Positions 1-64,000 of a stretch of 64,000 nucleotides of DNA are shown here, piece after piece. Origin of the DNA: an uncultured Gammaproteobacteria bacterium. GTDB taxonomy: Bacteria; Pseudomonadota; Gammaproteobacteria; JBBQDK01. The position numbers were made by a program, and so were the translations under genes. Position 1 is the first letter of the stretch; each line of letters begins with the position of its first letter. The stretch spans positions 396,358 through 460,357 of the forward strand of contig CAVZVG010000006.1 of NCBI GenBank assembly GCA_963778665.1, written 5' to 3'. The notes beneath the pieces are model-generated. The model searched no databases. It was not told the DNA's origin and saw only the letters and a program-made list of their open reading frames with translations.

Positions 1-450
1 CATGTCGAGATGACCGGATTGTTCACCGGCAGCGATGGTGGCGCGGAAATAATCGGGGAAGGCTTGCGGGAAATCGCTCAGGCCGGCGGCCAGCGTGTGG
101 CCTTCCAGCACCCGGGAGCGCACCGCCATGATCATACCTTTGATACGCGGTTGCTCGGTCTGCTGCGCCACCGCTTGCAGCGACTCTTCAACCGGCAGCG
201 CGGATCGCACCAGGGTGGCGAGTTGGCGTGAGAACAAGGCCAGCGCCGCCGCGCTGATGCCGCGCCGGCTGAACATCGGCGCGCGGCGCTTGCCGGCGGC
301 GCTGGCCTGTTCATGTACCTCCTGCACATCGACCGGCGCCAGACCCTGTTCACGCAACTGTTGGCGCACCTGGCGCGGGGTATCGCCTTCCAGCACGCCT
401 TTACGTTCGCGACCGGCGGCATCGAGTGCTTGGTATTCGAAGGCGGGCAT
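1..450 (-). CDS. gspF: Type II secretion inner-membrane platform protein GspF, N-terminal 150 codons (gene runs off the left edge)
   Basis: Absent from the ORF track because there is no stop inside the window. My reverse-complement translation from the ATG at 450..448 reads MPAFEYQALDAAGRERKGVLEGDTPRQVRQQLREQGLAPVDV... and stays open to base 1 (...AGEQSGHLDM). This is the typical GspF/PilC-family N-terminus. It lies directly downstream of gspE on the same strand. Confidence 0.85.
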   Translation of the reverse strand, partial: MPAFEYQALDAAGRERKGVLEGDTPRQVRQQLREQGLAPVDVQEVHEQASAAGKRRAPMFSRRGISAAALALFSRQLATLVRSALPVEESLQAVAQQTEQPRIKGMIMAVRSRVLEGHTLAAGLSDFPQAFPDYFRATIAAGEQSGHLDM

Positions 451-575
451 TATTATCAGTGACTAGTGGCTAGTTGAGAGTGGCGAGGAGGAGAGGAGTC
501 CTGCATGAAATAGATGCAACCTGCCATTTTCGTTATCCCGAAGGTGCTCAATAAAGAATGACTCGCCACTCGAAA

Positions 576-2087
576 CTATTCTTCTCTGGCCACCCGCATC
601 ACCTCTTCCAGCGAGGTATCGCCGACCAGCACGCGTTGCATGCCGTCCTGGCGGATGCTGACCGAATTGCCACGGGCGTGGGCTTCGAGCTTGTGTTCGC
701 CGGAACCGTCGTGGATCAGAACACGCATCGGTTCGTCCACTTCGACCAGTTCATAGATACCGGTGCGGCCGCGGTAGCCCAGATAGTTGCACTTCGCACA
801 GCCCTGCGGCTTGTACAAGGTCGGCGGGGTATGCGCTGGCACGCCCAATTCGTGGCATTCGACATCGCTGGCCGGGTAGGGTTGCTTGCAATCCGGACAC
901 AGCTTGCGCACCAGGCGCTGCGCCAGCACGCCGATCAGTGTCGAAGACAACAGGAAAGGCTCGACGCCCATGTCGCGTAACCGTGTCACGGCACCGACGG
1001 CGCTGTTGGTGTGCAGGGTCGACAACACCAAATGGCCGGTGAGACTGGCCTGCACCGCGATCTGTGCGGTCTCGAGGTCACGGATTTCGCCGACCATCAC
1101 CACGTCCGGGTCCTGACGCAGGATGGCGCGCAATCCGCGCGCGAAGGTCATGTCGACCTTGGTGTTGACCTGGGTCTGGCCGATGCCGTCGAGGTAATAC
1201 TCGATCGGATCCTCGACCGTCATGATGTTGCGCACCTTGTCGTTGAGCATGGTCAGCCCGGCGTACAGGGTGGTGGTCTTGCCGGAGCCGGTCGGGCCGG
1301 TGACCAGGATGATGCCGTGCGGGCGATTGATGAGCCGGCCGAACACACCGAGATCGTGTTCCTGCATGCCGAGATGATGAAGATCGAGACGCCCGGCCTG
1401 TTTGTCGAGCAGACGCAGCACCACGCGTTCGCCGTGTCCGGACGGCAGGGTCGAGACGCGCACGTCCACAGCGCGCCCGGCGATACGCAGCGAGATGCGA
1501 CCGTCCTGCGGCAGACGTTTTTCGGCGATATCGAGTTTGGCCATGACTTTGACGCGCGACACCAGCAGCGGACCGAGTACACGCTTGGGCTGCAGCACCT
1601 CGCGCATCACGCCGTCGATGCGAAAGCGTACCCGCAGCCGATTCTCGAAAGGTTCGATGTGAATGTCCGAGGCGTTCTCCTTGATGGCCTCGGTAAGCAG
1701 TGCGTTGATAAGCCGGATGATGGGCGCGTCATCTTCACTTTCCAGCAGATCTTCGGGCTCGGGCAGCTCCTGAGCGATGCGGAACAGATCCAGATCGCCA
1801 CCCAGATCGTCCATCGCTTCCATGGCCTGATTCGAGCCGCTCTCATAGGCGTTCTGCAGCAGCAGATCGAAGCGTTCCTGGTCGATGTTTTCCAGGCGCA
1901 AGGGCAGGCCCAGATAACGGCGCACCTCGGCAAGGGTCTGTGACGTGACACCCGGTCCGCACAACACGTGCGCGCCCTGATCATCGATGGCTGCGACCTG
2001 CACGCGGTGACGCTTGGCGAAGGAGAACGGCAGGCGCCGCAGGGCTTCAGGCGGCGTTTCGCTGATGGCGGTGTCAGGCGTTTCCAT
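576..2087 (-). CDS. gspE: Type II secretion ATPase GspE
   Basis: 503-aa ORF with Walker [11 protein letters not shown], a secretion-ATPase core and the C-terminal tetracysteine CPDC...CAKC. It sits between gspD and gspF. Confidence 0.96.
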
Positions 2088-2096
2088 GGCGGTCGA

Positions 2097-4160
2097 TCAG
2101 TGCGTGGCGGCCGGCGCCGGGACGGGAGCCGGGGTCTTTCCTGATCCGGTGGCGGGCGTCTTATTATCCGCGGGTGGCTGCATCGCCGTATCCGGCACCT
2201 CGGTCGGGGCGTGCCGGAGCATTTCCTCCAAGGTCGGCAACTCCGGCTGCTTCTCTCCCGGCATCAGCATTACACCTTCGCGTTGGCGTTCCAGCTGCTT
2301 CTCGCGGATGTAGTCGTACTTGCCGTTGGTGTACTCCGCGCTGACCGCATCGTCGCGCAGAATCGTCGGATGAATGAAGACCATCAGGTTGGTCTTGGCC
2401 TTTGAGCTGTTCTTGCTGCGGAACAGCGTGCCCAGCAAGGGCAAGTCACCGAGCAGCGGCACCTTGGACACACTCTCGGTCAACTTATCCTCGATCAAGC
2501 CGCCCAGCACCACCATCTTGCCATCGTCGACCATGACGCTGGTTTTGATCGACCGCTTGTTGGTGACGATATCGCTGGTGCCCTGCACAGGCGGGCTGAT
2601 GCTGGACACTTCCTGCTGGATATCCAGCTTGATGGCATCGCCCTCGTTGATCTGCGGTTTGATCTTGAGCGTCAGGCCGACATCCTGGCGCTGAATGGTC
2701 TGGAATGGATTGCTGACCGTGGTGCCGGTACCGGTCGTGCCGCCGCCGGTACTGGAGAACGAGCCGGTGACGAAAGGCACGTTCTGGCCGATGACGATTT
2801 CGGCTTCTTCGTTATCCAGTGTCAGCAGGTTCGGTGTCGACAGAATATTGGTATCGCCATCGCTGGCGAGCGCCTGCAGCAGCGCGCCGAAATTGAAGTT
2901 CTTGTCGTTGAAGCGGCCGAAGCCGAGCGTGGCGCCCTGCGGTATCGAACTGGCGGCCGTCGCGGCTCCTGCGGAGCCTGCCGAAATAGCGCCGGCCAGA
3001 CCGGCGATGCCCGTGCCGCTGCCGGTGAAATTGATCACGCCTACGGGATTGTTGCTGGGCGAGCCATCGAATATCCACTGCACGCCCAGGTTTTTGGCTT
3101 TGGTCGAGGAAACCTCGGCGACGACGGCCTCCACCAGCACCTGTGCACGGCGGATGTCGAGCTGACGGATGACCTGCTCGAGCGAACGCATGATGTCGGG
3201 CGAAGCCGTGATCACCAACGAATTGGTGGCCTCATCGGCCTGCACATCGAACTGTTGGCCGGCCGCCGCCGCGGCGGCGGCCGGCAGGCCGGGGGTTCCT
3301 TTACTCTGCGAGGTGCCGACACCCTTCAAAACGGCCACCAGATCCTTGGCCTGGGCATAGTGCAGATAGATGACGCGCGTGTTGCCGGTATTCTCCATCG
3401 GCGTGTCCAGGTGGGCGATGATGGCGCGCATCGCCAGTCGCACGGATTTATCACCCGACATGAGGATGCTGTTGGTGCGCTCGTCGGCGATGAAATTCGG
3501 CGCGCCGCCGGCGACGGGGGCTTCGCCGGGCGTGGGCTTGGAGAGCGAGATCAGGATGCGCACGACCTCGGCGGCCGAGGCATGCTGCAAGGGAATGACC
3601 TCGACGTCACTGTCACCGGCCTGGTCGATGCGATGAATGATCTTGACCAGGCGCTCGATGTTGCTGGCATGATCGGAAATGATCAGCACATTGGTGGCCG
3701 GATAGGCCGCGAGGTGGCCCTGCTGCGGGATCAGCGGCCGCAGGATCGGCACCAGTTGCGCGGCGGAAACATTGTGTACCGGTATGATCTGGGTCGCGAT
3801 CATATCGGTGCCTTCGGCGCTTTTGTCCGGCAAGGTCGGGATCGCGGACTGCTTGGCATTGATGTCCGGTTCGATTTTATAAACACTGCCGCTGGGAATC
3901 ACGGCGAAGCCGTGCACATCGAGGATCGACAGGAATACTTTATAGACCTCGTCCTTGTTCATTGGCTTGGACGAGATCACCGTGACCTTGGCCTTGACGC
4001 GCGGGTCGACGATGAAGTTCTTGCCGGTGATCTCGGCCACCGTGCTGATCAGCGCGCCGATGTCCGCGTCTTTGAGATTCAGGGTCACGGTCGATTCCGG
4101 CGCCGCGAAGACGAGCGGCACTGTCATCAGCAGAGCCACCACAACCAAGCCGCGCCCCAT
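2097..4160 (-). CDS. gspD: Type II secretion outer-membrane secretin GspD
   Basis: The ORF is open from 4313. The N0/N1-type region (TLNLKDADIGALISTVAEITGKNFIVDPRVKAKVT) and the C-terminal secretin domain (VPLLGDLPLLGTLFRS) are recognisable. The start is placed at MGRGLVVVALLMTVPLVFA (signal peptide, GGAG just upstream). ATG 4310 and GTG 4313 are alternatives. Confidence 0.9.
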   Translation of the reverse strand: MGRGLVVVALLMTVPLVFAAPESTVTLNLKDADIGALISTVAEITGKNFIVDPRVKAKVTVISSKPMNKDEVYKVFLSILDVHGFAVIPSGSVYKIEPDINAKQSAIPTLPDKSAEGTDMIATQIIPVHNVSAAQLVPILRPLIPQQGHLAAYPATNVLIISDHASNIERLVKIIHRIDQAGDSDVEVIPLQHASAAEVVRILISLSKPTPGEAPVAGGAPNFIADERTNSILMSGDKSVRLAMRAIIAHLDTPMENTGNTRVIYLHYAQAKDLVAVLKGVGTSQSKGTPGLPAAAAAAAGQQFDVQADEATNSLVITASPDIMRSLEQVIRQLDIRRAQVLVEAVVAEVSSTKAKNLGVQWIFDGSPSNNPVGVINFTGSGTGIAGLAGAISAGSAGAATAASSIPQGATLGFGRFNDKNFNFGALLQALASDGDTNILSTPNLLTLDNEEAEIVIGQNVPFVTGSFSSTGGGTTGTGTTVSNPFQTIQRQDVGLTLKIKPQINEGDAIKLDIQQEVSSISPPVQGTSDIVTNKRSIKTSVMVDDGKMVVLGGLIEDKLTESVSKVPLLGDLPLLGTLFRSKNSSKAKTNLMVFIHPTILRDDAVSAEYTNGKYDYIREKQLERQREGVMLMPGEKQPELPTLEEMLRHAPTEVPDTAMQPPADNKTPATGSGKTPAPVPAPAATH

Positions 4161-4309
4161 CCTCTCCAGCCACCGGACGATACCACCACTGACAACCCAC
4201 ATAACGCGATCACCTTTCATTGTTATCACTCGCCCGCGAGGCTTCCTTTGATTGATGGGCAGTTTTTTGACCACGGCAGCATCCCGGACCGGCACACCCC
4301 CCTGCCGCA

Positions 4310-5230
4310 TCACCGGGATTCTCCGCCATCGAGAGTCACCGTCACCTGCTGTTCGGTGCCGCCACGCTTGATCGTGAGATTGACGGAACTGGCCGTGGCG
4401 ATGCTCTGCAAAGCCTGCGCGCCCTTCGACGGGTCGTCAAGCGCGATGCCATTGACCTGCGTGACCATATCGCCCGGCCGCAAACCGAAGCGTTGCAGCA
4501 TGCGCGGATCGCGGCCCGGTCCGAGACGGAAGCCCTGGAACACACCGTTCCGGGAAATCGGCACGACCTGTACCAGATCGAACAGCTTGGCCGGGTTGTT
4601 GAGTATCTGCTGCCGGTATTCGCGCAGATTGAAACCCGGATTGCCCGGCATGGCCACGGGACCGGCCACGTTCGCCACGCCTATCATACCCTGTGACGGA
4701 GCGCTTCCATTACTGTCTTCGGGCAGGCGCAGGGTTTCATAACGTCCGCCACTTTTCAGTATGACGCGATCGACCAGAATCTGGTGCAGCGTGGCATTGC
4801 CCGGCAGGGTATCACCGACGGCATAGGGTTTCTGCTCGCCGTCCGGCCCGGCGATGATGGCGCGGGCGGTGAGTTTGTCATTGGCGGACAGCACACCGCT
4901 GAGGGTCAGCTTGAGCTGTGTTTCCGGTGCCGTCAGCGCGGTGTCGGGGGCCGGCTCCTGTTCCTTGGCTTCGCCGAACAGATGCAGATCCGCCAGACTC
5001 GAGGCCGCTCCCGCCCGCGCTTTTCCGGGGGCCAGGGTGGCGGCGGGCGACACGGCCATCGTCTCGATCCGCGGCATCGGCCAAAGCGACCAGGTCAGGC
5101 GTGCCAGACTCCAGGCAATGAACAGTACCAGTATCAGGTTGATGATGCCGGCGGCCCGTTCCACGGCACGGCCTTGCAGCAGTTGCGCGTACGGGATACC
5201 GGCAGGAAAACTGTTCAGGAATGATTTCAT
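4310..5230 (-). CDS. gspC: Type II secretion protein GspC (N-terminal TM segment, C-terminal PDZ-like domain)
   Basis: 306-aa ORF with a TM helix (AAGIINLILVLFIAWSLARLTW) and the PDZ-like segment GLRPGDMVTQVNGIALDD. It lies immediately upstream of gspD. Confidence 0.85.
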   Translation of the reverse strand: MKSFLNSFPAGIPYAQLLQGRAVERAAGIINLILVLFIAWSLARLTWSLWPMPRIETMAVSPAATLAPGKARAGAASSLADLHLFGEAKEQEPAPDTALTAPETQLKLTLSGVLSANDKLTARAIIAGPDGEQKPYAVGDTLPGNATLHQILVDRVILKSGGRYETLRLPEDSNGSAPSQGMIGVANVAGPVAMPGNPGFNLREYRQQILNNPAKLFDLVQVVPISRNGVFQGFRLGPGRDPRMLQRFGLRPGDMVTQVNGIALDDPSKGAQALQSIATASSVNLTIKRGGTEQQVTVTLDGGESR

Positions 5231-5361
5231 CGCCGCTTTGGCTGTGATTCTATTGGATGATGTTCCACGATCGGCAGTGGGGGGTCAAGTAAGCATAGCG
5301 GCCAGCGCAATACCTTCTGTTGCGTGCCTGCCCGGCCGTTCCGGGCCGGACGCCAGCTGGA

Positions 5362-6640
5362 TTATGACCTGGGTCTGTTACGGTTATGCGCGCGCTGCCC
5401 GGGTTTGCCACGGTCACCGCGCAGCGGCGGACGTGGACGCCGCTCGGTCTTCACCGGCGGCTTCGGTTTGGTCAGCATGGCCTCGGTGATCGGCACCACC
5501 GGTATCTTGTGGCCGATGTAGGCCTCGATCTCCGGCAGCGAGAACACGAACTCCTCGCAGGCGAAACTGATCGCGTCGCCGCTGGCGCCCAGGCGCGCGG
5601 TGCGGCCGATGCGATGCACGTAATCCTCGGCGTCCTGCGGCAGATCGTAGTTGAAGACGTGGCTGACTTCAGGGATGTGCAGGCCGCGCGCCGCCACATC
5701 GGTGGCGACCAGTACCGGCAATTCACCACGCTGGAATTTCTGCAGCAGGTTCTGGCGCTGGGTCTGCGGCACGTCGCCGGACAGCACCGCGGCCTGGATA
5801 CCGTTGCCTTCCAGATACGCCCAGACCTTGTCGGCGGCTCGCTTGGTGTTGACGAACACGATGGTACGGTGCGGATCCATGTGCGCCAGCAGATCCCAGC
5901 AACAGCGGGATCTTGTCCTCGTTGGCGGTGTGATAGACCGCCTGCGTTACCTTGTCGGCGGTGACCTTGTCGGACTCGATGCGCACCAGTTCGGGACTGT
6001 TCATGTGCTCGTAGGCCAGCTCGGTGACACGCATCGACAGCGTCGCGGAGAACAGCATGTTGAGACGCTGATCTGGCTCCGGCATGCGCCGCAGCAGAAA
6101 ACGGATGTCGTTGATGAAACCCAGATCGAACATGCGGTCGGCCTCGTCGAGCACCATGACCTGGATGGCCTTGAGGTCGAACACATGCTGTTTGAAGTAG
6201 TCGATGATGCGGCCCGGGGTGCCGATCAGAATATCAACGCCCTCTTCCAGCTGCTTACGCTGACTGTCATAACCGGTACCGCCATAGACCAGCCCCAACC
6301 GCAGCCCGGTATGCGCGACCAGCAATAGCGCATCCTTGTGGATCTGGATGGCCAGTTCGCGGGTCGGCGCCAGCATCAGGGCGCGTGGTTGTGTCTTGGT
6401 GCGTCCGCTGCGCGGCGCGTTGCACAGCAGATGGTTCATGGCTGCGAGCAGGAAGGCCGCGGTCTTGCCGGTGCCCGTTTGCGCCTGACCGGCGACGTCG
6501 CGCCCGGTCAAGGCCAGCGGCAGGCACTGCGCCTGGATCGGTGTGCAACGTGAAAAACCGGCGGCTTCAACACCTTGCATCAGTTCTGCAGGTAGGCCCA
6601 GACTGGCGAAGGTGATGTCGGATAGATGTGTGTCACTCAT
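5362..6640 (-). pseudogene. rhlB: DEAD-box ATP-dependent RNA helicase RhlB, reading frame broken by an apparent 1-nt indel near 5895-5897
   Basis: The N-terminal half lies in ORF 5723..6862, starting [16 protein letters not shown] at 6640, and carries [12 protein letters not shown] and SAT. The C-terminal half lies in ORF 5362..5880 (...[24 protein letters not shown]...HRIGRTAR). The frames meet at ...EDKIPLLL|[18 protein letters not shown] if one C of the CCC run at 5895-5897 is removed. The gene is divergent from trxA-rho, as in E. coli. Confidence 0.85.
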
Positions 6641-6887
6641 GGCGCGCAAGCATACCTTAAATTGCGCTGCGGTTGGACTTGCATTGCCAGCGCGTTTGGG
6701 CTCAAATGTGCGCACGTCGCAAGTGGGCCCTTCCCGGCAGGTATTAATTCCAGACTCAATCTCGATGCGCAGCCTCCTCAGGGATGCGTGCCGATGCGGC
6801 CGATCTATTCTTCGATAGATCCCGCGCCCGGCAGTATCGCCGTCCGGTGCCCGGCCACTCAAATCAAACGTGTTGGAGGTTCATATC

Positions 6888-7214
6888 GTGAGTTCACACA
6901 TTGTCTATGTATCGGATGCGAGCTTCGAAGAAGAAGTACTCAAGGCCTCCGGACCGGTACTGGTGGACTATTGGGCAGAGTGGTGCGGGCCCTGCAAGAT
7001 GATCGCCCCGATACTTGATGAAATCGCCGGTGAATACACCGGCAAGATCAAAGTCGCCAAGCTCAACATCGACGAGAATCCGCAGACCCCGCCGCGTTAC
7101 GGCATCCGCGGCATTCCGACACTGATGCTGTTCAAGGATGGCAACGTCGAAGCCACCAAGGTCGGCGCTGTTTCGAAATCGCAGCTGACGGCCTTCATCG
7201 ACAGCAATCTCTAG
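6888..7214 (+). CDS. trxA: Thioredoxin 1
   Basis: WCGPC active site. Length is 108 aa from GTG 6888, which has GGAGG about 10 nt upstream; the track ORF begins at 6870. The gene immediately precedes rho. Confidence 0.95.
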
Positions 7215-7222
7215 AGCGCCCG

Positions 7223-7245
7223 TGTCCAGCCCTGCGGGGCTGGAC
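7223..7245 (+). terminator. Stem-loop just after the trxA stop (no U-tract)
   Basis: GTCCAGCC-ctgcggg-GCTGGAC forms an 8-bp GC-rich stem 9 nt after the stop. With no T run it is more likely a partial terminator or processing site than a strong intrinsic terminator. Confidence 0.3.
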
Positions 7246-7289
7246 GCCGGTGAGGTAACATGCTAGCGTAATACATAACCGCGGCTGCA

Positions 7290-7409
7290 ATATAAAATAC
7301 ACGGTCGCCGCCGGTTCCCCATTCAACACATTTACTTTTTATCAAGCGTCCCGCTCGGGTCGCGCCAATCCGTGCACCATCCTTTCAATCAGCCAGATAC
7401 CGCCATCAT
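7290..7409 (+). promoter_or_regulatory. C-rich, G-poor rho leader (candidate rut-like autoregulatory attenuator region)
   Basis: The leader upstream of rho (ccgccggttccccattcaacacatttac...caatccgtgcaccatcctttcaatcagcc) is conspicuously C-rich and G-poor. Rho autoregulates through its own leader in E. coli. Only composition supports the call here. Confidence 0.3.
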
Positions 7410-8669
<1,260 letters not shown>

Positions 8670-8765
8670 ATGTAGGGTGGGCAACTTGTTGCCCACGCGT
8701 GACCCACGCGATTCCGTCAAACCTTCACGTTACGCGTGGGCACGAACAACGTGCCCACCCTACAT
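8670..8765. repeat. Two inverted REP-like palindromic units (GTAGGGTGGGCA..TGCCCACGCGT) between the convergent rho and glgP genes
   Basis: Unit 1 at 8670-8700 is atgtagggtgggcaacttgttgcccacgcgt. The reverse complement of unit 2 at 8732-8765 is atgtagggtgggcacgttgttcgtgcccacgcgt. Each unit is itself a hairpin, and the two can pair to give a roughly 95-nt structure filling the whole intergenic gap. Confidence 0.8.
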
Positions 8766-8766
8766 G

Positions 8767-11247
8767 TTATTCATGCGCCACCGGCTTCACACCCCAGATC
8801 TGCTCGGCATATTCCCTGATGGTCCTGTCACTGGAGAACTTGCCCATATTGGCGACGTTCAGAATCGCCTTGCGGGTCCACTCCTGCGGTTCGCGGTACA
8901 ACGCGTCGACCTGTTCCTGACAGGCGACATACGAGGCGTAATCGGCCAGCAGCAGATATTGCTCGCCGGGCTGGGTGATGGCGTCGATCAGTGGCCGGTA
9001 ACGTGCCGGGTCACCCGGCGAGAAATAACCTGAGCCGATCATATCCAGCACCTGCTTCAGACGCTCATCGTCGCGATAGTAATCCCACGGATTGTAACCG
9101 CGCCGATGCACCTCCCTTACCTCATCGGCCGTCAGGCCGAAGATAAAGATGTTGTCCTCGCCCACCTCCTGACGGATCTCGATGTTGGCGCCATCCAAGG
9201 TGCCGATGGTCATGGCACCGTTCAGCGCCAGCTTCATGTTGCCGGTCCCCGAGGCCTCCGTGCCGGCCGTGGAGATCTGTTCGGAAAGATCAGCCGCCGG
9301 CACGATGTCCTCGGCGGTACTGACATCGTAGTTGGGTATGAACACCACCTTGAGCCGCTCGCCGATCACCGGGTCGTTGTTGATGATGTCGGCGACATCG
9401 TTGATGAGCCGGATGATCAGTTTGGCGCGCGCATAACCCGGTGCGGCCTTGCCGGCAAAAATGATGGTGCGCGGCACGCGCGGCGCGTTCGGATCGGCGC
9501 GCAACTGGTTATAGAGGGTGATCGCATGCAGGACATTGAGCATCTGGCGCTTGTACTCGTGGATGCGCTTGATCTGCACGTCGAACAGGGAATCCACATT
9601 GACTTCGACACCGATGTTATTGCGGATCAACCCGGCGAGATGATGTTTGGCGGAACGTTTGGCGGCGCGGAACTGCTCCTGGAAATGCGTATCCCTGGCC
9701 AGCTTCACCAGCTTGTGCAATTGGCCGAGGTCTGAGGTCCAGCCACGACCGATACGCTCGGATATCAGTGATGACAGCCAGGGATTGGCCTGATTCAGCC
9801 AGCGTCGCGGCGTGATGCCGTTGGTCTTGTTGACGATCTTGTCCGGAAAGTATTCGTCGAAGTCACGGAAAATGGTCTGCTTCATGAGGTCGGTGTGAAT
9901 TTGCGCCACGCCATTGACCTTGTGGCTGCCGACCATGGCAAGGTGCGCCATGCGTACCGAGCGCTCGCCCTCTTCGTTGATGATGGACATGCGCCTCAGT
10001 CGTTCGAAATCACCGGGAAAACGATGAATCACACCGCTCAGGAAGCGGCTGTTGATCTCGTAGATGATCTGCATGTGCCGCGGCAGAATGGTTTCCATCA
10101 GCCGCACCGGCCAGGTCTCCAGCGCCTCCGGCATCAGCGTGTGGTTGGTATAGGCGAAGGTTCGCACGGCGATGCCCCAGGCCTTGTCCCACTCCAGGTG
10201 ATGCATATCGATCAGAATGCGCATCAGTTCGGGGATGGCGATGGACGGGTGCGTATCGTTGAGCTGGATCGCCACCTTGTCCGGCAGTTCATCGAATGAA
10301 GAGTGGTATTTGCTGTAACGATGCAGGATGTCGTGCAGGGAACAACTGACGAAGAAATACTGCTGTTTGAGCCGCAGCTCACGGCCCATCTGGGTCGTGT
10401 CATCGGGATAAAGCACCTTGGACAGGTTCTCCGATTCGTTCTTGTCCGCGACCGCCTTGATGTAATTGCCTTCGTTGAAATATTTCAGGTCGAAATCGCG
10501 CGAGGCCTTGGCCGCCCAGAGCCGCAGATTGTTCACGGTGTTGGTGTTGTAGCCGGGGATGGGCGTGTCGTACGCCATGGCCATGACCTCCTCCGTGTCC
10601 ACCCAGTGATGGCGCAAAACGCCCTGCTCGTCCTGGTAATGCACCACACGGCCGAAGAATTTCACCGGATACAACACCTCCGGCCGCGGAAATTCCCAAG
10701 GGTTGCCATAGCGCAGCCAGTTGTCGGGATGCTCCACCTGAATGCCGTTTTCGATGCGCTGATGGAACATGCCGTATTCGTATCGGATGCCATAACCGTA
10801 GCCCGGCAGTCGCAGGGTCGCCATCGAGTCGAGAAAACAGGCGGCGAGACGGCCCAGTCCGCCATTGCCGAGCGCGGCATCGCTTTCCATCTCGCGCAAC
10901 TGCTCCAGATCAAGGTCCATGTCGGCGAGCGCCTCGCGGCACTCGTCGATGAAGCCCAGGTTCAACAGGCTGTTGCTCAGCGATCGCCCGATCAGAAACT
11001 CCAGCGACAGGTAGTAGACCCGCTTGGCGTCATAGCGGTAGTAATTGCGCATGGTTTCCATCCAGCGCTCGATCAGGCGATCGCGCACCGCATAGGCCAG
11101 GGTGAAGAACCAGTCGCGGGTCTTGGCGGTAATGTGATCCTTGCCGATGGTATAGACGAGGCGATTGGCGATGGAGCGCTTCAGCGATGCCGGGTCGGTC
11201 CCGAGATAGTCGTGCTTGTAGATACCGGGTTTGCGCTTCTTTTCCAT
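8767..11247 (-). CDS. glgP: Glycogen/maltodextrin phosphorylase
   Basis: 826 aa containing the PLP-site motif EASGTGNMKLALNG and alpha-glucan phosphorylase sequence throughout. Confidence 0.96.
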   Translation of the reverse strand: MEKKRKPGIYKHDYLGTDPASLKRSIANRLVYTIGKDHITAKTRDWFFTLAYAVRDRLIERWMETMRNYYRYDAKRVYYLSLEFLIGRSLSNSLLNLGFIDECREALADMDLDLEQLREMESDAALGNGGLGRLAACFLDSMATLRLPGYGYGIRYEYGMFHQRIENGIQVEHPDNWLRYGNPWEFPRPEVLYPVKFFGRVVHYQDEQGVLRHHWVDTEEVMAMAYDTPIPGYNTNTVNNLRLWAAKASRDFDLKYFNEGNYIKAVADKNESENLSKVLYPDDTTQMGRELRLKQQYFFVSCSLHDILHRYSKYHSSFDELPDKVAIQLNDTHPSIAIPELMRILIDMHHLEWDKAWGIAVRTFAYTNHTLMPEALETWPVRLMETILPRHMQIIYEINSRFLSGVIHRFPGDFERLRRMSIINEEGERSVRMAHLAMVGSHKVNGVAQIHTDLMKQTIFRDFDEYFPDKIVNKTNGITPRRWLNQANPWLSSLISERIGRGWTSDLGQLHKLVKLARDTHFQEQFRAAKRSAKHHLAGLIRNNIGVEVNVDSLFDVQIKRIHEYKRQMLNVLHAITLYNQLRADPNAPRVPRTIIFAGKAAPGYARAKLIIRLINDVADIINNDPVIGERLKVVFIPNYDVSTAEDIVPAADLSEQISTAGTEASGTGNMKLALNGAMTIGTLDGANIEIRQEVGEDNIFIFGLTADEVREVHRRGYNPWDYYRDDERLKQVLDMIGSGYFSPGDPARYRPLIDAITQPGEQYLLLADYASYVACQEQVDALYREPQEWTRKAILNVANMGKFSSDRTIREYAEQIWGVKPVAHE

Positions 11248-11484
11248 TGCCTTTCCTCATCTTGCCAAGGAACACGGAGATAAAAAGTGCCGCACAGAGT
11301 GGCGGACATCTTGACGGCACTCCAGTTATCTTGCAACTACAAGGCCAGAGTGGTGGGTCGGCGTTGATTTGAACGGCGAACGACGCGCAGCGCCAATCAG
11401 CGTCAAGGAAAGCTACTGATGGTGCCGAAGGAGACTGCACACGGGTGAAGGGGGTGTTGGGGCGATTTTCAAGAACTTTGAATT

Positions 11485-11519
11485 TTCTTGGCGCTCTTGG
11501 CGTTCTTGGCGGTTCAATT
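11485..11519. repeat. REP-like repeat, family B (ttcttggcg[ct]tcttggcg..ttggcggttcaa)
   Basis: The sequence is ttcttggcgctcttggcgttcttggcggttcaatt, directly downstream of pdxT. The same motif recurs at 14553-14590 (reverse), 14689-14725 and, degenerate, at 16324-16350. Confidence 0.7.
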
Positions 11520-11524
11520 CCTTG

Positions 11525-12082
11525 TCATAACCCGCGCAGGAACTCAGCATGCACGCGCCGGTCCGTTGACAGTTCCGGATGGAAAGTGGCGGCCATCAAT
11601 TGACCCTGTCGCACCCAGACCGGATCGCCGTCGCAGCTCGCCAACACCTCGACGCCGGGTCCGACACGGGTGATGCGCGGCGCGCGGATGAACACCAGCT
11701 CCAGTGGTTCACCGCCAAGATGGGTATCGACCTGATGAATGGCACTTTGCAACTGTCGGCCATAGGCATTGCGCCGCACGCTGATATCGAGCGCCCCGAG
11801 ACACTGCTGCACGGGATTTTCGACTTCGCTGGCCAGCAGGATGGCGCCGGCACAGGTACCGAAAGCGGGCTTGCTGCGGACAAAGCCGCGCAACTTCTCC
11901 CAGAAGTTGTCACGATCGAGAAAATTCAGGAAGGTACTGGATTCACCGCCCGGGATCACCAGCGCGGCGATTTCGTCCAGTTGTTCGGGCTTGCGCACCA
12001 GCCGCACCCTTGCACCCAAGTCTTGCAAACAGCGGCAGTGCGCATCGTAGTCGCCTTGCAGCGCCAGCACACCGACCGTCAT
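11525..12082 (-). CDS. pdxT: Pyridoxal 5'-phosphate synthase glutaminase subunit PdxT
   Basis: 185 aa. MTVGVLALQGDY...LVIPGGESSTF is the class I amidotransferase PdxT/YaaE signature. The gene is adjacent to pdxS. Confidence 0.92.
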   Translation of the reverse strand: MTVGVLALQGDYDAHCRCLQDLGARVRLVRKPEQLDEIAALVIPGGESSTFLNFLDRDNFWEKLRGFVRSKPAFGTCAGAILLASEVENPVQQCLGALDISVRRNAYGRQLQSAIHQVDTHLGGEPLELVFIRAPRITRVGPGVEVLASCDGDPVWVRQGQLMAATFHPELSTDRRVHAEFLRGL

Positions 12083-12094
12083 CGGTGACTCCGA

Positions 12095-13012
12095 TTACCA
12101 GCCGCGCTTTTGCAGCAGTTCCGTATCGGCAAGGCCGGCCACGGCCAGACCCTTCATGGCACCGACCAGATCCTCGGAGACTTCCAGCAGTACCGCCGGA
12201 TCCTCGAAATGCGTGGAGGCGCGGACGATGGCGCGGGCGCGACGTTCGGCCTCGGCCGGCGCGCAGAAATCCATCGAGTCCTTCATGAAGATACCCGAGC
12301 CGACGAACACCGCCTCGGCGCCCAGCTGGCGCACCAGCGCGGCATCGGCCGGCGTGGCGATGCCGCCGGCGGAGAAATTCGGTACCGGCAGCTTGCCGGT
12401 GCGCGCCACCATGCGGACCAGTTCATACGGCGCCTGCAGTTCCTTGGCACGGGCATAGAGTTCCTGTTCGTCCAGCACGGTGAGCACCCGCATATCGTTG
12501 ACGATGGCGCGCAGATGTTTGACAGCGTGCACGACGTCGCCGGTGCCGGCCTCGCCCTTGGTGCGGATCATGGCCGCACCTTCGGCGATGCGCCGCAACG
12601 CCTCGCCGAGATTGCGCGCGCCGCACACGAACGGTACCCGGAAGGCGTGCTTGTCGACGTGGTGGGCTTCATCGGCGGGTGTCAGCACTTCGGATTCATC
12701 GATGTAATCGACGCCGAGTTCCTGAAGAATCTGCGCTTCGGCGAAATGACCGATGCGGCACTTGGCCATGACCGGAATGGACACCGTTGACATGATTTCG
12801 CGGATCTTCTTCGGCGAGGCCATGCGCGCCACGCCGCCTTCGGCGCGAATCTGCGCGGGCACGCGCTCCAGGGCCATGACGGCGGTGGCGCCGGCGCGCT
12901 CGGCGATCTCGGCCTGGCGGGCATCGGTCACGTCCATGATCACGCCGCCCTTGAGCATCTCGGCAAGACCGGTCTTGAGGCGCAGCGAAGTAGGTTCGTT
13001 GGATTGCGGCAT
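12095..13012 (-). CDS. pdxS: Pyridoxal 5'-phosphate synthase lyase subunit PdxS
   Basis: The start is set at [28 protein letters not shown] (ATG at 13012). The upstream 100 codons of the 405-aa track ORF are Arg/Pro-rich and do not look like protein. The sequence is classic PdxS/SNZ throughout. Confidence 0.93.
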
Positions 13013-13239
13013 AGTGGACTCTAGTGTTGACGTCCCCGGAGGGAGGTGGGGATAAACCGGACGGTATTGTAGCATCCAATCGCTCAAGTAGTGGGAATTG
13101 GCTTGGCGGGTGGAGCGGCGGGAACGGCGTACTTGCGGCGCCCCGGAGACGACCGGCGGCCGTTTGGGGCGATCTGCGGACCTGAACCAACTGCGGGGAG
13201 CATGGCTGCCATGCGTCCGCACGGTTCCTTGACGATGGG

Positions 13240-14535
13240 TTACCGGGGCAGCGCTGATTCGCGGGCGATGGCACGGTAACCGATATCGGAACGGTGGAAC
13301 ATGCCTTGCCATTTTATCTGCCGCACCACTTCATAGGCGCGCGTCTGCGCGGCGCGCACACTGGTACCCAGGGCGCACACACACAGGACGCGGCCGCCGG
13401 TGGTGACCACCTGATCGTCCTTGAGTGCGGTACCGGCATGAAAGACCTTGGCATCGGGCGCATCGTGCTGTGGCAGTCCGCTGATGACATCGCCTTTGCG
13501 ATAGCCGGCCGGATAGCCGCCCGCGGCCAGCACCACACCGAGCGCCGGCCGTGGATCCCAATCGGCCTGCACCTGATCGAGGCGCTGATCGAGCGCGGCT
13601 TCACAGAGCAGCGTGAGATCGGAGCGCAGCCGCAGCATGATCGGCTGGGTCTCGGGATCGCCCATGCGGCAGTTGAACTCCAGTACCTTGGGCGTGCCGT
13701 CCGGCGCGATCATCAGGCCGGCATAGAGAAAACCTGTGTACGGATGGCCGTCCGCCGCCATGCCGCGCAGCGTCGGCTCGATCACTTCGCGCATCACCCG
13801 CGCATGCATCGCCGGCGTCACGACCGGCGCGGGCGAGTAGGCGCCCATGCCACCGGTGTTGGGGCCCTGATCGTCGTCGTCGCGGGCCTTGTGGTCCTGT
13901 GAAGTCGCCAGCGCCAGCGCGTGCACGCCGTCGGCCATGACGATGAAGCTGGCCTCCTCACCGACCAGGAATTCCTCCACGACCACGCGCGCACCGGCCT
14001 CGCCGAAGGCATTGTCTTCCAGCATGCCGCGCACCGCATCCTGCGCTTCCTGCACGCTGTGCGCGACCACCACACCCTTGCCGGCCGCCAGACCATCGGC
14101 CTTCACGACAATCGGTGCGCCGACCTTGGCGATGTAAGCGCAGGCCAGTTCGGCATCGGTGAACACGCCGTAGGCGGCGGTGGGGATTTTATAGCGGGCG
14201 AGAAAATCCTTGGCGTAGGCCTTGGAACCTTCGAGCTGCGCCGCGGCCTGCACGGGGCCGAAACAACGCAAGCCGCTTGCCTGGAACGCATCGACCACAC
14301 CCAGAACCAGTGGCGCCTCGGGACCGACGATGGTCAGATCGATAGCCTGCGTGCGCGCAAAATCCAGCAACGCGGCGACATCGTCAGCAGGGATATCGAC
14401 ATTCTCGACCTTGGCCTCGCGCGCCGTGCCGGCATTGCCGGGCGCGACATAAACCTTGGTGACGCGCGCCACCTGCGCCACCCGCCATGCCAATGCATGT
14501 TCGCGACCGCCACCACCGATGATCAAAACTTTCAT
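13240..14535 (-). CDS. purD: Phosphoribosylamine-glycine ligase
   Basis: 431 aa starting [18 protein letters not shown], with an ATP-grasp GARS sequence. Confidence 0.97.
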
Positions 14536-14552
14536 AATGTAACAAAACCATT

Positions 14553-14725
14553 AATTGAACCGCCAAGGAAGCCAAGAACGCCAAGGAAATTCGGCTCTGA
14601 ATTGAATTGATGCGATGACCTACGATATCTAAGCCACCGCACCGAGATACCTGGCAAGTCCAGGCATCGTTTGATTCAAAATACGCGATTTCTTCGCGTC
14701 CTTGGCTTCCTTGGCGGTTCAAATC
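14553..14725. repeat. Inverted pair of family-B REP-like repeats filling the purH-purD intergenic region
   Basis: 14553-14590 reads aattgaaccgccaaggaagccaagaacgccaaggaaat, which is the reverse orientation. 14689-14725 reads tttcttcgcgtccttggcttccttggcggttcaaatc. About 100 nt separate them, so a long hairpin is possible in the transcript. Confidence 0.75.
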
Positions 14726-14730
14726 AATAA

Positions 14731-16305
14731 TCAATGCCGAAAATGCCGCATTCCCGTGAATACCATCGCCATGCCGTGTTCGTCGGCGGCGGCGATGACT
14801 TCATCATCGCGCATCGAGCCACCCGGTTCGATCACGGCGCTGATACCGGCCGCGGCGGCGGCGTCGATGCCGTCGCGGAACGGGAAGAAGGCGTCGCTGG
14901 CCATGACCGAGCCGTGCACTTCCAGATCCTCGTCGGCGGCTTTGATGCCGGCGATGCGCGCGCTGTAGACACGGCTCATCTGACCGGCACCGATGCCGAT
15001 GGTCATGTTGTCGCGGCAGTAGACGATGGCGTTGGATTTGACGAACTTCGCCACACGCCAGGCGAACAGCAGGTCACGCAACTCGGCCTCGCTGGGCACG
15101 CGGCGCGTCACCACTTTCAGATCACTGCGCTGCATGTTGCCCAGATCGCGCTCCTGCACCAGCAGGCCGCCGTTTACGCGCTTGAAATCCAGACCGGGTT
15201 CGCGCTGCGCGCCCCAGGCACCACAGCTTAGAACGCGTACATTTTTTTTCGTCGCCAGGATGGGCTTGGCGTCCTCGGCGACACCCGGCGCGATGATCAC
15301 TTCGACGAACTGACGCTCGATGATAGCCTGTGCGGTCACGGCATCGAGCGGCTGATTGAAAGCGATGATGCCGCCGAAGGCCGAGGTCGGGTCGGTACGA
15401 TAGGCACGGTCGTAGGCTTCGAGCTGGTGCGCACCGAGCGCCACACCGCAGGGATTGGCGTGCTTGACGATGACGCAGGCCGGGCCCTCGGTAAACGCCT
15501 TGACGCATTCCAGCGCGGCGTCGGTGTCGGCGACATTGTTGTAGGACAGTTCCTTGCCCTGCAACTGAGAGGCACTCGCCACGCAGGGTTCATTGATGTG
15601 ATGTTCGATATAGAAGGCGGCCTGCTGGTGCGGATTTTCGCCGTAGCGCATGTCCTGCGCGCGCTGGAATTGCAGGCTGAGCGTGCGCGGGAAGCGGGTC
15701 CGCGCACCGTTGGGTTGAATCGATCCCAGATAATTGGCGATGGCGCCATCGTAGCGCGCAGTGTGCTCGAAGGCCTTTACGGCCAGCCAGTAACGCGTGG
15801 CATCGCTGATTTCGCCGTGCCGCGTGGTCATCTCATCGAGCAGATCCGCGTAGTCCGAGCTGTCCACCAGCACCGTGACACTGGCGTGATTCTTCGCCGC
15901 TGCGCGCAGCATGGCCGGACCACCGATGTCGATGTTCTCGATGGCAGTGGGCAGGTCGCAATCGGGACGCGCCACGGTCTGCTCGAAGGGATAAAGATTG
16001 ACCACCAGCAGGTCGATGGGCGCGATCCCATGTTTGGCCATCGCCGCGTCGTCGGTGCCGCGTCGCCCCAGCAGACCGCCGTGCACTTTTGGGTGCAGCG
16101 TCTTGAGCCGGCCGTCCATCATCTCGGGAAAACCGGTGTAGTCCGACACCTCGATGACGGGTATGCCGTTGTCGGCAAGCAGTTTGGCCGTGCCGCCGGT
16201 GGAGAGGATCTCCACGCCGGTCGTTTGCAGGCGGCGCGCGAAATCCACGATACCGTTTTTGTCCGAGACGCTGATCAGCGCACGTTTGATGATTGTCATG
16301 CTCAA
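14731..16305 (-). CDS. purH: Bifunctional AICAR transformylase / IMP cyclohydrolase
   Basis: 524 aa with the N-terminal MGS-like domain ([17 protein letters not shown]) and the AICARFT domain. Confidence 0.97.
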
Positions 16306-16323
16306 GCCTTAGGTGAAACAACT

Positions 16324-16350
16324 ATGAAACCGCCAGGGACGCCAGTGACG
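16324..16350. repeat. Degenerate family-B REP-like copy
   Basis: tgaaaccgccagggacgccagtgacg resembles the reverse-orientation family-B units. It lies between fis and purH. Confidence 0.4.
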
Positions 16351-16477
16351 TCAAGTTATAATTCGAGATAAGGCGGCACCGGGGTGGCTGCGACACATCA
16401 CCGCTATTGCGATCGCCCAAATCAGTGGTGCTTTGGCACGGTCGACGTCCTTGACGGCGCAGAACGGATGCTATCGC

Positions 16478-16774
16478 TCAGTCCAGCCGATGCTCACGAA
16501 GTTTCTTGCGCAAAGTGCTGCGACTCATGCCGAGGATCTCCGCCGCCGCGGTCTGATTGCCGCGGGTGTGGCGCAGCACGGTCTCGAGCAGAGGCTTTTC
16601 CACTTCGCCGATCACCATTTCGTAGAGGTCGCCGGGTTTGTGTCCGTCCATGTCCATGAAATAAAGCTCCAGGACGGTCTGCACGCAACTGCTCAAGGGC
16701 TGGTTGCGACGCTCCTTGACAGGATACTTCATGCTGCTGACCGTGGATCTGTGATCTGTCGCCGTGGCTGTCAT
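16478..16774 (-). CDS. fis: DNA-binding protein Fis
   Basis: The C-terminal HTH ...GNQTAAAEILGMSRSTLRKKLREH is typical Fis. The start is placed at MTATATD (ATG 16774), which overlaps the dusB stop as ATGA. The rest of the 195-aa track ORF is inside dusB. MKYPVKE is an alternative start. Confidence 0.9.
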   Translation of the reverse strand: MTATATDHRSTVSSMKYPVKERRNQPLSSCVQTVLELYFMDMDGHKPGDLYEMVIGEVEKPLLETVLRHTRGNQTAAAEILGMSRSTLRKKLREHRLD

Positions 16775-17781
16775 GCGGCCATCTCCTCTCCTGTTGCCAG
16801 ACGGTCGAAGAATTCGCGCGTCATGGCTAGTTGTTGTTCTACTGTTTCCGCCCGATTGACCTGATCGCGAAATATCGCGCCCCCTACCTGTCCTTTGCTG
16901 TACCAGGAAATGTGTTTGCGTGCCATCCGCACGCCGGTGTGCTCGCCGTAAAATTCGTAGAGATTGTCCAGATGACCGAGCAAGGTGTCGCGGATCTCCT
17001 CGACGGGCGGCTCCGGCAGCAGCGTTCCGCTGGCGAGGTAATGTGCGATCTCGCGGAAGATCCATGGCCAGCCCTGCGCCGCACGACCGATCATGATGCC
17101 GTCGACGCCGGTGTACTCGAGTACATGGCGCGCCTTTTCGGGCGTGGTGATATCGCCGTTGGCGATCACCGGTATCGACACGGCGTCCTTGATGGCGCGG
17201 ATGGTATCGTACTCGGCATCGCCGCTGTAGGCACAGGCGCGGGTCCGACCATGCACGGCGAGCGCCGCCACCCCGGCCTGCTCGGCGATCCGGGCAATGG
17301 CGATACCATTGCGGTGATCTTTATCCCAGCCGGTGCGGATCTTCAGGGTCACGGGGATGTCCACCGCACCGATGACGGCCTCCAGAATCTGTGCGACCAG
17401 CAGTTCGTTCTGCAGCAATGCGGAGCCGGCCATCACATTGCAGACCTTCTTGGCCGGACAGCCCATGTTGATGTCGATGATCTGCGCACCCTGATCGGCG
17501 TTGTAGCGTGCCGCGTGCGCCATCATGGCCGGATCGGCGCCGGCGATCTGCACCGATTTGGGTTCCGTTTCGCCAACGTGATTGGCGCGCCGCTGCGTCT
17601 TGGCGCTGCCCCACAACAATGAATTCGACGACACCATCTCGGACACGGCCATGCCGGCGCCGAGCTGTTTGCAGAGCTGGCGGAACGGCCGATCGGTGAC
17701 GCCCGCCATGGGCGCCAGCAGCAGATTGTTTTTCAGCGTGTACGGTCCGATTTGCATGTTATTCGGTGGCGCAATTTGCAT
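16771..17781 (-). CDS. dusB: tRNA-dihydrouridine synthase B
   Basis: 336 aa. LAPMAGVTDRPFR...INMGCPAKKV is the Dus family signature. dusB-fis is a conserved operon. Confidence 0.95.
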   Translation of the reverse strand: MQIAPPNNMQIGPYTLKNNLLLAPMAGVTDRPFRQLCKQLGAGMAVSEMVSSNSLLWGSAKTQRRANHVGETEPKSVQIAGADPAMMAHAARYNADQGAQIIDINMGCPAKKVCNVMAGSALLQNELLVAQILEAVIGAVDIPVTLKIRTGWDKDHRNGIAIARIAEQAGVAALAVHGRTRACAYSGDAEYDTIRAIKDAVSIPVIANGDITTPEKARHVLEYTGVDGIMIGRAAQGWPWIFREIAHYLASGTLLPEPPVEEIRDTLLGHLDNLYEFYGEHTGVRMARKHISWYSKGQVGGAIFRDQVNRAETVEQQLAMTREFFDRLATGEEMAA

Positions 17782-18039
17782 GGACGGAAAGGCTGTGAAT
17801 CATACCCGCATTCGCCGCCGCCGTGTAGTACCGTTGATAGCGGCAGTCTGCGATAGCACGGATTTGCGCAACTGCAACGCGGCATGACAATTGCTATTTC
17901 TGTGTCGGCATGGAGGCTCTGCGTAGCGACAGGAATCGACCACCCTATTCGAGGTAGCTGATTTTATGACTTACGCCACTGTGTCACACCCTCCAAGAGC
18001 ACTCAGTGATCAGTGGCGACTTGACCTGTAAAGAATGCG

Positions 18040-19044
18040 TTAGAGAAAGTCGAACTGAAAAGACGTGGCGCTGTGTTTCGGCTCTACCACCTCCAGGACC
18101 ACGCGCACCCGCGCACCCGGCGCCATGCCGGCAGCGATCCGCGCATCCTGCGCCAGATACTCCTCGGGCTGGAAGCGGCGCATGGCCACGACGGTACCAC
18201 TCTCGTTGGAAAGGGATATCTGCAACACCGGGTAAACCTGGGTAAAGCTGGCGCGGTTGACGAAGGTCGCGTTGATCAGGAGCGCGTTGCGGATGCGCGG
18301 ATGGGAAATCACATCGCGGCTCAGCAATTCAATCTGCTCAGGCGCGTGACGGAGCGGCAACTCGCAGCCGAGATAGCCGCAGGCGCGCTGCAGCCATGGC
18401 CGTAACGGCTGGTATCGCGCCAGGTCGGCGCGGTCGAAAAAAAGATATTGTCCACCCAGCGCCAGAATCAAGAGTATTGCCAGCAGCGACCAGACGAAGC
18501 TGCGGGGTGCATCTGTCGGCGGCGGTGCCTGCTCTCCCAGTTGGTCGCGCAGCACTTCCACGATGTCGATGTCCGCCAGCGCCTCTGCCAGGTTGCCGTC
18601 ATCGGGAGTCTCATCCGTCACCGCCGTCTCGGCCGTAGATTCTCCGGAATCCGATGTGATCGCCTCCGTGGCAGGTGCATTCTCGCCCTCATCGGTCACG
18701 ACCTGTCCGTCCGTGTCCGCATCCTCTGTCAGGGCGGCGTCTGCGGCATCCGACACCTCTGCCTGAGCCGGCGCCGTGGGTTCTTCGTCGCGACTGGCGA
18801 TGATATAAGGGGCGTCATCCGGCTCGTCGGACTCCCAGGTCCGGGCGCTGGTGTGAGGCTCTCGTGGCGCGGCGGCGTCATTCTCGCCATCCTCTTCATA
18901 GGGATGGGCGATCGCGTCGAATACACCTTGGCAGCAGCCGCAACGCACCCGGCCCTCTGCGACGCTCAACTGCTCGTCGCTCACCTGGAACACCGTGTCG
19001 CAGTGCGGACATTGCGTCAACGTGGCCTTGCTCGAACCGCTCAT
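18040..19044 (-). CDS. Zinc-ribbon (MJ0042-type) / DUF3426 membrane protein
   Basis: N-terminal CPHCDTVFQV...RCGCCQGVFDA zinc ribbon, an acidic linker, one TM segment (WSLLAILLILALGG) and a C-terminal DUF3426-like beta region. It occupies the same prmA-to-dusB position as in Pseudomonas. Confidence 0.8.
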   Translation of the reverse strand: MSGSSKATLTQCPHCDTVFQVSDEQLSVAEGRVRCGCCQGVFDAIAHPYEEDGENDAAAPREPHTSARTWESDEPDDAPYIIASRDEEPTAPAQAEVSDAADAALTEDADTDGQVVTDEGENAPATEAITSDSGESTAETAVTDETPDDGNLAEALADIDIVEVLRDQLGEQAPPPTDAPRSFVWSLLAILLILALGGQYLFFDRADLARYQPLRPWLQRACGYLGCELPLRHAPEQIELLSRDVISHPRIRNALLINATFVNRASFTQVYPVLQISLSNESGTVVAMRRFQPEEYLAQDARIAAGMAPGARVRVVLEVVEPKHSATSFQFDFL

Positions 19045-19086
19045 CGTGTCCCTCGACAGTTCAGGAAATATGCCATTGTAACGCGA

Positions 19087-19971
19087 TCAAGACACCTTTC
19101 TCAGTCCGGCCAGCCGCGCCCAACCGGCACGGACCGTTTTAGGTTCGAGATCGAACCAAGGCGCGTAGGCCTGTGCCACTTCGTCGGCTTGTGCATCCAG
19201 CAGGCCGGCCAACACCACCGCCCCGCCGGGTCGCAACAGTCCGGCGAAGCGCGCGGCGAGTTCCTCGAGAGGACCGGCCAGAATATTGGCCAGAATCAGG
19301 TCGTAGTGTCGCAACGGCAATTGTTCCGGCGCACACACGTGTATGGCCGCGGCGACCGCGTTGGCCTGCGCATTCTGTGTCGTTGCCAACAGCGCCTGTG
19401 GATCGATGTCGACCGCCTGCACTTCGCGCGCGCCCAGCAAGGCTGCCGCGATGGCCAGAATCCCGGACCCGCAACCATAGTCGACAACGTCTGCCGCGTG
19501 CGGCGCGTGTGCGTCCAGCCATTCCAGACACAATGCGGTAGTGGGATGCGTGCCGGTACCGAAAGCGAGTCCGGGATCGAGCAGGATATTGACGGCCTGC
19601 GGTTCGGGCGGCGCCTGATTGCTGGGACAGACCCACAGGCGCGCGCCGAAGCGCATCGGGTGGAAATCGTCCATCCAGGCCCGCACCCAGTCACGGTCTT
19701 CGATGATTTCGATCCGACAACCCGGCAGATCGTCGCGCGCCAAGGCGGCACGCAATGCCGCCTGCACCTCGGCCAGGTCCGCCTCGGCGTCGAACAGGCC
19801 GACCACCCGCGTCTGCGACCATAGCGGCGTGGCGCCCGGCGGGGGCTCGTACACCGGCTGGTCGGCCGCATCCTGCAGGGTCACCGAGACAGCACCGGCC
19901 GCGCTCAGTTGATCACCGAGCCAATCAGGATCGTAGTCCGCGGCGTCGAGAGAGAGTTGCAGCCAAGGCAT
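19087..19971 (-). CDS. prmA: Ribosomal protein L11 methyltransferase
   Basis: 294 aa starting MPWLQLSL, with the SAM motif VVDYGCGSGILAI. It lies downstream of accBC. Confidence 0.94.
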   Translation of the reverse strand: MPWLQLSLDAADYDPDWLGDQLSAAGAVSVTLQDAADQPVYEPPPGATPLWSQTRVVGLFDAEADLAEVQAALRAALARDDLPGCRIEIIEDRDWVRAWMDDFHPMRFGARLWVCPSNQAPPEPQAVNILLDPGLAFGTGTHPTTALCLEWLDAHAPHAADVVDYGCGSGILAIAAALLGAREVQAVDIDPQALLATTQNAQANAVAAAIHVCAPEQLPLRHYDLILANILAGPLEELAARFAGLLRPGGAVVLAGLLDAQADEVAQAYAPWFDLEPKTVRAGWARLAGLRKVS

Positions 19972-20067
19972 TAGTTTAAGGGAGGATGAAAGCTGAACGC
20001 TGAACGCGGCAGGTCATCCCGAAGTGCGCATTGGTCCGACCTTCGCACCCCGGTTTCTGCATTGCCG

Positions 20068-21408
20068 TTACAGCCCCAGCTTCTTCTCCAGATAATGAAT
20101 ATCCGTGCCGCCGGTCTGGAAGGCGGCGTCTTTGAGAATTTCCTGCTGCAAAGGGACATTGCACTTGATGCCCTCGATGACGATCTCGTTCAGGGCGGTG
20201 CGCATGCGGGCCAGCGCCGACTCCCGTGTCTCGCCGTGGGCGATCAGCTTGCCGATCATGGAATCGTAATATGGCGGCACGCGATAACCGTTGTAGATGT
20301 GTGAATCGACGCGGATACCCGGACCGCCGGGGGCGTGGTACTGGGTGATGGTGCCCGGGGAAGGCATGAAGGTTTTGGGATCTTCGGCGTTGATGCGGCA
20401 TTCCACGGCATGGCCGCGCCACTGGATGTCTTTCTGGGTATAGGAGAGCTCCTCACCCGCGGCAATCAGCAGTTGTTCCCTGACGATGTCCACGCCGGTA
20501 ACCAGCTCGGTGACGGGATGCTCCACCTGGACGCGGGTGTTCATTTCGATGAAATAGAACTTGCCGTCCTGGTACAGGAACTCGAAAGTGCCGGCACCGC
20601 GATAGCTGATCTTGCGGCAGGCCTCGGCACAGCGCTCGCCCATGGTCTTGCGCTGCTTCTCGGTGAGGCCCGGGGCGGGCGATTCTTCGACGACCTTCTG
20701 GTGGCGACGTTGCATGGAGCAATCGCGCTCGCCCAGATGAATGGCGTTGCCGTGCGTATCGGCCAGCACCTGGAATTCGATATGGCGCGGATGATCCAGG
20801 TACTTTTCCATATAGACCTCCGGATTGCCGAAAGCCGACTGTGCTTCGGCACGGGTCAGGTCGATGGAACTGAGCAGATGCGCCTCGCTGTGCACCACGC
20901 GCATACCGCGTCCGCCGCCACCGCCGGAGGCCTTGATGATCACCGGGTAGCCTATCTCGGCACCGATCTTCAGGATCTCGTCGGGGTCTTCGCCGAGCGC
21001 GCCATCGGAACCCGGCACGGTCGGTACGCCGGCAGCCTTCATGGCGCGGATCGCGGAGACCTTGTCGCCCATCAGGCGGATGGTTTCCGGGCGCGGCCCG
21101 ATGAAGATGAAGCCGCTCTGTTCGACGCGCTCGGCAAAATCGGCGTTCTCGGACAGGAAACCGTAGCCCGGATGAATCGCCACGGCATCGGTAACCTCCG
21201 CGGCGCTGATCAGTGCCGGAATGTTCAGATAACTTTCCGAGGAAGGCGGCGGGCCGATGCAGACCGATTCATCGGCGAGGCGCACATGCTTGAGTTCGCG
21301 ATCGGCCGTCGAGTGCACGGCGACGGTCTTGATACCCATCTCGCGGCAGGCCCGCAGAATCCGCAGGGCGATTTCACCGCGGTTGGCGATGACGATTTTA
21401 TCCAGCAT
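20068..21408 (-). CDS. accC: Acetyl-CoA carboxylase biotin carboxylase subunit
   Basis: 446 aa starting [21 protein letters not shown], with an ATP-grasp fold. Confidence 0.98.
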
Positions 21409-21445
21409 CTTGTGATGATCTCAGCGCCCGGTTCGGGACTTGGGA

Positions 21446-21889
21446 TTATTTGATGACAAACAAAGGCTGGCCGAATTCCACCGGCTGACCGTTTTCGACC
21501 AGGATGGCCGCAATCTCGCCGGTCGCGTCGGCCTCGATCTGATTGAGCATCTTCATGGCCTCGATGATACACAAGGTCTCGCCGACGCTGACCCGCTGGC
21601 CGACCTCGACGAAAGGCTTGGCGCCGGGGTTGGACGAGCGATAGAAGGTACCGACCATCGGCGACTTCACCATATGACCGACCGGCGCTGCCTCGGCCGC
21701 AGGCGCAGACGGGACTGCAGTCACCGCGACCGGTGCAGGGGTCTGCATGGCGGCCGGTGCCTGCATCATTACCGGCGATGCACCGTGCCGGCTGATGCGT
21801 ACCGACTCTTCGCCCTCGCGGATCTCGATCTCCGCGATGCCGGACTCTTCCAGCAGTTCGATCAACTTTTTGACTTTGCGAATATCCAT
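21446..21889 (-). CDS. accB: Acetyl-CoA carboxylase biotin carboxyl carrier protein
   Basis: 147 aa with the biotinylation motif EAMKMLN and a Pro/Ala linker. Confidence 0.96.
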
Positions 21890-21912
21890 ACAGGAACCTT
21901 GGCTGACGCTCG

Positions 21913-22353
21913 TTAAGTGGACAGGTGTCGTAATGCCGCCGCCAGTGCCAACGCATAACCCTGCGCGCCCAAGCCGCTGATCACACCCACCGCGATGTCG
22001 GAAAAATAGGAATGACTGCGAAACGCCTCACGGGAATGGACGTTGGACAGGTGTACCTCGATGAACGGAATTTTCACGCCCAGCAGAGCATCACGCAAGG
22101 CCACGCTGGTATGAGTGAACGCAGCCGGATTGATGATGATGAAGGCGGTGCCATCGCGACCGGCGGCATGAATCCGCTCCACCAGGGCGTGCTCGGCATT
22201 GCTTTGAAAAGCATCCAATTCATGCCCGGCCACCTGGGCCTGGGCCTGCAACTGGCGTTGAATTTCATCCAGGCCGGTCTGACCGTAGTGCTCGGGCTCA
22301 CGGCTTCCCAGCAGGTTGAGATTGGGTCCGTTCAGAACCAGGAGTTTAGCCAT
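21913..22353 (-). CDS. aroQ: Type II 3-dehydroquinate dehydratase
   Basis: 146 aa. [20 protein letters not shown]...[17 protein letters not shown] is the classic AroQ sequence. Confidence 0.96.
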
Positions 22354-22663
22354 AAGGATGACGGATCGTGCGTTCGTGGCTGGTAGTGAGGCCGATGACC
22401 GGGTTCGCAGGACCGATTACACAACAACGGCCTCGAACGTGGCGCCATTATGCATGAATCGGCGGGTTTGTCTACAAACCGGCGGGGCCGATTCAACCTC
22501 GCCCGGAACGGTAATCCGTGCGGTCAATTCACAAATTGTAACAAACACGCCGCGATTTTCGTTCTATGATTATCTTGCGACTCAACCACGGTTCGGCATC
22601 GGATCAAACTCGCGGGTTCCGGCGGGTTGAACTAAGATTGCCTTAACGAGTCACAGATTTTTA

Positions 22664-22780
22664 GAGCGCCTCGTGGCGCTCGCCCGCTCTCCCTCCCTGA
22701 GCGGGCATAAAGACCCGGTTTCCCCAAACCGGGTAATGTTGGCCCCGGTTATTTCCCCCTTAACAACCGGGGCTTTTTTT
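22664..22780 (+). ncRNA. Candidate structured small RNA or 3'-UTR element: four consecutive GC-rich hairpins, the last an intrinsic terminator (strand assignment tentative)
   Basis: The four hairpins are gagcgcc-tcgt-ggcgctc (22664-81), gcccgctc-tccctccct-gagcgggc (22682-706), acccggttt-cccc-aaaccgggt (22713-34) and gccccggtt-atttcccccttaac-aaccggggc followed by T7 (22742-80). No plausible + strand CDS lies upstream. The track ORFs here are compositionally implausible. Confidence 0.35.
22742..22780 (+). terminator. Rho-independent terminator (9-bp GC stem followed by TTTTTTT)
   Basis: The sequence is gccccggtt...aaccggggc ttttttt. The T-tract is on the + strand only. The stem abuts the engB stop (22790) on the opposite strand. 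Confidence 0.7.
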
Positions 22781-22789
22781 GCCCGCGAT

Positions 22790-23395
22790 TCAGCCCTCAT
22801 CTTCCCTCAACCAGGCCGTCAACAGCTGCCGCGCCTCATCTACCCCGGCATGTTTGAGCGCTGAAAACAATTGCAGCGACACCGGCAACTGATACGCCTG
22901 CAGATCCTTGCGGACCTTTTGCAGCACCGCAAGACCGGGGCCGCGATTCAGTTTGTCGGCTTTGGTAAGCAGGATATGCACGCGCAACTGCGCGGCTTCA
23001 CACCAGCGCAGCATCTGCATGTCCTGATCGGTCAGGGGATGGCGGATATCCATTACCAGAACCAGCCCGCACAGAGCGGTCCTTTTCTGCAGATACTCCG
23101 CGATCGCGGCTTGCCACTGTATCTTGACCGCCTCCGGCACGCGCGCATAACCATAGCCCGGCAGATCCACCAATCGGCGCCCGGCATCGAGCGAGAAAAA
23201 ATTCAACAACTGGGTGCGCCCCGGAGTCTTGCTGGTGCGCGCCAGAGAGCGCACCCCGGTAATGGCATTCAGCGCACTGGATTTGCCCGCGTTGGAACGT
23301 CCAGCAAAGGCCACTTCCCGCCCTTGATCGGGTGGCGCCGAACGGATATTCGGTGCACTTTTCAGAAAGCTGGCAAACAACGGCGAGGTACTCAT
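22790..23395 (-). CDS. engB: Ribosome-biogenesis GTPase EngB/YihA
   Basis: G1 motif GRSNAGKSS and G3 motif DLPGYG. The start is placed at MSTSPLF (ATG 23395); the ORF is open to 23467. Confidence 0.92.
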
Positions 23396-23587
23396 GGGCA
23401 TGGCTCGATGACCGTAAAGATTAGGGTAAATTCGTTGCGCGAAGGGACTGAAGGTTGACCAGGCCAATGCCGGCTGGTATACAGTGGGCCCGCTTTTTTA
23501 ACCGCTGGCGACGGTCGCGCGCAGTGTAGCACGCGCATGAATACGGGCCATGCCACTGGTCGACGCAGCACTAGGAGTGTATTGAAA

Positions 23588-24199
23588 ATGAACAAGCTTA
23601 TCGCAATCTCCGCCGGTCTGATCTGGTTCGCTATCGGCAGCACGACCGTACTGGCGGCGGGCGATGCCGGCGTCGGCCGCGCCAAGGCCGCCGCTTGTGC
23701 CGCCTGCCACGGCGAAGACGGCAACAGCGTCAACCCGGAGTGGCCGAAACTGGCGGGCCAGGGCGAAGCCTATATCATCAAACAACTGTCTGACTTCAAA
23801 TCCGGCGCGCGCACCAACGCCATCATGAATGGCATGGCGGCACCCTTGAGCCCGCAGGATATGGCCGATGTAGCCGCCTATTTCTCCAGCCAGAAGCGCA
23901 CCCCCGGCGGCGCCAACAAGGACCTGGTGGCACAGGGTGAAAAACTCTATCGTGGCGGCAACAGCGCGACGGAAGCCCCGCCCTGCGAAGGCTGCCATGG
24001 CCCCTCGGGTGCCGGCAACCCGGCCGCCAAGTTCCCCTCGCTGAGCGGCCAGCACGCCGTGTACGTCGCCACCCAGCTCAAGAGCTTCAAGGATGGCACA
24101 CGTACCAACGATCCCAATAAAATGATGGAGATGGTTGCAGCCAAGTTGAGCGACGCGGAAATCAAGGCGGTCGCCGATTATGTACAGGGCCTGCATTGA
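23588..24199 (+). CDS. Dihaem cytochrome c4
   Basis: Signal peptide MNKLIAISAGLIWFAIGSTTVLA and two CxxCH motifs (CAACH, CEGCH), each followed by a distal Met region. The gene is divergent from engB, as in Pseudomonas. Confidence 0.9.
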   Translation: MNKLIAISAGLIWFAIGSTTVLAAGDAGVGRAKAAACAACHGEDGNSVNPEWPKLAGQGEAYIIKQLSDFKSGARTNAIMNGMAAPLSPQDMADVAAYFSSQKRTPGGANKDLVAQGEKLYRGGNSATEAPPCEGCHGPSGAGNPAAKFPSLSGQHAVYVATQLKSFKDGTRTNDPNKMMEMVAAKLSDAEIKAVADYVQGLH

Positions 24200-24226
24200 G
24201 GGAACTTCTTTACGGTTTATATATCA

Positions 24227-24257
24227 GCAAAAGGGCGGCCATGTGCCGCCCTTTTGC
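24227..24257. terminator. Perfect 13-bp hairpin after cytochrome c4 (terminator-like in both directions)
   Basis: The hairpin is gcaaaagggcggc-catgt-gccgcccttttgc. A and T runs are built into the stem flanks. Confidence 0.65.
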
Positions 24258-24362
24258 GTTGTGACAAATTGATTCCGGCGACGTCTCCGGCATAGTCAGC
24301 GCCCGCGAAAACTTGTATCTTGACCGTATATTGATTGCCACCGATAAGCCCTTGGAGGAAAA

Positions 24363-25010
24363 ATGAGTGCACTTGGCCGTGGTTTTGCCGCATTGCTTCT
24401 GATCGTCCCGCTGCTGGCCTGCGCGCAACCCGCGTCTGAGCAGTACCAGGAAGGCAAACAATACGAACTTATCAGCCCGCCGCAACCGACCGGGAACAGC
24501 GCCACAGTCGAAGTGGTGGAGGCATTCTGGTATGCCTGCCCGCATTGCTTCCATCTGGAACCCACCCTCGAAGCCTGGCTCAAGCACAAACCCGCCGACG
24601 TCACCTTCATCCGGATGCCGGCTGCATTCAATCCCAGCTGGGAGTTGCTGGCGCGAGCCTACTACTCCGCCGAAGAACTTGGCGTCCTCGACAAGATCCA
24701 TGAACCGCTGTTCAATGCCATACACGAAAAGCACGAGCCGATGAATACTGACCAAGACGTGATTTCATTCTTCACAGCGCACGGCGTGAAGGAAGACGAC
24801 ATCCGCAACGCCATGAGCTCATTCTCGGTCGAAACCAAGGTGCGCCGCGCCAAACAGATGGGCATGCGATATGGCATCACCGGCGTGCCGGCGTTCATCA
24901 TCAACGGAAAATACCGCACTGACGTAGGCATGGCCGGCGGCCCCGATGCACTGTTCAAAGTTGTCGATTTTCTGATCAAGAAAGAAAGCGCGGCGATGCA
25001 TGGCAAATAG
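24363..25010 (+). CDS. dsbA: Thiol:disulfide interchange protein DsbA
   Basis: Signal peptide and CPHC active site (FWYACPHCFHLEP), 215 aa. Confidence 0.94.
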   Translation: MSALGRGFAALLLIVPLLACAQPASEQYQEGKQYELISPPQPTGNSATVEVVEAFWYACPHCFHLEPTLEAWLKHKPADVTFIRMPAAFNPSWELLARAYYSAEELGVLDKIHEPLFNAIHEKHEPMNTDQDVISFFTAHGVKEDDIRNAMSSFSVETKVRRAKQMGMRYGITGVPAFIINGKYRTDVGMAGGPDALFKVVDFLIKKESAAMHGK

Positions 25011-25031
25011 GCCGGCTGCCGGGCAGCGCCG

Positions 25032-26663
25032 ATGAAGGCGGTCGAGTTATTCCTGAAATGCCTGGAAAACGAAGGTGTCGAGTATATCTTCGGCATCCCG
25101 GGCGAGGAGAATCTGGATCTTATGGATGCCCTGCTGGATTCGCCGATCCGGTTCATCACCACGCGTCATGAACAGGGGGCGGCCTTCATGGCCGATGTCT
25201 ACGGCCGGCTTACCGGCCGCGCCGGTGTCTGCCTGTCCACCCTCGGACCGGGCGCCACCAATCTGGTCACCGGTGTCGCCGATGCCAACATGGATCACGC
25301 ACCGGTGGTGGCGATTTCCGGTCAGGCCAGCACCAACCGCCTGCACAAGGAATCACATCAGGTGCTCGACCTGGAGCAAATGTTTCGCTCCGTCACGAAA
25401 TATTCGTCACGCCTGCTGACGCCGAACATCATCCCCGAAGTGGTGCGCAAGGCCTTCGATCTGGCACAGACCGAAAAGATGGGCGCGTGCTTCATCGAAA
25501 TTCCGGAAAACATCGCCGAAATGGAAATCATCGCCACGCCTTTGCCGGCGTGCCCGGCGGCCATTCCCGAACCGCCCAGCGAACAGGTGACGCACGCCGC
25601 CGACCTCATCTCCAAGGCCAAGAACCCGATCATCCTGGCCGGCAACGGCGTGGTCCGCGCCGGGGCCTGGTCGCAACTGGCGGACTTCGCCGCCCGACTC
25701 AACATCCCGGTGGCCAACACCTTCATGGCCAAGGGTGTGCTGCCGTTCAAGCATCCGATGGCGCTGGGCAGCGCCGGACTGCAGGCCAACGATTACATCA
25801 GCTGCGGTTTCTCGCGCGCCGATGTGATCATCTGCATCGGTTACGACCTGGTCGAATACCACCCCTATCTCTGGCACCCCACCGGGGACCGCAATATTAT
25901 CCACATCGATTCTTCGCCAGCCGAGGTCGATGCCAACTACTGCACCGAGGTCAGCGTTGTCGGCGACATCCGTCACAGCCTGCCGCGCATCGCACAACTC
26001 GCCCAGCCCAACCAGGGCCCGGCGATGCGCGCGCTGCGCGAGGCGCTGATCAGCGAAATGAAGCAGCATAGCCGCGACGATGGCTTCCCGGTCAAGCCGC
26101 AGAAAATCATCTGGGATCTGCGCACCGCGCTGAAATTGGAGGACATCGTGATCTGCGACGTCGGCGCCCACAAGATGTGGATGGCGCGCATGTTCCGCTG
26201 CGAGATCCCGAATACCTGCATCATTTCCAACGGCTTCGCCAGCATGGGCATCGCGGTGCCCGGCGCCATCGCCGCCAAGCTGGCCAACCCGGACCGCGCC
26301 GTGGTGGCGGTGACCGGCGACGCCGGTTTCATGATGAACTCGCAGGAAATCGAAACCGCGCTGCGCATCAAGACGCCGATCGTGATCCTGATCTGGAACG
26401 ACTGCGGCTACGGTCTGATCGAGTGGAAGCAGATGAATTATTTCAAGCGAACTTCGCATGTCAAATTCACCAACCCGGACTTCGTGAAATACGCGGAGTC
26501 GTTCGGCGCCAAAGGCTATCGGGTGAATTCCAGCGCCGAACTCATGGGCGTGCTGCAACAAGCACTCGCCGATAACACGGTGAGCGTTATCGATTGCCCC
26601 GTGGACTATAGCGAAAATTTCAAGCTGACGGAAAAGCTGGGGGAGATGGTGTGTCCGATATGA
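25032..26663 (+). CDS. Thiamine-pyrophosphate enzyme, acetolactate synthase (catabolic AlsS-like) family
   Basis: 543 aa. The N-terminal TPP-pyrimidine domain reads GVEYIFGIPGEENLDLMDAL. The C-terminal TPP-binding motif reads GDAGFMMNSQEIETA...WND. No small subunit is adjacent. Confidence 0.85.
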   Translation: MKAVELFLKCLENEGVEYIFGIPGEENLDLMDALLDSPIRFITTRHEQGAAFMADVYGRLTGRAGVCLSTLGPGATNLVTGVADANMDHAPVVAISGQASTNRLHKESHQVLDLEQMFRSVTKYSSRLLTPNIIPEVVRKAFDLAQTEKMGACFIEIPENIAEMEIIATPLPACPAAIPEPPSEQVTHAADLISKAKNPIILAGNGVVRAGAWSQLADFAARLNIPVANTFMAKGVLPFKHPMALGSAGLQANDYISCGFSRADVIICIGYDLVEYHPYLWHPTGDRNIIHIDSSPAEVDANYCTEVSVVGDIRHSLPRIAQLAQPNQGPAMRALREALISEMKQHSRDDGFPVKPQKIIWDLRTALKLEDIVICDVGAHKMWMARMFRCEIPNTCIISNGFASMGIAVPGAIAAKLANPDRAVVAVTGDAGFMMNSQEIETALRIKTPIVILIWNDCGYGLIEWKQMNYFKRTSHVKFTNPDFVKYAESFGAKGYRVNSSAELMGVLQQALADNTVSVIDCPVDYSENFKLTEKLGEMVCPI

Positions 26664-27472
26664 ATCTCGGCGGCAGCACCGCCACGCATGCCGAACAGGC
26701 CCCGCCTGCGCTCCATGGCGCCCGGCGGCTGCGGCTGCTGAGTTTCAACATCCAGACCGGCATCACCACCAGCCACTACCGTCAATACCTGACGCAAAGC
26801 TGGCGGCATGTACTGCCGTTCGCGCAACGCAGTGGCAACCTCGACACCATCGCCAACCTGGTCAGCGATTACGATCTGGTCGGCCTGCAGGAAGTCGATG
26901 CCGGCAGCATCCGCAGCAGCCACATCAACCAGACCGAATACCTTGCCGCGCAGGGTCAATTCCCCTATTGGTACGACCAGACCAACCGCAGCCTGGGCCG
27001 CTTCGCGCAGCACAGCATCGGCATCCTCAGCCGCCTGCAACCCAGCTCCATCCGTGAACATAAACTGCCGGGGCGGATTCCCGGTCGCGGCGTGCTGCGG
27101 GTGCGCTACGGCGATTCCGTGCATGGACTCACGGTGTTGATCGTGCACCTGGCCTTGAGCCGTCGCGCACGTCTGCATCAACTTGGCTTTATCAGCGAAC
27201 TGGTCAACAGCGAGCGTCATGTGATCCTGATGGGCGATCTCAATTGCCGCTCCCACAGTCCCGAGATGGATTACCTGATCAACGCAACCCTGATGCGCGA
27301 GCCCACGCATGGTCTGAATACTTTCCCGAGCTGGCGCCCGCAACGTAATATCGACCACATACTGGTGACGCCGACCTTACAGGTCGAAAGCGCCCAGGTG
27401 CTCAATGTACCGCTGTCCGATCATCTGCCGATTGCCATGAACATTACCTTGCCCGAATCTCTGCAATTGTAA
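26651..27472 (+). CDS. Endonuclease/exonuclease/phosphatase (EEP) family protein
   Basis: RLLSFNIQ...GLQEVD...ILMGDLNC...DHILV...SDHLPI are the conserved EEP catalytic blocks. The alternative ATG at 26660 overlaps the upstream stop as ATGA. Confidence 0.85.
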   Translation: MSDMNLGGSTATHAEQAPPALHGARRLRLLSFNIQTGITTSHYRQYLTQSWRHVLPFAQRSGNLDTIANLVSDYDLVGLQEVDAGSIRSSHINQTEYLAAQGQFPYWYDQTNRSLGRFAQHSIGILSRLQPSSIREHKLPGRIPGRGVLRVRYGDSVHGLTVLIVHLALSRRARLHQLGFISELVNSERHVILMGDLNCRSHSPEMDYLINATLMREPTHGLNTFPSWRPQRNIDHILVTPTLQVESAQVLNVPLSDHLPIAMNITLPESLQL

Positions 27473-27532
27473 AAAAACGGCCCGGGCCGCCAACACTCCC
27501 GTACCTGCATTCACACAGGAAAGAATAACAAT

Positions 27533-29173
27533 ATGGCCGAAGACGATACCCTCCAAGCCGAGCAATGGAAGCGTCGTTACTACGACAGTCTCGAGCAACT
27601 GGAAAAAAAGGAGAAGCTCTGGGGCCGCACCGAAGACCTGCTACGGCGGGCCATCTCGCGTTTGTCACTGGCCGCCGAGGGCCTGGACAACACCCTGGAC
27701 GATCAACTTGAATCGTTGCGCAACGCCTTCCGCGACAAGGCGGACGGCAGCGTGCTGTATCAACGTGTCGAGGCCATGTCCGACACCTTGCTGCGACTCG
27801 ATCAGAAGAAAAAGGCCGATCGCACGGGAAAGAAAGCCGCCACGCCATCGCTGACGCGACTGCTCGACCGCCTGGAACTGCCCAAGGGCCTGGGCCGCAA
27901 GACCAAGGTATTGCGCGAACATCTCGCCGATGTCCCCGGCAGCAACATCGATCCCTTGCTCAATGAATTCGCCGGCCTGCTGCACGAGGCCTTTGCGCTG
28001 GTCGATGCCAACGTCGGCAAGACCGGCGATACCGGTGGCGGGATGCTGCGCAAACTGTTCGGCAAGGCGCCTCCGGCGACGGACCAGAGCGGCATCCCGA
28101 CTACAGCAACGCAGACTGCCACTGAAGCACCGATCTCACTCCAGGAAATGCTGCTGCAACTGCTGGAGCGACTCACCTTGCCGGCCGAACTCAATGCGCG
28201 CGTCGACGGCATCAAGATGCGCCTCGAAGCCGTCGTGGACAGCGCCGACTGGGCACGCATTCTGGAGGACATCGCCGGCCTGATCGCCGAGATGCGCAAT
28301 CTGGTGCAGCAGGAACAACGCGAGATCGAAGACTTTCTGAAACAACTTACCGATCGCCTGCAGGAGCTGGACCTTAACCTGCAGGGCGCGCAGGAGGTCA
28401 GCAGCAGCGCACAGCAGGAAGGCGCCGCGCTTGACCGTACGGTACAGGATCATGTGCGCGACATCGAATCGAGCGTGCGCGATGCCACCAGCATCGGCGA
28501 ACTCAAGCAGTCGGTGCAACAACGTCTCGAAGTGCTGCGCTCGCATCTGGAGGATTACCGCAGCACCGAGGGCCAGCGTCAGCAGCAATTGAGCCAACAA
28601 CTCTCGACACTGACCACGCGCCTGGGCGCGCTGGAAAACGAGGCCACGGAGTTACGCACGCGCATCAGCGCCGAACGCAGCCAGGCCCTGCTCGATCCGC
28701 TCACCGGCATCCCCAACCGGCTCGCCTATCAGGAGCGCAGTGCGCAGGAACTGGCTCGCTGGAAACGCTTCAAGACACCGCTCTGTCTGTTTGTCTGGGA
28801 CGTCGACAATTTCAAGAGCATCAACGACACCTACGGCCACAAGGCCGGCGACAAGGTATTGACCACCATCGCCAAGCTGCTGCACACGCAGATCCGCGAA
28901 ACCGATTTTCTGGCCCGCTACGGCGGCGAGGAATTCGTCATGCTGACCAGCGGCGCCGATCTCAACGCCGCGCGCGAGTTGGGCGAGAAATTGCGCAAAG
29001 CGGTGGAGACTTGCGGATTTCACTTCCGCGGCGAGGCGGTGACCATCACCATGTCCTGCGGCATCAGTGCATTCCGTGACGGCGACTCGACCGAGAGCGT
29101 CTTCGATAGAGCGGACAAGATCATGTACCGCGCCAAACAGGCGGGACGCAATCAGGTTGCCTGCGACGGATAA
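27533..29173 (+). CDS. Diguanylate cyclase with a long N-terminal coiled-coil region
   Basis: The C-terminal GGDEF domain carries an intact GGEEF and an RxxD I-site (IRETDFLARYGGEEF). The N-terminal roughly 370 aa are heptad-like and Gln/Leu/Glu-rich. Confidence 0.92.
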   Translation: MAEDDTLQAEQWKRRYYDSLEQLEKKEKLWGRTEDLLRRAISRLSLAAEGLDNTLDDQLESLRNAFRDKADGSVLYQRVEAMSDTLLRLDQKKKADRTGKKAATPSLTRLLDRLELPKGLGRKTKVLREHLADVPGSNIDPLLNEFAGLLHEAFALVDANVGKTGDTGGGMLRKLFGKAPPATDQSGIPTTATQTATEAPISLQEMLLQLLERLTLPAELNARVDGIKMRLEAVVDSADWARILEDIAGLIAEMRNLVQQEQREIEDFLKQLTDRLQELDLNLQGAQEVSSSAQQEGAALDRTVQDHVRDIESSVRDATSIGELKQSVQQRLEVLRSHLEDYRSTEGQRQQQLSQQLSTLTTRLGALENEATELRTRISAERSQALLDPLTGIPNRLAYQERSAQELARWKRFKTPLCLFVWDVDNFKSINDTYGHKAGDKVLTTIAKLLHTQIRETDFLARYGGEEFVMLTSGADLNAARELGEKLRKAVETCGFHFRGEAVTITMSCGISAFRDGDSTESVFDRADKIMYRAKQAGRNQVACDG

Positions 29174-29175
29174 GT

Positions 29176-29508
29176 TCAGTCCTGCTCCAGGCTGGGCGAC
29201 CACTCGCCGTCGAATATCTGCAGGTCCTCGGAACGGAGACGGCGCTCGACATACAGCCTGTCCAGTGTCGCCTGGGTGATGGCGTGCGGCATGCCGCGGC
29301 TGTCGCGATAACGCCACTGGCCATGAATAACCAGCTTGAAGACGGTGTCCATGATATCGTCGAAACGGATGGCGTACTCGGCGGCCAGCCGATGAAAGTC
29401 CGCCAGACGCAGCGGTCGCTCCAGCTTCGCGCTCTCCTCGCGCGCCAGGGAAGCCAGCGCCACATCCCACTTGGGCAACTCGTCGTTCAGTCTGTCATCA
29501 TTCGCCAT
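29176..29508 (-). CDS. Hypothetical protein (110 aa)
   Basis: The ORF has protein-like composition and is convergent with the DGC gene. I recognise no domain. Confidence 0.55.
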   Translation of the reverse strand: MANDDRLNDELPKWDVALASLAREESAKLERPLRLADFHRLAAEYAIRFDDIMDTVFKLVIHGQWRYRDSRGMPHAITQATLDRLYVERRLRSEDLQIFDGEWSPSLEQD

Positions 29509-29571
29509 GCTTTACCCCCAATTGCCCGCGCCGTCGCCGGATGTGCACCATCCGGCATCCTGATTCTGCAC

Positions 29572-30108
29572 TTAACCGGCCGCGTCGGCCAGACCGAAAT
29601 TGATGCCCAGCGACAGTCGCAACCGATCGCTGTCATTGCGCGTCACCTCGTGCAGGCGCTGCGGCGCGAAGAACACGAACATGCCGGGCTGCGGAGCGAT
29701 TCGCGCGCTCCTCTCGCCTTCGTGTATCAACAGATCACCGCTGTGCGCAGGCACCTGCAGATAATACGCCGCCGACAACAGTTCGTCGTCATCGTCATGC
29801 GCATGCGGCAGGGTCACATCGCCCGGGCGCATGACATTGAACCAGAATCCCAGACGCAGCCGGGCCGGTGCGACGCCGACGATCCCGCCGGCAAAATCCC
29901 GGGCCTGCACCAGCAGCGCCTGCAAGCCCGGCAAGCTGTCGGCGGCGATATAGATGTTCTCATAGCGCCCGTTGAAGAAATGACTGCGACGCAGGACCGC
30001 ATCCTCAGGGCAGGACAGGAATGCCGCGCACAATGCCGCGTTGAGCGTGGCACAATCCGCGCAATGACGCAGTGTATAGAGCGTATCTGCAGCCGCATTA
30101 TCAGTCAT
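29572..30108 (-). CDS. Putative 2OG-Fe(II) oxygenase-like protein (TIGR02466-like)
   Basis: The motif layout W.N....G....H.H......SAAYYL..P..SGDL......P..G..V.F....LHEV..N.S...R.S...NF fits the double-stranded beta-helix HxD/H...H pattern. The family assignment is from memory. Confidence 0.6.
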   Translation of the reverse strand: MTDNAAADTLYTLRHCADCATLNAALCAAFLSCPEDAVLRRSHFFNGRYENIYIAADSLPGLQALLVQARDFAGGIVGVAPARLRLGFWFNVMRPGDVTLPHAHDDDDELLSAAYYLQVPAHSGDLLIHEGERSARIAPQPGMFVFFAPQRLHEVTRNDSDRLRLSLGINFGLADAAG

Positions 30109-30233
30109 GCCGGTGACGCGAGGCGCGCTGCATGGGGTCGCCGGGTGCGTGGCTGCACGCGCACCCTACGCAAACAAGCCCATCGGGGTGGTGTAGAATC
30201 GAGGCTACTGTCAGCCTATCTGTGGAGATGACC

Positions 30234-30419
30234 ATGATTGCCGGTATTGTTCTGATCGTTGCGGGAGTGCTGATCGCGCTGTATCCGCCGCTGTTGTCGT
30301 TGATCGTCGCGACCTTACTGATTGTCACGGGTGTCGCGGTAATCGGTATCGCCCGCTCTTACCGCCGCGCCGCGCGTCACCATGAAAATCCGGTGATCGA
30401 TCTGTTCTTCCGTTTCTGA
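30234..30419 (+). CDS. Small two-TM membrane protein (DUF3096-like)
   Basis: MIAGIVLIVAGVLIALYPPLLSLIVATLLIVTGVAVIGIA is two hydrophobic helices. GGAG lies 7 nt upstream of ATG 30234. The track ORF begins at 30132. Confidence 0.6.
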   Translation: MIAGIVLIVAGVLIALYPPLLSLIVATLLIVTGVAVIGIARSYRRAARHHENPVIDLFFRF

Positions 30420-30431
30420 TCCGGCGCTTCG

Positions 30432-31061
30432 TCACAACGCGCAACTGACTCCTGTCCCGCCAAGCCCGCAGTAGCCGCCCGGGTTTTTGGCCAGGTACTG
30501 CTGGTGGTAATCCTCGGCGTAAAAGAATTCCGGCGCCGGCATTATCTCGGTCGTCACCGTGCCGTGACCGGCGGCGCTCAACTGCTGCTGGTAGGCCGCA
30601 CACGAGGCCTGCGCCGCCTGCTGCTGCGCGGCATCGTAGGTGTAGATTCCGGATCGGTACTGGGTGCCGACATCATTGCCCTGCCGCATCCCCTGGGTGG
30701 GGTTGTGCGCCTCCCAGAAAATTTTCAACAACGCCTGATAACTGGTCTCTGCCGGATCGAAAACCACCAGCACCACTTCGTTGTGCCCGGTCAGGCCGGA
30801 GCACACTTCCCGATAGGTCGGATTGGGGGTGATGCCGGCGGCATAACCCACCGCCGTGGTGTACACGCCCGGCAAGGTCCAGAACTTGCGTTCCGCGCCC
30901 CAGAAGCAGCCCATGCCGAACAGAGCCTGTTGCATACCTTCCGGGAACGGCGGGCTCAGGCGGTTGCCGTTGACGTAGTGCCGTTCCGGCACCGGCATCC
31001 GGTCCGGGCGTCCCGGCAGCGCCTCATCCGGCCGAGGCAGCGTCAGTGTTTTACCATGCAT
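30432..31061 (-). CDS. msrA: Peptide methionine (S)-S-oxide reductase MsrA
   Basis: [13 protein letters not shown] active-site motif. The start is set at MHGKTL (ATG 31061); the ORF is open to 31109. Confidence 0.94.
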
Positions 31062-31140
31062 GTCATTAGCTCCACTCTGCGAGTGTGTCCAGTCTGCATG
31101 CAACCGCACGGCGGCTCAAGTCGCCAGCGGTGCAGCGTAG

Positions 31141-31686
31141 TCACAAGTCCAATGTTCCACTGCTGAACCTGTCGTAGATCAACTGCGCGGATTCGCGTCG
31201 CGCCTGGGCACTGAGGTGGTGATCGCGACGTACGCCCGGATCGATCAGGTGCACGACGGAAAGTCCTTGCAGCAGCAGATAGTCCGACAGCAACAGGCGA
31301 TGACAGTGTTCCGGCAGACGCTCGGCACACAGTACCGCCGTGCTCGAACGACCCGCGAGATTGATAAGCTGTGCAACGCCCTTCTTGAAGATCTCAGATC
31401 CCATATGGTCGGCATAACCGCGCAATCCGTCTTCGGCCAGCGCGATATGCGGCGAATCCGGGCGTGGACTGCGTAATCCGCCGAGCGAACGTCCGGCCCA
31501 GTGATACTGCAGGCCGGCCGTTTCCAGTTCCTCGCGCATGGACTCGCCATTAAATTGCGGATGGCGCTGCGACACCGGCTGGCTGCGCACATCGACCAGC
31601 AGCCGGATGCCGGCCTCGTGCAGCAACGCGAGCAACTGTTCGATATTGCGGTTGCTGTGACCGACGCTGAAAGCGGTGATTGTCAT
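31141..31686 (-). CDS. DUF488 family protein
   Basis: MTITAFSVGHSNRNIEQLLALLHEAGIRLLVDVRSQPVS is a typical DUF488 N-terminus. The family call is from memory. Confidence 0.7.
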   Translation of the reverse strand: MTITAFSVGHSNRNIEQLLALLHEAGIRLLVDVRSQPVSQRHPQFNGESMREELETAGLQYHWAGRSLGGLRSPRPDSPHIALAEDGLRGYADHMGSEIFKKGVAQLINLAGRSSTAVLCAERLPEHCHRLLLSDYLLLQGLSVVHLIDPGVRRDHHLSAQARRESAQLIYDRFSSGTLDL

Positions 31687-31813
31687 AAGGGGGAGGCGGG
31701 TGCTGAGCACCTATGTACAGATGAATTGATTTTAGCACGTCCCGCGCGCATCCCCGGGACAATTGGCACGCAAGCTGCTGCCCGATACCGCACCCAATCG
31801 TCAGGCATCCGAC

Positions 31814-32530
31814 ATGAAATACCTAACAACGATGATCGCTCTCGGACTCGGGCTGGGTTCGGTACCGGTTCAGGCGGAATTCAGTGCCGACCTGGCCGTG
31901 GCAACGGACTATGTCTGGCGCGGCGTTTCGCAGACTCTGGGCCGCCCGGCCGTGCAAGGCGGTATCAACTATAGTCATGCCAGTGGCGCGTATGCCGGGA
32001 TCTGGGCGTCGAACGTCAATTTTTATGACCCGAACGCGCCGGGCGCCGACCCGGCCGATGACGACGAGGCCAAGCTGGAACTGGATTACACTCTCGGCCT
32101 GGCAGGCGCGACGGTGCAGGAACTGGCTTGGGATATCGGCGTGTCCCGCTACACCTATCCCGGTGCGGTCAAGACGCTGCTGGACGCATCGGAGGAATTC
32201 TACGCCGGCGCGACTTACCACTGGGCCACTCTCAAGCTGTACCGTGACTTCGACAACCATACCGATTATCTGGAAGTCGGCGCGACCGCAACCCTGCCCC
32301 ATGAACTGAATCTGACCGCCAGCCTGGGTCGCTATCGGCTCAGCGACAACCCCGATTACAACGACTATCGCCTCGCCCTGTCCGGCACCACGCATGGGCT
32401 GGGTCTCGAACTGAGTTATACAGACACCAGTATGAACCAGGGTCGCTGCCTGGATTTTTCAGGCGCGACCAATCTGTGCGACGGACGGCTGGTATTGACG
32501 CTGTCGAAACACATCGGGAAGGACGAGTGA
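31814..32530 (+). CDS. Putative outer-membrane beta-barrel (TorF / TIGR02001-like porin)
   Basis: Signal peptide MKYLTTMIALGLGLGSVPVQA, then FSADLAVATDYVWRGVSQT...GGINYSH with alternating beta-strand pattern. Confidence 0.7.
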   Translation: MKYLTTMIALGLGLGSVPVQAEFSADLAVATDYVWRGVSQTLGRPAVQGGINYSHASGAYAGIWASNVNFYDPNAPGADPADDDEAKLELDYTLGLAGATVQELAWDIGVSRYTYPGAVKTLLDASEEFYAGATYHWATLKLYRDFDNHTDYLEVGATATLPHELNLTASLGRYRLSDNPDYNDYRLALSGTTHGLGLELSYTDTSMNQGRCLDFSGATNLCDGRLVLTLSKHIGKDE

Positions 32531-32605
32531 ATTCCAGCGCGGCCGCTCCGCATGAATGACATGGATTCCGGCACCGACCGGATTACGCCATGGGTGCGGA
32601 ATCGA

Positions 32606-35233
32606 TCAGCGCTTGACCGCCTGCAACGGCAGTCGTGCGTGTATCGGCAGACTGCGCCCCGAGCGCAGCAGTTCGGTGAACGACTCCGCACAGAGCGGCT
32701 TGCTGAAGTAATAGCCCTGCATCGCCTCGCAGCCATGGGCGCGCATGAATTCGAGTTGCGCCTCGGTCTCAACGCCCTCGGCGATCACTTTATGACCCAG
32801 ACTATGGGCCAGGGCAATCACGGCCAGTGCGATCGGCGCCTCGCTGTCATGCGCGACGATGTCGCGCACAAACGATCTGTCGATCTTCAGTGTCTCGATG
32901 GGCAGGCGCTGCAGATAGGCCAGTGACGAGTAACCCGTGCCGAAATCGTCGATGGAGATCGCGACGCCCATCTGCCGCAAGGCCTGCAAGGTGCCGATGT
33001 TCTCCTGCATGTTTTCCATCAGCATGCTTTCCGTCAATTCCAGATCGAGCTGCGACGGCGCCAGCCCGGTGTCGTTCAGGATGGCGCCGACCCGGCGTGC
33101 CAGATCCTTTTGCAGGAGTTGCCGCGCCGAAATATTCACACTCATACGCAGACCTTCGAAGCCCTGACACCGCCATGCCTGCAATTGCGAACAGGCGGTG
33201 CGCAGCACCCACTCGCCGATCGACAGGATCAACCCGGTTTCCTCGGCCAGCGGGATGAATTTCGTCGGCGGCACATCACCCAGCTGCGGATGCTGCCAGC
33301 GCAGCAGAGCCTCCATGCCGGTCAGCTTGCCGCTGCCGAGATCGACCTGCGGTTGATAGACGAGCGAGAACTCTTCGCGCTCCAGCGCATGTCGCAGGCT
33401 GCTCTCCAGATTCAGGCGCTCGAGCGTGCGCTCGTTCATATCGCTGCTGTAGAGCTGGCAATCATTGCCACCGTGCGCCTTGGCCTGATACATCGCCATA
33501 TCGGCATTCTTCAACAAGCTATCCACGTCGTCGCCGTCTTGAGGATAGAGACTGATGCCGATGCTGGTGGTGACGTTCACTTCCTGCTTATGCAGCAGGC
33601 ACGATGCCGCGACGGTGGCGAGCAATTTCTCGGCGACGGCATCCAGCGCTTCGTTATCTCTGACCTCGGAGATGACAATGACGAATTCATCACCGCCCTG
33701 GCGCGAGACAGTATCTCCCTGACGCACACACTCGTTCAGACGTGTCGCCACCGTCTGCAACAAGCGATCACCGGCGTGATGACCCAGAGAGTCATTGATC
33801 ACCTTGAAGCGATCCAGGTCGAGAAAGATCACCGCCACCATCCAGTGGTTGCGCTCGGCACGCGCCAGATCCTGCTGCAGACGGTCGCGCAACAGCACCC
33901 GATTGGGAAGGTTGGTGAGTGGGTCGTAATGCGCCAGATAATGAATCCGTTCCTGAGCCAGCTTGCGTTCGGTGATGTCGCGCACCACGACCGACAGGAC
34001 ATCCTTGCCGTCATGTGCAATGACGTTGGCACCGGTTTCAAGGTCCACCCAAGTGCCATCCTTGCGCTTATATTGAACTTCGTGCGTGACGTGCCGACGC
34101 GCCTTCAGCGCCGTCGAAACATAGTTGCGCGCCACGTCGGGCAATCTGTCGTAGAGATCGTGCAAACTCAATCCGACCAGTTCCTGCTCCTTGTACCCAA
34201 GCAGGCGCGCGAACGCGCCATTGGCATCCAGCAAGGCCAGGCTTTCCACATCGACCTGAAAGATGCCCTCGCCCGACTGCTCCACGACGGCACGGTAGCG
34301 CTGCTCCACCTCCCGGTTCCTGTGCAGAGAGGACAACAGCCGGCCGACCAACAGCCGCATCAACAAGGCAAAAAGGATCACGATCGCGGCCACGATGCAC
34401 ATGAAGTAATTGATGCTATACAGACCGCTTCGGTAAATCTCCCGAGGCATTTCGACACGCAGCATCAGCACCGGCCGTCTGTCGATACCGCGTACCAGAC
34501 TATAGGCTCTGGCCCTGCGCTCATCGGTGGCCACCAATGCCAGATCCGATTTCCGGTCCACGACCTTCACGGCGCGCCGGAAATCATCCGGCAAATCTGC
34601 CGCCCCCAGAACAGCCATTGATAATGACACATGGGTTACGTCCGCCATGCGGGCGATTTCCGCAGCATCGAGGAAGCGGCCCATGATCAGCGTGCCGTGA
34701 ATCGGACCTCGCCCTTCCGACGTGGTGATGGGCCGTACGCCCACCAGCAGCGGCACACCTCCCACCACAATCACTCCAGAGCGGTCGCCGTTCGGCGCGG
34801 TGAATTGCCAGAGCCTTGGATTCGCAGCCAGATACTCGCGCATGCCATCGGGGAGGGGCATATCTGCAAGCGTATCAAGATCCATGGTTTTACTGAAAAC
34901 GATGCGCCCGGCGGTGTTCACGTAGAGGACCAGATTCAGGCGCAGGACCTTGAGTGAATCGTTAGACAGGTTCTTTTCGATGAAGCGCGGATTGTGATCC
35001 TGCATGAAGACGTAGCTGTCATCCCATGCCGCCCAATCGGCTGTCGATCGATCGAGGCTGCTCATCGTGTCATTGAGTGCATCCCGCACCCGACCGGCGT
35101 TACGTTCCAGGGCGGTCGATTCCACGGCGAGAAAGCCTTTCAGCACAACCAGTTGGGAAGCAGCATAGATAACCGCGAGCAGGATACCCAGGCTCATGGC
35201 GAGCAGCAGATTGGCTTTGCTGGCTGGCTTCAT
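32606..35233 (-). CDS. Sensor protein: periplasmic CHASE4-like domain, PAS, GGDEF and EAL
   Basis: 875 aa. It has two TM segments flanking a sensor region (ADWAAWDDSYVFM). The PAS domain reads EGIFQVDVESL...DITERK. The GGDEF motif reads RQGGDEF and the EAL domain reads EALLRW...DDFGTGYSSL. Confidence 0.9.
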   Translation of the reverse strand: MKPASKANLLLAMSLGILLAVIYAASQLVVLKGFLAVESTALERNAGRVRDALNDTMSSLDRSTADWAAWDDSYVFMQDHNPRFIEKNLSNDSLKVLRLNLVLYVNTAGRIVFSKTMDLDTLADMPLPDGMREYLAANPRLWQFTAPNGDRSGVIVVGGVPLLVGVRPITTSEGRGPIHGTLIMGRFLDAAEIARMADVTHVSLSMAVLGAADLPDDFRRAVKVVDRKSDLALVATDERRARAYSLVRGIDRRPVLMLRVEMPREIYRSGLYSINYFMCIVAAIVILFALLMRLLVGRLLSSLHRNREVEQRYRAVVEQSGEGIFQVDVESLALLDANGAFARLLGYKEQELVGLSLHDLYDRLPDVARNYVSTALKARRHVTHEVQYKRKDGTWVDLETGANVIAHDGKDVLSVVVRDITERKLAQERIHYLAHYDPLTNLPNRVLLRDRLQQDLARAERNHWMVAVIFLDLDRFKVINDSLGHHAGDRLLQTVATRLNECVRQGDTVSRQGGDEFVIVISEVRDNEALDAVAEKLLATVAASCLLHKQEVNVTTSIGISLYPQDGDDVDSLLKNADMAMYQAKAHGGNDCQLYSSDMNERTLERLNLESSLRHALEREEFSLVYQPQVDLGSGKLTGMEALLRWQHPQLGDVPPTKFIPLAEETGLILSIGEWVLRTACSQLQAWRCQGFEGLRMSVNISARQLLQKDLARRVGAILNDTGLAPSQLDLELTESMLMENMQENIGTLQALRQMGVAISIDDFGTGYSSLAYLQRLPIETLKIDRSFVRDIVAHDSEAPIALAVIALAHSLGHKVIAEGVETEAQLEFMRAHGCEAMQGYYFSKPLCAESFTELLRSGRSLPIHARLPLQAVKR

Positions 35234-35470
35234 AGTTGCCGGCGCGCGCGCTCAGCGAGATATGCAGAACACACACTAGTTCTCCTTGAACCATGGAATC
35301 CACACCCGCTGGCGTGGAACTCCGACAGGTGACTGTATCCCTTAACGGCAGAAGGCGGGGCTGGCTTGACTTAGAAGAGGGGGACAGGCGGAAATACAAT
35401 GATTGCGCGCAATGGCTTCGGCGCCGTCAATGAGCTCCAGGAGCCGGCTGATCCCGCCTCGGCGACAGTG

Positions 35471-36145
35471 CTACAAACCTGATTCCTGCACGGTGGCACT
35501 GCTCCGATCGTGCTCGGCCATCCTGGTCGCCACGCTCGGCCAGTTGCAGTCCTTCATCACCTTCGCCAACGCATGCAATGAGCCCGCGGCTATGGCGGCA
35601 CGGCGCTGTGCCTTGTGCTGGATACCGTAGAACGGCAGCATCACGTCCGTCGCCTGATCCATATACCGCCTGATCGGCGTCAGCACATCCTGGCGACGCG
35701 AGTAATACGCGTCTTCGCCCTCCGCGCAAACCTGGTCGAAGACATTGAAATGTCGACAGGCCTGCGGCCGTAGCGGATGAATGGCACAGGATTCGTCGAC
35801 CAGGAACGGGCACGCGGTGAGGCTGGCATTGTTGCGCAGGTTTTCCTGCACTGGTATGCGCAACGGCGACGGCAGTCGCTCCACCGCATACCAGGTCATG
35901 CCCATCAATTCCAGCGGATACACGGGGATGGTGGCATGGGACCGGCAACAGGCCGCACAGCCCTTGCCGCAGGCCAGCCGTCGACCCTGTCGTTCTTCGC
36001 GGCGGACGCCCTCGGCGACTCCGGCATCGGTGATCCGGTAGGCTTCCAGCAGCAGCGACAACCAGGGAAGGCGTGACTCATCCTCCGGGAAGCGCAGTCT
36101 GTCTGTTACTATACTTGTGCTTATGGTGCTCGAAGGGCTGGTCAT
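35471..36145 (-). CDS. YkgJ/UPF0153 family zinc/iron-chelating (CxxCxxCC) protein
   Basis: The Cys cluster is CGKGCAACCR...CPFL...CAIHPLRPQACR. The start is placed at MTSPSS (ATG 36145); the track ORF is open to 36379. Confidence 0.7.
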   Translation of the reverse strand: MTSPSSTISTSIVTDRLRFPEDESRLPWLSLLLEAYRITDAGVAEGVRREERQGRRLACGKGCAACCRSHATIPVYPLELMGMTWYAVERLPSPLRIPVQENLRNNASLTACPFLVDESCAIHPLRPQACRHFNVFDQVCAEGEDAYYSRRQDVLTPIRRYMDQATDVMLPFYGIQHKAQRRAAIAAGSLHALAKVMKDCNWPSVATRMAEHDRSSATVQESGL

Positions 36146-36510
36146 TGCAGTGTACCGATACGCGACACGAGTAGCGTGCCTGCCATGTCTGAATAAAGCC
36201 GGAGATCGGCCTTGGAGGATACCATCCTGCGTGATGTTCAGCAGGCCCCATCGGGCCTCGCCCGGCCAATCCACCAGCCGATCCGGGCGGCGGGCACAAG
36301 GGCAGCGGCGGCGCATAATTGCCGGTTGGCATGCATCCTGCTGTGACTTCAGACCTGTATTCAATTGGACTGGCGGCACCCTAACCGGATCAAGAATCGA
36401 CCCTCGCCAAGGATCCTGGCTCGAGGTAACTGCCTGATGAACCTGACCACTTGGCCTATGATTGCCCCGTCACCCGACGTCAAAGCCGCAGCGCTGCGGG
36501 CGTCGGTCAC

Positions 36511-38496
36511 ATGGCGCTCAGCGACCTGTGCGGCACGCATATATCACTCGCACGACCGGACTCCACCGGCGTGACCTCCCGCCTGCTGCCCGTAGCCCGC
36601 GACACCAGCACCCTGGAGCAGGAGTTACGGCTGCGCGAGTTCGAAATCGAACTGCTCAAGGAAACCGCCGAGGCCGTCAGCAGTCAATTGCAGTTGGACA
36701 ATGTGCTGCAGCTGATTGCCGAGCGCGCCCGCACCTTGATACAAGCGGAAACCCTGCTGATCCCCATCCTCAACGAAGACTGCTCCGAATACACCTACAA
36801 AGCCGGTTGCGGCAAGAACGCCGACGAGATCGTCGGCACCACCTTGCCGCGCGATTACGGCATCTGTGGCTGGGTCTGGGAACACCGCCGACCCTGGTGG
36901 CGCGGCATGCAGACCGAACTGGACCAAGAGGACCAGGACCGTTGGGAACACGAGGCCGGTGCCGTGATACTGGTGCCGCTGATCGGCAAGAATCATTTCC
37001 TCGGCGGCATCGCCGGACTGCGCAAGCTGGATGGCGGTGAATTCACGCGGCGCGATCTGGATCTGCTGACGATGTTCGCCGCACAGGTGGGTATTGCCGT
37101 CGAGAATGCCATCACCTATGAGGCGCTCGCCGCCGCCAAGGCCGCCGCGGAACAGTACCAGGCTCAGCTCGAACAGCTCAACACTGAACTGGCCCGCACC
37201 AACATCGAACTCGAGCATCTCGCCCTGTACGACAATCTGACCGGATTGCCCAACCGCTCACTGATCCAGGACCGCATTCAACAGGCCCTTTACGCGGCAA
37301 CCCGCGACGGCCATCAACTCGGCATCTTCGTCCTCGACCTCGATCAGTTCAAAGACGTCAACGACACTCTTGGGCATGAAATCGGCGATCAATTATTGAA
37401 GGCCGTGGGTGAACGTTATAATGCGGTTCTGCGCAAAACCGATACCGTCGGCCGTCTCGGCGGCGATGAATTCGCCGTGATCATCCCCGACACCGACACT
37501 GATGCGGCGGTGCGTCTGGCCGAACAACTGCTCGCCGCACTGGAACAGCCGTTCCGACTCAGCACCAACACCCTCACCATCAATGCCAGCATCGGCATCG
37601 CGCTGTATCCGGAACACGGCCTGGACGTCGCCGCGCTGCTCAAACACGCCGATGTCGCCATGTACATGGCCAAGCGCAACAAGAGCGGCTACGCGCTGTA
37701 CGATACCGCGGAAGATCCGCACAGTCCGTCGCGTCTCGCCTTGCTCGGCGATCTGCGTCAGGCACTGGGTCGCAGTGAGCTGCTGTTGCACTACCAACCC
37801 AAGATCGATCTGCTCACCGGCCGGATCATCGGTGCGGAGGCCCTGGCGCGCTGGGAACATCGCGACCACGGCATGATCATGCCCGACAACTTCATTCCGC
37901 TGATGGAACAAACCGGACTGATCCGCGGTTTCACCCAGATCGCACTGGATCTGGCCCTGCAACAGTGCGCCGCCTGGCGGCAGGCCGGCTACGACATCGC
38001 CGTGGCCATAAACCTGTCGACACACAACATGCGCGACCCTCTGCTGGCAAGCCATATCGATACTCTGCTCGACAAGTGGTCGCTGACACGCGACAGCATC
38101 ATTCTGGAAATCACCGAAAGTGCCGTGATGAGCGATTCGCTCATCACGCATGAAACCATCGAGGCACTGGATCGCTCCGGCGTGCGTTTTTCAATCGATG
38201 ATTACGGCACCGGTTATTCCTCGTTGAGCCGACTCAAGCGTCTGCCGGTACGGGAACTGAAGATCGATCGCTCCTTCGTCAAGGACATGCTGCTCAATCC
38301 GGACGACGCCGTGATTGTCCACTCCACCATCGACCTGGCCCACAACCTCGGCCTGAGCGTGACCGCCGAAGGCGTGGAGGATGCGGCCACCGCCCAGCGT
38401 CTCAAGGAACTGGGTTGCGACTACGCGCAGGGATACCACTTCAGCCGGCCAGTACCCGCCGCCAAAATGACCGAGCTGCTGAAAGCGGAACATTGA
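36511..38496 (+). CDS. GAF-GGDEF-EAL signalling protein
   Basis: The GAF region reads VLQLIAERARTLIQAE...GGIAGLRK and is followed by a coiled linker. The GGDEF motif reads GRLGGDEF and the EAL domain reads EALARW...DDYGTGYSSL. The ORF is open from 36451. Confidence 0.9.
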   Translation: MALSDLCGTHISLARPDSTGVTSRLLPVARDTSTLEQELRLREFEIELLKETAEAVSSQLQLDNVLQLIAERARTLIQAETLLIPILNEDCSEYTYKAGCGKNADEIVGTTLPRDYGICGWVWEHRRPWWRGMQTELDQEDQDRWEHEAGAVILVPLIGKNHFLGGIAGLRKLDGGEFTRRDLDLLTMFAAQVGIAVENAITYEALAAAKAAAEQYQAQLEQLNTELARTNIELEHLALYDNLTGLPNRSLIQDRIQQALYAATRDGHQLGIFVLDLDQFKDVNDTLGHEIGDQLLKAVGERYNAVLRKTDTVGRLGGDEFAVIIPDTDTDAAVRLAEQLLAALEQPFRLSTNTLTINASIGIALYPEHGLDVAALLKHADVAMYMAKRNKSGYALYDTAEDPHSPSRLALLGDLRQALGRSELLLHYQPKIDLLTGRIIGAEALARWEHRDHGMIMPDNFIPLMEQTGLIRGFTQIALDLALQQCAAWRQAGYDIAVAINLSTHNMRDPLLASHIDTLLDKWSLTRDSIILEITESAVMSDSLITHETIEALDRSGVRFSIDDYGTGYSSLSRLKRLPVRELKIDRSFVKDMLLNPDDAVIVHSTIDLAHNLGLSVTAEGVEDAATAQRLKELGCDYAQGYHFSRPVPAAKMTELLKAEH

Positions 38497-38626
38497 TATA
38501 CTGACAGAACGTAACGCAAGCAGTCGCTCGACAATGATTGCAAAAGCCGTCGAGCGGTTTAATAGATCAGTCTTCGGCAAGCGTGGTCGGGCGCCTCGCA
38601 GTACACCCGACATGCAGGAATTCGGC

Positions 38627-38974
38627 ATGCGCGAATACATCCGTCACCCCACCGACATACCCATCGAGGTCAGCTCCGACACCGCGGCCATCGCCACGCA
38701 CGAGCGTATGCACAACCTCAGCCACGGCGGCCTGCAGCTCAGCTCCAGTGCGCCCTGGCTGAGTGACACCATCATCGAGATGCGCATACCCAGCGTGACG
38801 CCCGTCTTTCAGGCGCGCGGCAAGGTGGTCTGGTGCCATGCCGGCGCGCAGGGCTATGACATCGGCGTGGCCTTCCTCGACCGCGGGACTCAGCTCCAAC
38901 TCAGCATGATCGAGCAGATCTGTCAGATCGGGCACCACAAGCGGAAAGTCACCAGGGAAAAGGGCGGCAACTGA
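38627..38974 (+). CDS. PilZ domain protein (c-di-GMP receptor candidate)
   Basis: It carries RHPTDIPIEV and NLSHGGLQL (PilZ-type RxxxR-like and D/NxSxxG motifs). The gene is immediately downstream of the GGDEF-EAL gene. Other in-frame starts are at 38534 and 38612. Confidence 0.75.
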   Translation: MREYIRHPTDIPIEVSSDTAAIATHERMHNLSHGGLQLSSSAPWLSDTIIEMRIPSVTPVFQARGKVVWCHAGAQGYDIGVAFLDRGTQLQLSMIEQICQIGHHKRKVTREKGGN

Positions 38975-39145
38975 ACAACGGATTCAAACTCGGCCTGCAC
39001 CGGACCGGTACGATCGACCGATTGCCGACGTTCGCGCCGCACCCTGACCCATATCAACATCACTCGCACCGAAAGAAGGTAGGGTACAACTCGCTGGATA
39101 GCGCGATGTGGCGCTTCCTTGATACCACCGAGAGGTCACGACAAA

Positions 39146-39469
39146 ATGGCTTGCCATAATCCCGGCTGCCTTGGCAATTATGATTTTGACCGTATCAGCT
39201 CCTACGCAAGAAAGCGGTTTATAGAAGGTCACGATACGATCGAATTAATGGAACAGGCCGGCTCCGAACGCGAAAAAGAGGAAATCGCTTTGGTCTCGCT
39301 GCTGGATGTCGAAGATGATGTGATTCAGAATCTTCGCCTCACCTGCAAATACGCCGACCAATGCAAAGTAACCAATTGCAGGGAGAAGCTCAAAGAAATG
39401 CTGGAAGCATCGCTTGCAAATGAGAGCGGCGGATCAAATAGGGCACCGCACGACCCGGCACAGCGATAA
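39146..39469 (+). CDS. Hypothetical Cys-rich protein in a locally AT-richer patch
   Basis: MACHNPGCLGNYDFDR...LTCKYADQCKVTNCREKL. GAGAGG lies about 10 nt upstream. I recognise no family. Confidence 0.45.
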   Translation: MACHNPGCLGNYDFDRISSYARKRFIEGHDTIELMEQAGSEREKEEIALVSLLDVEDDVIQNLRLTCKYADQCKVTNCREKLKEMLEASLANESGGSNRAPHDPAQR

Positions 39470-39510
39470 ACCTAATGCCGCATTGATGGGACGTGAGCCA
39501 ACCGACCCGA

Positions 39511-39873
39511 TTACCCGGCATCCGCTCTCGACACGCCCTGCGCACGCGCAATCGCATTGATCATGGCGCGCGGCGGATACTCGGCCGCGCATTCACGCAG
39601 ATATAAAGTCCACTGGGCGTAGTCATCGGCCAGTTCCGCATCGGTGCCATGACAACCCAGCACCCTCACCACGGCAGCGCCGATCTTCCACGGACCATCG
39701 CCCTTTATTTCGCCTTCTACGAGATGAACCGTCTGCGCCGGATCACCGAGATTCCAGAACAGATCGAAATACAGCAGTCCCTGCGGATGCGGGAAACGTT
39801 CGGCCATCACGGCGCTGACACCGTCCGGTCGACGTATCAGCAACGGCGCCGTGACACTGAACAGATCCGCCAT
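39511..39873 (-). CDS. Hypothetical protein (120 aa) downstream of rimO
   Basis: Protein-like composition. Its start lies 1 nt downstream of the rimO stop on the same strand, which suggests co-transcription. I recognise no domain. Confidence 0.6.
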   Translation of the reverse strand: MADLFSVTAPLLIRRPDGVSAVMAERFPHPQGLLYFDLFWNLGDPAQTVHLVEGEIKGDGPWKIGAAVVRVLGCHGTDAELADDYAQWTLYLRECAAEYPPRAMINAIARAQGVSRADAG

Positions 39874-39874
39874 G

Positions 39875-41236
39875 TCACTTGCCGGTCAGTACAGCGCGCA
39901 GGTCGTGGGTATCGGCGCCGGTGATGCGCACGGTGCAGAACTCGCCCGGCGCGAGCCCGGCACCGTCTTCGATGTAGACGACGCCGTCGATCTCCGGCGC
40001 ATCGGCGCTGGAACGCGCCAGGGCGCCGTCGGCCTGCACGCTGTCGACCAACACTTGTTGCGTGGTGCCGATCTTGCGGCGCAGGCGCGCCTCGGAAATC
40101 TCGGCCTGCACTGCCATGAAGCGTGCGCGGCGTTGTTCTTTTAATTCTTCGGGTACTGCATCCGGCAGGGCGTTGGCGGCTGCACCCTCCACCGGCGAGT
40201 AACTGAAACAGCCGACGCGGTCCAACTGCGCTTCCTGCAAAAACTCCAGCAACTGCTCGAACTCGGTCTCGGTCTCGCCGGGAAAGCCCACCACGAAAGT
40301 GCTGCGCAGCGTCAGTTCCGGGCAGATGTCGCGCCAGGCCTTGATGCGCGCCAGATTGTTCTCGACGGCGGCGGGACGCTTCATGAGTTTCAGGATGCGC
40401 GGGCTGGCGTGCTGCAAGGGCACGTCCAGATACGGCAGCAACTTGCCATCGGCCATCAGCGGGATGACTTCGTCGACATGCGGATAGGGATAGACATAAT
40501 GCAAGCGCACCCAGATGCCGAGCTCGCCCAGTGCGCGCGCCAATTCCGTGAGTCGCGTCTTCACCGGCTGACCGTGCCAAAAGCCGGCGCGATATTTCAC
40601 GTCCACGCCATAGGCGCTGGTGTCCTGCGAAATCACCAGCAGTTCCTTCACGCCGGCCTGCGCCAGCGTCTCCGCTTCCTGCAGCACATCGCCGACCGGC
40701 CGACTGACCAGATCACCGCGCATGGCCGGGATGATGCAGAAGGTGCAGCGGTGATTGCAGCCCTCGGAAATTTTCAGGTAGGCGTAATGCCGCGGCGTCA
40801 GGCGGATACCCTGCGGCGGCACCAGACTGGTGAACGGGTCGTGCGGCTGCGGCAGGTGCGTGTGCACCGCATTCATCACCGCTTCGGTGGCGTGCGGACC
40901 GGTCACCGCCAGCACATTGGGATGGGTCTCGCTGACGATATCGCCCTTGGCGCCGAGGCAGCCGGTGACGATCACGCGGCCGTTTTCCGCCAGCGCCTCG
41001 CCGATCGCGTCCAGTGATTCCTCCACGGCGCTGTCGATGAAGCCGCAGGTATTGACCACCACCAGATCGGCGCCGTCGTAACTCGGCGCGATCACGTAAC
41101 CCTCGGCGCGCAACTGGGTGAGGATGCGTTCGGAATCGACCAGGGCCTTGGGGCAGCCGAGACTGACGAAGCCGACACGCGGCGCGGACTGGGTCGATCG
41201 AGAAGATGTTTCGGGACTACGGCGGGTGGTTTTCAC
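39875..41236 (-). CDS. rimO: Ribosomal protein S12 methylthiotransferase RimO
   Basis: 453 aa with the UPF0004 N-domain ([16 protein letters not shown]), the radical-SAM motif CNHRCTFC and a C-terminal TRAM domain. Confidence 0.96.
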
Positions 41237-41521
41237 AGGAATCTCATATTGCCATACAACACGCCAGCCATGATAAACACATGGCGCGCGCCGGACAGGA
41301 TATCATAGCGAAGCCATTTTGCAGATGACCGGCATCGTGGATGCCGCCTGATTCGCAGGTAAAATCGTCATGATGCCAATTGTCGCGTGTTCGGTGCGAT
41401 CCGCGAGACCGCACGCGCTGTTTTGCACGTCAAGCCTGCTTCGTTGATCATTTGCCAGTGCAGCATCCGGCATTCAGTCGTAGAGTGCTGTCTTGGTATG
41501 GGAATCCGGGAGAGTGTCGCA

Positions 41522-42568
41522 ATGACCGTTAAGAAACCGCTGCTGATCATCGTGTTGCTGCTGGCCGCCGCAGCGGGCGGGGCGACCTGGCTCTGGCGTT
41601 CGCATGAGAAAGGCATGGCCACGGGTACGCTGGTATTGCATGGCAATGTCGATATCCGCCAAGTGCAACTGGCCTTCAACGGCAGTGAGCGGGTCGCGAC
41701 CATGCAGGTGCGCGAAGGCCAGCATGTCGCCGCGCATCAGGTCCTCGCCACCCTGGACAGTCAGCGCCTGCAATACGGACTGGATCAGATCCGCGCGCAA
41801 CTGGCGGCACAGCAGGCGCTGGTCGATCGTCTGCACGCCGGCAGTCGCCCCGAGGAGATCAGTACGGCACGCGCCAATGTGACTGCTGCGGTCGCCGATG
41901 CGAACAATGCGCAACGCACGGCGCGGCGTCTTACCGATCTGCTGACCCGTCATCTGGTGGCCAAGGAACAGGCCGATAACGCCCGCGCCACGGCCGATGC
42001 CGCGCAAGCCCGACTCGATGCCTCACAGCAGGCGCTCAAGCTGGCGCTCGCCGGACCGCGCAAGGAAGACATCGACGCGGCCGAATCGACCCTGCGATCA
42101 CTGCAGGCACAGCTTGATCTGCAACGCCGCCTGCTGGCCGATACCACACTCTATGCACCGTCCGCCGGCATCATCGAAGACCGTATCCTCGAACCCGGCG
42201 ACATGGCCTCGCCGCAGACGCCGGTCTATACCCTGGCACTGACCGACCCGGTGTGGGTGCGCGCCTATGTCACCGAACCGGATCTCGGCCGGCTGCATCC
42301 CGGCATGCACGCAGTCATCACGACCGATTCCCACCCCGACAAACAATACACCGCCTGGATCGGATTCATTTCACCCACGGCGGAATTCACGCCGAAATCG
42401 GTCGAGACGCGCGAGGTGCGTACCGATCTGGTCTATCAGGTGCGCGTCTTCGCCTGCAATCCACAGGATGAACTGCGGCTCGGCATGCCCGCCACGGTGA
42501 CCATCGCCCTCGATCAGCCGGTCCCGGATGCCAGCCAAACCGCGTCACCGTGCCAAGGGCATCGATGA
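41522..42568 (+). CDS. HlyD-family membrane fusion (periplasmic adaptor) protein
   Basis: N-terminal TM segment (MTVKKPLLIIVLLLAAAAGG), a lipoyl/hairpin coiled-coil and a beta-barrel (GMPATVTI). Its stop overlaps the ABC ATPase start as ATGA. Confidence 0.9.
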   Translation: MTVKKPLLIIVLLLAAAAGGATWLWRSHEKGMATGTLVLHGNVDIRQVQLAFNGSERVATMQVREGQHVAAHQVLATLDSQRLQYGLDQIRAQLAAQQALVDRLHAGSRPEEISTARANVTAAVADANNAQRTARRLTDLLTRHLVAKEQADNARATADAAQARLDASQQALKLALAGPRKEDIDAAESTLRSLQAQLDLQRRLLADTTLYAPSAGIIEDRILEPGDMASPQTPVYTLALTDPVWVRAYVTEPDLGRLHPGMHAVITTDSHPDKQYTAWIGFISPTAEFTPKSVETREVRTDLVYQVRVFACNPQDELRLGMPATVTIALDQPVPDASQTASPCQGHR

Positions 42569-44337
42569 CAACACCATCCGATCCGGCTGCGGCACCGCAA
42601 GAGTACGCCCTGGAGCTGCGGCAGGTCAGTCGCGCGTTCGTCACCGGACAACGCCGCGTCACCGCTTTGGACGACGTCAGTTTGCGCGTGCAGCACGGTC
42701 GGGTCACGGGGCTGATCGGACCTGACGGCGCCGGCAAGACCACCTTGATGCGTTTGGCCGCCGGCCTGCTCATTCCGGACAGCGGCAGTCTCAGCGTGCT
42801 CGGCCTGGACACCACCCGCGAAGCACTCGCCGTGCAGTCCAACATCGGCTATATGCCGCAGCGCTTCGGTCTGTACGAAGACCTGAGCGTGCAGGAGAAC
42901 CTCGATCTGTACGCCGACCTGCAAGGCGTACCGCACGCCGAACGCGCGGCACGCTACCGTGAACTGATGCACATGACCGGCCTCGCGCCCTTCACGCGGC
43001 GTCTGGCGGGACGCTTGTCCGGCGGCATGAAACAGAAACTTGGCCTGGCCTGTACTCTGGTGCGTCCGCCGCGGCTGTTGTTGCTCGATGAACCGACGGT
43101 CGGCGTCGACCCGGTGTCGCGCCGCGAGCTGTGGGCCATCGTCTACCGCTTGGTTAAGGAAGAGGCCATGAGCGTGCTGCTCAGCACCGCCTACCTGGAC
43201 GAAGCCGAGCGCTGCGGCGAGGTGATCCTGCTGCACGAAGGCCACGTACTGTGGACCGGCGTGCCGCAATCCTTCAGCGAGCGCGTGCAGGGACGCACCT
43301 ATGCCGTATCCGACCCAAAACTCAGCAAGCGCACTGTCCAGGAACGGCTCAGCCGTGCCAGCGATGTACTCGATGCCGTGATCCAGGGCGATCACGTGCG
43401 CGTTGTGATGCACACCGATGCCGCCCCGACGCTCGAGCAACTCCTGCCCGGGGAGCCGGACGCGCAACTGACAGCGGTAGCGCCGCGCTTCGAGGATGCC
43501 TTCATCGACCGCTTGAAATCCGGTCGGACGGACACGGCGCCCGTCGCGCAGACCGCGTCGACGCCGACACCGGCGACAAACGGTCCGGTCATCGAAGTGC
43601 GCAAGGTGCAGCGCCGCTTCGGCGATTTCTACGCGGTCAAGGATGTGAGTTTCGAGGTCCGGCGCGGCGAGGTATTCGGCCTGCTCGGCGCCAACGGCGC
43701 CGGCAAGACCACGACCTTCCGCATGCTCTGCGGCCTACTGCCGGCGAGTGGCGGCGAGTTGCGGGTGGCCGGCCTGGACCTGCGCATCGCCGCGGCGGCG
43801 GCACGGGCACGCATCGGTTATATGTCGCAGAAATTCTCGCTGTACGGTCATCTCACCGTGAACGAAAACCTGGGCTTCTTCGCCAGCTGTTATGGACTCA
43901 ACGGTGAACGGCAGCGGACACGCATCGACTGGGCGCTCGAGGAATTCGAGTTGCAGTCCAGCGCCGATGCGGTCAGCGCCGATCTGTCGCTCGGGTACAA
44001 GCAGCGGCTGGCACTGGCCAGTGCCTTGATGCACGAACCGGAGATCCTGTTTCTCGATGAACCGACGTCGGGCGTAGATCCGCTGGCACGGCGTGAATTC
44101 TGGCAGCGCATCAACGCGCAGGCGGAGCGCGGCGTGACCGTGCTGGTCACCACGCATTTCATGGAAGAGGCCGAGTATTGCGACCGGCTGGCGATCATGG
44201 CCGCCGGCGAGATACTGACACTCGGCACACCGGCAGAGATCAAGGTGGCCGCACGCACCGCTGAAAAGCCCGATCCGACGATGGAAGATGCCTTCATCGA
44301 GCTGATAGAAGCCCACGAACGCACCGAGGCGGCCTGA
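42565..44337 (+). CDS. ABC transporter ATP-binding protein with duplicated ATPase domains (YbhF-like)
   Basis: Two Walker A motifs (GPDGAGKTT, GANGAGKTT), two LSGG signatures (LSGGMKQK, and the variant LSLGYKQR) and two Walker B motifs (LLLDEPT, LFLDEPT). Confidence 0.93.
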   Translation: MTTPSDPAAAPQEYALELRQVSRAFVTGQRRVTALDDVSLRVQHGRVTGLIGPDGAGKTTLMRLAAGLLIPDSGSLSVLGLDTTREALAVQSNIGYMPQRFGLYEDLSVQENLDLYADLQGVPHAERAARYRELMHMTGLAPFTRRLAGRLSGGMKQKLGLACTLVRPPRLLLLDEPTVGVDPVSRRELWAIVYRLVKEEAMSVLLSTAYLDEAERCGEVILLHEGHVLWTGVPQSFSERVQGRTYAVSDPKLSKRTVQERLSRASDVLDAVIQGDHVRVVMHTDAAPTLEQLLPGEPDAQLTAVAPRFEDAFIDRLKSGRTDTAPVAQTASTPTPATNGPVIEVRKVQRRFGDFYAVKDVSFEVRRGEVFGLLGANGAGKTTTFRMLCGLLPASGGELRVAGLDLRIAAAAARARIGYMSQKFSLYGHLTVNENLGFFASCYGLNGERQRTRIDWALEEFELQSSADAVSADLSLGYKQRLALASALMHEPEILFLDEPTSGVDPLARREFWQRINAQAERGVTVLVTTHFMEEAEYCDRLAIMAAGEILTLGTPAEIKVAARTAEKPDPTMEDAFIELIEAHERTEAA

Positions 44338-45500
44338 TGACGGACACCACCGACAAAACTCATCAAGGCACCGCCGCACGCGGTGGCGGAGCGATGCGTT
44401 TGCGCGGTTTGGTACGCAAGGAGTTTCTGCAGGTGCTGCGCGATCCGAGCAGCATCGCCATCGCCTTTCTGATGCCGGTGGTGCTGCTGTTGTTGTTCGG
44501 TTATGGCGTGTCGCTGGATGCCGAACACGTGCCGGTCGCCATCGTGGTCGAACAGCCGAGCGCCGACACGGCGAGCTTCACGGGCGCTTTTCAGCATTCC
44601 CGCTATTTTGCGCCGCTCATGCTGCGCGACCTGCCCAGCGCGGAAGCGGCACTGGCGGCGCATCGCGTCGAAGGCATCGTGCACCTGCGCAGTGATTTCG
44701 CCCGGCAACTGCGTCGCTCCGACGGCGCGCCGGTGCAGGTGATCGTCAATGGCGTGGATGCCAACACCGGGCGCATCATCATCGGTTATGTCGAAGGCCT
44801 GTGGGGCAACTGGCTGGAGCAATCCAGCAGGGCACGCGGCCATAAACCGGATATCCCCGTGCAAATCGAGCAACGGGTCTGGTTCAACAGCGAACTGCGC
44901 AGCCGCAACTTCCTGGTACCGGGTCTGATCGCGGTGATCATGACGCTGATCGGCGCACTGCTGACGGCCATGGTGATGGCGCGCGAATGGGAACGCGGCA
45001 CGATGGAGGCGCTGATGGTCACCCCGGTGGCGATGCGCGAAGTGCTGATCGGCAAGATCATTCCCTATTTCGTACTGGGCATGGGCGGCATGATCCTGAC
45101 CGTGATCATGGCGACATGGCAGTTCGAAGTGCCGCTGCGCGGGTCCGTGTGGGTGCTGCTGGCGGCCTCGGCGCTGTTCCTGCTGGTGGCGCTGGGCATG
45201 GGTCTGCTGATCTCCATCGTCGCCAAGAATCAGTTCGTCGCCGGCCAGATCGCCGTGATCGTCACCTTCCTGCCGGCCTTCATCCTGTCGGGTTTCATCT
45301 TCGATATCGCCAGCACGCCGACGGTCGTGCAGTTCATCACCCATATCATCGCGGCGCGTTATTTCGTGGCCATCCTGCAGACCGTCTTCATGGCCGGCAA
45401 TGTCTGGAGCGTGATTCTGCCGAATGCGCTGGCCCTGGCGCTGATGGCGGGGGTGTTTCTGATGTTGATCCGGCGCCGCGCGCGCAAGCGGCTGGACTAG
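44337..45500 (+). CDS. ABC-2 type transporter permease (YbhS-like)
   Basis: 387 aa with an N-terminal TM segment, a large periplasmic loop and a C-terminal ABC-2 membrane domain. Its start overlaps the ATPase stop by 1 nt. Confidence 0.9.
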   Translation: MTDTTDKTHQGTAARGGGAMRLRGLVRKEFLQVLRDPSSIAIAFLMPVVLLLLFGYGVSLDAEHVPVAIVVEQPSADTASFTGAFQHSRYFAPLMLRDLPSAEAALAAHRVEGIVHLRSDFARQLRRSDGAPVQVIVNGVDANTGRIIIGYVEGLWGNWLEQSSRARGHKPDIPVQIEQRVWFNSELRSRNFLVPGLIAVIMTLIGALLTAMVMAREWERGTMEALMVTPVAMREVLIGKIIPYFVLGMGGMILTVIMATWQFEVPLRGSVWVLLAASALFLLVALGMGLLISIVAKNQFVAGQIAVIVTFLPAFILSGFIFDIASTPTVVQFITHIIAARYFVAILQTVFMAGNVWSVILPNALALALMAGVFLMLIRRRARKRLD

Positions 45501-45509
45501 GGGAAGCGC

Positions 45510-46619
45510 ATGTGGCAACGCATCCTGGCGCTGGTGAAGAAGGAGTTTCTGTCGATCTTCAAGGACAAGAAGAGCCGCTTCGTGATCATCGGCCCGCCGA
45601 TCATCCAGCTGCTGGTATTCGGCTACGCGGCGACCTTCGATCTCAATCATGTCGCGTATGCCATCTACAACGAGGATCATGGTGCGGCATCGCGCCAGTT
45701 GCTGGCGCGCTTTGCAGGCTCGCCGAACTTTCAACTGGTCACGCAACTGCAAAACGAAACGCAGGTCGCACCGCTGATCGATGACAAGCGGGTCCTGCTG
45801 CTGGTGCATTGCGGTCCCCGCTTCAGTGCCGATCTGGCGCGCGGCCGGCCGGCCAAGCTGCAGCTGATCGTCGACGGGCGCGACTCCAATACGGCGCTGC
45901 TGGTGCTGAATTACGCGCGCGGCATCGTCACGCAATTCAATCAGGACTGGGCCCGCGATCACGGCCGCAGCCTGCCACCCATCCGTCTCGAGACGCGCGC
46001 CTGGTACAACCCCAATCTGGTGAGCCGCTGGTTCATCGTCCCGGGCATCGTCGGTCTCCTGACACTGGTGGTGACCTTGCTGGTGACGGCACTGTCGGTC
46101 GCGCGCGAACGCGAGCAAGGCACCTTCGATCAGCTGCTGGTGACGCCGCTGCGTCCGGTGGAAATCCTGATCGGCAAGGCGCTGCCGGGTTTCATCATCG
46201 GACTGGCCGAGGCCTCGGTCATCATCTTTCTCGCCGTGAACTGGTTCCATGTCCCCCTGCTGGGACATCTGGCGACCTTGTACCTCGGTCTGGCCTTGTT
46301 CCTGCTGTCGGCGATCGGCGTGGGCCTCATGATCTCCTCGCTGGCCGTGACCCAGCAGCAGGGCTTGCTGGGTGCCTTCCTGTTTCTGGTGCCCTCCATC
46401 ATTCTCTCGGGCTTCGCCACGCCGATCGCGAACATGCCCACGGCGGTGCAGTACCTGACCTTCATCAACCCGATGCGTTATTTCATGGTGGTGCTGCGCG
46501 GCCTGTTTCTGGAAGACACGCCGTTTGCGCTGCTGGTGCAGCAGTTCTGGCCGATGGCGCTGATCGGCCTGGTGACCCTGGCACTGGCCGGCTGGCTGTT
46601 CCGCCATCGTATGTATTGA
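45510..46619 (+). CDS. ABC-2 type transporter permease (YbhR-like)
   Basis: 369 aa, a paralogue of the preceding permease (MWQRILALVKKEFLSIFKDKKSRF...). Confidence 0.9.
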   Translation: MWQRILALVKKEFLSIFKDKKSRFVIIGPPIIQLLVFGYAATFDLNHVAYAIYNEDHGAASRQLLARFAGSPNFQLVTQLQNETQVAPLIDDKRVLLLVHCGPRFSADLARGRPAKLQLIVDGRDSNTALLVLNYARGIVTQFNQDWARDHGRSLPPIRLETRAWYNPNLVSRWFIVPGIVGLLTLVVTLLVTALSVAREREQGTFDQLLVTPLRPVEILIGKALPGFIIGLAEASVIIFLAVNWFHVPLLGHLATLYLGLALFLLSAIGVGLMISSLAVTQQQGLLGAFLFLVPSIILSGFATPIANMPTAVQYLTFINPMRYFMVVLRGLFLEDTPFALLVQQFWPMALIGLVTLALAGWLFRHRMY

Positions 46620-46636
46620 AATGCTCAGTCGGATAT

Positions 46637-47825
46637 TCAGTCGGATCGGACAGTCCCGCGCATACCAATCGAGAACACCGCCGCGCCGGCCAGCAGGATC
46701 GCCGCCAGCATGGTGAAGGCGCTGGTGTAACCGTAGGCGCCGACCACCCACCCGGTCAGCACCGGACCCAGCGCCTGGCCGATATCCATCACCGTCGCCA
46801 TCACGCCCAAGGATGCACCGTACGCGCCATGCTGCGTGAGGTCGGCCACCAGCGCCCTGGTGGATGAGGTCACCGTGGCGAAACCAATGCCATAGACAAG
46901 GCTGAGCAATGCCAAGCCCGGGAAAGCTGCTGATGTGCGGCAGGATCAGCAGACTGAGGCTGCCGATCAGCAGGCCGGGCAGGATCACCTGCGTCCGGCC
47001 GATACGGTCCGACAGACGACCCATGAGCGGTTTGGCAACGACGATACACAGCAACTGCGCACCCAGGATCACGCCGATCCGCCAGGGCGAAAGACCTTGA
47101 GCGGCGGCGTACAAGACCAGGAAGGCCTCCAGCGCGCCGAAGGTCAGATATTGCGCAGCCTCGCTCAGGCTGGCCGCGACGATACGCCGGTCGCGCAACA
47201 CCGGCCGCAGACTGGCGATCAGGCTAGTGCGGGGATTGGCCGCCGGTGTCGTTGCGGCTGCCTTGCGCTCACCGTCCCCGTCGCGCAAGCTCAGTCCCAC
47301 GGCCAGCGCCAAGGCCCCGCCCACCGCGCAGACCAGATAAACCGCACGGATACCGGCCAGCGACAACAATGCACCGCCCACAAACGGCGCGAGGGAACGG
47401 CCGACAATCGTCGCCGATGAAAATTCAGACAGACGCGCCGCACGATCGCGCTGGTAGCGCTGCGCAATCGCCGCACTCGCCACGGTGCCGAACACGGCGG
47501 TCGCGAAGCCGTGATAAAAACGCACCGCTGCCAACTGCCAGGCGGTGTGCACGAGCAGATACAGCCAGGGCGCGCTGGCGAAGATGAACAAGGCCGCGAC
47601 CAGCAGGCGCCGCTGCCCGAAGCGATCGGACAGCACGCCGGCGGGAAAACTCATCAGAATCCCCGGCACTGTCGAGGCCATGATGATCCAGCCGATCTGT
47701 CCCGGATTCGCACCGAGCGACTGTGCGAACAAGGGCAGCACCGGCGACTTGGACAAGGTGGAACTGAAGATCGCCAAGGCGCCGCACAGTGCCAGCAGGA
47801 AGAAAAAGGACAGCGCGTTGCGCAT
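46637..47825 (-). pseudogene. MFS transporter with an apparent 1-nt frameshift at the CCCGGG/AAA run 46917-46925
   Basis: The N-terminal roughly 300 codons are the first part of the 1326-aa track ORF (MRNALSFFFLLALCGALAIF...GVLSDRFGQRRLL...HISSFPGLG). The C-terminal 92 codons are ORF 46637..46915 (ALLSLVYGIGFATVTSS...). Removing one base in ttcccggg gives ...HISSFPGLALLSLVYGIGFA... Confidence 0.8.
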
Positions 47826-47903
47826 GCGGTATCGGGATCGTCCGTCTTGAGGGAGATGCGAGTCTAGCACTGCCGAAGCGTGTTCAACGTGCGCGGTCGC
47901 GCA

Positions 47904-49706
47904 TCACAACTGCCTGCCGATATGCGCCAGCATCTGCCGAGGCAGATTGCTGTGCTCAACGATATCCTGCCAGGTCACGACGCCGAGAACGTCTTCGGCG
48001 CTTTCAAGCTGGCCCTCTTGGGTGATCAGCGCAACATCCCTGTCTTCGGCGCGCATCGTCGCCAGAACATCGAAGAGCTGGGCATCGGCACGCGTCACGA
48101 CAAACGGAGCGCCTTGAATGTCGCCGATTCTGAGCGCGATGTCCTTGCTTTTGCGCTTGAGCTGCAATCGCACCCGATAGGACGGCAGCACAGCGCTCAA
48201 CTTATCGCCATCGACCACCAGCACATGCGGGACGGGCCGACCCGGCCTGATCACGGCGAGCAGGCTCGATATATCGGCATCGATGGACGCGCGCTGCATT
48301 GGCATATTGATAAAGTCGATGGCCGTGCGCAGCATGTAGAGACTGGTCTGCATGGATGCGGGCATGAAATGTTCACGGCGCGTCAGCTTCGCGGTGTAGA
48401 TGCTGTCGGCAAACAGCAGACTGCGTGTACCGTAGGCGAACGCCACGCCGAGTATCACCGGAATGATGACGTTGTAATCACGGGTCATCTCGAAGATCAT
48501 CACGATGGCCGTGAGGACGGCGCCCGTGACGGCGCCGACCAGGCAGGCCATACCGATGATCGCCGTGCCCGGCACATCCAGGTGCAGTCCAGGCGCGACC
48601 CGACTCAGCAACAACGCGAACGCCGCACCCAGCACCGCACCCATGAACAGCGAGGGCGAGAAGACTCCGCCTGATCCACCGGAACCGAGTGTCAGTGAGG
48701 TCGCGACGAGCTTGGTGACGAATAGCAAAATCATGAAGCCGGGATCGGTGAGCAGTCCGGTGAGTGCATCCTGAACCGTGGCGTAGCCGATGCCCGCGAT
48801 GTAGTAATGCCCCGTGTAGCGCATCGACAGTGTCATCATCAGACCCACCAACAACATGCCGCTGATATGACGCGTGTAATAGTTGCCTGGCATGCGTTCG
48901 AAAAGATCTTCGCACGCATACAAGGACCGGATATAGAGCACCGCCACCAATCCCATCAATACGCCGAGAACTACGTAGGCCAGATACGCCAGAGGCGGTA
49001 AGGCGTGCACGACCGGAATCGCCAGAGCCGGAATATCGAAGGAAGGAAAATTGCCGAACGCCACCCGGCCAATGAAGCTGGCCCCGCCGGTGGCGATTGC
49101 CACCGGCACCAGTGTGCGCGCACTCACCTCCGGCAGGATCAACTCGATGGCGAACAACATGCCGCCGATGGGAGTATTGAAAGTGGCGGCGATACCGCCA
49201 CCGGCGCCGCAGGCGACCAGTGTCAGCCGCTGCCACTCGGGCATGCGGATCATCTGTCCAAGCACGGAGCCGAATGCCGATCCGATCTGGATGATGGGAC
49301 CTTCGCGCCCCACCGAACCACCCGATCCGATGGTAATCGACGACGCCAGGGCCTTGATCAGAACCACGATCGGGCGAATGACGCCGCGGTGATAGTACAC
49401 CGCGTCCATCACCTCCGGCACGCCGTGCCCTTTGGCCTCCGGCGCGAGATTCTTTACCAGCAGCACCACCAGCACGGCACCGATAACGGGAGCCAGGATT
49501 ATCCAGACGCCCCACGGACCCGATGCCGTATGCGCGTTGGCATTGTAGAGAAGCGAGAATTCGCCGAGAAAGAAAATGTTGTGGAACAGCGCGATCATCG
49601 CCCGAAAAATCACCGCACCCAGACCCGCGATACCGCCCACAGCCACCGCCAACAGTGCCAGTCGGAACGGTGAGCTTTCATTTGACCATTGCGCAGTCAT
49701 CGACAT
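47904..49706 (-). CDS. ClC-family chloride channel / H+-Cl- exchanger with a C-terminal CBS pair
   Basis: 600 aa with the selectivity motifs GSGGSVGREGP and GGIATFNTPIGG, about 10 or more TM helices and a C-terminal CBS-like region. Confidence 0.92.
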   Translation of the reverse strand: MSMTAQWSNESSPFRLALLAVAVGGIAGLGAVIFRAMIALFHNIFFLGEFSLLYNANAHTASGPWGVWIILAPVIGAVLVVLLVKNLAPEAKGHGVPEVMDAVYYHRGVIRPIVVLIKALASSITIGSGGSVGREGPIIQIGSAFGSVLGQMIRMPEWQRLTLVACGAGGGIAATFNTPIGGMLFAIELILPEVSARTLVPVAIATGGASFIGRVAFGNFPSFDIPALAIPVVHALPPLAYLAYVVLGVLMGLVAVLYIRSLYACEDLFERMPGNYYTRHISGMLLVGLMMTLSMRYTGHYYIAGIGYATVQDALTGLLTDPGFMILLFVTKLVATSLTLGSGGSGGVFSPSLFMGAVLGAAFALLLSRVAPGLHLDVPGTAIIGMACLVGAVTGAVLTAIVMIFEMTRDYNVIIPVILGVAFAYGTRSLLFADSIYTAKLTRREHFMPASMQTSLYMLRTAIDFINMPMQRASIDADISSLLAVIRPGRPVPHVLVVDGDKLSAVLPSYRVRLQLKRKSKDIALRIGDIQGAPFVVTRADAQLFDVLATMRAEDRDVALITQEGQLESAEDVLGVVTWQDIVEHSNLPRQMLAHIGRQL

Positions 49707-49738
49707 CCTTTAAGAGCGCCTAACAAAATGGACATACG

Positions 49739-49812
49739 CCGCAGAGGCACAGAGGACACAGAGAGTGATTGGATGTCAGCATACAACTCTAGTTACCTCT
49801 GCGCCTCTGCGG
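49739..49812. repeat. 17-bp inverted repeat (ccgcagaggcacagagg / cctctgcgcctctgcgg), REP-like family C
   Basis: The arms at 49739-49755 and 49796-49812 match at 16 of 17 positions when reverse-complemented, with a 40-nt spacer. They lie in the ClC/dienelactone-hydrolase intergenic region. A second small hairpin, gtaaaaa-cgc-tttttac, follows at 49812-49828. Confidence 0.7.
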
Positions 49813-49853
49813 TAAAAACGCTTTTTACTCGATGTTCCAATCAGACAGATATA

Positions 49854-50675
49854 TCAACCGATGCCATGCGCGCCGAACCAAGCCAGCAAGCGGCGCCAAC
49901 CGTCCTGCGCGTCCGCTGCACGATAGCCTGGTCGGTAATCGGCGAAGAATGCGTGCGGCGCATCGGGATAGATCACGATGTTCGAAGGACTGTGGGCGGT
50001 AGCCAACGCCGCCTGCATGCGCGCAATGCTTTCCAAAGGAATGCCCTGGTCGGCACCGCCATAGAGCCCCAACACCGGCGCATGCAATCGAGTCGCAATG
50101 TCGATAGGCTGCCGCGGCTGTCGTTCCGTGTGCTCGCCTTCCAGACGCCCGTACCAAGCCACCCCGGCCTTGATGGCCGGGCTATGGGCACAGTACAGCC
50201 ACGTGATACGGCCGCCCCAGCAGAAACCCGTGATGCCGAGCCTGTCGGTATCCGCCTTATCCTGCCGTTGCAGCCAGGCCAGCGTCGCGTCGAGATCGGC
50301 CAGGACCTGCCGATCGGTGACCTTGTTGACCACGTGTGACATGATCTCGCCGATATCGGTCATGCTCGCCACGTCGCCCTGACGTGCGAACAAGTCCGGC
50401 GCTATTGCGAGATAACCGAGCTTTGCCAGCCTGCGGCACACATCCTTGATGTGTTCGTGGACGCCGAAGATCTCCTGCACCACCAATATCACGGGAAACA
50501 CGCCATTGCCGGCGGGCTGCGCCTGATATCCCGGCAGTTCGCCATCCTGCACAGGAATACTTACGGTGGCGGCGTCAATGCCGGCAGTGTCGGTGCTGAT
50601 CGTCTGCACCGATGGCTGCACCGCCTTCGCATAGCCGGTAGTGATCGGTGTGGCCGCATCTGCGGAATATTTCAT
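49854..50675 (-). CDS. Dienelactone hydrolase family protein
   Basis: PVILVVQEIFGVHEHIKDVCRRLAKLGYLAIAPDLF...GFCWGG...DAPHAF are the alpha/beta-hydrolase DLH blocks. The start is set at MKYSADA (ATG 50675); the ORF is open to 50777. Confidence 0.88.
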   Translation of the reverse strand: MKYSADAATPITTGYAKAVQPSVQTISTDTAGIDAATVSIPVQDGELPGYQAQPAGNGVFPVILVVQEIFGVHEHIKDVCRRLAKLGYLAIAPDLFARQGDVASMTDIGEIMSHVVNKVTDRQVLADLDATLAWLQRQDKADTDRLGITGFCWGGRITWLYCAHSPAIKAGVAWYGRLEGEHTERQPRQPIDIATRLHAPVLGLYGGADQGIPLESIARMQAALATAHSPSNIVIYPDAPHAFFADYRPGYRAADAQDGWRRLLAWFGAHGIG

Positions 50676-50864
50676 CGTTGTCGTTACCTGTGGGACCGAT
50701 TCTGCCTTTCGATCGAAACCGGTATCCGGGTGTATCGATGCCTGGCCAGGGAATTGCCGGATAAACCCGGCAAGCAATGGTTTTCACAATATCCACCCGA
50801 CTCGGCCCTCGTTACAAAGCATGGGTTAATATCATGCACACTGCAACTTCGAGGATTCCCGCTC

Positions 50865-51524
50865 ATGTCACTCTGGTGGAATGCCATTCCGGCGCTGAAG
50901 GATATTCAGGACCCTCAGTGGCGAGCACTGATGAGCCAAGTGCGCGAAGTCGACATCCCACCCGGCGAGCCCGTGTTTCGCGCGGGCGATGTCTGTCGCA
51001 ATTTTCTCTTGGTACTCGAAGGGTCAGTGCGCGTCGAGAAACTCGCGGAGAACGGACGCGAGATAGTGCTCTACCGCGTCGGCCGCGGCGAAACCTGCCT
51101 GCTCACCACCAGTTGCCTATTCGCCAAGGAACGCTATCCGGCGTACGGCGTCACGGAGACCGGGGTGCGCGCGGTGGCGCTGCCGGACACCCTTTTCAAC
51201 GAGGCACTCGCTCTCAGCGCCGAGTTTCGCAGCTTCGTGTTCGCGGCATTCGGCGCACGCCTGACCGAACTCATGGCGTTGGTCGAGGCGATCGCCTTCG
51301 GGCGCGGTGATGTACGCCTGGCGCACCGCTTGCTCGAATTGGGCAGCGCGTCGGACGAAGTCGTCACGACCCATCAACAGCTTGCCGCCGAACTCGGCAC
51401 CGCACGTGAAGTGGTCTCGCGATTTCTCAAGGAATTCGAGCACCGAGGACTTGTGCGATTGGCACGCGGACGCATCGTGATCGTTGACCGCGCCGCGCTG
51501 GAGGCGTTCGCGGCGCCTGTGTGA
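50865..51524 (+). CDS. Crp/Fnr family transcriptional regulator
   Basis: It has a cNMP-binding-like beta-roll (GEPVFRAGDVCRNFLLVLEGSVRVEK...GRGETC) and a C-terminal HTH (THQQLAAELGTAREVVSRFLKEFEHRGLV). There is no N-terminal Fnr Cys cluster. The start is at MSLWWN. Confidence 0.88.
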   Translation: MSLWWNAIPALKDIQDPQWRALMSQVREVDIPPGEPVFRAGDVCRNFLLVLEGSVRVEKLAENGREIVLYRVGRGETCLLTTSCLFAKERYPAYGVTETGVRAVALPDTLFNEALALSAEFRSFVFAAFGARLTELMALVEAIAFGRGDVRLAHRLLELGSASDEVVTTHQQLAAELGTAREVVSRFLKEFEHRGLVRLARGRIVIVDRAALEAFAAPV

Positions 51525-51595
51525 CATCGTCACAGACACCTCCTCTCCGCTGTGTTGCAATGCTCTCAGGTTAACAAGCAAACGGAGCAACTATC

Positions 51596-51784
51596 ATGTT
51601 CAAGAATGTCGGCGGAATTGATCGCGCAGTGCGCATCGTGGCGGGGCTTGCCATCCTGAGTCTCGTGTTCATCGGACCTCAGACGGCCTGGGGTTATATC
51701 GGTCTGGTACTGTTGGCAACCGGCTTGATCGGTTGGTGCCCGGCGTACATGCCCTTTGGCATCAAAACCTGCAAAACAAATTGA
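51596..51784 (+). CDS. DUF2892 (YgaP-like) small membrane protein
   Basis: MFKNVGGIDRAVRIVAGLAILSL...GLIGWCPAY is the characteristic DUF2892 pattern. This is the last GC-rich core gene before the island. Confidence 0.8.
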   Translation: MFKNVGGIDRAVRIVAGLAILSLVFIGPQTAWGYIGLVLLATGLIGWCPAYMPFGIKTCKTN

Positions 51785-52509
51785 GCCAGTCAACTTACGT
51801 CAACGTCGACGCATGACAGATCATCGCGCCGAATCGTCAACTCACATTGACTGCGATATTGTTTATTGCCAGTGAGCTGATTGAAACGGTTGGTCAGCGA
51901 CTCGCAGAATTTGCGAGTCGCGCGTTGCGCGTTGTCCGATTAGAGTATTGCCGGACCACGGCTCGCGATGCCATTGAGCATATGAAATCGTGGGCACGCG
52001 ATGGGCACGGCGCAGGGCCGATGCAGGGATGTCGGCTCCCAAGGACTTGATTGAATGGCGCGCCCGACAGGATGAATCTGGGCACTGGGTCCATCACATT
52101 AACTTGCTGTAATGTGACCCGATTGATTTACCCACCCCCCGTCATGCATTGAGCTTACCCCAGGTGCCTCCAGCCACTGCGGATAATGCAGCGCTATAGT
52201 AGTTAAGTCGGCCGTGTCAGCTTGCTGCGCTGGTTAGCGTACAAGAAGGATAAAGGCCCTTTTCTCCGAAAACCACCGGCCATTTTCCGAGTGCAGACGC
52301 ACGTGATCATACGCATCGCGGACCGTACCTACCCGAGTTTCAGTAAAAATTCGTTAGTGATACCGAAATCAGCACACCGGCGAGCGGTTTTCGTTGGCGG
52401 GATGCCACTCGCCTGAGGGTGCGCACGAAAACATCCGTGCTGATGTCTCGTAAGGCATAGCTTCCGTGCATTGAGTACGATGCCGCAGGCCTAACACACC
52501 GCCGCGCCA

Positions 52510-52680
52510 TGGCCCTCTCTCTTGAGGACCATACTTATCAATCGACAAGTCGTGATGAAGTCATGGCCCGCGCCTACCTTTCTGGTGACTAATAAGATGA
52601 GAGAGATCGCGGATCACTTTGGTATTCACTACATGACGGTCAGCAGAGCCGTTAGACGCAAGAGCGGCATGTTTGTATGA
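52510..52680 (+). pseudogene. Remnant of a transposase-associated C-terminal HTH (IS200-like/COG1943 proteins with a DnaA-C-like tail)
   Basis: Translation gives ...ALSLEDHTYQSTSRDEVMARAYLSGD, two stops and a +1 shift, then MREIADHFGIHYMTVSRAVRRKSGMFV*. The ...eIAdhfGvHYsTVSR... tail is typical of those transposases (from memory). I see no Y1 catalytic domain upstream. Confidence 0.45.
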
Positions 52681-52885
52681 ATGTGAGATCCGACCCTCAG
52701 TTCCCGAGAGAGTTTAACGATTACAACTGGTTACCCAAGCCGGGTGGTTCGGATTTGAGGATTTGCGATTCCTGCCGATACCAGAAGTGCAGGCAAAGGC
52801 ACTCGCCTTACATAACGTGATCGGCATGCGCTCTAGTCACTGCCGGCTGCGATTACTCAATCTTTACCTTTACAGGGGAAGACCT

Positions 52886-53161
52886 ATGAAAAAATCGGCT
52901 TTCAAAAGTACTATTTTTATTCTTGGCGCTTTCTTCGGTGCTTCGAGCGTTGGTCTGGCGGCCGGCATGAGCGCAGGAGCTGACGGTCATGCCGGGGCCA
53001 AATCGCACGCATCGCAACATCGAGTCGACCCGCGCACCTGGGACCAGGTTCGGTATCTTCACCATGAAGGCGACGTAGCCGCCGCAGACAAGGGGACGTG
53101 GTATGAGATCCGACATATTCACGCTGAAGCAGACGAGGGGCAAATATTGGCCGTCAAATAA
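52886..53161 (+). CDS. Small secreted His-rich protein (91 aa)
   Basis: Signal peptide MKKSAFKSTIFILGAFFGASSVGLAAG with GGGGAAG as RBS. The mature part is His/Asp-rich (HAGAKSHASQHRVD...YLHHEGD...IRHIHAEADEG). Confidence 0.6.
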   Translation: MKKSAFKSTIFILGAFFGASSVGLAAGMSAGADGHAGAKSHASQHRVDPRTWDQVRYLHHEGDVAAADKGTWYEIRHIHAEADEGQILAVK

Positions 53162-53256
53162 TCAGCACCGGTACAGCAAAAATATGCGTATTGCGGCGAA
53201 TATGACCGCCCATTCCGCGCTGAACGTGACTGCTGCGCAGCGTGTGGTGTTACGCG

Positions 53257-53418
53257 TGTTGTTTTGTGGCGAATACTGACCCAGGTTTTGCATCGAATTT
53301 TGACCCGGTAATAAAGCTTTAAAGATACTGTTTGCCAGGTTTGTTTGTTGATTCACTGGTCCAGTCATTGATGCAAAAAAACTTTCGACATGGCTCATTC
53401 TCAGGCGCAAACCAACAA
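53257..53418 (-). mobile_element. MITE-like repeat, copy R1 (most diverged)
   Basis: 162 bp bounded by tgttgttttgtggc...ggcgcaaaccaacaa. It aligns by hand along its whole length with 54843-55003 and, reverse-complemented, with 62918-63078 and 63085-63244. Confidence 0.75.
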
Positions 53419-53726
53419 TCATGGGCACGGTTTGGGCACGGAGCGCACCCGACACAAGGGTGCTGTTGAATACGGCAAATATTGCTCGCCGATTCCGGCA
53501 ATAATCCGCCGGAATTGGGGTATTGAAGCGGCGAATTGGCCACTTTCCGGCAACAGGATTCCGGCATATGTTGACCGACCACCGATAACTTCCGGCAATT
53601 GATGCGCGTTGCATCGCAGGACCTTAGTGAACCGTCTTTAATCTCACGCAGACTCACGCTGCTATGATTAGAGATATGGTATGCCAGCAAGTCAATGCGA
53701 CCATCCGGAACAAAGGGGGAACCGCC

Positions 53727-53975
53727 ATGCCGACTACAATTTATGAGATAGCTGCACAGTTTGCTAAAATCGAAAAGTGGGGTCTACTGCTGGGAACTCT
53801 GGAATTACTTCCTGATGACATTGAGCATCTTGAGAAGAAAAGTGTTTATCATCACGATAGCCTGCTGCTGAAGCTGGACGCGTTGCGGCCGTATGCAGCT
53901 CGCTCTGCTCAAGTAAGGTCTGCTGTCGAGGCACTGGAGAGTATCTTAAGAAATAGTACTCCGAAGAGCTTGTAG
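53727..53975 (+). CDS. Hypothetical small helical protein (82 aa)
   Basis: MPTTIYEIAAQFAKIEKWGLLLGTLELL..., with AAGGGGGA as RBS. No family recognised. Confidence 0.5.
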   Translation: MPTTIYEIAAQFAKIEKWGLLLGTLELLPDDIEHLEKKSVYHHDSLLLKLDALRPYAARSAQVRSAVEALESILRNSTPKSL

Positions 53976-54055
53976 TGGTGATACCGACTGAAGAATGACC
54001 CCTATGAGCGCCTCATAAGTTATCGAAGGAATCACCATCCGGTGAGGATATCAGC

Positions 54056-54472
54056 GTGAAAAATCGCGGCATGCATTTTACTCGTGAAGAATTGGCGGAG
54101 GCCGGGGTATCGGGATTTTTCGCCATCGTAAAGGAATGGGGTCTGAGCCAAGAAGAATCGAGGACGCTACTTGGCAACATTAGTCATGGCCGTTTCGACG
54201 CACTTCAAATGGGTGATCCAACCACCCTGAGCACACTGTCCGATGATGAGCTTGATCGCCTAGCCTATATCACAGGCATCTATGCCGCGCTCAACAGTCT
54301 CTATACGCCTGCGAGCCACTCGGAGTGGTTGCGCAACAAAAGCAGGTTGTCTGCCGAGGCGATGTATCGACCCTGGGGGACTGGATCACCGCTCGATTTT
54401 TTGCTGACCGGCAAGTTCATCGCGTTGGCGGACGTTTACGCGCACTTGAATTCCATCGGGGGTGTGTCATGA
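54056..54472 (+). CDS. Xre-like / DUF2384 (MbcA-ParS type) antitoxin
   Basis: The N-terminal HTH-like segment reads FFAIVKEWGLSQEESRTLLG. The C-terminal segment reads EWLRNKSRLSAEAMYRPWGTGSPLDFLLTGKFIALADVYAHLNSIGG. It matches the W...N..l.g..Pl..l.t..G...V...L pattern of RES-partner antitoxins (from memory). Confidence 0.65.
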   Translation: MKNRGMHFTREELAEAGVSGFFAIVKEWGLSQEESRTLLGNISHGRFDALQMGDPTTLSTLSDDELDRLAYITGIYAALNSLYTPASHSEWLRNKSRLSAEAMYRPWGTGSPLDFLLTGKFIALADVYAHLNSIGGVS

Positions 54473-54531
54473 GCGGAATGTACCGGAACTATTTCATTGC
54501 GGTCCGGCATACCCATAACGTTGCGGAATAA
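54469..54531 (+). pseudogene. 20-codon stub in the position of the cognate (RES-type) toxin gene
   Basis: Its ATG overlaps the antitoxin stop as ATGA, the classic TA coupling. The frame reads MSGMYRNYFIAVRHTHNVAE and then stops. The call rests on position only. Confidence 0.3.
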
Positions 54532-54559
54532 GCACATTGCTAATCTGGGAGGCAATCCA

Positions 54560-54721
54560 ATGAGCGCACATGACTGGTACGTCGTGCTGTTCGGGCAGAA
54601 TACCCCGCATCAAGTAATAAACCTGTTCTTGTGGATGGGTTGCATCATAGGAGCCTTCGCACTGACCCTCAAATATGGTCCGGGTATCGGGCGCGAAACC
54701 AAGAAACTCTCTGACAAGTAA
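54560..54721 (+). CDS. Small membrane protein (53 aa)
   Basis: MSAHDWYVVLFGQNTPHQVINLFLWMGCIIGAFALTLKYG has one TM helix. GGGAGG lies 7 nt upstream. Confidence 0.45.
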   Translation: MSAHDWYVVLFGQNTPHQVINLFLWMGCIIGAFALTLKYGPGIGRETKKLSDK

Positions 54722-54734
54722 GACAATCTATCTC

Positions 54735-54752
54735 GACGGGAGAAATCCCGTC
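54735..54752 (+). terminator. Stem-loop after the small membrane ORF (7-bp stem, GAAA loop, no U-tract)
   Basis: The sequence is gacggga-gaaa-tcccgtc, 14 nt after the stop. Confidence 0.3.
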
Positions 54753-54842
54753 AAGATCCCTTCTATAGCAGAATACCAGCCCATTCCATGTCGCCAACCG
54801 AGAACATGATACCCAAATCATCGCGGTAAAATTCGAAGGTGG

Positions 54843-55003
54843 TGTTGTTTTGCAGCGAACACTGACCCAGGATTTGCATGAATTTTGACCGTGACATAAC
54901 GCTTCAAAGTTACTGTTCTCCAGTAATGCATGTTTATGTACTGGTCCAGTCCTCGATGCAAATAAATTATCGAAATGGCTCAATCTCAGGCGCAAAACAA
55001 CAA
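54843..55003 (-). mobile_element. MITE-like repeat, copy R2
   Basis: 161 bp. The left end is tgttgttttgcagc and the reverse complement of the right end is ttgttgttttgcgcc, giving an 11-nt identical terminal inverted repeat TGTTGTTTTGC. Confidence 0.8.
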
Positions 55004-55100
55004 CGCAGGGCAAAAAACCGTATGCTCGGACACCGCAAAAAGCGCGGCGCCGTTTAATTCAGACGTTACCAATGACGTGTTATTAGCCGAACTGAGCCAG
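55004..55100 (-). repeat. S-type imperfect-hairpin repeat (reverse orientation), abutting MITE R2
   Basis: The reverse complement reads ...cattggtaacgtctg...cggcgccgcgctttttgcggtgtccgagcatacggtttt... It aligns by eye with gttatgagtgac...ttacggggcggcgaatgtccgagccgctcggtttg at 62803-62850. Confidence 0.5.
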
Positions 55101-55265
55101 CCGAGCCATTCCCGGTGGGTTTCCGGTGCTGAACGGCCTAATCCGACTCTAAGTGGTCAGTCGTGATGGGCGTGATTCGGTCACATTTCAAACCCAACTT
55201 CACCGTCCTAATAAGTTAAGATAGTCTTTGTCTAATAACATTCACTGTTAGGCGTCTCCAATACC

Positions 55266-55892
55266 ATGCGTCGAACCTTCGACTTCTCTCTTCTTCCACC
55301 GATTGATTACCAGGGCATGCTGATTCAACTAGACAAGGAAGTTGAACAGGCATTCCTGGAAATATCCCAACTACAGGAAACCTACGACAGGGCTCGCGCT
55401 GCACTGATGTTCTTTTTCCTAACCAACGACAAAGCTGACAGATGGCGAAACGATGCCTATATACGTGCCGGACTGAACGAACTCTATTCAATGCAAGATT
55501 CAGTGGCGCGCGCTTTCAAATCATCTGGCATGGGAAGGCACTCACCAAAAATATCCGATTCAAGGCACCCGCTGGTGCATATTATGTACATTCTGCGCCA
55601 CATAAACGTGCATACAGTTCCCCTGCCGTCAAAAATTGAGGAAACAACGGTCATATACCGACCTAAAACTGTCGCGGAAGAAATGACTTATGATATTGTT
55701 GTTCTCAGCGATATAACCCTGGAAGACTTATTGAAGAGTAAGGAAGTCAAGGATCACTATAACAGGCCTGATCTCGTGCGAGCCTGCGAATGGTTAATGG
55801 AGAAGCAGCGCGCCTTCGGTATTGCTGAAGTATTTAGCAAGGGAGTTGACGCCTATTGTGCAGAAGTCATATCAACCTATCGAAAGCAGTGA
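55266..55892 (+). CDS. Hypothetical helical protein with an R-x4-H motif (208 aa)
   Basis: The ORF has a clean start, AT-rich codon usage like the rest of the island and predicted long helices. It contains ILRHINVHT, the minimal HEPN-type R-x4-H motif. No other family evidence. Confidence 0.6.
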   Translation: MRRTFDFSLLPPIDYQGMLIQLDKEVEQAFLEISQLQETYDRARAALMFFFLTNDKADRWRNDAYIRAGLNELYSMQDSVARAFKSSGMGRHSPKISDSRHPLVHIMYILRHINVHTVPLPSKIEETTVIYRPKTVAEEMTYDIVVLSDITLEDLLKSKEVKDHYNRPDLVRACEWLMEKQRAFGIAEVFSKGVDAYCAEVISTYRKQ

Positions 55893-55977
55893 CGCCTAAC
55901 CTCGAGTTCGAAGTGACACGCATAAAACTGCGCGCCCTTCAACGCAAACGTTTTTCCTAAGCGAGGATTGGAGAGAT

Positions 55978-56343
55978 ATGGAACTGAGAGATTTTATTAA
56001 GACGAGCCTGGTTGAGATTTGCTTGGCCATTGATGACGCAAACAAAGCACTGGCGGGTAGTGAGGCAATCATTAATCCGGGATGCATTCAGGTCAACTCA
56101 GAAGAATCCCAAGCTTTCGGTCGTCAAAGCAATAAAGCAATACATGAAGAGCGGAAACTTGTACACAAAGTAGATTTCGATGTCGCCGTCTATGCCCAGG
56201 AAGGCGAAAAGGCTGGCGGCGGTGCGAAGATCTCTGTCGCCTCCATCGGGTTTGGTGTAAATGCTGAGACATCTACTACAAACAAGTCAGAAACACGACT
56301 GAAGTTTTCAATTCCCGTAATCTATCCGGAAGGGAAGGCATAA
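55978..56343 (+). CDS. Small protein resembling the trypco2 effector-associated domain (121 aa)
   Basis: GGAGAG serves as RBS. An N-terminal helix (MELRDFIKTSLVEICLAIDDANKAL) is followed by the beta-rich segment VDFDVAVYAQEGEKAGGGAKISVASIGFGVNAETSTTNKSETRLKFSIPV. This matches my recollection of trypco2-family sequences. Confidence 0.6.
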   Translation: MELRDFIKTSLVEICLAIDDANKALAGSEAIINPGCIQVNSEESQAFGRQSNKAIHEERKLVHKVDFDVAVYAQEGEKAGGGAKISVASIGFGVNAETSTTNKSETRLKFSIPVIYPEGKA

Positions 56344-56360
56344 CCATTCGCTGCATGCGA

Positions 56361-56385
56361 CGCCGGGCAACTGCGGCGCTTTTCC
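56361..56385 (+). terminator. Short GC hairpin plus TTTT after the two-gene module
   Basis: The sequence is cgccg-ggcaactg-cggcg followed by cTTTTcc, 18 nt after the stop at 56343. Confidence 0.45.
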
Positions 56386-56417
56386 GAACGTTTGGTACGT
56401 GGCGCGCCTGAGGAAAC

Positions 56418-56488
56418 TGTTACGAATGACCAATTACGGGGTGCGAGTGTCCGAACCACTCGTTCGTGACAGTCCTGTTATGGCCGAG
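56418..56488 (+). repeat. S-type imperfect-hairpin repeat, copy S1
   Basis: S1 reads gttacgaatgaccaattacggggtgcgagtgtccgaaccactcgttcgtgacagtcctgttatggccgagg. It aligns with S2 (62803-62874) at most positions. The central stem is tgtccgaac/gttcg-t-gaca. Confidence 0.7.
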
Positions 56489-56646
56489 GCTGTGTCAAAA
56501 CAAAACTTTTAAACACAATCTCGACGAGGCGACCTCACCAGATGCGTTATGAACAACGATCTCGGATGAGGTAATGGTTTTGGGACCCCTGCTTTCGAGC
56601 TGATTTTGAGTTTTTACACGCCCTGGACCATTTCCGGCCGTTCGCA
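56482..56646 (+). repeat. Left arm of a roughly 165-bp inverted repeat bracketing the lipoprotein gene
   Basis: The left arm reads ggccgaggctgtgtcaaaacaaaacttttaaacacaatctcgacgaggcgacctcaccagatgcgttatgaacaacgatctcggatgaggtaatgg...ccggccgttcgca. Its reverse complement aligns by hand with 58077-58240 along the whole length, with scattered mismatches. Confidence 0.8.
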
Positions 56647-56874
56647 AACCACCACAACTGGTCAGGCTCGCCTAACGGCCAGCATAGAATATGCTGAGCC
56701 TAACTATGAAAGAACGTTCGTTAAAATACAATCAGAGTGCACGTAGCGTGACGTATCATGGCGTTGATTTGAAGTGTCCATTGCGTGAGTATTAGCTTTA
56801 AATATCCCGTTTGGTGGTGCATAGTTTAGTGCAATAATGCTAACAAGGCGGGCATCCATGGATGTATCAACTAC

Positions 56875-57870
56875 ATGAATAAGAGGAATATGGATATGAC
56901 TAAAATGTTAGCAATCAGCGTCACTTTGCTCGCATTTTCAGTATTCAGCAGCTCATGTAGCAAAGAACAGCATCCTCAGATGGGGTATTCTATTTTTCAG
57001 AATGCCACCTTGTTTCATGTCGAGTTAATTGATAGCAAAACACTTCTTGTGGATGGGGATTTCATCAATCCTCTTCAAAGACGCGGCACATACAAAGTGC
57101 CACTATCCTCAATTGAAAACCCTGCGACATATACTTTTATCGCGAATATTTATCAGGACCCCGTAGTGGGTAGTTCTGGTCCAACTGAGGTAAAAGGATA
57201 TTACGGAGACGACTATTTACTTCTTAGTGGATACACACCAAGCCAAGGAATGATCCAAGGTAGCGTCGTGGGGCGTTATGATATTAAATCACATAAACTC
57301 ACATTGTTAACGCCGGATAATGACTATTATTTCGAACTGGGATTTACCCGAAACAAAAGCGCAGTATTACTGAGCCACAAGAAACTGATTCGTACTACAC
57401 ACGGATCCTACGTAAGGTCGGATATACCAACATTGATAGAACTAGATTTAGCCTCCGGAGCACAAAAAACAGTATTCGAGTCTCCCGAATTTCACTACAG
57501 CAGAGAAGCTTCAGATCTTATTTGTCCGCCATTTCAGAACGCATCTGGATCATCGAGCGGCAAGTATATAGTCATCTTAGGGAGAAGAAACGGGGGTGGG
57601 TGCGCTCCATATTTAATTACAAATCCACAATCTGTGGATCAGCAAATTGCTCCGATCTTAGTCTTGGATACTGCGGGAACGACCATATGGTATCCGAACG
57701 AACAGAACTTCCTGATGGTGTGCGGTAACTCGATCGGATGTAAATACAACGCACAAGGAAGCCTTGTGAAGATGTACGAATTTCCTTACAAAGGTTTCTA
57801 TTTGGCCGATTATGACCCCAAAACGGATACGGTACTCCTGGTCCACCATCACGGGCGGGCCAATTGTTGA
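56875..57870 (+). CDS. Putative lipoprotein (331 aa), most AT-rich gene in the window
   Basis: Signal peptide with lipobox (MLAISVTLLAFSVFSSSC). The remainder is beta-rich with repeated GxY/D motifs. No family recognised. Start ambiguous (in-frame Met at 56875, 56890, 56896 and 56905). Confidence 0.7.
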   Translation: MNKRNMDMTKMLAISVTLLAFSVFSSSCSKEQHPQMGYSIFQNATLFHVELIDSKTLLVDGDFINPLQRRGTYKVPLSSIENPATYTFIANIYQDPVVGSSGPTEVKGYYGDDYLLLSGYTPSQGMIQGSVVGRYDIKSHKLTLLTPDNDYYFELGFTRNKSAVLLSHKKLIRTTHGSYVRSDIPTLIELDLASGAQKTVFESPEFHYSREASDLICPPFQNASGSSSGKYIVILGRRNGGGCAPYLITNPQSVDQQIAPILVLDTAGTTIWYPNEQNFLMVCGNSIGCKYNAQGSLVKMYEFPYKGFYLADYDPKTDTVLLVHHHGRANC

Positions 57871-58076
57871 TGCTATTCACAAAGACGCGATCATTACCTT
57901 TAAATTCGATGATGTAGCTTACGCTCCATCGTGGTGGTTCAGGCTTCACTGTTGGGTTAAGCAAATCATGCTCTAGCGTTTAATCTCTGGCATCCTGTGG
58001 CCCTCTCAACACATGTTGACACAATGGTTGTTGCAAGCTATCTACTATAAGCATTCGCCATGTCACCTATCCTCTG

Positions 58077-58240
58077 TGCGAACGGCGTATTTGGATCCAG
58101 GCTGTGTAATAACTCAGAATCATATTGAAAACGGGGGTCGCAAAACGATTACCTCATACGAGATCGTTGCTCATAGCGAATCTGGTGAGGTCACTTCGTC
58201 GAGCGTTTGAAAAAAGTTTTGTTTTTACACAACCTCGGCC
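58077..58240 (-). repeat. Right arm of the roughly 165-bp inverted repeat
   Basis: The right arm reads tgcgaacggcgtatttggatccaggctgtgtaataactcagaatcatattgaaaacgggggtcgcaaaacgattacctcatacgagatcgttgctcatagcgaatctggtgaggtcacttcgtcgagcg...gttttgtttttacacaacctcggcc. It is the reverse complement of the left arm. Confidence 0.8.
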
Positions 58241-58926
58241 GGTAATCGACCATTGTGGCTGGCTCCGCCTAATATGCAGAGTTCGACCCGCTCCCGCCGT
58301 TCGGGCTGGCGTATTAAATCACTGTCAATTTTCCCAACTCGGCCATTCGAGCTGGTACATAAACCTCCATCAAGCGCCCCAGGTTGCATTCTGAACACGC
58401 TCGCAAGAAGCTATGTACACAAAAACCGGCATCGGGAGCCATGGAATGCAACAACAAGCCGACATAATCCTCAAGCAATCATGCTCCATTTGAAAAATGA
58501 TTTGGGCTCGTAGTGGGAACTTATGTTGTTGATTTGACTATCGGCAAAAGTGATAGGGAGCCCAATTACTCCGTTTGCAACGGAGCTTTTCGGCACCCCA
58601 TTAGTAGTTGCGCGCCGATAGGTAACACTTTCTGATAAAGATTATCGACAGGATCCTATGTCCAGGCACGAAAATAAATGTTACGAAGTGAAGGAAAAAC
58701 TGCGATTGAACGGGTTCAAGACGACAGTTTTCCTTTCCACTTCGTGCCATTCAGATTTTCGACCTTCCCATTGGCCCTGCAACAATCGAAAAGTCTGAAG
58801 AGTATCGACGCCCAACTACCGCACGAGTTGACGCGCAAACAACGCACGCAACTCAGCTCCCGTAGGTTAGACCCACTGAGATCTCATTTGCTCGCGCGCG
58901 GCCCCGCATTGTATAGGAAAGGAAGG

Positions 58927-61900
58927 ATGCAATTCGTCACCAACGGCCCCGACATTCCCGATGCGCTGTTGCAGGCGCACGAGGAGGGCCGCGTGGTGTT
59001 TTTCTGCGGCGCGGGCATTTCCTATCCGGCCGGCCTGCCGGGCTTCAAGGGGCTGGTGGAGGAGATCTACCGGCTGAACGGCACGACGCCCTCGGACATT
59101 GAGCGCGAGGCCTTCGACCGTGGGCAGTTCGACGCCACGCTCGATCTGCTGGAGCGACGCCTGCCGGGGCAGCGCCTTGCCGTCCGCCGTGCGCTGGCGC
59201 AGGCGCTGAAACCCAAGTTGCGCCGCAAGGGGGCCACCGATACGCAGGCGGCGCTGTTGCGGCTGGCGCGCAGCCGTGAGGGCGCGCTGCGGCTGGTCAC
59301 CACCAACTTCGACCGCGTGTTCCATACGGCGGCCAAACGCACCGGCCAAGCGTTCCAAGCCTATGCCGCGCCAATGCTGCCGATCCCGAAGAACAGCCGC
59401 TGGAACGGGCTGGTCTACCTGCACGGCCTGCTGCCCGAAAGGCGGACGACACGGCACTGAACCGTCTGGTGGTCACCAGCGGCGATTTCGGCCTGGCCTA
59501 CCTAACCGAACGCTGGGCGGCGCGCTTCGTGAGCGAGCTGTTCCGCAACTACGTGGTTTGCTTCGTTGGTTACAGCATCAACGACCCGGTGCTGCGCTAC
59601 ATGATGGATGCGCTGGCCGCCGACCGGATGCTGGGCGAAGTCACGCCGCAAGCCTGGGCGCTGGGCGACTGCGAGCCGGGGCAGGAGCACCGCAAGACCA
59701 TCGAGTGGGAAGCCAAGGGCGTCACGCCCATCCTCTACGAAGTGCCCGCCGGCAGCCACGACCATTCGGCGCTGCATCAAACCTTGCAAGTCTTGGGCAG
59801 ACACCTACCGCGACGGCGTGCTGGGCAAGGAGCGCATCGTCGTCAGACACGCCCTGGCGCGGCCTCGGCCAGTACGCAGCAAGACGACTTCGTCGGCCGG
59901 ATGCTGTGGGCCTTGTCGGACAAGTCGGGCTTGCCGGCCAAACGTTTCGCCGACTTCAATCCCGTCCCGTCGCTGGACTGGCTGCTGGAGGCCTTCTCGG
60001 ACGAGCGCTTTCGGCACGGCGATCTGGCTCGCTTTGGTGTTCCTCCACGCGACGAGGTGGACGCCAAATTGCGCTTCAGCCTGATTCGCCGGCCAGCGCC
60101 CTATGACCGCGCGCCACCGATGCTGCTGGCCTCCGGCGGCATCACCGGCAGCCAATGGGATGACGTGATGTTCCATCTGGCCCGCTGGCTAGTGCGACAC
60201 CTGGATGACCCAAGGCTGGTCATCTGGATCGCGCAGCGTGGCGGCCAGTTGCATTACCGCTGGCCGTGGCTGATCGAAGACAGAGCTGGATCGACTTTGC
60301 CTCATTGGAGCGCGATGGCAAGACCGCCGAACTGGACGAAATCCGTTTACAGGCGCCAAAGGCCATTCCCGGCCCCTTGATGCGCACGCTGTGGCGTCTG
60401 CTGCTCAGCGGCCGGGTGAAAACACCGTGGCAGCGATCCCGATCTCTATCGCTGGAAAGAGTCGGCTGAAGCGGGAGGGACTGACCACCACGCTACGCTT
60501 GGAGTTGCGCGATCTACTCGCCCCCCAGGTGGCCTTGAAGAAGCCGTTTCGCGCGAGCGAGGAGGCAGAGAGCACAGACGAGCCCACGCACTTGCGGCAA
60601 TTGGTGAACTGGGAGCTGGTGCTGGCCGCCGATCACGTGCATTCGGACCTGCGCGACCTTGCCGACGAGTACTGGACGTCTGCATTGCCGGCAGTTGCTG
60701 GAGGATCTTCAGCAACTTCTGCGTGATGCTCTGGATTTGTTGCGCGAGCTGGGTGCAGCCGACGACCGCATTGACCGATCGCACTGGGACCTGCCGTCGA
60801 TTACTCCGCACTGGCAGAACCGAGGTTTCCGCGACTGGGTAACCTTGATCGAATTGCTGCGTGATGCATGGCTGGCGGTTCGCAGCAATGACAGTGCTCG
60901 TGCGATGCGGATTGCCCAGGCCTGGTTCGAGTTGCCGTATCCCACCTTCAAACGACTAGCTCTGTTTGCCGCCAGCCGGGAGGCTGCATCGCACCCGAGC
61001 AATGGGTGGATTGGCTGTTGGTCGATGGCAGCTGGTGGCTGTGGTCCACGGATACGGGGCGTGAGGTGTTCAGACTATTGGTTCTGCAGGGGCACCAATT
61101 GGCAGGGGCTACTCAGGCAACGTCTGGAGGTCGCCATCTTGGCCGGCCCGCCGCGCGAGATGTACAGGGATGATCTGGAACCAGAACGGTGGCAAGACTT
61201 GGTGGCTCGTTCAGTCTGGCTGCATCTGGCCAAATTGAAGACCTCGGGCCTCGCACTGGGCGCTACCGCCCAGGCACGCTCGGAAGAGCTGTCCAATGCA
61301 TACCCGCAATGGCAGTTGGCGGCCAACGAGCGTGACGAGTTCTCCCACTGGATGAGTGGCACAGGCGATCCGGACTATGAAGACAGCCGGGATGTCGATA
61401 TCGCGCCTCGAAAACGACGCGAACTCGTTCAATGGCTCACAAAGCCACAACCCGAACGGCGACCCTTCTACGAGAACACGTGGCGCGACGTTTGCCGCAC
61501 CCGCTTCTTTCACAGCCTGTACGCGCTATGCGATCTGGCGCGGAATGGCGTATGGCCATCCGACCGATGGCGGGAGGCACTGCAGGCCTGGAGCGAAGAA
61601 GGAGTGGTGTTGCGGTCCTGGCAATACGCTGCACCACTGGTGCAGACCATGCCAGACACCGTTATCCAGGAAATTACCCCCGGTGTGACGTGGTGGATCG
61701 ACACTGTTTCGAAGTCGATTAATCAGCACGAGGAAATTCTACTGAACCTGTGCCGCCGCGTGTTGGCTCTGCCACTCGAAGCAGGAACCGGAAAGACTCG
61801 CAATGGTGAACCGATTGACCAACCTGTTACCGAGGCCATCAATCATCCGGTCGGGCATATCACGCAGGCGCTGATAAATCTTTGGTTCAAACGCAATCCG

Positions 61901-62755
61901 AACGACGACGATCTGATTCCCGCCGACATCAAGCCCTTCTTCACGGAAATCTGCAACGTGCAGGTGGACCGATTTCGTCACGGCCGGGTGCTACTTGGTT
62001 CGCAATTGATCGCACTCTTCCGCGTGGATCGAGCTTGGACCGAGCGATACCTGTTGCCCCTGTTCAGTTGGGACAATCGGGGCGAAGCGAAAGCTGTGTG
62101 GGAAGGTTTCCTGTGGTCGCCCCGCTTCTACCAGCCCTTGTTGGTTGCGTTCAAACCGCAGTTTCTGGAAAGCGCAAACCACTACGCCGACTTAGGTGAA
62201 CACCGCCAGCAGTTTGCAGCCTTCCTGACATACGTGGCGTTGGGGCCGATCGAGGGCTACACCGTGGATGAGTTCCGAGCCGCAATTGGAGCGCTGCCTC
62301 ATGAAGGGTTGGAGGAATCCGCTCAGGCGCTCTCTCAGGCCCTTGAAGGAGCAGCAGATCAGCGAGAGGACTATTGGAAGAACCGTGTCCAGCCGTTCTG
62401 GCAAGACGTTTGGCCAAAGTCCCGCGACCTCGCAACGCCGCGAATCGCCGAGTCATTGACCCGGCTGATCATTGCTGCCCGAGCTGAATTTCCCGCTGCG
62501 TTGAATGCAGTACAAGACTGGCTGCAACCCATTGAACATCCATATTACATCGTACATCTACTGCACGAATCAGGTTTGTGCGCACGATTTCCGGAGGATG
62601 CTCTGCGTCTGCTAAATGCTGTGATTACCGACCAACAGTGGGCACCCCGGGAGTTGGGGCAATGTTTGGACGAGATCGTGCAAGCCGCGCCACGGCTTGC
62701 ACAAGCTACCCGCCTCCTGCGGCTCCGAGAATATTCCCGTAGGCGCGGGATGTGA
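58927..62755 (+). pseudogene. SIR2-domain giant protein (DSR1-like defence-associated sirtuin, about 1275 codons) interrupted by about ten +/-1 frameshifts between 59439 and 61118
   Basis: AGGAAAGGAAGG RBS plus ATG 58927. The N-terminus is MQFVTNGPDIPDALLQAHEEGRVVFFCGAGISYPAGLPGFKGLV...TNFD...LHGLL...VVTSGDFG...FVGYSINDP, a SIR2_2-type NAD-binding domain. The track ORFs 58678-59460, 59469-60380, 59608-60084, 60266-60469, 60391-60726 and 60659-62755 join into one continuous protein-like sequence when shifted by one base at each junction. Confidence 0.8.
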
Positions 62756-62770
62756 TGACGATGTGAGTGA

Positions 62771-62827
62771 CGCCCCGTAATCAGGGGGGGTCTAACTCCA
62801 ACGTTATGAGTGACCGGTTACGGGGCG
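62771..62827 (+). repeat. 10-bp perfect inverted repeat just after the SIR2-gene stop (cgccccgtaa ... ttacggggcg)
   Basis: The arms are at 62771-62780 and 62818-62827 with a 37-nt spacer. The right arm is the start of the S2 repeat core. Confidence 0.6.
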
Positions 62828-62874
62828 GCGAATGTCCGAGCCGCTCGGTTTGCGACCGTTCTGTTATGGCCGAA
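62803..62874 (+). repeat. S-type imperfect-hairpin repeat, copy S2
   Basis: S2 reads gttatgagtgaccggttacggggcggcgaatgtccgagccgctcggtttgcgaccgttctgttatggccgaag. The central stem is ccgagc/gctcgg with flanking partial pairing (gcgaa/tttgc, acgg/ccgt). Confidence 0.7.
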
Positions 62875-62917
62875 GTGAGACCGTCGAGCCGTGCGCGGAG
62901 GGTTTTGAGGCTGAATG

Positions 62918-63078
62918 TGTTGTTTTGTGCCTGAGATTGAGCCATTTCGATAATTTATTTGCATCGAGGATTGGACCAGTACATAAACAAGCAATACTGG
63001 AAAACAGTAACTTTGAAGCGTTATGTCAGGGTTAAAATTCGATGCAAATCCTGGGTCAGTATTAGCTGCAAAACAACA
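62918..63078 (+). mobile_element. MITE-like repeat, copy F1
   Basis: 161 bp, tgttgttttgtgcctgagattgagccatttcg...gggtcagtattagctgcaaaacaaca. It is in tandem with F2, 6 nt apart. Confidence 0.8.
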
Positions 63079-63084
63079 GATACA

Positions 63085-63244
63085 TGTTGTTTTGCGCCTG
63101 AGATGAGCCATTTCGATTATTTATTTGCATCGAGGACTGGACCAGTACATATACAAGCAATACCGGAAAACAGTAACTTTGAAGCGTTATGTCAGGGTCA
63201 AAATTCATGCAAATCCTGGGTCAGTGTTTGCCGCAAATCAACAA
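63085..63244 (+). mobile_element. MITE-like repeat, copy F2
   Basis: 160 bp, tgttgttttgcgcctgagatgagccatttcg...gggtcagtgtttgccgcaaatcaacaa. It is nearly identical to F1. Confidence 0.8.
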
Positions 63245-63317
63245 CTCACGGCCTATGTTCTACTGCTTGGCACAGTTACTTTCCGGGCGTGAGAGCCCAT
63301 CTCTAAGCTCATTAAAA

Positions 63318-64000
63318 TTATTGGCTACACGATACCGTGTCATTTCCGGACATAACGTTATCTTGAAAGTCCCCCGGTTCAATCGCTGCGCCGTCGAACC
63401 ACACTGGCAGTATCTTTGATAATCCAAATTCATTCGAAAACTGGTTGCGTTTAGCATTTACAGCGGAAACAATATTCCATTCATCGTGGGCACCTTGGCT
63501 AAATGCGGTCGAAGCTCTCAACCCGTAATAACCTATAAAGGAAGAAAGAGTCAGTTTCCCACTATCTACTTCCTTCCTGAAGTGCTCGTCATTCTTGTAG
63601 CGATCCGCGAAAAAACTGGCCAATGTCGCCATAATGCTGTCTTTCTGAATCTTTGATCTAAAATACTTTTCGAAATCATGTGGACCCACGAAGTACACCA
63701 AGTCGGAATCCCGCCCAAAGCCATCCTCACCACCTAAGACCTGCGCCCAGAGAAACATATACTCACCTTGGCTGGCACGTTGCCCAGACACATCGGGCAG
63801 ATCTGCATCTTTTGAGGCAGGGTCCAGGACGTAAAAGTAATCTGGCCCAAATTCTTTTTCTAGCCGCGATTTTGTAAATCCTGCAACATCACGGTTGATT
63901 CCGAAATTACCACCATTGATAGATGATAAAGGAACGCTCATATATGCCACATACTTTCCAGCCTTTCGTTCTTGCGATATACGTGAGCGGAATTTGCTCA
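63318..64000 (-). CDS. Hypothetical protein, C-terminal 210+ codons (frame stays open to the right edge)
   Basis: The track ORF 63318..63950 starts at a GTG. My translation of 63951-64000 in the same frame (SKFRSRISQERKAGKY-) has no stop, so the true start may lie beyond the window. KYVAYMSVPLSS...FYVLDPAS weakly recalls DUF4406 / nucleoside 2-deoxyribosyltransferase-like Rossmann starts. Confidence 0.55.
   Translation of the reverse strand, partial: SKFRSRISQERKAGKYVAYMSVPLSSINGGNFGINRDVAGFTKSRLEKEFGPDYFYVLDPASKDADLPDVSGQRASQGEYMFLWAQVLGGEDGFGRDSDLVYFVGPHDFEKYFRSKIQKDSIMATLASFFADRYKNDEHFRKEVDSGKLTLSSFIGYYGLRASTAFSQGAHDEWNIVSAVNAKRNQFSNEFGLSKILPVWFDGAAIEPGDFQDNVMSGNDTVSCSQ

What the first reader, a model, noticed from the sequence alone, without database searches (positions are those of the whole stretch)
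51785..64000. AT-richer, repeat-partitioned accessory island starting right after the DUF2892 gene
**Change at the boundary.** After the DUF2892 stop (51784) the sequence changes character. There are long non-coding stretches, visibly lower GC, and short ORFs almost all on the + strand.

**Content.**
- A transposase-HTH remnant.
- A toxin-less antitoxin.
- Conflict-system-type genes.
- A GC-rich SIR2 gene that looks compositionally foreign to its AT-rich neighbours.

**Module structure.** Each gene module is followed by a member of the same repeat set:
- 52886-53161 is followed by R1.
- 53727-54721 is followed by R2 plus an S copy.
- 55266-56343 is followed by S1.
- 56875-57870 is bracketed by the 165-bp inverted repeat.
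- 58927-62755 is followed by S2+F1+F2.

This is a cassette-like architecture. I see no integrase, tRNA or flanking direct repeats in the window, and the right border is not reached.
Basis: seen in the sequence. Interest (0 to 1): 0.7.

Follow-up and report, generated by a model that had tools for sequence, protein, structure and literature searches.

The report
Decayed integron cassette array with MITEs
The AT-rich stretch after the DUF2892 gene is most likely a worn-out array of integron gene cassettes, including a broken Dsr1 anti-phage gene, that small non-autonomous transposons (MITEs) later invaded; this is a known kind of accessory region, and the conspicuous repeats are not its recombination sites.

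Summary
**Observation.** The compositional break is real. Core GC is 0.613; the island without the SIR2 gene is 0.484 (GC z -6 to -10, tetranucleotide z 10 to 17).

**The repeats are three unrelated families, not one set:**
- Four copies of a 161-bp MITE whose ends match IS21-family insertion sequences.
- One inverted pair of a second ~165-bp MITE-like repeat, flanking an ORFan.
- A 75-nt direct repeat, S, which remains unexplained.

None of them is an attC site.

**The "cassette-like" intuition still holds for two modules.**
- The 208-aa gene and the SIR2 gene (Dsr1) have relatives about 86% identical in DNA in unrelated bacteria.
- That homology starts exactly at GTTAGGC or GTTAGAC and stops at GCCTAAC or GTCTAAC. 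These are the integron core sites.
- In 11 of 80 other species, Dsr1 is followed directly by a canonical attC.
- A plausible 63-nt attC lies just upstream of Dsr1 in the window. It is not significant on its own.

**Signs of decay.**
- Dsr1 carries 10 single-base indels.
- The Xre-type antitoxin has lost its RES toxin.
- The other junctions have only weak attC traces.
- The window holds no integrase and no tRNA.

**Verdict.** This is a decayed, integrase-less cassette array (CALIN-like) invaded by MITEs. It is ordinary in kind and moderately interesting in detail.

The parts
51596..51784 (+). DUF2892 / YgaP-like TM gene: the last gene with core-like composition on the left
   Evidence: Pfam PF11127, E 9e-25. 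Identical protein on Logan contig L198, which continues unbroken to window 52097.
51785..52885 (.). 1.1-kb stretch without a convincing gene. It contains a 52-codon HTH-like ORF (52522-52680).
   Evidence: GC 0.535. HTH_23 scores 22.1 bits, below the 24.6 cut-off. The six-frame Pfam scan finds no integrase or transposase domain.
52886..53161 (+). 91-aa ORF whose N-terminus looks like a signal peptide; no family match
53257..53417 (+). MITE-1 copy R1 (IS21-derived, 161 bp, ends TGTTGTTTTG...CAAACCAACA)
   Evidence: Four-copy family at 81-94% identity. The left 50 nt are 85-92% identical to IS21-family IRR ends in many genomes. IstA/IstB confirmed next to that end in L016.
53727..53975 (+). 82-aa ORF, no family match
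54056..54472 (+). Orphan Xre-like antitoxin; the cognate RES toxin is lost
   Evidence: PF20432, weak match. 50 homologues, mostly 151 aa. In L290 and L291 the homologue overlaps a 231-233 aa RES toxin gene. tblastn of those toxins finds nothing at this locus.
54560..54721 (+). 53-aa hydrophobic ORF; whether it is a real gene is uncertain
54843..55002 (+). MITE-1 copy R2
   Evidence: 93-94% identical to F1 and F2.
55247..55900 (+). Cassette carrying the 208-aa ORF (55266-55892). 5' boundary G|TTAGGC at 55247; inverse core GCCTAAC at 55894-55900.
   Evidence: DNA homology (86%) to six metagenomic contigs is confined to 55247-55901 and ends at GTTAGGCGTC / GACGCCTAAC. In L204 and L205 the homologue sits between two attC sites (87 nt with 7/7 core complementarity, dG -21.3; and 64 nt scoring 25.3 bits).
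55894..55956 (+). Possible degenerate attC of the 208-aa cassette
   Evidence: attC model R1: 10.4 bits, E 0.86 within the island, not significant alone. Fold z -1.6.
55978..56343 (+). 121-aa Trypco2-like protein, a stand-alone small protein family
   Evidence: PF19631, 20.3 bits, below the cut-off. 1572 representative clusters at E<=1e-3, nearly all about 120 aa.
56414..56487 (+). S1, copy of the 75-nt S repeat (unexplained)
   Evidence: 80% identical to S2. Hairpin-forming, z -2.1. No attC-model score.
56482..56646 (+). MITE-2-like repeat, left copy
   Evidence: 82% identical to the inverted copy at 58077-58240. Weak internal 15-20 nt inverted termini: 4-8 of 500 shuffles score as high.
56875..57870 (+). 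ORFan with a lipoprotein-like N-terminus (my reading of the sequence), bracketed by the two MITE-2 copies
   Evidence: The only hit among 5.8e9 proteins is the window's own gene, called as 324 aa. No family match.
58077..58240 (-). MITE-2-like repeat, right (inverted) copy
58810..58872 (+). Best attC candidate in the window (GCCCAAC ... GTTAGAC, 63 nt). Its R' is the start of the Dsr1 cassette.
   Evidence: Motif-plus-fold scan. Model R1: 12.7 bits, E 0.25 within the island. Stem GAGTTG(A)CG / CGCAACTC with a bulged base. Same position relative to the Dsr1 ATG as the upstream attCs of L237, L238 and L252.
58866..62796 (+). Dsr1 cassette: 5' G|TTAGACCCACTGAG, Dsr1 pseudogene 58927-62755, inverse core GTCTAAC at 62790-62796
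   Evidence: PADLOC Dsr1 PDLC02183 on three fragments. 85.7-87% DNA identity to L265 and L221 from 58866 to 62783/62796 only. Upstream homology in about 15 loci starts at GTTAGAC. Ten 1-nt indels at about 59438, 59791, 59865, 60282, 60294, 60433, 60460, 60691, 60983 and 61118.
62799..62873 (+). S2, second copy of the S repeat, occupying the position of the Dsr1 cassette's attC body
   Evidence: No stable hairpin, z -0.4. No attC-model score.
62918..63078 (-). MITE-1 copy F1
63085..63243 (-). MITE-1 copy F2, head-to-tail with F1 across a 6-bp spacer (GATACA)
63318..63950 (-). 210-aa ORF on the opposite strand. AT-rich, with no family match and no relative in JGI metagenomes. The island continues past the window end.

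Best explanation
**What it is.** The region from about 52 kb to beyond 64 kb is the remnant of an integron-type gene cassette array with no integrase in reach (CALIN-like).

**How it arose (inferred).**
- Cassettes were captured one by one, by IntI-mediated recombination at folded attC sites.
- Each cassette is a short, mostly promoterless, co-oriented ORF. It starts at G|TTRRRY and ends with an attC that begins RYYYAAC.
- This explains the single-gene modules, the strand bias, the ORFans, the orphan antitoxin and the foreign composition.
- The array is no longer maintained: most attC hairpins have degenerated, Dsr1 is a pseudogene, and the RES toxin is gone.

**What the conspicuous repeats are.** They are later invaders that settled in the dispensable spacers downstream of ORFs: four copies of an IS21-derived MITE and two copies of a second MITE-like element. 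An IstA/IstB pair encoded elsewhere would have to move the IS21-derived MITE.

**Shown.**
- The composition shift.
- The cassette boundaries of two modules.
- Canonical attCs flanking the same genes in other genomes.
- The IS21 origin of MITE-1.
- The Dsr1 indels.
- The loss of the toxin.

**Inferred.**
- That the remaining modules were also cassettes.
- That an integrase once acted here.
- The order of events.
For: - **208-aa gene.** DNA homology with six contigs from another organism is confined to 55247-55901. It ends at GTTAGGCGTC and GACGCCTAAC. There the gene lies between two attC sites.
- **Dsr1 homology limits.** 85.7-87% DNA identity to L265 (Methylocaldum record) and L221 (Nitrospiraceae MAG) runs only from 58866 (the G of GTTAGAC) to 62783/62796 (GTCTAAC).
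- **Dsr1 upstream boundary.** Upstream homology in about 15 loci begins at GTTAGAC.
- **Dsr1 in other genomes.** 11 of 80 species loci have an attC directly after Dsr1, 10 of them at E<=0.012 and one (L223) at 0.25. Three have an attC ending about 55-95 nt before its ATG. L236 shows an array of five co-oriented attCs.
- **attC in the window.** The candidate at 58810-58872 ends exactly at the Dsr1 cassette start.
- **Enrichment of weak hits.** Six of the 20 weak attC-model hits in the window lie on the + strand of the island, where about 1.9 would be expected by its share of the search space. All six are intergenic and co-oriented with the ORFs.
- **Array-like content.** ORFans, an orphan antitoxin, strand bias and low GC.
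- **MITE-1.** Derived from IS21. No IstA/IstB in the window.
- **Literature.** Integron cassettes are known to carry phage-defence genes (abstracts of PMC12614218 and bioRxiv 10.64898/2026.03.17.712381).
Against: - No attC in the window is statistically significant on its own. The best scores are 12.7-13.8 bits, E 0.15-1.3. Core sequence gives false hits of 14-15 bits, and non-seed true attCs score 17-25 bits.
- Only two of about nine modules have proven cassette boundaries.
- Counts of bare RYYYAAC and GTTRRRY motifs in the island look close to chance.
- The sequence at the attC position after Dsr1 (S2) does not fold as an attC.
- There is no integron integrase, attI or Pc promoter in the window, and sequence beyond 64000 could not be obtained.
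- No strain lacking the island was available, so the empty site is unknown.
- Homologues of the antitoxin in L290 and L291 are not in cassette contexts.
Confidence: 0.72

Rival explanations
1. An ordinary horizontally acquired genomic or defence island, not an array. Two integron cassettes landed singly at secondary (non-att) sites, or came in with other DNA. The other genes have nothing to do with integrons.
For: - Only two modules have cassette boundaries.
- Every attC-model score in the window is non-significant.
- An integrase can insert cassettes outside att sites, according to the abstract of bioRxiv 10.1101/2022.09.11.507474.
- Antitoxin homologues sit in non-cassette contexts.
Against: - The Dsr1 cassette starts at the R' of an attC-like hairpin belonging to a preceding unit, so at least two units are adjacent.
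- Co-orientation, ORFans and weak co-oriented attC-like hits at six junctions fit an array.
- No integrase, tRNA or flanking direct repeats of the usual island type were found.
Confidence: 0.17
2. The region was assembled and moved by the repeats themselves. MITE-1 or MITE-2 pairs would act as composite transposons mobilised by an IS21-family transposase, for example R1-[o82, antitoxin, o53]-R2, or MITE-2-[ORFan]-MITE-2.
For: - Each MITE-1 copy carries both IRL-like and IRR-like ends.
- R1 and R2 are direct copies flanking 1.4 kb. The outer flanks read ACGCG and ACGCA, matching at 4 of 5 positions.
- The MITE-2 copies bracket one ORF.
- F1 and F2 abut like an IS21 tandem junction.
Against: - No copy or pair has a clean target-site duplication.
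- A 4-of-5 match among about 16 flank pairings is expected by chance about one time in five.
- Copies are 81-94% identical, so they are old and of different ages.
- MITEs cannot explain homology breakpoints that fall at integron core sites, away from any MITE end.
- There is no transposase in the window.
Confidence: 0.06
3. Assembly or sequencing artefact. The island would be a mis-joined or poorly polished segment, and the Dsr1 frameshifts would be read errors.
For: - Ten 1-nt indels cluster within 1.7 kb, seven of them insertions.
- No second assembly covers the region.
Against: - Every long core gene I checked is intact and full-length against its family model: GspD, GlgP, PurH, AccC, RimO, ClC.
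- Other island genes align to homologues without frameshifts.
- The indels are not in homopolymers.
- An independent contig reproduces the core-island junction up to 52097, with 2 mismatches in the 641 bases aligned.
Confidence: 0.05

Closest known systems
CALIN (cluster of attC sites lacking an integron integrase) / decayed sedentary chromosomal integron array
   Same: - Co-oriented short ORFs, many of them ORFans.
- A toxin-antitoxin remnant.
- Lower GC than the host.
- Cassette boundaries at G|TTRRRY and RYYYAAC for two units.
- One attC-like hairpin.
- No integrase nearby.
   Different: - Most attC sites are not recognisable: the model scores are non-significant.
- The array is riddled with MITEs.
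- One cassette is unusually large (3.9 kb) and is a pseudogene.
- Membership by the usual software criterion (two or more attC hits) was not demonstrated here.
Dsr1 (defence-associated sirtuin 1), a single-gene anti-phage system
   Same: - Full-length colinear match to PADLOC Dsr1 (profile positions 1-1274 of 1275).
- 58-77% protein identity, by fragment, to the annotated Dsr1 of Ralstonia plasmid pUW163a.
- N-terminal SIR2 domain.
   Different: Ten frameshifting indels break the reading frame, so it cannot make the full-length protein. Its expected NAD+-depleting role (from the literature on defence sirtuins, my own knowledge) is lost here.
IS21-family insertion sequences and MITEs derived from them
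   Same: - Ends begin TGT...ACA.
- TGACCC / TTTGCATC sub-terminal motifs occur at both ends.
- The left 50 nt are 85-92% identical to the IstB-proximal ends of IS21-family copies in Halieaceae, Sedimenticola, Zhongshania and Herbaspirillum.
   Different: - Only 161 bp long, with no istA or istB.
- No detectable target-site duplications.
- The parent IS is not in the window.
Xre-RES (ParS/ParT, MbcA/MbcT type) toxin-antitoxin pairs
   Same: The antitoxin is 59-68% identical to 151-aa PF20432 proteins. In the two contexts I examined, these overlap a RES toxin gene.
   Different: The toxin gene is absent. Only a 20-codon ORF with no clear RES similarity overlaps the antitoxin stop codon.

Membership tests
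Integron gene cassette | 5' boundary at G|TTRRRY and 3' end beginning with the complementary inverse core RYYYAAC | tested here: met
   - 208-aa module: GTTAGGC at 55247 and GCCTAAC at 55894.
- Dsr1 module: GTTAGAC at 58866 and GTCTAAC at 62790.
- Both pairs coincide with cross-genome homology breakpoints.
- Not shown for the other modules.
Integron gene cassette | Own attC: an imperfect hairpin with R and L boxes and extrahelical bases, following the ORF | tested here: inconclusive
   - Homologous cassettes elsewhere have canonical attCs, scoring 21-70 bits.
- In the window, 55894-55956 scores 10.4 bits, and the sequence after Dsr1 (S2) does not fold or score.
Integron gene cassette | The same cassette is found in different genomic and taxonomic contexts | tested here: met
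   - Dsr1 cassette with conserved ends occurs in Nitrospiraceae, Phycisphaerales, Cyanobacteriota, Enterobacteriaceae, Alloalcanivorax, Methylocaldum and others.
- The 208-aa cassette occurs in six contigs with different neighbours.
CALIN / cassette array | Two or more attC sites, close together and co-oriented, detected by a covariance model | tested here: inconclusive
   - With my own 16-seed attC model, six co-oriented intergenic hits fall on the island + strand, but all have E 0.76-8.2 window-wide. Core false positives score as high.
- IntegronFinder's curated model was not available.
Complete integron | intI tyrosine recombinase with attI and Pc next to the first cassette | tested here: not met
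   - The six-frame Pfam scan of 51785-52900 finds no integrase domain.
- The left neighbours are DUF2892, a Crp-family regulator and a dienelactone hydrolase.
- Sequence right of 64000 could not be retrieved.
MITE derived from an IS21-family element | Short, non-coding, multi-copy, with terminal inverted repeats matching those of an autonomous IS | tested here: met
   - Four copies of 159-161 bp.
- Ends TGTTGTTTTGC in both orientations: 0 of 500 shuffles score as high.
- The left end is 85-92% identical to IS21 IRR ends, and the right end has IRL-like architecture.
- IstA/IstB confirmed in L016.
MITE derived from an IS21-family element | Target-site duplication flanking each copy | tested here: not met
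   No 4-8 bp direct repeat flanks any of the four copies.
Dsr1 defence system | Single intact ORF of about 1275 aa with an N-terminal SIR2 domain | tested here: not met
   Sequence homology is complete, but the frame is broken by 10 indels. It is a pseudogene of the family.
Xre-RES toxin-antitoxin | Antitoxin gene immediately followed by or overlapping a RES-domain toxin gene | tested here: not met
   The antitoxin is present. The RES toxins of L290 and L291 find no match at the locus.
tRNA-associated integrative genomic island | Integrase, tRNA/tmRNA target and flanking direct repeats | tested here: not met
   - No tRNA or tmRNA in 64 kb.
- No integrase domain in the six-frame scan of 51785-52900 or in the island ORFs scanned.
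- The only long direct repeats are the MITEs and S.
- The right border was not reached.

The most novel reading that the evidence does not exclude
Both proven cassettes keep the ORF, the 5' leader and the inverse core R'' across hosts. The attC body after R'' is completely replaced. In this window its place is taken by a 75-nt host-specific repeat (S) that lacks the GTT/AAC geometry. If this is real biology rather than decay, it points to one of two things:
- a routine mechanism that swaps attC bodies at R'', bearing on the long-standing question of how cassettes are made and re-tailored to a host;
- or a non-canonical recombination site used in this lineage.

The roughly 15-nt inverted repeat formed by the two ends of every Dsr1 cassette would then extend the attC stem in the excised circle.
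Probability: 0.12. Interest if true: 0.65.

Novelty: new member of a known kind. Interest (0 to 1): 0.36.

Why it matters
**For annotation.** A repeat-partitioned, AT-rich patch can look like a new kind of modular element. Here it is two known things superimposed: a decaying cassette array, and MITEs that settle in its spacers. Repeat-based reading alone would misplace the cassette boundaries.

**For defence biology.**
- Dsr1, a 3.9-kb single-gene defence system, travels as an integron cassette with conserved ends across several phyla.
- Such a cassette can be left to rot once it is stranded without an integrase.

**A testable lead.** The conserved ORF-plus-R'' with host-specific attC bodies bears on how cassettes are formed and exchanged.

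Tried and rejected
**Sequence I could not retrieve**
- DNA beyond 64000: exact-protein look-ups for the 210-aa, 331-aa and 208-aa ORFs failed.
- A metagenome search with the 210-aa protein found no relative.

**Empty-site search**
- The dienelactone hydrolase has no close relative: best identity about 65%, spread over many phyla.
- The ClC channel found one syntenic relative (L201, 81-93% aa for the RimO..ClC genes), but that contig ends inside ClC.

**Attempts to classify the repeats**
- S as an attC: S2 has no significant fold (z 0.18 and -0.55 on the two strands of a 97-nt stretch, -0.42 for the 75-nt unit). Neither copy scores with the model.
- S as a group II intron or other RNA remnant: Rfam at E<=5 gave only two meaningless miRNA hits.
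- S and MITE-2 in plasmids: no match.
- S in JGI metagenomes with a gapped pattern: no match.
- A MITE-2 remnant after S2, or a third S copy before R1: both at shuffle level.
- A link between GTTATGGCCGA and Dsr1, prompted by Ralstonia pUW163a: only chance-level occurrences in 1 Mb of Dsr1 loci.

**Other negatives**
- RNAalifold on the attC seed alignment predicted no pairs, so I set the structure by hand and checked it: 72.8% of cells paired against 64.8% in shuffles.
- A crude motif search for a tyrosine recombinase in the 6-kb flanks of the 80 Dsr1 loci found no integron integrase. This is not a proper test.
- A RES toxin remnant downstream of the antitoxin: none.

Full report

Composition changes sharply.
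- 3-kb windows in the core (1-51784) have GC 0.613 (sd 0.016, minimum 0.582).
- The island has GC 0.535 (51785-52885), 0.479 (52886-58926) and 0.460 (62756-64000).
- GC z-scores go down to -9.7. Tetranucleotide-distance z-scores go up to 17.
- The SIR2 gene (58927-62755) has GC 0.617. That is unlike its neighbours but the same as the host core.

Other features of the region:
- Nine of the ten ORFs I examined lie on the + strand.
- The window has no tRNA or tmRNA.
- The only Rfam hit at gathering threshold is an anti-hemB sRNA in the core.

The core is ordinary chromosome: GspD, glycogen phosphorylase, PurH, AccC, RimO and a ClC channel, all intact. The closest genome found is a gammaproteobacterial MAG (L201). 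It is syntenic for RimO..ClC at 81-93% protein identity, but its contig ends inside ClC. A near-identical Logan contig (L198) reproduces the core-island junction and stops at window 52097. So an empty site could not be obtained, and the exact left border stays open.

**2. What the repeats are**

Sensitive self-BLAST finds only three families, and none of them occurs in the core.

*(a) MITE-1: four copies of 159-161 bp.*
- R1 is at 53257-53417 (+) and R2 at 54843-55002 (+).
- F1 is at 62918-63078 (-) and F2 at 63085-63243 (-).
- Identity between copies is 81-94%. The ends read TGTTGTTTTGC...GCAAAACAACA.
- A 19-mer from the left end occurs in 117 stretches of other genomes. Many are at contig ends or in many copies per genome: Zhongshania, Halioglobus, Sedimenticola, a Solemya symbiont, Herbaspirillum.
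- The shared part is the terminal 50 nt, at 85-92% identity. It is followed by a reverse-strand gene.
- In Herbaspirillum huttiense that gene pair is IstB (PF01695, E 6e-80) plus an IstA-type transposase, in a 2.47-kb element.
- The right end of the repeat has the architecture of the other IS end.
- So R/F is an IS21-derived MITE. No istA or istB is in the window, and no target duplications are visible.

*(b) MITE-2-like inverted pair.* The copies at 56482-56646 and 58077-58240 are 82% identical and flank a 331-aa ORFan. Each arm has weak internal inverted termini.

*(c) S: a 75-nt direct repeat.* S1 is 56414-56487 and S2 is 62799-62873, 80% identical.

The S copy reported after R2 was not found. 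The claim that each module is followed by a member of the same repeat set is therefore only loosely true.

**3. What the genes are**

- *SIR2 gene.* It is Dsr1. PADLOC model PDLC02183 matches three fragments, covering profile positions 1-173, 183-453 and 588-1274.
  - Ten single-base indels were found against four close DNA relatives, and the frame changes were also seen against the Ralstonia pUW163a protein.
  - They lie at about 59438, 59791, 59865, 60282, 60294, 60433, 60460, 60691, 60983 and 61118.
  - They are not in homopolymers, and there are none in the last 1.6 kb.
  - Core genes and other island genes are unbroken, so I read this as a pseudogene. Read-level confirmation is still needed.
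- *Antitoxin (54056-54472).* It is 59-68% identical to 151-aa PF20432 proteins. In the two contexts I examined, these overlap a 231-233 aa RES toxin gene. No trace of the toxin remains here.
- *121-aa ORF.* It belongs to a large family of stand-alone proteins of about 120 aa. The Trypco2 match is sub-threshold, but 1572 representative clusters match the ORF.
- *331-aa and 210-aa ORFs.* No relatives were found for either.
- *HTH "remnant".* It is sub-threshold and has no transposase or integrase domain around it.

**4. The turn: true cassette boundaries**

*The 208-aa gene.* It has an 87%-identical homologue on six metagenomic contigs with different neighbours.
- DNA homology to the window is confined to 55247-55901.
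- It starts at GTTAGGCGTC and ends at GACGCCTAAC. These are the integron core site (GTTRRRY) and inverse core site (RYYYAAC).
- On those contigs the gene lies between an 87-nt attC (perfect 7/7 cores, dG -21.3, z -3.8) and a 64-nt attC.

*Dsr1.* I fetched 80 loci from species-representative genomes, at 64-87% protein identity, spanning many phyla.
- In about 15 of them, upstream homology to the window begins exactly at GTTAGACCCACTGAG, some 60 nt before the ATG.
- The stop codon is followed by ...AATCAGTGGGGTCTAAC and then a classical attC.
- At DNA level the window aligns to L265 and L221 at 85.7-87% from 58866 to 62783/62796 and no further.

*An attC model.*
- I built a covariance model from 16 of these attCs, with a hand-set structure: 72.8% of cells paired against 64.8% in shuffles, with covariation in the L box.
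- It finds attCs directly after Dsr1 in 11 loci. It finds attCs ending about 55-95 nt before the Dsr1 ATG in three loci. It finds a five-site array in L236. All are co-oriented.
- Non-seed true sites score 17-33 bits.

**5. attC sites in the window**

- The best candidate is 58810-58872 (GCCCAAC...GTTAGAC, 63 nt). It has a stem with a bulged base, and its R' is the first base of the Dsr1 cassette.
- It scores only 12.7 bits.
- Other hits on the island + strand score 9-14 bits: 55230-55253, 55894-55956, 52587-52657, 54010-54062 and 56698-56726. Core false positives reach 14-15 bits.
- These six hits are about three times what the island's + strand share of the search space predicts (about 1.9). 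All six are intergenic and co-oriented. Even so, none is significant alone.
- S2 sits exactly where the Dsr1 attC body should be, starting 3 nt after R''. It neither folds nor scores. S1 does fold end to end, with z -2.1. S stays unexplained.

**6. Interpretation**

The most economical reading is a cassette array that has lost, or never had nearby, its integrase and is decaying. Dsr1 is a pseudogene, the toxin is lost, and the attCs have eroded. MITEs have accumulated in the spacers.

The main rival is that two stray cassettes landed in an unrelated island. I cannot exclude this while the other modules lack proven boundaries and the contig beyond 64 kb is unseen.

**7. Comparison and novelty**

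Integron arrays, CALINs, MITEs, Dsr1 and orphan antitoxins are all known. That integron cassettes carry phage-defence genes is published (abstracts of PMC12614218 and bioRxiv 10.64898/2026.03.17.712381). In my searches, no paper with integron in its title or abstract mentioned Dsr1. This is a limited search, not proof of absence.

So the locus is a new member of a known kind. The one thread that might go further is the pattern seen in both proven cassettes: the ORF, the leader and R'' are conserved across hosts, while the attC body is replaced.

Noticed in passing
window 22491-22632: A 142-nt near-perfect hairpin (dG about -27 kcal/mol, ends ATTCAAC...GTTGAAC) lies about 50 nt upstream of the anti-hemB sRNA hit at 22680-22780. 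It was picked up by my attC motif scan but sits in the core. It may be part of that sRNA locus or a terminator/REP-like element.
   Followed up: no
window 62918-63243: MITE-1 copies F1 and F2 lie head to tail, separated by only 6 bp (GATACA). This puts an IRL-like end against an IRR-like end. It recalls the tandem (IS21)2 junction that IS21 uses as a reactive intermediate (my own knowledge).
   Followed up: no
L219, L221, L234, L236-L238, L244, L245, L253, L259; window 58866-62796: - Dsr1 cassettes keep the ORF, the 5' leader and the 3' tail up to R'' across phyla.
- The attC body after R'' differs completely between hosts (58-94 nt).
- The two cassette ends form an inverted repeat of about 15 nt (GTTAGACCC.ACTGA). 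In the excised circle this would extend the attC stem.
   Followed up: partly
window 59438-61118: All ten Dsr1 indels fall in the first 2.2 kb of the gene, and seven of them are insertions. The last 1.6 kb has none. This is an uneven distribution for neutral decay and is worth checking against reads.
   Followed up: partly
window 49854-50777: The dienelactone hydrolase next to the island has no relative above about 65% identity among 185,579 species genomes, and its best hits are scattered over Cyanobacteria, Planctomycetes and Binatia. Yet genes 2-10 kb to the left are 81-93% identical to a related MAG. The variable region may therefore start left of the DUF2892 gene despite core-like GC.
   Followed up: partly
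L002 2942-3051 and L006 6830-6939 (Sedimenticola MAG): The IstB-proximal end of the IS21-family element is tandemly duplicated at 91-nt spacing in two separate copies, with N bases at the joint. This may be an assembly feature or a real terminal duplication.
   Followed up: no
window 55230-55253, 56698-56726, 62790-62809: Three places have an inverse-core-like 7-mer and a core-like 7-mer only 6-15 nt apart (for example GTCTAAT-N10-GTTAGGC). They might be attC hairpins collapsed by deletion, or chance. None fits the strict consensus on both sides.
   Followed up: partly
L203 (Ralstonia solanacearum plasmid pUW163a) 6993-8794: The annotated Dsr1 on this plasmid lies 1 kb from an IS21-family element (ISRso19 istA/istB). 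So Dsr1 sits beside IS21-family DNA there as well as in the window. This is probably coincidence.
   Followed up: no

Follow-up and report, generated by a model that had tools for sequence, protein, structure and literature searches.

The two neighbouring genes described here are very probably not a conserved module, and they are probably two separate, self-contained mobile units rather than a co-evolved pair, placed next to each other in an island that was acquired horizontally, has decayed, and is full of repeats. The window, that is, the whole stretch of DNA that was analysed, has 64,000 nucleotides. The first gene (positions 55266–55892, + strand) encodes a protein of 208 aa with the sequence RHINVH at residues 111–116, and the second (55978–56343, + strand) a protein of 121 aa that includes VDFDVAVYAQEGEKAGGGAKISV...RLKFSIPV; a spacer of 85 nt (55893–55977, + strand) lies between them. 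The two ORFs, their spacing and the quoted motifs were all found where the first-pass annotation had located them. That annotation had also called the genes an orphan module, and had named a lack of conservation outside this genome as a result that would refute its reading. They are not orphans: the family of the 208-aa protein comprises 265 representative clusters and that of the 121-aa protein at least 400, and both are conserved elsewhere.

Co-occurrence was evaluated by running HMMs of both families over all 58 fetched loci. The two genes were found together only in the window. The partner was absent from 21 further loci with the 208-aa family (about 15 distinct; 11 extending far enough downstream to include it) and from 33 further loci with the 121-aa family (about 17 distinct; 15 extending far enough upstream). 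The neighbourhood survey that had been proposed for the conserved two-gene module thus gave the result that the proposal itself had named as refuting it. Different genes surround the nearest relatives of both: downstream of P0002, an 87%-identical homologue of the 208-aa protein, there are a convergent AAA ATPase and Endonuclease_NS, and the 83%-identical homologue of the 121-aa protein is followed by an unrelated 242-aa ORF. All-vs-all BLAST of the flanking ORFs linked near-identical contigs only. On the same result we discarded a conserved upstream partner of ~200 aa for the 208-aa family, and Pfam assigned the upstream neighbours to unrelated proteins (DUF6998, DUF2971, NarE-like, and others). 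The 208-aa ORF located after the Pseudomonas Trypco2-like gene (L041) was also rejected as a family member, being a membrane protein whose equal length is a coincidence, with no family HMM match at E ≤ 10.

Considering that the genes are adjacent and co-oriented at 85 nt, that both have a GC content of 46.4%, and that neither the terminator scan nor the folding of the spacer gave a convincing terminator between them, a functional pair formed locally is conceivable. It would be a genuine, recently assembled, lineage-specific conflict module, co-transcribed, in which one product gates, neutralises, or complements the other, for example, with two effectors, a HEPN-like RNase and a Pepco-like pore, or with a toxin and its immunity protein. 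Pepco-like genes do lie elsewhere near HEPN- or Abi-type genes, namely, Ymh (L008/9), AbiTii (L005–7), and AbiGi (L041), but such neighbours are expected in any defence island. Against the zero co-occurrence at all other loci of either family, the different neighbours of the closest relatives, the occurrence of both families as single-gene cassettes, and the DNA homology boundaries that fall between the genes, we consider this reading quite improbable.

Those boundaries were determined by blastn and junction alignment. The similarity to the loci L027–L030 (86%) covered only 55247–55901 and excluded the 121-aa gene; the DNA similarity of the latter to its closest relatives began at its ATG (55977/55978). 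The 208-aa unit is delimited on the left by GTTAGGC (55247–55253, + strand), a 7-mer resembling the integron core site (GTTRRRY), and on the right by GCCTAAC (55894–55900, + strand), which resembles the inverse core (RYYYAAC) and lies 2 nt after the stop codon. Both 7-mers coincide exactly with the ends of the homology with L027–L030; in those loci the same GTTAGGC forms the R′ end of a hairpin of 87 nt that resembles attC. In the whole window GTTAGGC was not enriched (6 matches versus 3.5 expected).

Among the relatives, 208-family genes directly adjoin attC-like hairpins whose RYYYAAC and GTTRRRY ends are complementary; this was observed in L027/28 (z from −2.7 to −3.2), in L012 (z −4.7), and in L016 (z −6.6), and L018 has one more. 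Another attC-like hairpin follows the Trypco2-like gene of an Alteromonas array (L037/38/40, z from −3.4 to −4.2), with a divergent tyrosine recombinase in L039. Since relatives of both genes adjoin attC hairpins, both seem to travel as integron cassettes. The likeness to integron cassettes, and to clusters of attC sites lacking an integrase, extends to the two 7-mers that delimit the 208-aa unit, to the hairpins that flank relatives of both genes, and to the arrays of small co-oriented ORFs; the window differs from them in having neither a foldable attC nor an integrase and in the MITE-like repeats that interrupt the island. The spacer is as long as an attC site could be, but its folds on the + and − strands (z = +0.19 and −1.34, respectively) showed no significant hairpin, and scans for RYYYAAC/GTTRRRY, both strict and relaxed, gave no R′ partner and no attC candidate, so that it looks like a decayed cassette junction. 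No intact attC site was found in the window by the folding of the spacer and the same scans, and no integrase by tblastn with three tyrosine recombinases. An active integron was discarded for this island on these negative results, only the boundary 7-mers of the 208-aa unit surviving. The 208-aa gene would then be a fossil cassette of integron type, which kept GTTAGGC and GCCTAAC while its downstream attC decayed, with no integrase nearby.

The surroundings of the two genes were also characterised. Around them there is a low-GC stretch (44–53%, versus a background of ~61%). The repeats that had been reported on both sides are present: upstream, a MITE-like element of ~160 nt (54843–55002) with terminal inverted repeats TGTTGTTTTG...CAAAACAACA, corresponding to repeat families D1/D3 and inverted repeats I2, I3, and I11, with further copies at 53257–53417, 62918–63078, and 63104–63243; downstream, an element of ~130–145 nt (56482–56627; inverted repeats I4 and I8), whose inverted copy at 58096–58240 brackets with it the next ORF (331 aa). 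The island also encodes an Xre-like antitoxin HTH without partner and an adjoining split SIR2_2 gene. A closing hairpin followed by TTTT had been described, and it does exist on the + strand (56361–56383; a 5-bp stem at 56361–56378 with an 8-nt loop, then UUUU at 56380–56383), but it is weak: the terminator scan did not call it, and its stability was no better than that of shuffled sequence (fold z = +0.59). Of the RBS assigned to each gene, the one of the 121-aa gene is clear (GGAG/GAGGA motifs 4–12 nt 5′ of the gene), but no Shine-Dalgarno-like motif was found upstream of the 208-aa gene.

The lack of an obvious RBS, together with the decayed attC, the MITE-like repeats throughout the island, the split SIR2_2 gene, and the Xre-like antitoxin without partner, could indicate that both genes are inert leftovers of a degenerating island, with no present function in the host. 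We judge this improbable, given that both ORFs are full length, that all the family-invariant residues are intact in both proteins, and that in the junction alignment the relative L027 shares the RBS-less leader.

The 208-aa family is uncharacterised and consists of stand-alone proteins of ~200–220 aa. The first-pass annotation had recognised no family for the protein, and searches in Pfam, NCBIfam, and PADLOC gave no match; the family was not found in phage, plasmid, or IMG/VR collections. The AF2 model of the 208-aa protein (pLDDT 89.8, pTM 0.88) is helical with one β-hairpin. Foldseek with this model gave no match in PDB (best E = 0.07, TM ≤ 0.31) or in BFVD, and searches of PDB sequences with four profiles across both families retrieved only spurious zinc-finger and clamp matches. 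The 208-aa family is, consequently, an unclassified R-φ-xxx-H family with no structural match in the libraries searched. In one member, P0131, a C-terminal Trypsin_2 remnant (GFSGGPV) is located in frame upstream of the domain, with 24.3 bits for a cut-off of 27.6. A trypsin link for the family was discarded and remains no more than a lead, this being a single decayed case in which the His/Asp half is missing and the upstream ORF is a membrane protein.

A HEPN RNase motif, R-x4-H, had been proposed for the 208-aa protein. By its conservation, RHINVH (codons 55596–55613, + strand; R111-H-I-N-V-H116, the candidate catalytic site R-φ-x3-H) is the invariant core of the family and not a chance string. 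R111, N114, V115, and H116 are invariant in the alignment A1. In A3 (77 sequences, with identities as low as ~20%) the conservation of R111 and H116 is at least 90%, and the consensus reads LRNxxxH. These two residues belong to the ~10 positions still kept at ~20% identity, where the R is followed by N or H, and the motif falls within the most conserved block of the family. A second motif, E38-T-Y-D-R42 (codons 55377–55391, + strand; E-x3-R), sits in the predicted N-terminal helix 34–51; A1 shows no variation at E38 or R42, and in A3 the conservation of R42 is at least 90%. [quoted passage not shown] RHINVH agrees with the former in its spacing and polar residue, and E38-T-Y-D-R42 with the latter. 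In the AF2 model, RHINVH occupies the last residues of the predicted helix 102–116, followed by a loop and then by the β-hairpin, where HEPN has helix-4.

The motif, its polar residue, its position at the end of a predicted helix, and the E-x3-R stand, but the HEPN fold was not confirmed by Pfam, PDB, Foldseek, or hhalign. None of the 98 scanned members of the family (21 + 77) matched a HEPN-clan Pfam entry, PDB sequence and profile searches with the family gave nothing relevant, and the structural check that had been suggested, AlphaFold followed by Foldseek, produced a confident model without any HEPN entry among its top 50 PDB matches, so that a likeness to the four-helix up-and-down bundle of solved HEPN domains was not found. 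Foldseek is weak on small helical bundles with inserts. The hhalign comparison with Ymh gave a probability of 0.04, and was underpowered, as the Ymh reference alignment had 3 sequences. When compared with the HEPN solo RNases (AbiD/F, AbiU2, AbiV, Ymh PF09509, and the integron-associated HEPN), the 208-aa protein has in common the R-φ-x3-H at a predicted helix end entering a loop (φ being H here and N in the family consensus), the upstream E-x3-R, the all-helical core, and the stand-alone condition at ~200 aa in variable islands and integron cassettes. It differs in the β-hairpin and extra helices after the motif helix, and it matched no HEPN family by profile and no HEPN structure by fold. 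The HEPN assignment comes from the motifs only, and on them we place a HEPN-like RNase at slightly less than an even chance.

Another interpretation is that the protein is not a nuclease and that R-φ-x3-H and E-x3-R mark a site of binding or of structural importance within a new type of helical fold, for instance, that of a regulator, an immunity protein, or a protein that counters defence. The confident model with no profile or structural likeness to HEPN entries would agree with it, as would the β-hairpin after the motif helix, which is non-canonical for HEPN, and the fact that a stand-alone RNase toxin without neutraliser needs some other control. We nevertheless regard it as rather unlikely: R111 and H116 are kept to ~20% identity with N or H after the R, the helix-end motif and the upstream E-x3-R fit the published HEPN definition, and HEPN families are hard to link by sequence, integron-associated HEPN cassettes being known (Anantharaman et al. 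2013, PMC3710099).

As for the 121-aa protein, a resemblance to trypco2 had been noticed, and the profile searches did find similarity. Residues 57–105 (56146–56292, + strand) matched positions 24–73 of the 78 of PF19631 (Trypco2), including the strand VDFDVAV and the Gly-rich segment GGGAKISVASIGFG. The score of 20.3 bits (E = 6.8e−4) is below the Pfam gathering score (24.2), and 25 of 28 close homologues also matched, all of them sub-threshold. P0210, a precomputed PF19631 carrier, is 51% identical to the 121-aa protein over 118 aa (E = 1e−42); P0212, 46% identical, is named "trypco2 family protein" in UniRef; and the homologue P0292 carries PF19631 as well. A search in PHROGs gave one weak match only, to a family of unknown function. 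Judging from these profile and homology data, the 121-aa protein is very likely a member of the Trypco2/Pepco superfamily.

The Trypco domain was first named in eLife 2020 (PMC7159879). The first-pass annotation had regarded the 121-aa protein as an adaptor; Pepco (Trypco1/2) is reported to be the effector itself, a protease-activated β-barrel pore (bioRxiv 10.1101/2025.11.14.688446). SsPepco, of 117 aa and paired with SsAvs4, is cleaved after a conserved Ile (I97), before a charged, Pro-rich, unstructured C-terminal tail, and it forms a denaturation-resistant β-barrel of 9-10 subunits that permeabilises membranes after cleavage; this mechanism has been described in one preprint, for one protein of Streptomyces, which could be Trypco1 or Trypco2 (bioRxiv 10.1101/2025.11.14.688446). 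The 121-aa protein has a similar size and likewise an N-terminal helix followed by β-strands (AF2: helix 3–24, strands 63–72 and 105–114, in a poor monomer model with pLDDT 63). The segment F110-SIPVIYPEGKA121 (codons 56305–56340, + strand) contains the final strand, which is amphipathic, then the conserved Ile115 and a short tail that is charged and includes Pro. I115 is present in 26 of 28 homologues, with Val in distant ones, and a variable charged Pro-containing tail follows it in the family (5–25 aa, mostly 5–13; 29–33% charged and 12–13% Pro), so that I115 is a candidate counterpart of I97 of SsPepco. The tails are much shorter than in Pepco, with 6 aa after I115 in the window protein versus about 20 aa in SsPepco. 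Charged and hydrophobic residues alternate in the strands, and the hydrophobic moments were not significant, either in the helix (0.42, versus a shuffle 95th percentile of 0.52) or in the strands (0.74–0.85, versus 0.87). By analogy with Pepco, the chances that the 121-aa protein is a pore-forming effector seem to us about even.

The branch also differs from Pepco in its hosts and partners. Pepco is found in Actinobacteria and cyanobacteria; the 121-aa branch occurs in Proteobacteria and Bacteroidota and in the temperate phages of these groups, and its carriers are prophage immunity regions, accessory slots of Mu-like prophages, and integron cassettes. The branch is frequent in gut prophages of Bacteroidales, in Mu-like prophages, and in marine integrons; its usual homes are beside prophage repressors, in Mu-like slots, and in integron arrays. 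Unlike the 208-aa family, it was found in phages and prophages, including their immunity regions. Distant phage-borne homologues lie directly downstream of a repressor or HTH gene, which suggests expression in the lysogen. Genes of the lambda rexAB type are exclusion genes of prophage immunity regions. The phage-borne homologues resemble them in location, and a membrane-permeabilising product is plausible; there is no sequence relationship, and the window gene is outside a prophage, without an adjacent repressor.

No serine or cysteine protease, STAND NTPase, or vWA-MoxR partner adjoins any member examined. The absence of a protease partner had been pointed out for this locus and was corroborated, as no trypsin-like, caspase-like, or other serine or cysteine protease was found in the window island or beside the ~17 distinct loci of the family. 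Peptidases near these genes were limited to two phage lineages, where an S24 repressor and an M78 ImmA-like gene were observed. The M78 peptidase was rejected as the Pepco partner in Bacteroides prophages, as it is not conserved and HicAB takes its place in related prophages. It may be that the 121-aa protein needs no proteolysis and that expression or membrane state controls the pore. It would be a membrane protein, constitutive or co-expressed with a repressor, that serves, for instance, to exclude superinfecting phages or to time lysis; alternatively, it would be the toxin of an HTH-toxin pair. The protease-free surroundings and the 6-aa tail are in line with this, as is the arrangement in Bacteroidales prophages, where the conserved partner is a Cro/cI-type HTH 2–6 nt upstream and the downstream genes vary (HicAB versus HTH-M78). 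Taking into account that an Ile or Val is kept ahead of the variable, charged tail with Pro, as in the protease-gated Pepco, and that the S24 and M78 peptidase domains do occur nearby in two phage lineages, we regard this reading as rather unlikely.

Returning to two independent units, the 208-aa product would act as a metal-independent HEPN-like RNase, a solo "Abi-type" protein with R111/H116 (R-φ-x3-H, helix end) and E38/R42 (E-x3-R) in its active site, latent until a trigger that is presumably phage infection. The 121-aa product, by extension from the one characterised Pepco, would assemble into an oligomeric β-barrel with the N-terminal helix at its base and permeabilise the inner membrane once the short tail after Ile115 is removed or displaced. 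Since no cognate protease lies beside any member of the family, the licensing factor would have to act in trans, and the preference for prophage repressors, Mu-like slots, and integron arrays suggests a role in superinfection exclusion or abortive infection. Two bolder readings, which we regard as unlikely, are a widespread, undescribed Pepco branch that works without a dedicated protease and is licensed in trans, and a new structural class of HEPN-like RNase, the 208-aa family, spreading as integron cassettes. Expression of the Pepco branch would start from cassette promoters or prophage immunity regions, and its product would work on its own as an effector of exclusion or abortive infection, licensed, for example, by the maturation protease of an invading phage or by a repressor-linked peptidase (S24 or M78).

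The failure of the module proposal is a useful result in itself, and it also illustrates how cassette shuffling can set two conflict genes adjacent and mimic an operon. The 208-aa family, with ~265 clusters and a HEPN catalytic signature, is a candidate for a new class of RNase toxins missed by Pfam, NCBIfam, and PADLOC. Pepco/Trypco2 has been defined by its partner protease and explained through it, and a partner-less branch beside prophage repressors raises the question of what opens the pore. If licensing in trans were true, an activity essential to the phage would become the trigger of this branch.

The first-pass annotation had described two co-oriented genes, an 85-nt gap, flanking repeats, an RBS for each gene and a closing hairpin. 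Both ORFs, with ATG starts on the + strand (208 aa, 55266-55892; 121 aa, 55978-56343), the gap and the quoted sequences were found exactly as noted, and the repeats on both sides are real. A clear Shine-Dalgarno sequence precedes only the 121-aa gene. The closing 5-bp stem with four U exists 3′ of that gene, but it folds no better than shuffles (z = +0.59) and was uncalled in the terminator scan. Both genes (each 46.4% GC) lie in a low-GC stretch of about 7 kb (44-53% GC; genome about 61%), and their GC3 is 0.45-0.49 versus 0.75 in a nearby housekeeping-type gene. Scattered over this island are four copies, 78-95% alike and in both orientations, of a MITE-like element of about 160 nt (53257-53417, 54843-55002, 62918-63078, and 63104-63243) with terminal inverted repeats of about 27 bp (TGTTGTTTTG...CAAAACAACA). 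Another element, of about 130-145 nt, is present at 56482-56627 and inverted at 58096-58240 (79-93% complementary). This pair brackets a low-GC ORF (56875-57870), whose 331-aa product has a lipoprotein-like signal (...SSSC) and matches nothing in Pfam; the whole looks like a composite mobile unit. The region 58678-62755, over which GC climbs to 67%, probably holds a SIR2-type defence gene that has been disrupted: its SIR2_2 (SIR2-like) gene is in two pieces (ORFs 58678-59460 and 59469-60380), and a 698-aa ORF (60659-62755) without Pfam match comes next. A 138-aa ORF (54056-54472) gave a sub-threshold match to an Xre-like antitoxin HTH (PF20432, 20.6 versus 25.8 bits); no toxin gene adjoins it, and a MITE-like repeat separates it from the 208-aa gene. 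Elsewhere in the window (22680-22780), the Rfam anti-hemB sRNA (Burkholderia RNA 7; 52.5 bits versus a gathering score of 49.5) hints at a Burkholderia-type host.

Co-occurrence was assessed by scanning each of the 58 fetched loci with HMMs of both families. Apart from the window, 21 loci had the 208-aa family (about 15 of them distinct; in 11 the downstream DNA is long enough for a partner) and 33 had the 121-aa family (about 17 distinct; in 15 the upstream DNA suffices). Among these loci the two were never together outside the window, and clustering of the neighbours revealed no partner gene that either family keeps. Downstream of the 87%-identical 208-aa homologue lies a convergent pair of AAA ATPase and Endonuclease_NS genes; downstream of the 83%-identical 121-aa homologue lie an unrelated ORF and also a transposase. 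In phage, plasmid and IMG/VR collections the 121-aa family was present and the 208-aa family was not found. A 208-aa ORF following a Trypco2-like gene of Pseudomonas was rejected as a family member, being a membrane protein of coincidentally equal length. The earlier observation was largely right and its domain guesses perceptive, but its reading of the genes as a minimal conflict module is not supported; that these neighbours are a functional pair formed locally seems improbable.

Neither gene is the orphan it was taken for, as both belong to sizeable families. Close relatives of the 208-aa protein form 22 clusters (40-87% identity), and the profile (E <= 0.001) collected 265 representative clusters, nearly all stand-alone proteins of 200-220 aa. 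Models of Pfam, NCBIfam and PADLOC matched neither it nor any of 98 scanned relatives, and the single PHROGs match was weak and to a family without known function. AlphaFold models the protein with confidence (pLDDT 89.8, pTM 0.88): helices 24-32, 34-51, 59-86, and 102-116 precede a beta-hairpin (122-147), after which more helices extend to residue 206. Foldseek with this model found nothing significant in PDB (best E = 0.07, TM <= 0.31) or BFVD, and PDB sequence-profile searches with the family returned just spurious zinc-finger matches to the LRHxxxH string.

The RHINVH string, proposed to be an HEPN-type R-x4-H motif, proved to be the core of the best-conserved block of the close family, HPLVHxMYxLRHINVH, in which R111, N114, V115, and H116 are invariant. 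In a 77-sequence alignment reaching about 20% identity, the block has the consensus NPLLHxxxxLRNxxxHL; residues R42, R67, L70, E72, P102, R111, H116, W176, Q181, and G185 are at least 90% conserved, W176 and G185 being invariant. Judged by this conservation, RHINVH would clearly be functional. All three motif-level features of HEPN described by Anantharaman et al. (PMC3710099) appear to be present: R-H/N-x3-H, a motif ending its predicted helix (102-116), and E38-x3-R42 in helix 34-51. The HEPN-like guess holds at the motif level but not in fold or profile. In the model, unlike HEPN, a beta-hairpin follows the motif helix; profile and structure searches (Pfam, Foldseek) gave no HEPN match, and hhalign of the family against Ymh, whose reference alignment holds three sequences, gave a probability of 0.04. 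The protein may be an HEPN-like RNase, a tentative assignment with slightly less than an even chance. In one single case, a distant family member (P0131; L032, 6001-6879) follows, in frame, what is left of the C-terminal part of a trypsin-like peptidase (GFSGGPV; Trypsin_2, 24.3 bits versus a cut-off of 27.6); the His/Asp half is missing. This is intriguing, as Trypco2 takes its name from its co-occurrence with trypsin.

At the nucleotide level, the window resembles the closest 208-aa loci (86%) over exactly 55247-55901, from a GTTAGGC located 13 nt before the ATG to a GCCTAAC located 2 nt after the stop. Those loci have an 87-nt hairpin of attC architecture, GCCTAAC...GTTAGGC (z -2.7 to -3.2), whose R′ end is the left GTTAGGC. 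AttC-like hairpins also adjoin family genes in L012 (62 nt, z -4.7) and L016 (63 nt, z -6.6), and are present in L018, all inside arrays of small co-oriented ORFs. Because the homology ends at GTTAGGC/GCCTAAC and attC-like hairpins abut the relatives, the 208-aa gene is predicted to be an integron-type single-gene cassette. In the L016 array, a small overlapping gene pair (3006-3590), with a 70-nt attC-like hairpin after it, also resembles a toxin-antitoxin system; such pairs are typical integron cassette content. The window copy of the cassette would be a fossil. The 85-nt spacer fits an attC site in length but lacks both an R′ partner and a significant fold; no other attC-like site and no integrase were found in the island. 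Similarity of the 121-aa gene to its relatives starts at the ATG. In the simplest reading, two adjacent cassettes, or independently inserted units, would lie side by side in a decayed island, into which MITE-like repeats moved afterwards.

The 121-aa protein has 28 clusters of close relatives, and at least 400 with a broader profile including phage homologues. The suggested resemblance to trypco2 was borne out by Pfam Trypco2 (PF19631, E = 6.8e-4) and by transitive homology. Its score, 20.3 bits, is below the Pfam cut-off of 24.2; the strict threshold is unmet by the window protein itself, but membership in the Trypco2 superfamily is well supported because 25 of the 28 close homologues match the model, P0210 (51% identical, 118 aa, E = 1e-42) carries a precomputed PF19631 domain and an Alteromonas protein 46% identical is named "trypco2 family protein". 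The names Trypco1/Trypco2 were given to small proteins of NTPase conflict systems in which trypsin-like peptidases co-occur (PMC7159879); a 2025 preprint calls them Pepco (bioRxiv 10.1101/2025.11.14.688446). There, a 117-aa Streptomyces Pepco is reported to be a pre-assembled, detergent-resistant 9-10-mer beta-barrel, which the adjacent Avs4 protease turns into a membrane-permeabilising toxin by cleavage after a conserved Ile, with loss of a charged, Pro-rich tail of about 2 kDa; an amphipathic N-terminal helix is needed. Since the reported Pepco itself becomes the toxin, the adaptor role proposed earlier is outdated, and Trypco2 would be an effector.

By analogy, the broad features of the 121-aa protein match Pepco. 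Its model has an N-terminal helix (3-24) followed by strands, among them K64/D66/D68 alternating with V65/F67/V69/V71 and E105/R107/K109/S111 alternating with L108/F110/I112. Ile115, a candidate counterpart of the Pepco cleavage-site Ile, is kept by 26 of the 28 homologues (distant ones have Val), and the tails after it comprise 5-25 aa, with 29-33% charged residues and 12-13% Pro, but that of the window protein has just 6 aa, versus about 2 kDa in Streptomyces Pepco. Hydrophobic-moment tests did not exceed shuffles. The AlphaFold2 model of the monomer scores poorly (pLDDT 63), which would be unsurprising for a fold formed only in an oligomer, and a structure search with it is meaningless.

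No trypsin- or caspase-type protease, STAND NTPase or vWA-MoxR gene adjoins any examined member of the 121-aa family. Members occupy accessory slots by AbiTii or an Mrr-like nuclease in Mu-like prophages of Shewanella and Sedimenticola, a Pseudomonas island with AbiGi, resolvase and integrase, and a chromosomal island that also carries DUF5343, Ymh (an HEPN family) and Fic. In that island (L008, 8441-10271; L009), a conserved DUF5343-Ymh-Fic string, which directly follows a 79%-identical homologue, may form a defence or toxin system of its own. The family also occurs as a cassette in Alteromonas, where small ORFs in one orientation form an integron-like array that includes a 108-nt attC-like hairpin (z -3.4 to -4.2) and, in addition, a divergent tyrosine recombinase. 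Distant (about 30%), full-length homologues are carried by temperate phages: within the lysogeny module by the integrase in Riemerella phages, and 6 nt after a Peptidase_S24 (LexA/cI-type) repressor in the transposable Porphyromonas phage phage006a_EM3 (L035, 3179-4405). The Trypco2-like gene of Bacteroides phage BS-TP2 and of many gut prophages lies 2-6 nt after a Cro/cI-type HTH. This tight HTH_3 pair (L044-L048, L051-L053, and L034, from Bacteroidales prophages and BS-TP2) is very common in gut metagenomes, one cluster appearing in 241 blocks of the index; in L052 an IS is inserted between the two genes. Because the pair is constant while the downstream genes alternate between HicAB and HTH-Peptidase_M78, the conserved partner in the Bacteroidales branch is a regulator, not a protease.

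Two aspects are of interest. One is the 208-aa family, unclassified and cassette-borne, whose putative catalytic signature is of HEPN type and whose modelled structure has no match in the libraries searched (PDB, BFVD). The other is a large branch of putative Pepco pore-formers that goes without a neighbouring protease and is associated with prophage immunity regions and with cassettes.

Follow-up and report, generated by a model that had tools for sequence, protein, structure and literature searches.

A gene for the anti-phage protein Dsr1 is interrupted by ten single-base insertions and deletions in the 64-kb stretch of DNA analysed here (hereafter the window). These are probably errors of the deposited consensus, confined to a locally low-quality patch, and we infer a technical cause. 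The evidence comes from the state of the gene in its relatives, the type and placement of the indels, and the lack of any other sign of decay.

Identity of the gene

Frameshift-aware protein-to-DNA alignment against intact relatives resolved positions 58927-62755 of the forward strand into a single gene of 1274 codons after frame repair. This agrees with the original prediction that six open reading frame (ORF) pieces belong to one gene of about 1275 codons, and the junctions between the pieces were confirmed by the same search. Before repair the pieces tile positions 1-173, 183-453, and 588-1274 of the PADLOC Dsr1 profile. The repaired protein scored 2144.2 bits against NCBIfam NF041818 (cutoff 1400), with residues 1-1270 aligned to positions 1-1263 of the 1263 in the profile, and an intact relative used for comparison scored 2155 bits on NF041818 and 2510 bits on PADLOC Dsr1. 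The product was identical at 1137 of 1274 residues (89%) to that of the closest intact relative found (locus L007). The gene had been called DSR1-like; its sequence identifies it as canonical Dsr1 (NF041818 equivalog and PADLOC Dsr1), a predicted SIR2 NADase fused to a phage sensor. Dsr1 is already well known as an anti-phage gene, and the identity of the locus is nothing new.

The SIR2_2 NADase domain (PF13289; 59293-59732, forward strand; amino acids 123-269) was matched by Pfam in two frames and has the same amino acid span in intact relatives. The predicted catalytic residues, an Asn in the motif TTNFD (about 59305-59307) and a His in YLHG (about 59422-59424), are invariant across 72 sequences, and the window copy bears both motifs. 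The first frameshift severs the domain five codons past the catalytic His, so that the match to profile positions 3-51 and that to 58-141 are in different frames. Homology in the frameshift-aware alignment and to the PADLOC profile spans the whole sensor region of about 900 amino acids. The C-terminal 545 codons of this region (61119-62755, forward strand) are undamaged, and the public annotation places a 538-amino-acid protein there.

Dsr1 depletes NAD+ on infection and confers phage resistance (bioRxiv 10.1101/2021.12.14.472415). According to published work, the depletion is triggered when its C-terminal sensor recognises a phage protein. The sensor, described as a bilobed TPR-like fold, is common to Avs7 and reportedly recognises the major capsid proteins of phages (PMC12803255). 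The repaired window gene resembles characterised Dsr1 proteins such as Escherichia coli EcDsr1 (WP_029488749.1) in its end-to-end homology, N-terminal SIR2_2 domain, sensor of about 900 amino acids and single-gene organization, but it contains ten frameshifts and as written encodes only a 177-amino-acid N-terminal fragment. DSR2 of Bacillus subtilis, in which an N-terminal SIR2 NADase is joined to a large sensor at the C terminus, to which a phage structural protein binds (PMC10981675, PMC11087589), follows the same logic, although the window protein has no sequence match to it beyond the SIR2 fold. PADLOC matches at E<=0.01 included Dsr1 models only and no Dsr2 model, and no solved DSR2 chain was matched by sequence. 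Thoeris ThsA and SIR2-HerA also employ a SIR2 NADase effector, but similarity to them was marginal and restricted to the SIR2 domain (20.7 bits for ThsA and about 15 bits for generic SIR2 models). No ThsB or HerA partner adjoins the gene among the neighbouring ORFs whose domains were scanned.

Number, type and distribution of the indels

Protein-to-DNA alignment and nucleotide alignment with eight relatives located exactly ten 1-nt indels, seven of them insertions (at 59791, 60282, 60294, 60433, 60460, 60690, and 61118) and three deletions (after 59438, 59864, and 60984). All ten lie between 59438 and 61118 on the forward strand, and the same alignments placed no frameshift in the other 2.1 kb of the gene (58927-59437 and 61119-62755). 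About ten shifts had been predicted at positions that agree with ours within a few bases, with none in the remaining 2.1 kb; the "one or two" shifts suspected at 60283-60300 proved to be two events, and 61105-61118 contains one. As the sequence stands, the first stop (59458-59460, forward strand) is 177 codons from the ATG at 58927 according to the ORF list and the three-frame translation, and the uninterrupted ORF of about 1270 codons that is typical of Dsr1 is absent from the deposited sequence.

Five of the seven insertions match neither flanking base. The gene has four homopolymer runs of at least 5 nt, one of them a C6 run within the damaged stretch, and none was hit; homopolymer-type sequencing error or slippage was rejected, as no indel falls within such a run. 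The damaged stretch makes up 44% of the gene, and the probability that all ten indels fall by chance within 1680 of its 3829 nt is 0.0036. Indel density was 6 per kb in the stretch, a level that we liken to an unpolished long-read consensus, versus 0.03 per kb in the rest of the window (Poisson P of about 8e-20 against this background), where the two frameshifts counted are a minimum because the screen may miss more, especially in the low-GC island. These two, which had also been noted before, split a DEAD-box helicase gene at about 5896 and an MFS transporter gene at about 46900-46920. The window contains no N or ambiguity code anywhere, and a second copy of the damaged stretch, which would have explained a failure of polishing, was not found in it.

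Comparison with relatives

Complete Dsr1 loci from named genomes were intact single ORFs in 71 of 76 cases, and the other five had one lesion each; the window copy is an outlier among its relatives. The single lesions in relatives all occur in short runs or repeats, unlike the indels in the window. Complete E. coli genomes contain 72 near-full-length copies that align in one piece, with in-frame length in the copies sampled, and also truncated copies (H32 and H33). The proposal that the stretch is hypervariable in the population found no support, the stretch being the better-conserved part of the family, with few indel columns among the 71 intact relatives. At the nucleotide level the first 770 or so codons are more conserved than the remainder. 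In the metagenomic relative L003 the scaffold has a gap, filled with Ns, within the same region. Exact-protein look-ups and two metagenome DNA scans did not find a near-identical allele.

No sign of relaxed constraint accompanied the indels. The window copy had no private amino acid change at any of 340 columns that are otherwise invariant (163 of them in the damaged stretch) and no private nucleotide change at the 489 invariant columns of that stretch; the median for relatives was four private nucleotide changes gene-wide. The dN/dS ratio was 0.09-0.13 in the damaged stretch versus 0.09-0.14 between intact relatives. At three substitutions per indel, about nine changes on invariant columns would be expected, and the probability of seeing none, calculated from the column counts, is about 2e-4. 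The invariant-column counts and dN/dS values rule out an old, decaying pseudogene.

Integron cassette setting

The boundaries of the Dsr1 gene, which lies within a low-GC island (52-64 kb), indicate that it is carried here on an integron-type cassette of about 3.9 kb. The attC of the preceding cassette (R'' GCCCAAC to R' GTTAGAC; 63 nt, 58810-58872, forward strand) folds on the bottom strand as a typical attC hairpin, and the Dsr1 cassette begins inside its R' box. Nucleotide homology to five relatives (L016, L033, L043, L046, and L062) starts exactly at GTTAGAC, 61 nt upstream of the ATG, so that the 5' boundary coincides with the GTTRRRY core of the preceding hairpin, a trait of integron cassettes. 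Downstream, an R'' core GTCTAAC (62790-62796, forward strand) is the exact reverse complement of the upstream GTTAGAC, but the attC of the Dsr1 cassette itself is incomplete, with no matching R' (GTTRRRY) or hairpin within 170 nt after it. In relatives L033 and L034 an identical R'' occurs at an equal distance, and a complete attC of 59-60 nt follows it. The cassette's own attC is likewise complete in relatives L043, L050, L031, L036, and L041, and several relatives are part of attC arrays or have a complete attC on either side. Motif and fold scans of 51-64 kb detected no further canonical attC, although these scans also missed the true site at 58810, and no integrase domain was present in the island ORFs scanned, the window ending at 64 kb.

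Defence systems are known as integron gene cassettes (bioRxiv 10.1101/2024.07.02.601719). The Dsr1 gene is like these in being bounded by integron core sites with an attC hairpin before it, and differs in the large size of its cassette, its incomplete attC and the lack of an integrase among the island ORFs scanned. Separately from the question of the frameshifts, Dsr1 was seen to travel as an attC-flanked cassette of similar size in very distant phyla, with copies of 82-88% nucleotide identity in at least six phyla. Our literature search found no paper that names Dsr1 as an integron cassette. The spread across phyla is in keeping with integrons being viewed today as reservoirs of anti-phage genes.

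Origin of the frameshifts

Poor consensus, recent inactivation of a toxic NADase and population hypervariability had been offered as explanations of the frameshifts; we favour the first, regard the second with disfavour and find no support for the third. Several observations argue for technical error: the repaired protein is Dsr1 from end to end, the Dsr1 family normally has one ORF, neither private substitutions at invariant columns nor a relaxed dN/dS accompany the indels, their insertion-heavy, non-homopolymer spectrum differs from that of the lesions in relatives, and they are clustered within the gene. In addition, the core-gene frameshifts in the helicase and the MFS transporter indicate that the assembly is not free of indels elsewhere, although real genomes show a level only mildly lower than two among some 50 core genes. 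The patch may have arisen from low long-read coverage, from a stretch missed by short-read polishing or from a single-pass gap fill. The organism would then lack the indels, and its actual gene would probably be intact and functional.

It is rather unlikely that the gene is a genuine pseudogene, a Dsr1 cassette inactivated in this lineage by ten real single-base indels, all very recent. The indels do stand in the deposited sequence, NADase defence genes can be costly, and toxic-effector defence genes are often inactivated in nature. Single lesions in about five of 76 relatives and the truncated E. coli copies fit such inactivation, the incomplete 3' attC would suit a decaying relic, and the gene is inside a foreign low-GC island, with no integrase or promoter context identified in the window. 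However, a single frameshift suffices to inactivate the gene, and many substitutions should have accompanied another nine neutral indels, yet none was seen. A pseudogene would require fewer than about one substitution per indel; in mutation-accumulation data from bacteria, substitutions exceed indels roughly tenfold. Confinement of the indels to less than half of the gene also argues against it, as does their bias towards insertions that are often non-templated and avoid homopolymers, a pattern unlike both natural slippage and the lesions in relatives.

A mixed template is a distinctly less probable source. Here, several Dsr1 alleles from different strains or co-assembled organisms would have been merged, leaving artefactual indels where the gene is better conserved. 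The promiscuity of the cassette across phyla, the higher nucleotide conservation of the 5' part and the N gap of the metagenomic relative in the same region are consistent with merging. Identity to the nearest relatives, however, does not fall in the damaged stretch, the nearest relatives are the same along the whole gene, and the first 170 codons, which are equally conserved, are free of indels. A mosaic or recombinant stretch was rejected for the constancy of nearest relatives and identity level along the gene.

We give only a slim chance to real indels produced by an indel-specific process that was limited to the 1.7-kb tract of this defence gene and left no substitutions. Candidates would be repeated breakage in which repair by end-joining gains or loses one base at a time, or error-prone synthesis over a patch of the gene. 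If true, such a process would be a previously undescribed way to silence or scramble a toxic immune gene.

Programmed frameshifting can practically be discounted, as can a natural division into separate SIR2 and sensor genes: loci L001 and L002 do have a SIR2 ORF of about 366 amino acids overlapping an ORF of 912-922 amino acids, and the best 120 protein matches are all 922 amino acids or shorter, but that early sample was skewed to genes that were broken or cut short by contig ends, the sites of the shifts differ among L001, L002, L003, and L004, complete genome loci are mostly uninterrupted, and the ten sites in the window share no slippery motif and are accompanied by stops in the out-of-frame segments. 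The two-gene architecture or conserved programmed frameshift that L001-L004 had suggested was dropped after 80 genome loci proved to be mostly intact single ORFs. Toggling by compensating frameshifts was likewise rejected, as long, stop-containing segments lie out of frame and a net shift of +1 does not restore the frame.

Implications

Were the frameshifts real, the gene would be an unusually clean defence gene with ten indels and no other decay, and would suggest a targeted mutational process so far unknown. If they are technical, they matter only for annotation: automated pipelines would mis-call Dsr1 as several fragments or as a pseudogene, and the 538-amino-acid piece has already been annotated publicly, while the organism itself probably has a working Dsr1.

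Frameshifts in a Dsr1 gene

Three-frame translation of 58900-62760 revealed a conserved-looking protein that switched between frames, and Pfam split the SIR2_2 profile between the frame of the ATG at 58927 (positions 3-51) and the frame after it (positions 58-141). With a purpose-written, frameshift-aware protein-to-DNA aligner and intact relatives as references, 58927 to 62752 aligned as a single 1274-codon gene with exactly ten frame changes, each of which corresponded to a 1-nt indel in a nucleotide alignment of the window and eight relatives. On the + strand, deletions followed 59438, 59864 and 60984, and insertions lay at 59791, 60282, 60294, 60433, 60460, 60690 and 61118. No indel fell in the opening 511 nt or the final 1637 nt of the gene in the same alignments. 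The original prediction of a DSR1-like gene with about ten clustered frameshifts was correct in count and coordinates because both alignments gave ten 1-nt indels at those sites; a frameshift-aware protein comparison, as it had proposed, confirmed one gene and ten junctions. Without repair, translation from the ATG gave 177 codons and met a stop at 59458-59460, five codons beyond the catalytic His motif. Ten uniformly placed events would span at most 1680 nt of the 3829 nt gene with P = 0.0036, and with the two other frameshifts in the 60 kb outside it as background, the Poisson probability was ~8e-20.

An intact relative (L007) matched NCBIfam NF041818, the equivalog model "anti-phage defense-associated sirtuin Dsr1", end to end with 2155 bits (cutoff 1400) and scored 2510 bits on the PADLOC Dsr1 profile. 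The pieces of the window gene tiled the same PADLOC profile, and its frame-repaired protein scored 2144 bits end to end on NF041818. The SIR2 motifs GAGIS, TTNFD and YLHG were present, and the catalytic N and H were invariant in 72 sequences. Dsr2 models gave no match to the Dsr1 protein in the PADLOC profile search, ThsA and generic SIR2 models showed only marginal similarity in the SIR2 domain, and sequence search found no solved structure of the family. DSR1 is a single-protein defense; infection triggers a depletion of NAD+, which was transient in the case studied (bioRxiv 10.1101/2021.12.14.472415), and its C-terminal TPR-repeat sensor, common to Avs7, is reported to recognize phage major capsid proteins (PMC12803255). 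Given the family match and this published work, the identity and mechanism of the gene are already known.

Dsr1 in other genomes

An unbiased scan that took a single genome of each species recovered 80 loci, in Proteobacteria, Nitrospirota, Planctomycetota, Cyanobacteria, Chlorobium and a Firmicute bin. Uninterrupted open reading frames of ~1274 codons were found at 71 of the 76 complete loci, and the other five had a single lesion. The gene was also present in 91 complete Escherichia coli genomes, where 72 near-full-length copies aligned in one piece, the sampled ones had in-frame lengths, and the few disrupted copies were truncations. A Dsr1 with ten frameshifts was unique among the ~150 genes examined. 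Each single lesion in a relative fell within a short run or repeat: a C4 lengthened to C5, AA shortened to A, GG shortened to G in two cases, a (GC)n slip and an A8 run.

The copy in Paraburkholderia sp. Clong3 (L004) had an in-frame stop at codon 506 (5983-5985) and a frame change near the C-terminus, and it adjoined IS21- and IS66-family transposase genes (8249-14160). Given this neighborhood, the copy is likely a true natural pseudogene and offers a contrast with the window gene. The only frame change in the relative L002 fell on an A8 run (8031-8038), where slippage or sequencing error is possible. A run of Ns interrupted the gene at codon 332 (~3478) on a metagenome scaffold (L003), so this part of the gene is also hard to assemble from mixed samples.

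Origin of the frameshifts

A locally poor consensus is the probable cause of the ten indels, to judge from the absence of decay, the odd indel spectrum, the clustering and the error density. The original prediction had offered this explanation beside recent inactivation and population hypervariability; a poor consensus is favored here, recent inactivation appears unlikely and hypervariability was unsupported, since the damaged stretch (59438-61118) is the family's better-conserved part, with a gap in only 28 of 568 alignment columns among relatives.

A genuine, very recent pseudogene with multiple hits should carry substitutions as well, because nine of the indels would have been neutral after the first inactivating hit. 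When the repaired protein was aligned with 71 intact relatives, the window had no private amino-acid change at the 340 columns in which no more than one sequence departs from the rest, 163 of them in the damaged stretch; the relatives had 0-31. Private nucleotide changes were likewise absent from the 489 invariant columns of the damaged stretch, and the whole window gene had one against a median of four in relatives. In the damaged stretch, dN/dS between the window and relatives (0.09-0.13) was the same as between intact relatives (0.09-0.14). Bacteria show roughly ten substitutions per indel in mutation-accumulation studies; even three per indel would predict about nine hits on the invariant nucleotide columns (probability of none ~2e-4), and zero private changes would require a ratio of less than about 1:1.

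The indel spectrum also argues against a pseudogene. Insertions made up seven of the ten indels, and five of these matched neither neighbor (60282 A, 60294 A, 60433 G, 60460 A or G, and 61118 C), which slippage cannot produce. None of the gene's four homopolymers of at least 5 nt (T5, G5, C6 and C5) was hit, unlike the lesions in relatives. The indels were confined to 44% of the gene, a clustering that neutral decay does not predict, and their density was 6 per kb in the damaged stretch vs. 0.03 per kb elsewhere in the window. Such a density resembles an unpolished or low-coverage long-read consensus, whose errors are nearly all indels, insertion-biased and random in context.

Against an artifact, the window contained no ambiguous bases and no second copy of the damaged stretch, and the collections searched held no near-identical Dsr1 allele. 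A consensus of mixed alleles, a variant of the poor-consensus explanation, is doubtful. The small remainder of probability falls to unforeseen causes, among them a real mutational process that makes only indels and is limited to one tract of a defense gene, which is improbable. No mosaic origin of the damaged stretch was found, because L018, L007, L012 and L062 stayed the closest relatives from one end of the gene to the other (87-94% identity).

Searched against proteins, the indel-free 544 aa of the C-terminus gave 697 matches, the best 120 of which were all at most 922 aa, without a SIR2 domain, and included no full-length (~1274 aa) Dsr1, although intact genes dominate genome DNA; these 120 were contig-truncated or broken open reading frames, and many short relative proteins were merely cut by contig ends (e.g., L006). 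The first relative contexts, with a SIR2 open reading frame of ~366 aa overlapping one of 912-922 aa, suggested a two-gene system or a conserved programmed frameshift, but the relatives' interruptions all differ in site (codon 300 in L001, where G is lost from AAGGAA; codon 372 in L002; another site in L003; an in-frame stop in L004) and most complete loci are uninterrupted, so that recoding or a split gene was ruled out with near certainty. The striking feature of this Dsr1 is probably technical.

Surroundings of the gene

The two further frameshifts predicted outside Dsr1 were both recovered by self-trained codon-usage tiling, which likewise picked up the Dsr1 frame switches used as a positive control, and were confirmed by Pfam. 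One splits a DEAD-box helicase (5443-6619, - strand) between the DEAD and Helicase_C domains at ~5896, and the other splits an MFS transporter (46673-47831, - strand) after profile position 290 at ~46900-46920; neither site has a long homopolymer. Two other candidates were normal gene pairs (dusB-fis and aroQ-accB). The listed 1326-aa open reading frame at 43890-47870 (-) is not a single gene; the MFS transporter accounts for just the 5' portion (46920-47831), and beyond it the frame is open but antisense to + strand genes whose coding signal is strong (44328-45497 and 45504-46616).

Dsr1 (58-69% GC) lies within a low-GC island that extends from ~52 kb to the window end, with 44-50% GC vs. 58-66% in the core, and holds mostly small, mainly + strand open reading frames without a Pfam match. 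Weak matches there were an Xre-like HTH (54056-54469) and Trypco2 (55978-56340). Window proteins were singletons at 90% identity in a large protein collection, so the source organism has no close sequenced relative in it. A ~160 nt repeat with terminal inverted repeats TGTTGTTTTG...CAAAACAACA occurred four times in the island, as tandem + strand copies directly downstream of Dsr1 (62918-63078 and 63085-63243) and in inverted orientation at 53257-53417 and 54843-55002. It resembles a miniature transposable element (MITE) or a REP-like element, and its ends depart from the attC core consensus. A 331-aa open reading frame (56875-57870), without a Pfam match and with an N-terminus like that of a signal peptide or lipoprotein, is bracketed by a 131-nt inverted repeat pair (56497-56627 and 58096-58226; 79% complementary).

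Integron cassette context

Homology with several relatives set in precisely at a GTTRRRY core, GTTAGAC, which precedes the ATG by 61 nt and forms the 3' end of a 63 nt attC-like hairpin (58810-58872). The core's exact reverse complement, GTCTAAC (RYYYAAC core), lies at 62790-62796, 35 nt after the stop; the window cassette's own 3' attC lacks an R' partner and is incomplete, with the two tandem repeat copies coming after it, and no integrase was seen in the window. Seven relatives (L033, L034, L043, L050, L031, L036 and L041) ran from R'' into complete attC sites of 59-110 nt, with hairpins of -18 to -20 kcal/mol in the two that were folded. Further attCs flank the gene or form an array in L033 (an array of four at 7668-7727, 10079-10204, 10587-10689 and 11380-11478), L034 (3619-3717 and 7636-7693), L036 (3655-3753) and L046 (3646-3755), and relatives of very different phyla had a complete attC on one or both sides of Dsr1. 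Because attC cores or sites bound the gene in both the window and relatives, Dsr1 moves as an integron-type cassette of ~3.9 kb. Integron cassettes are already known to carry defense systems (bioRxiv 10.1101/2024.07.02.601719), and no paper naming Dsr1 as such a cassette was found in the literature searched. Dsr1 genes (L007-L086) shared 82-88% nucleotide and 65-87% protein identity across phyla, and synonymous differences (pS) between the closest relatives compared were 0.24-0.54; this points to recent and repeated horizontal transfer, and carriage on a cassette fits such nucleotide identity across phyla.
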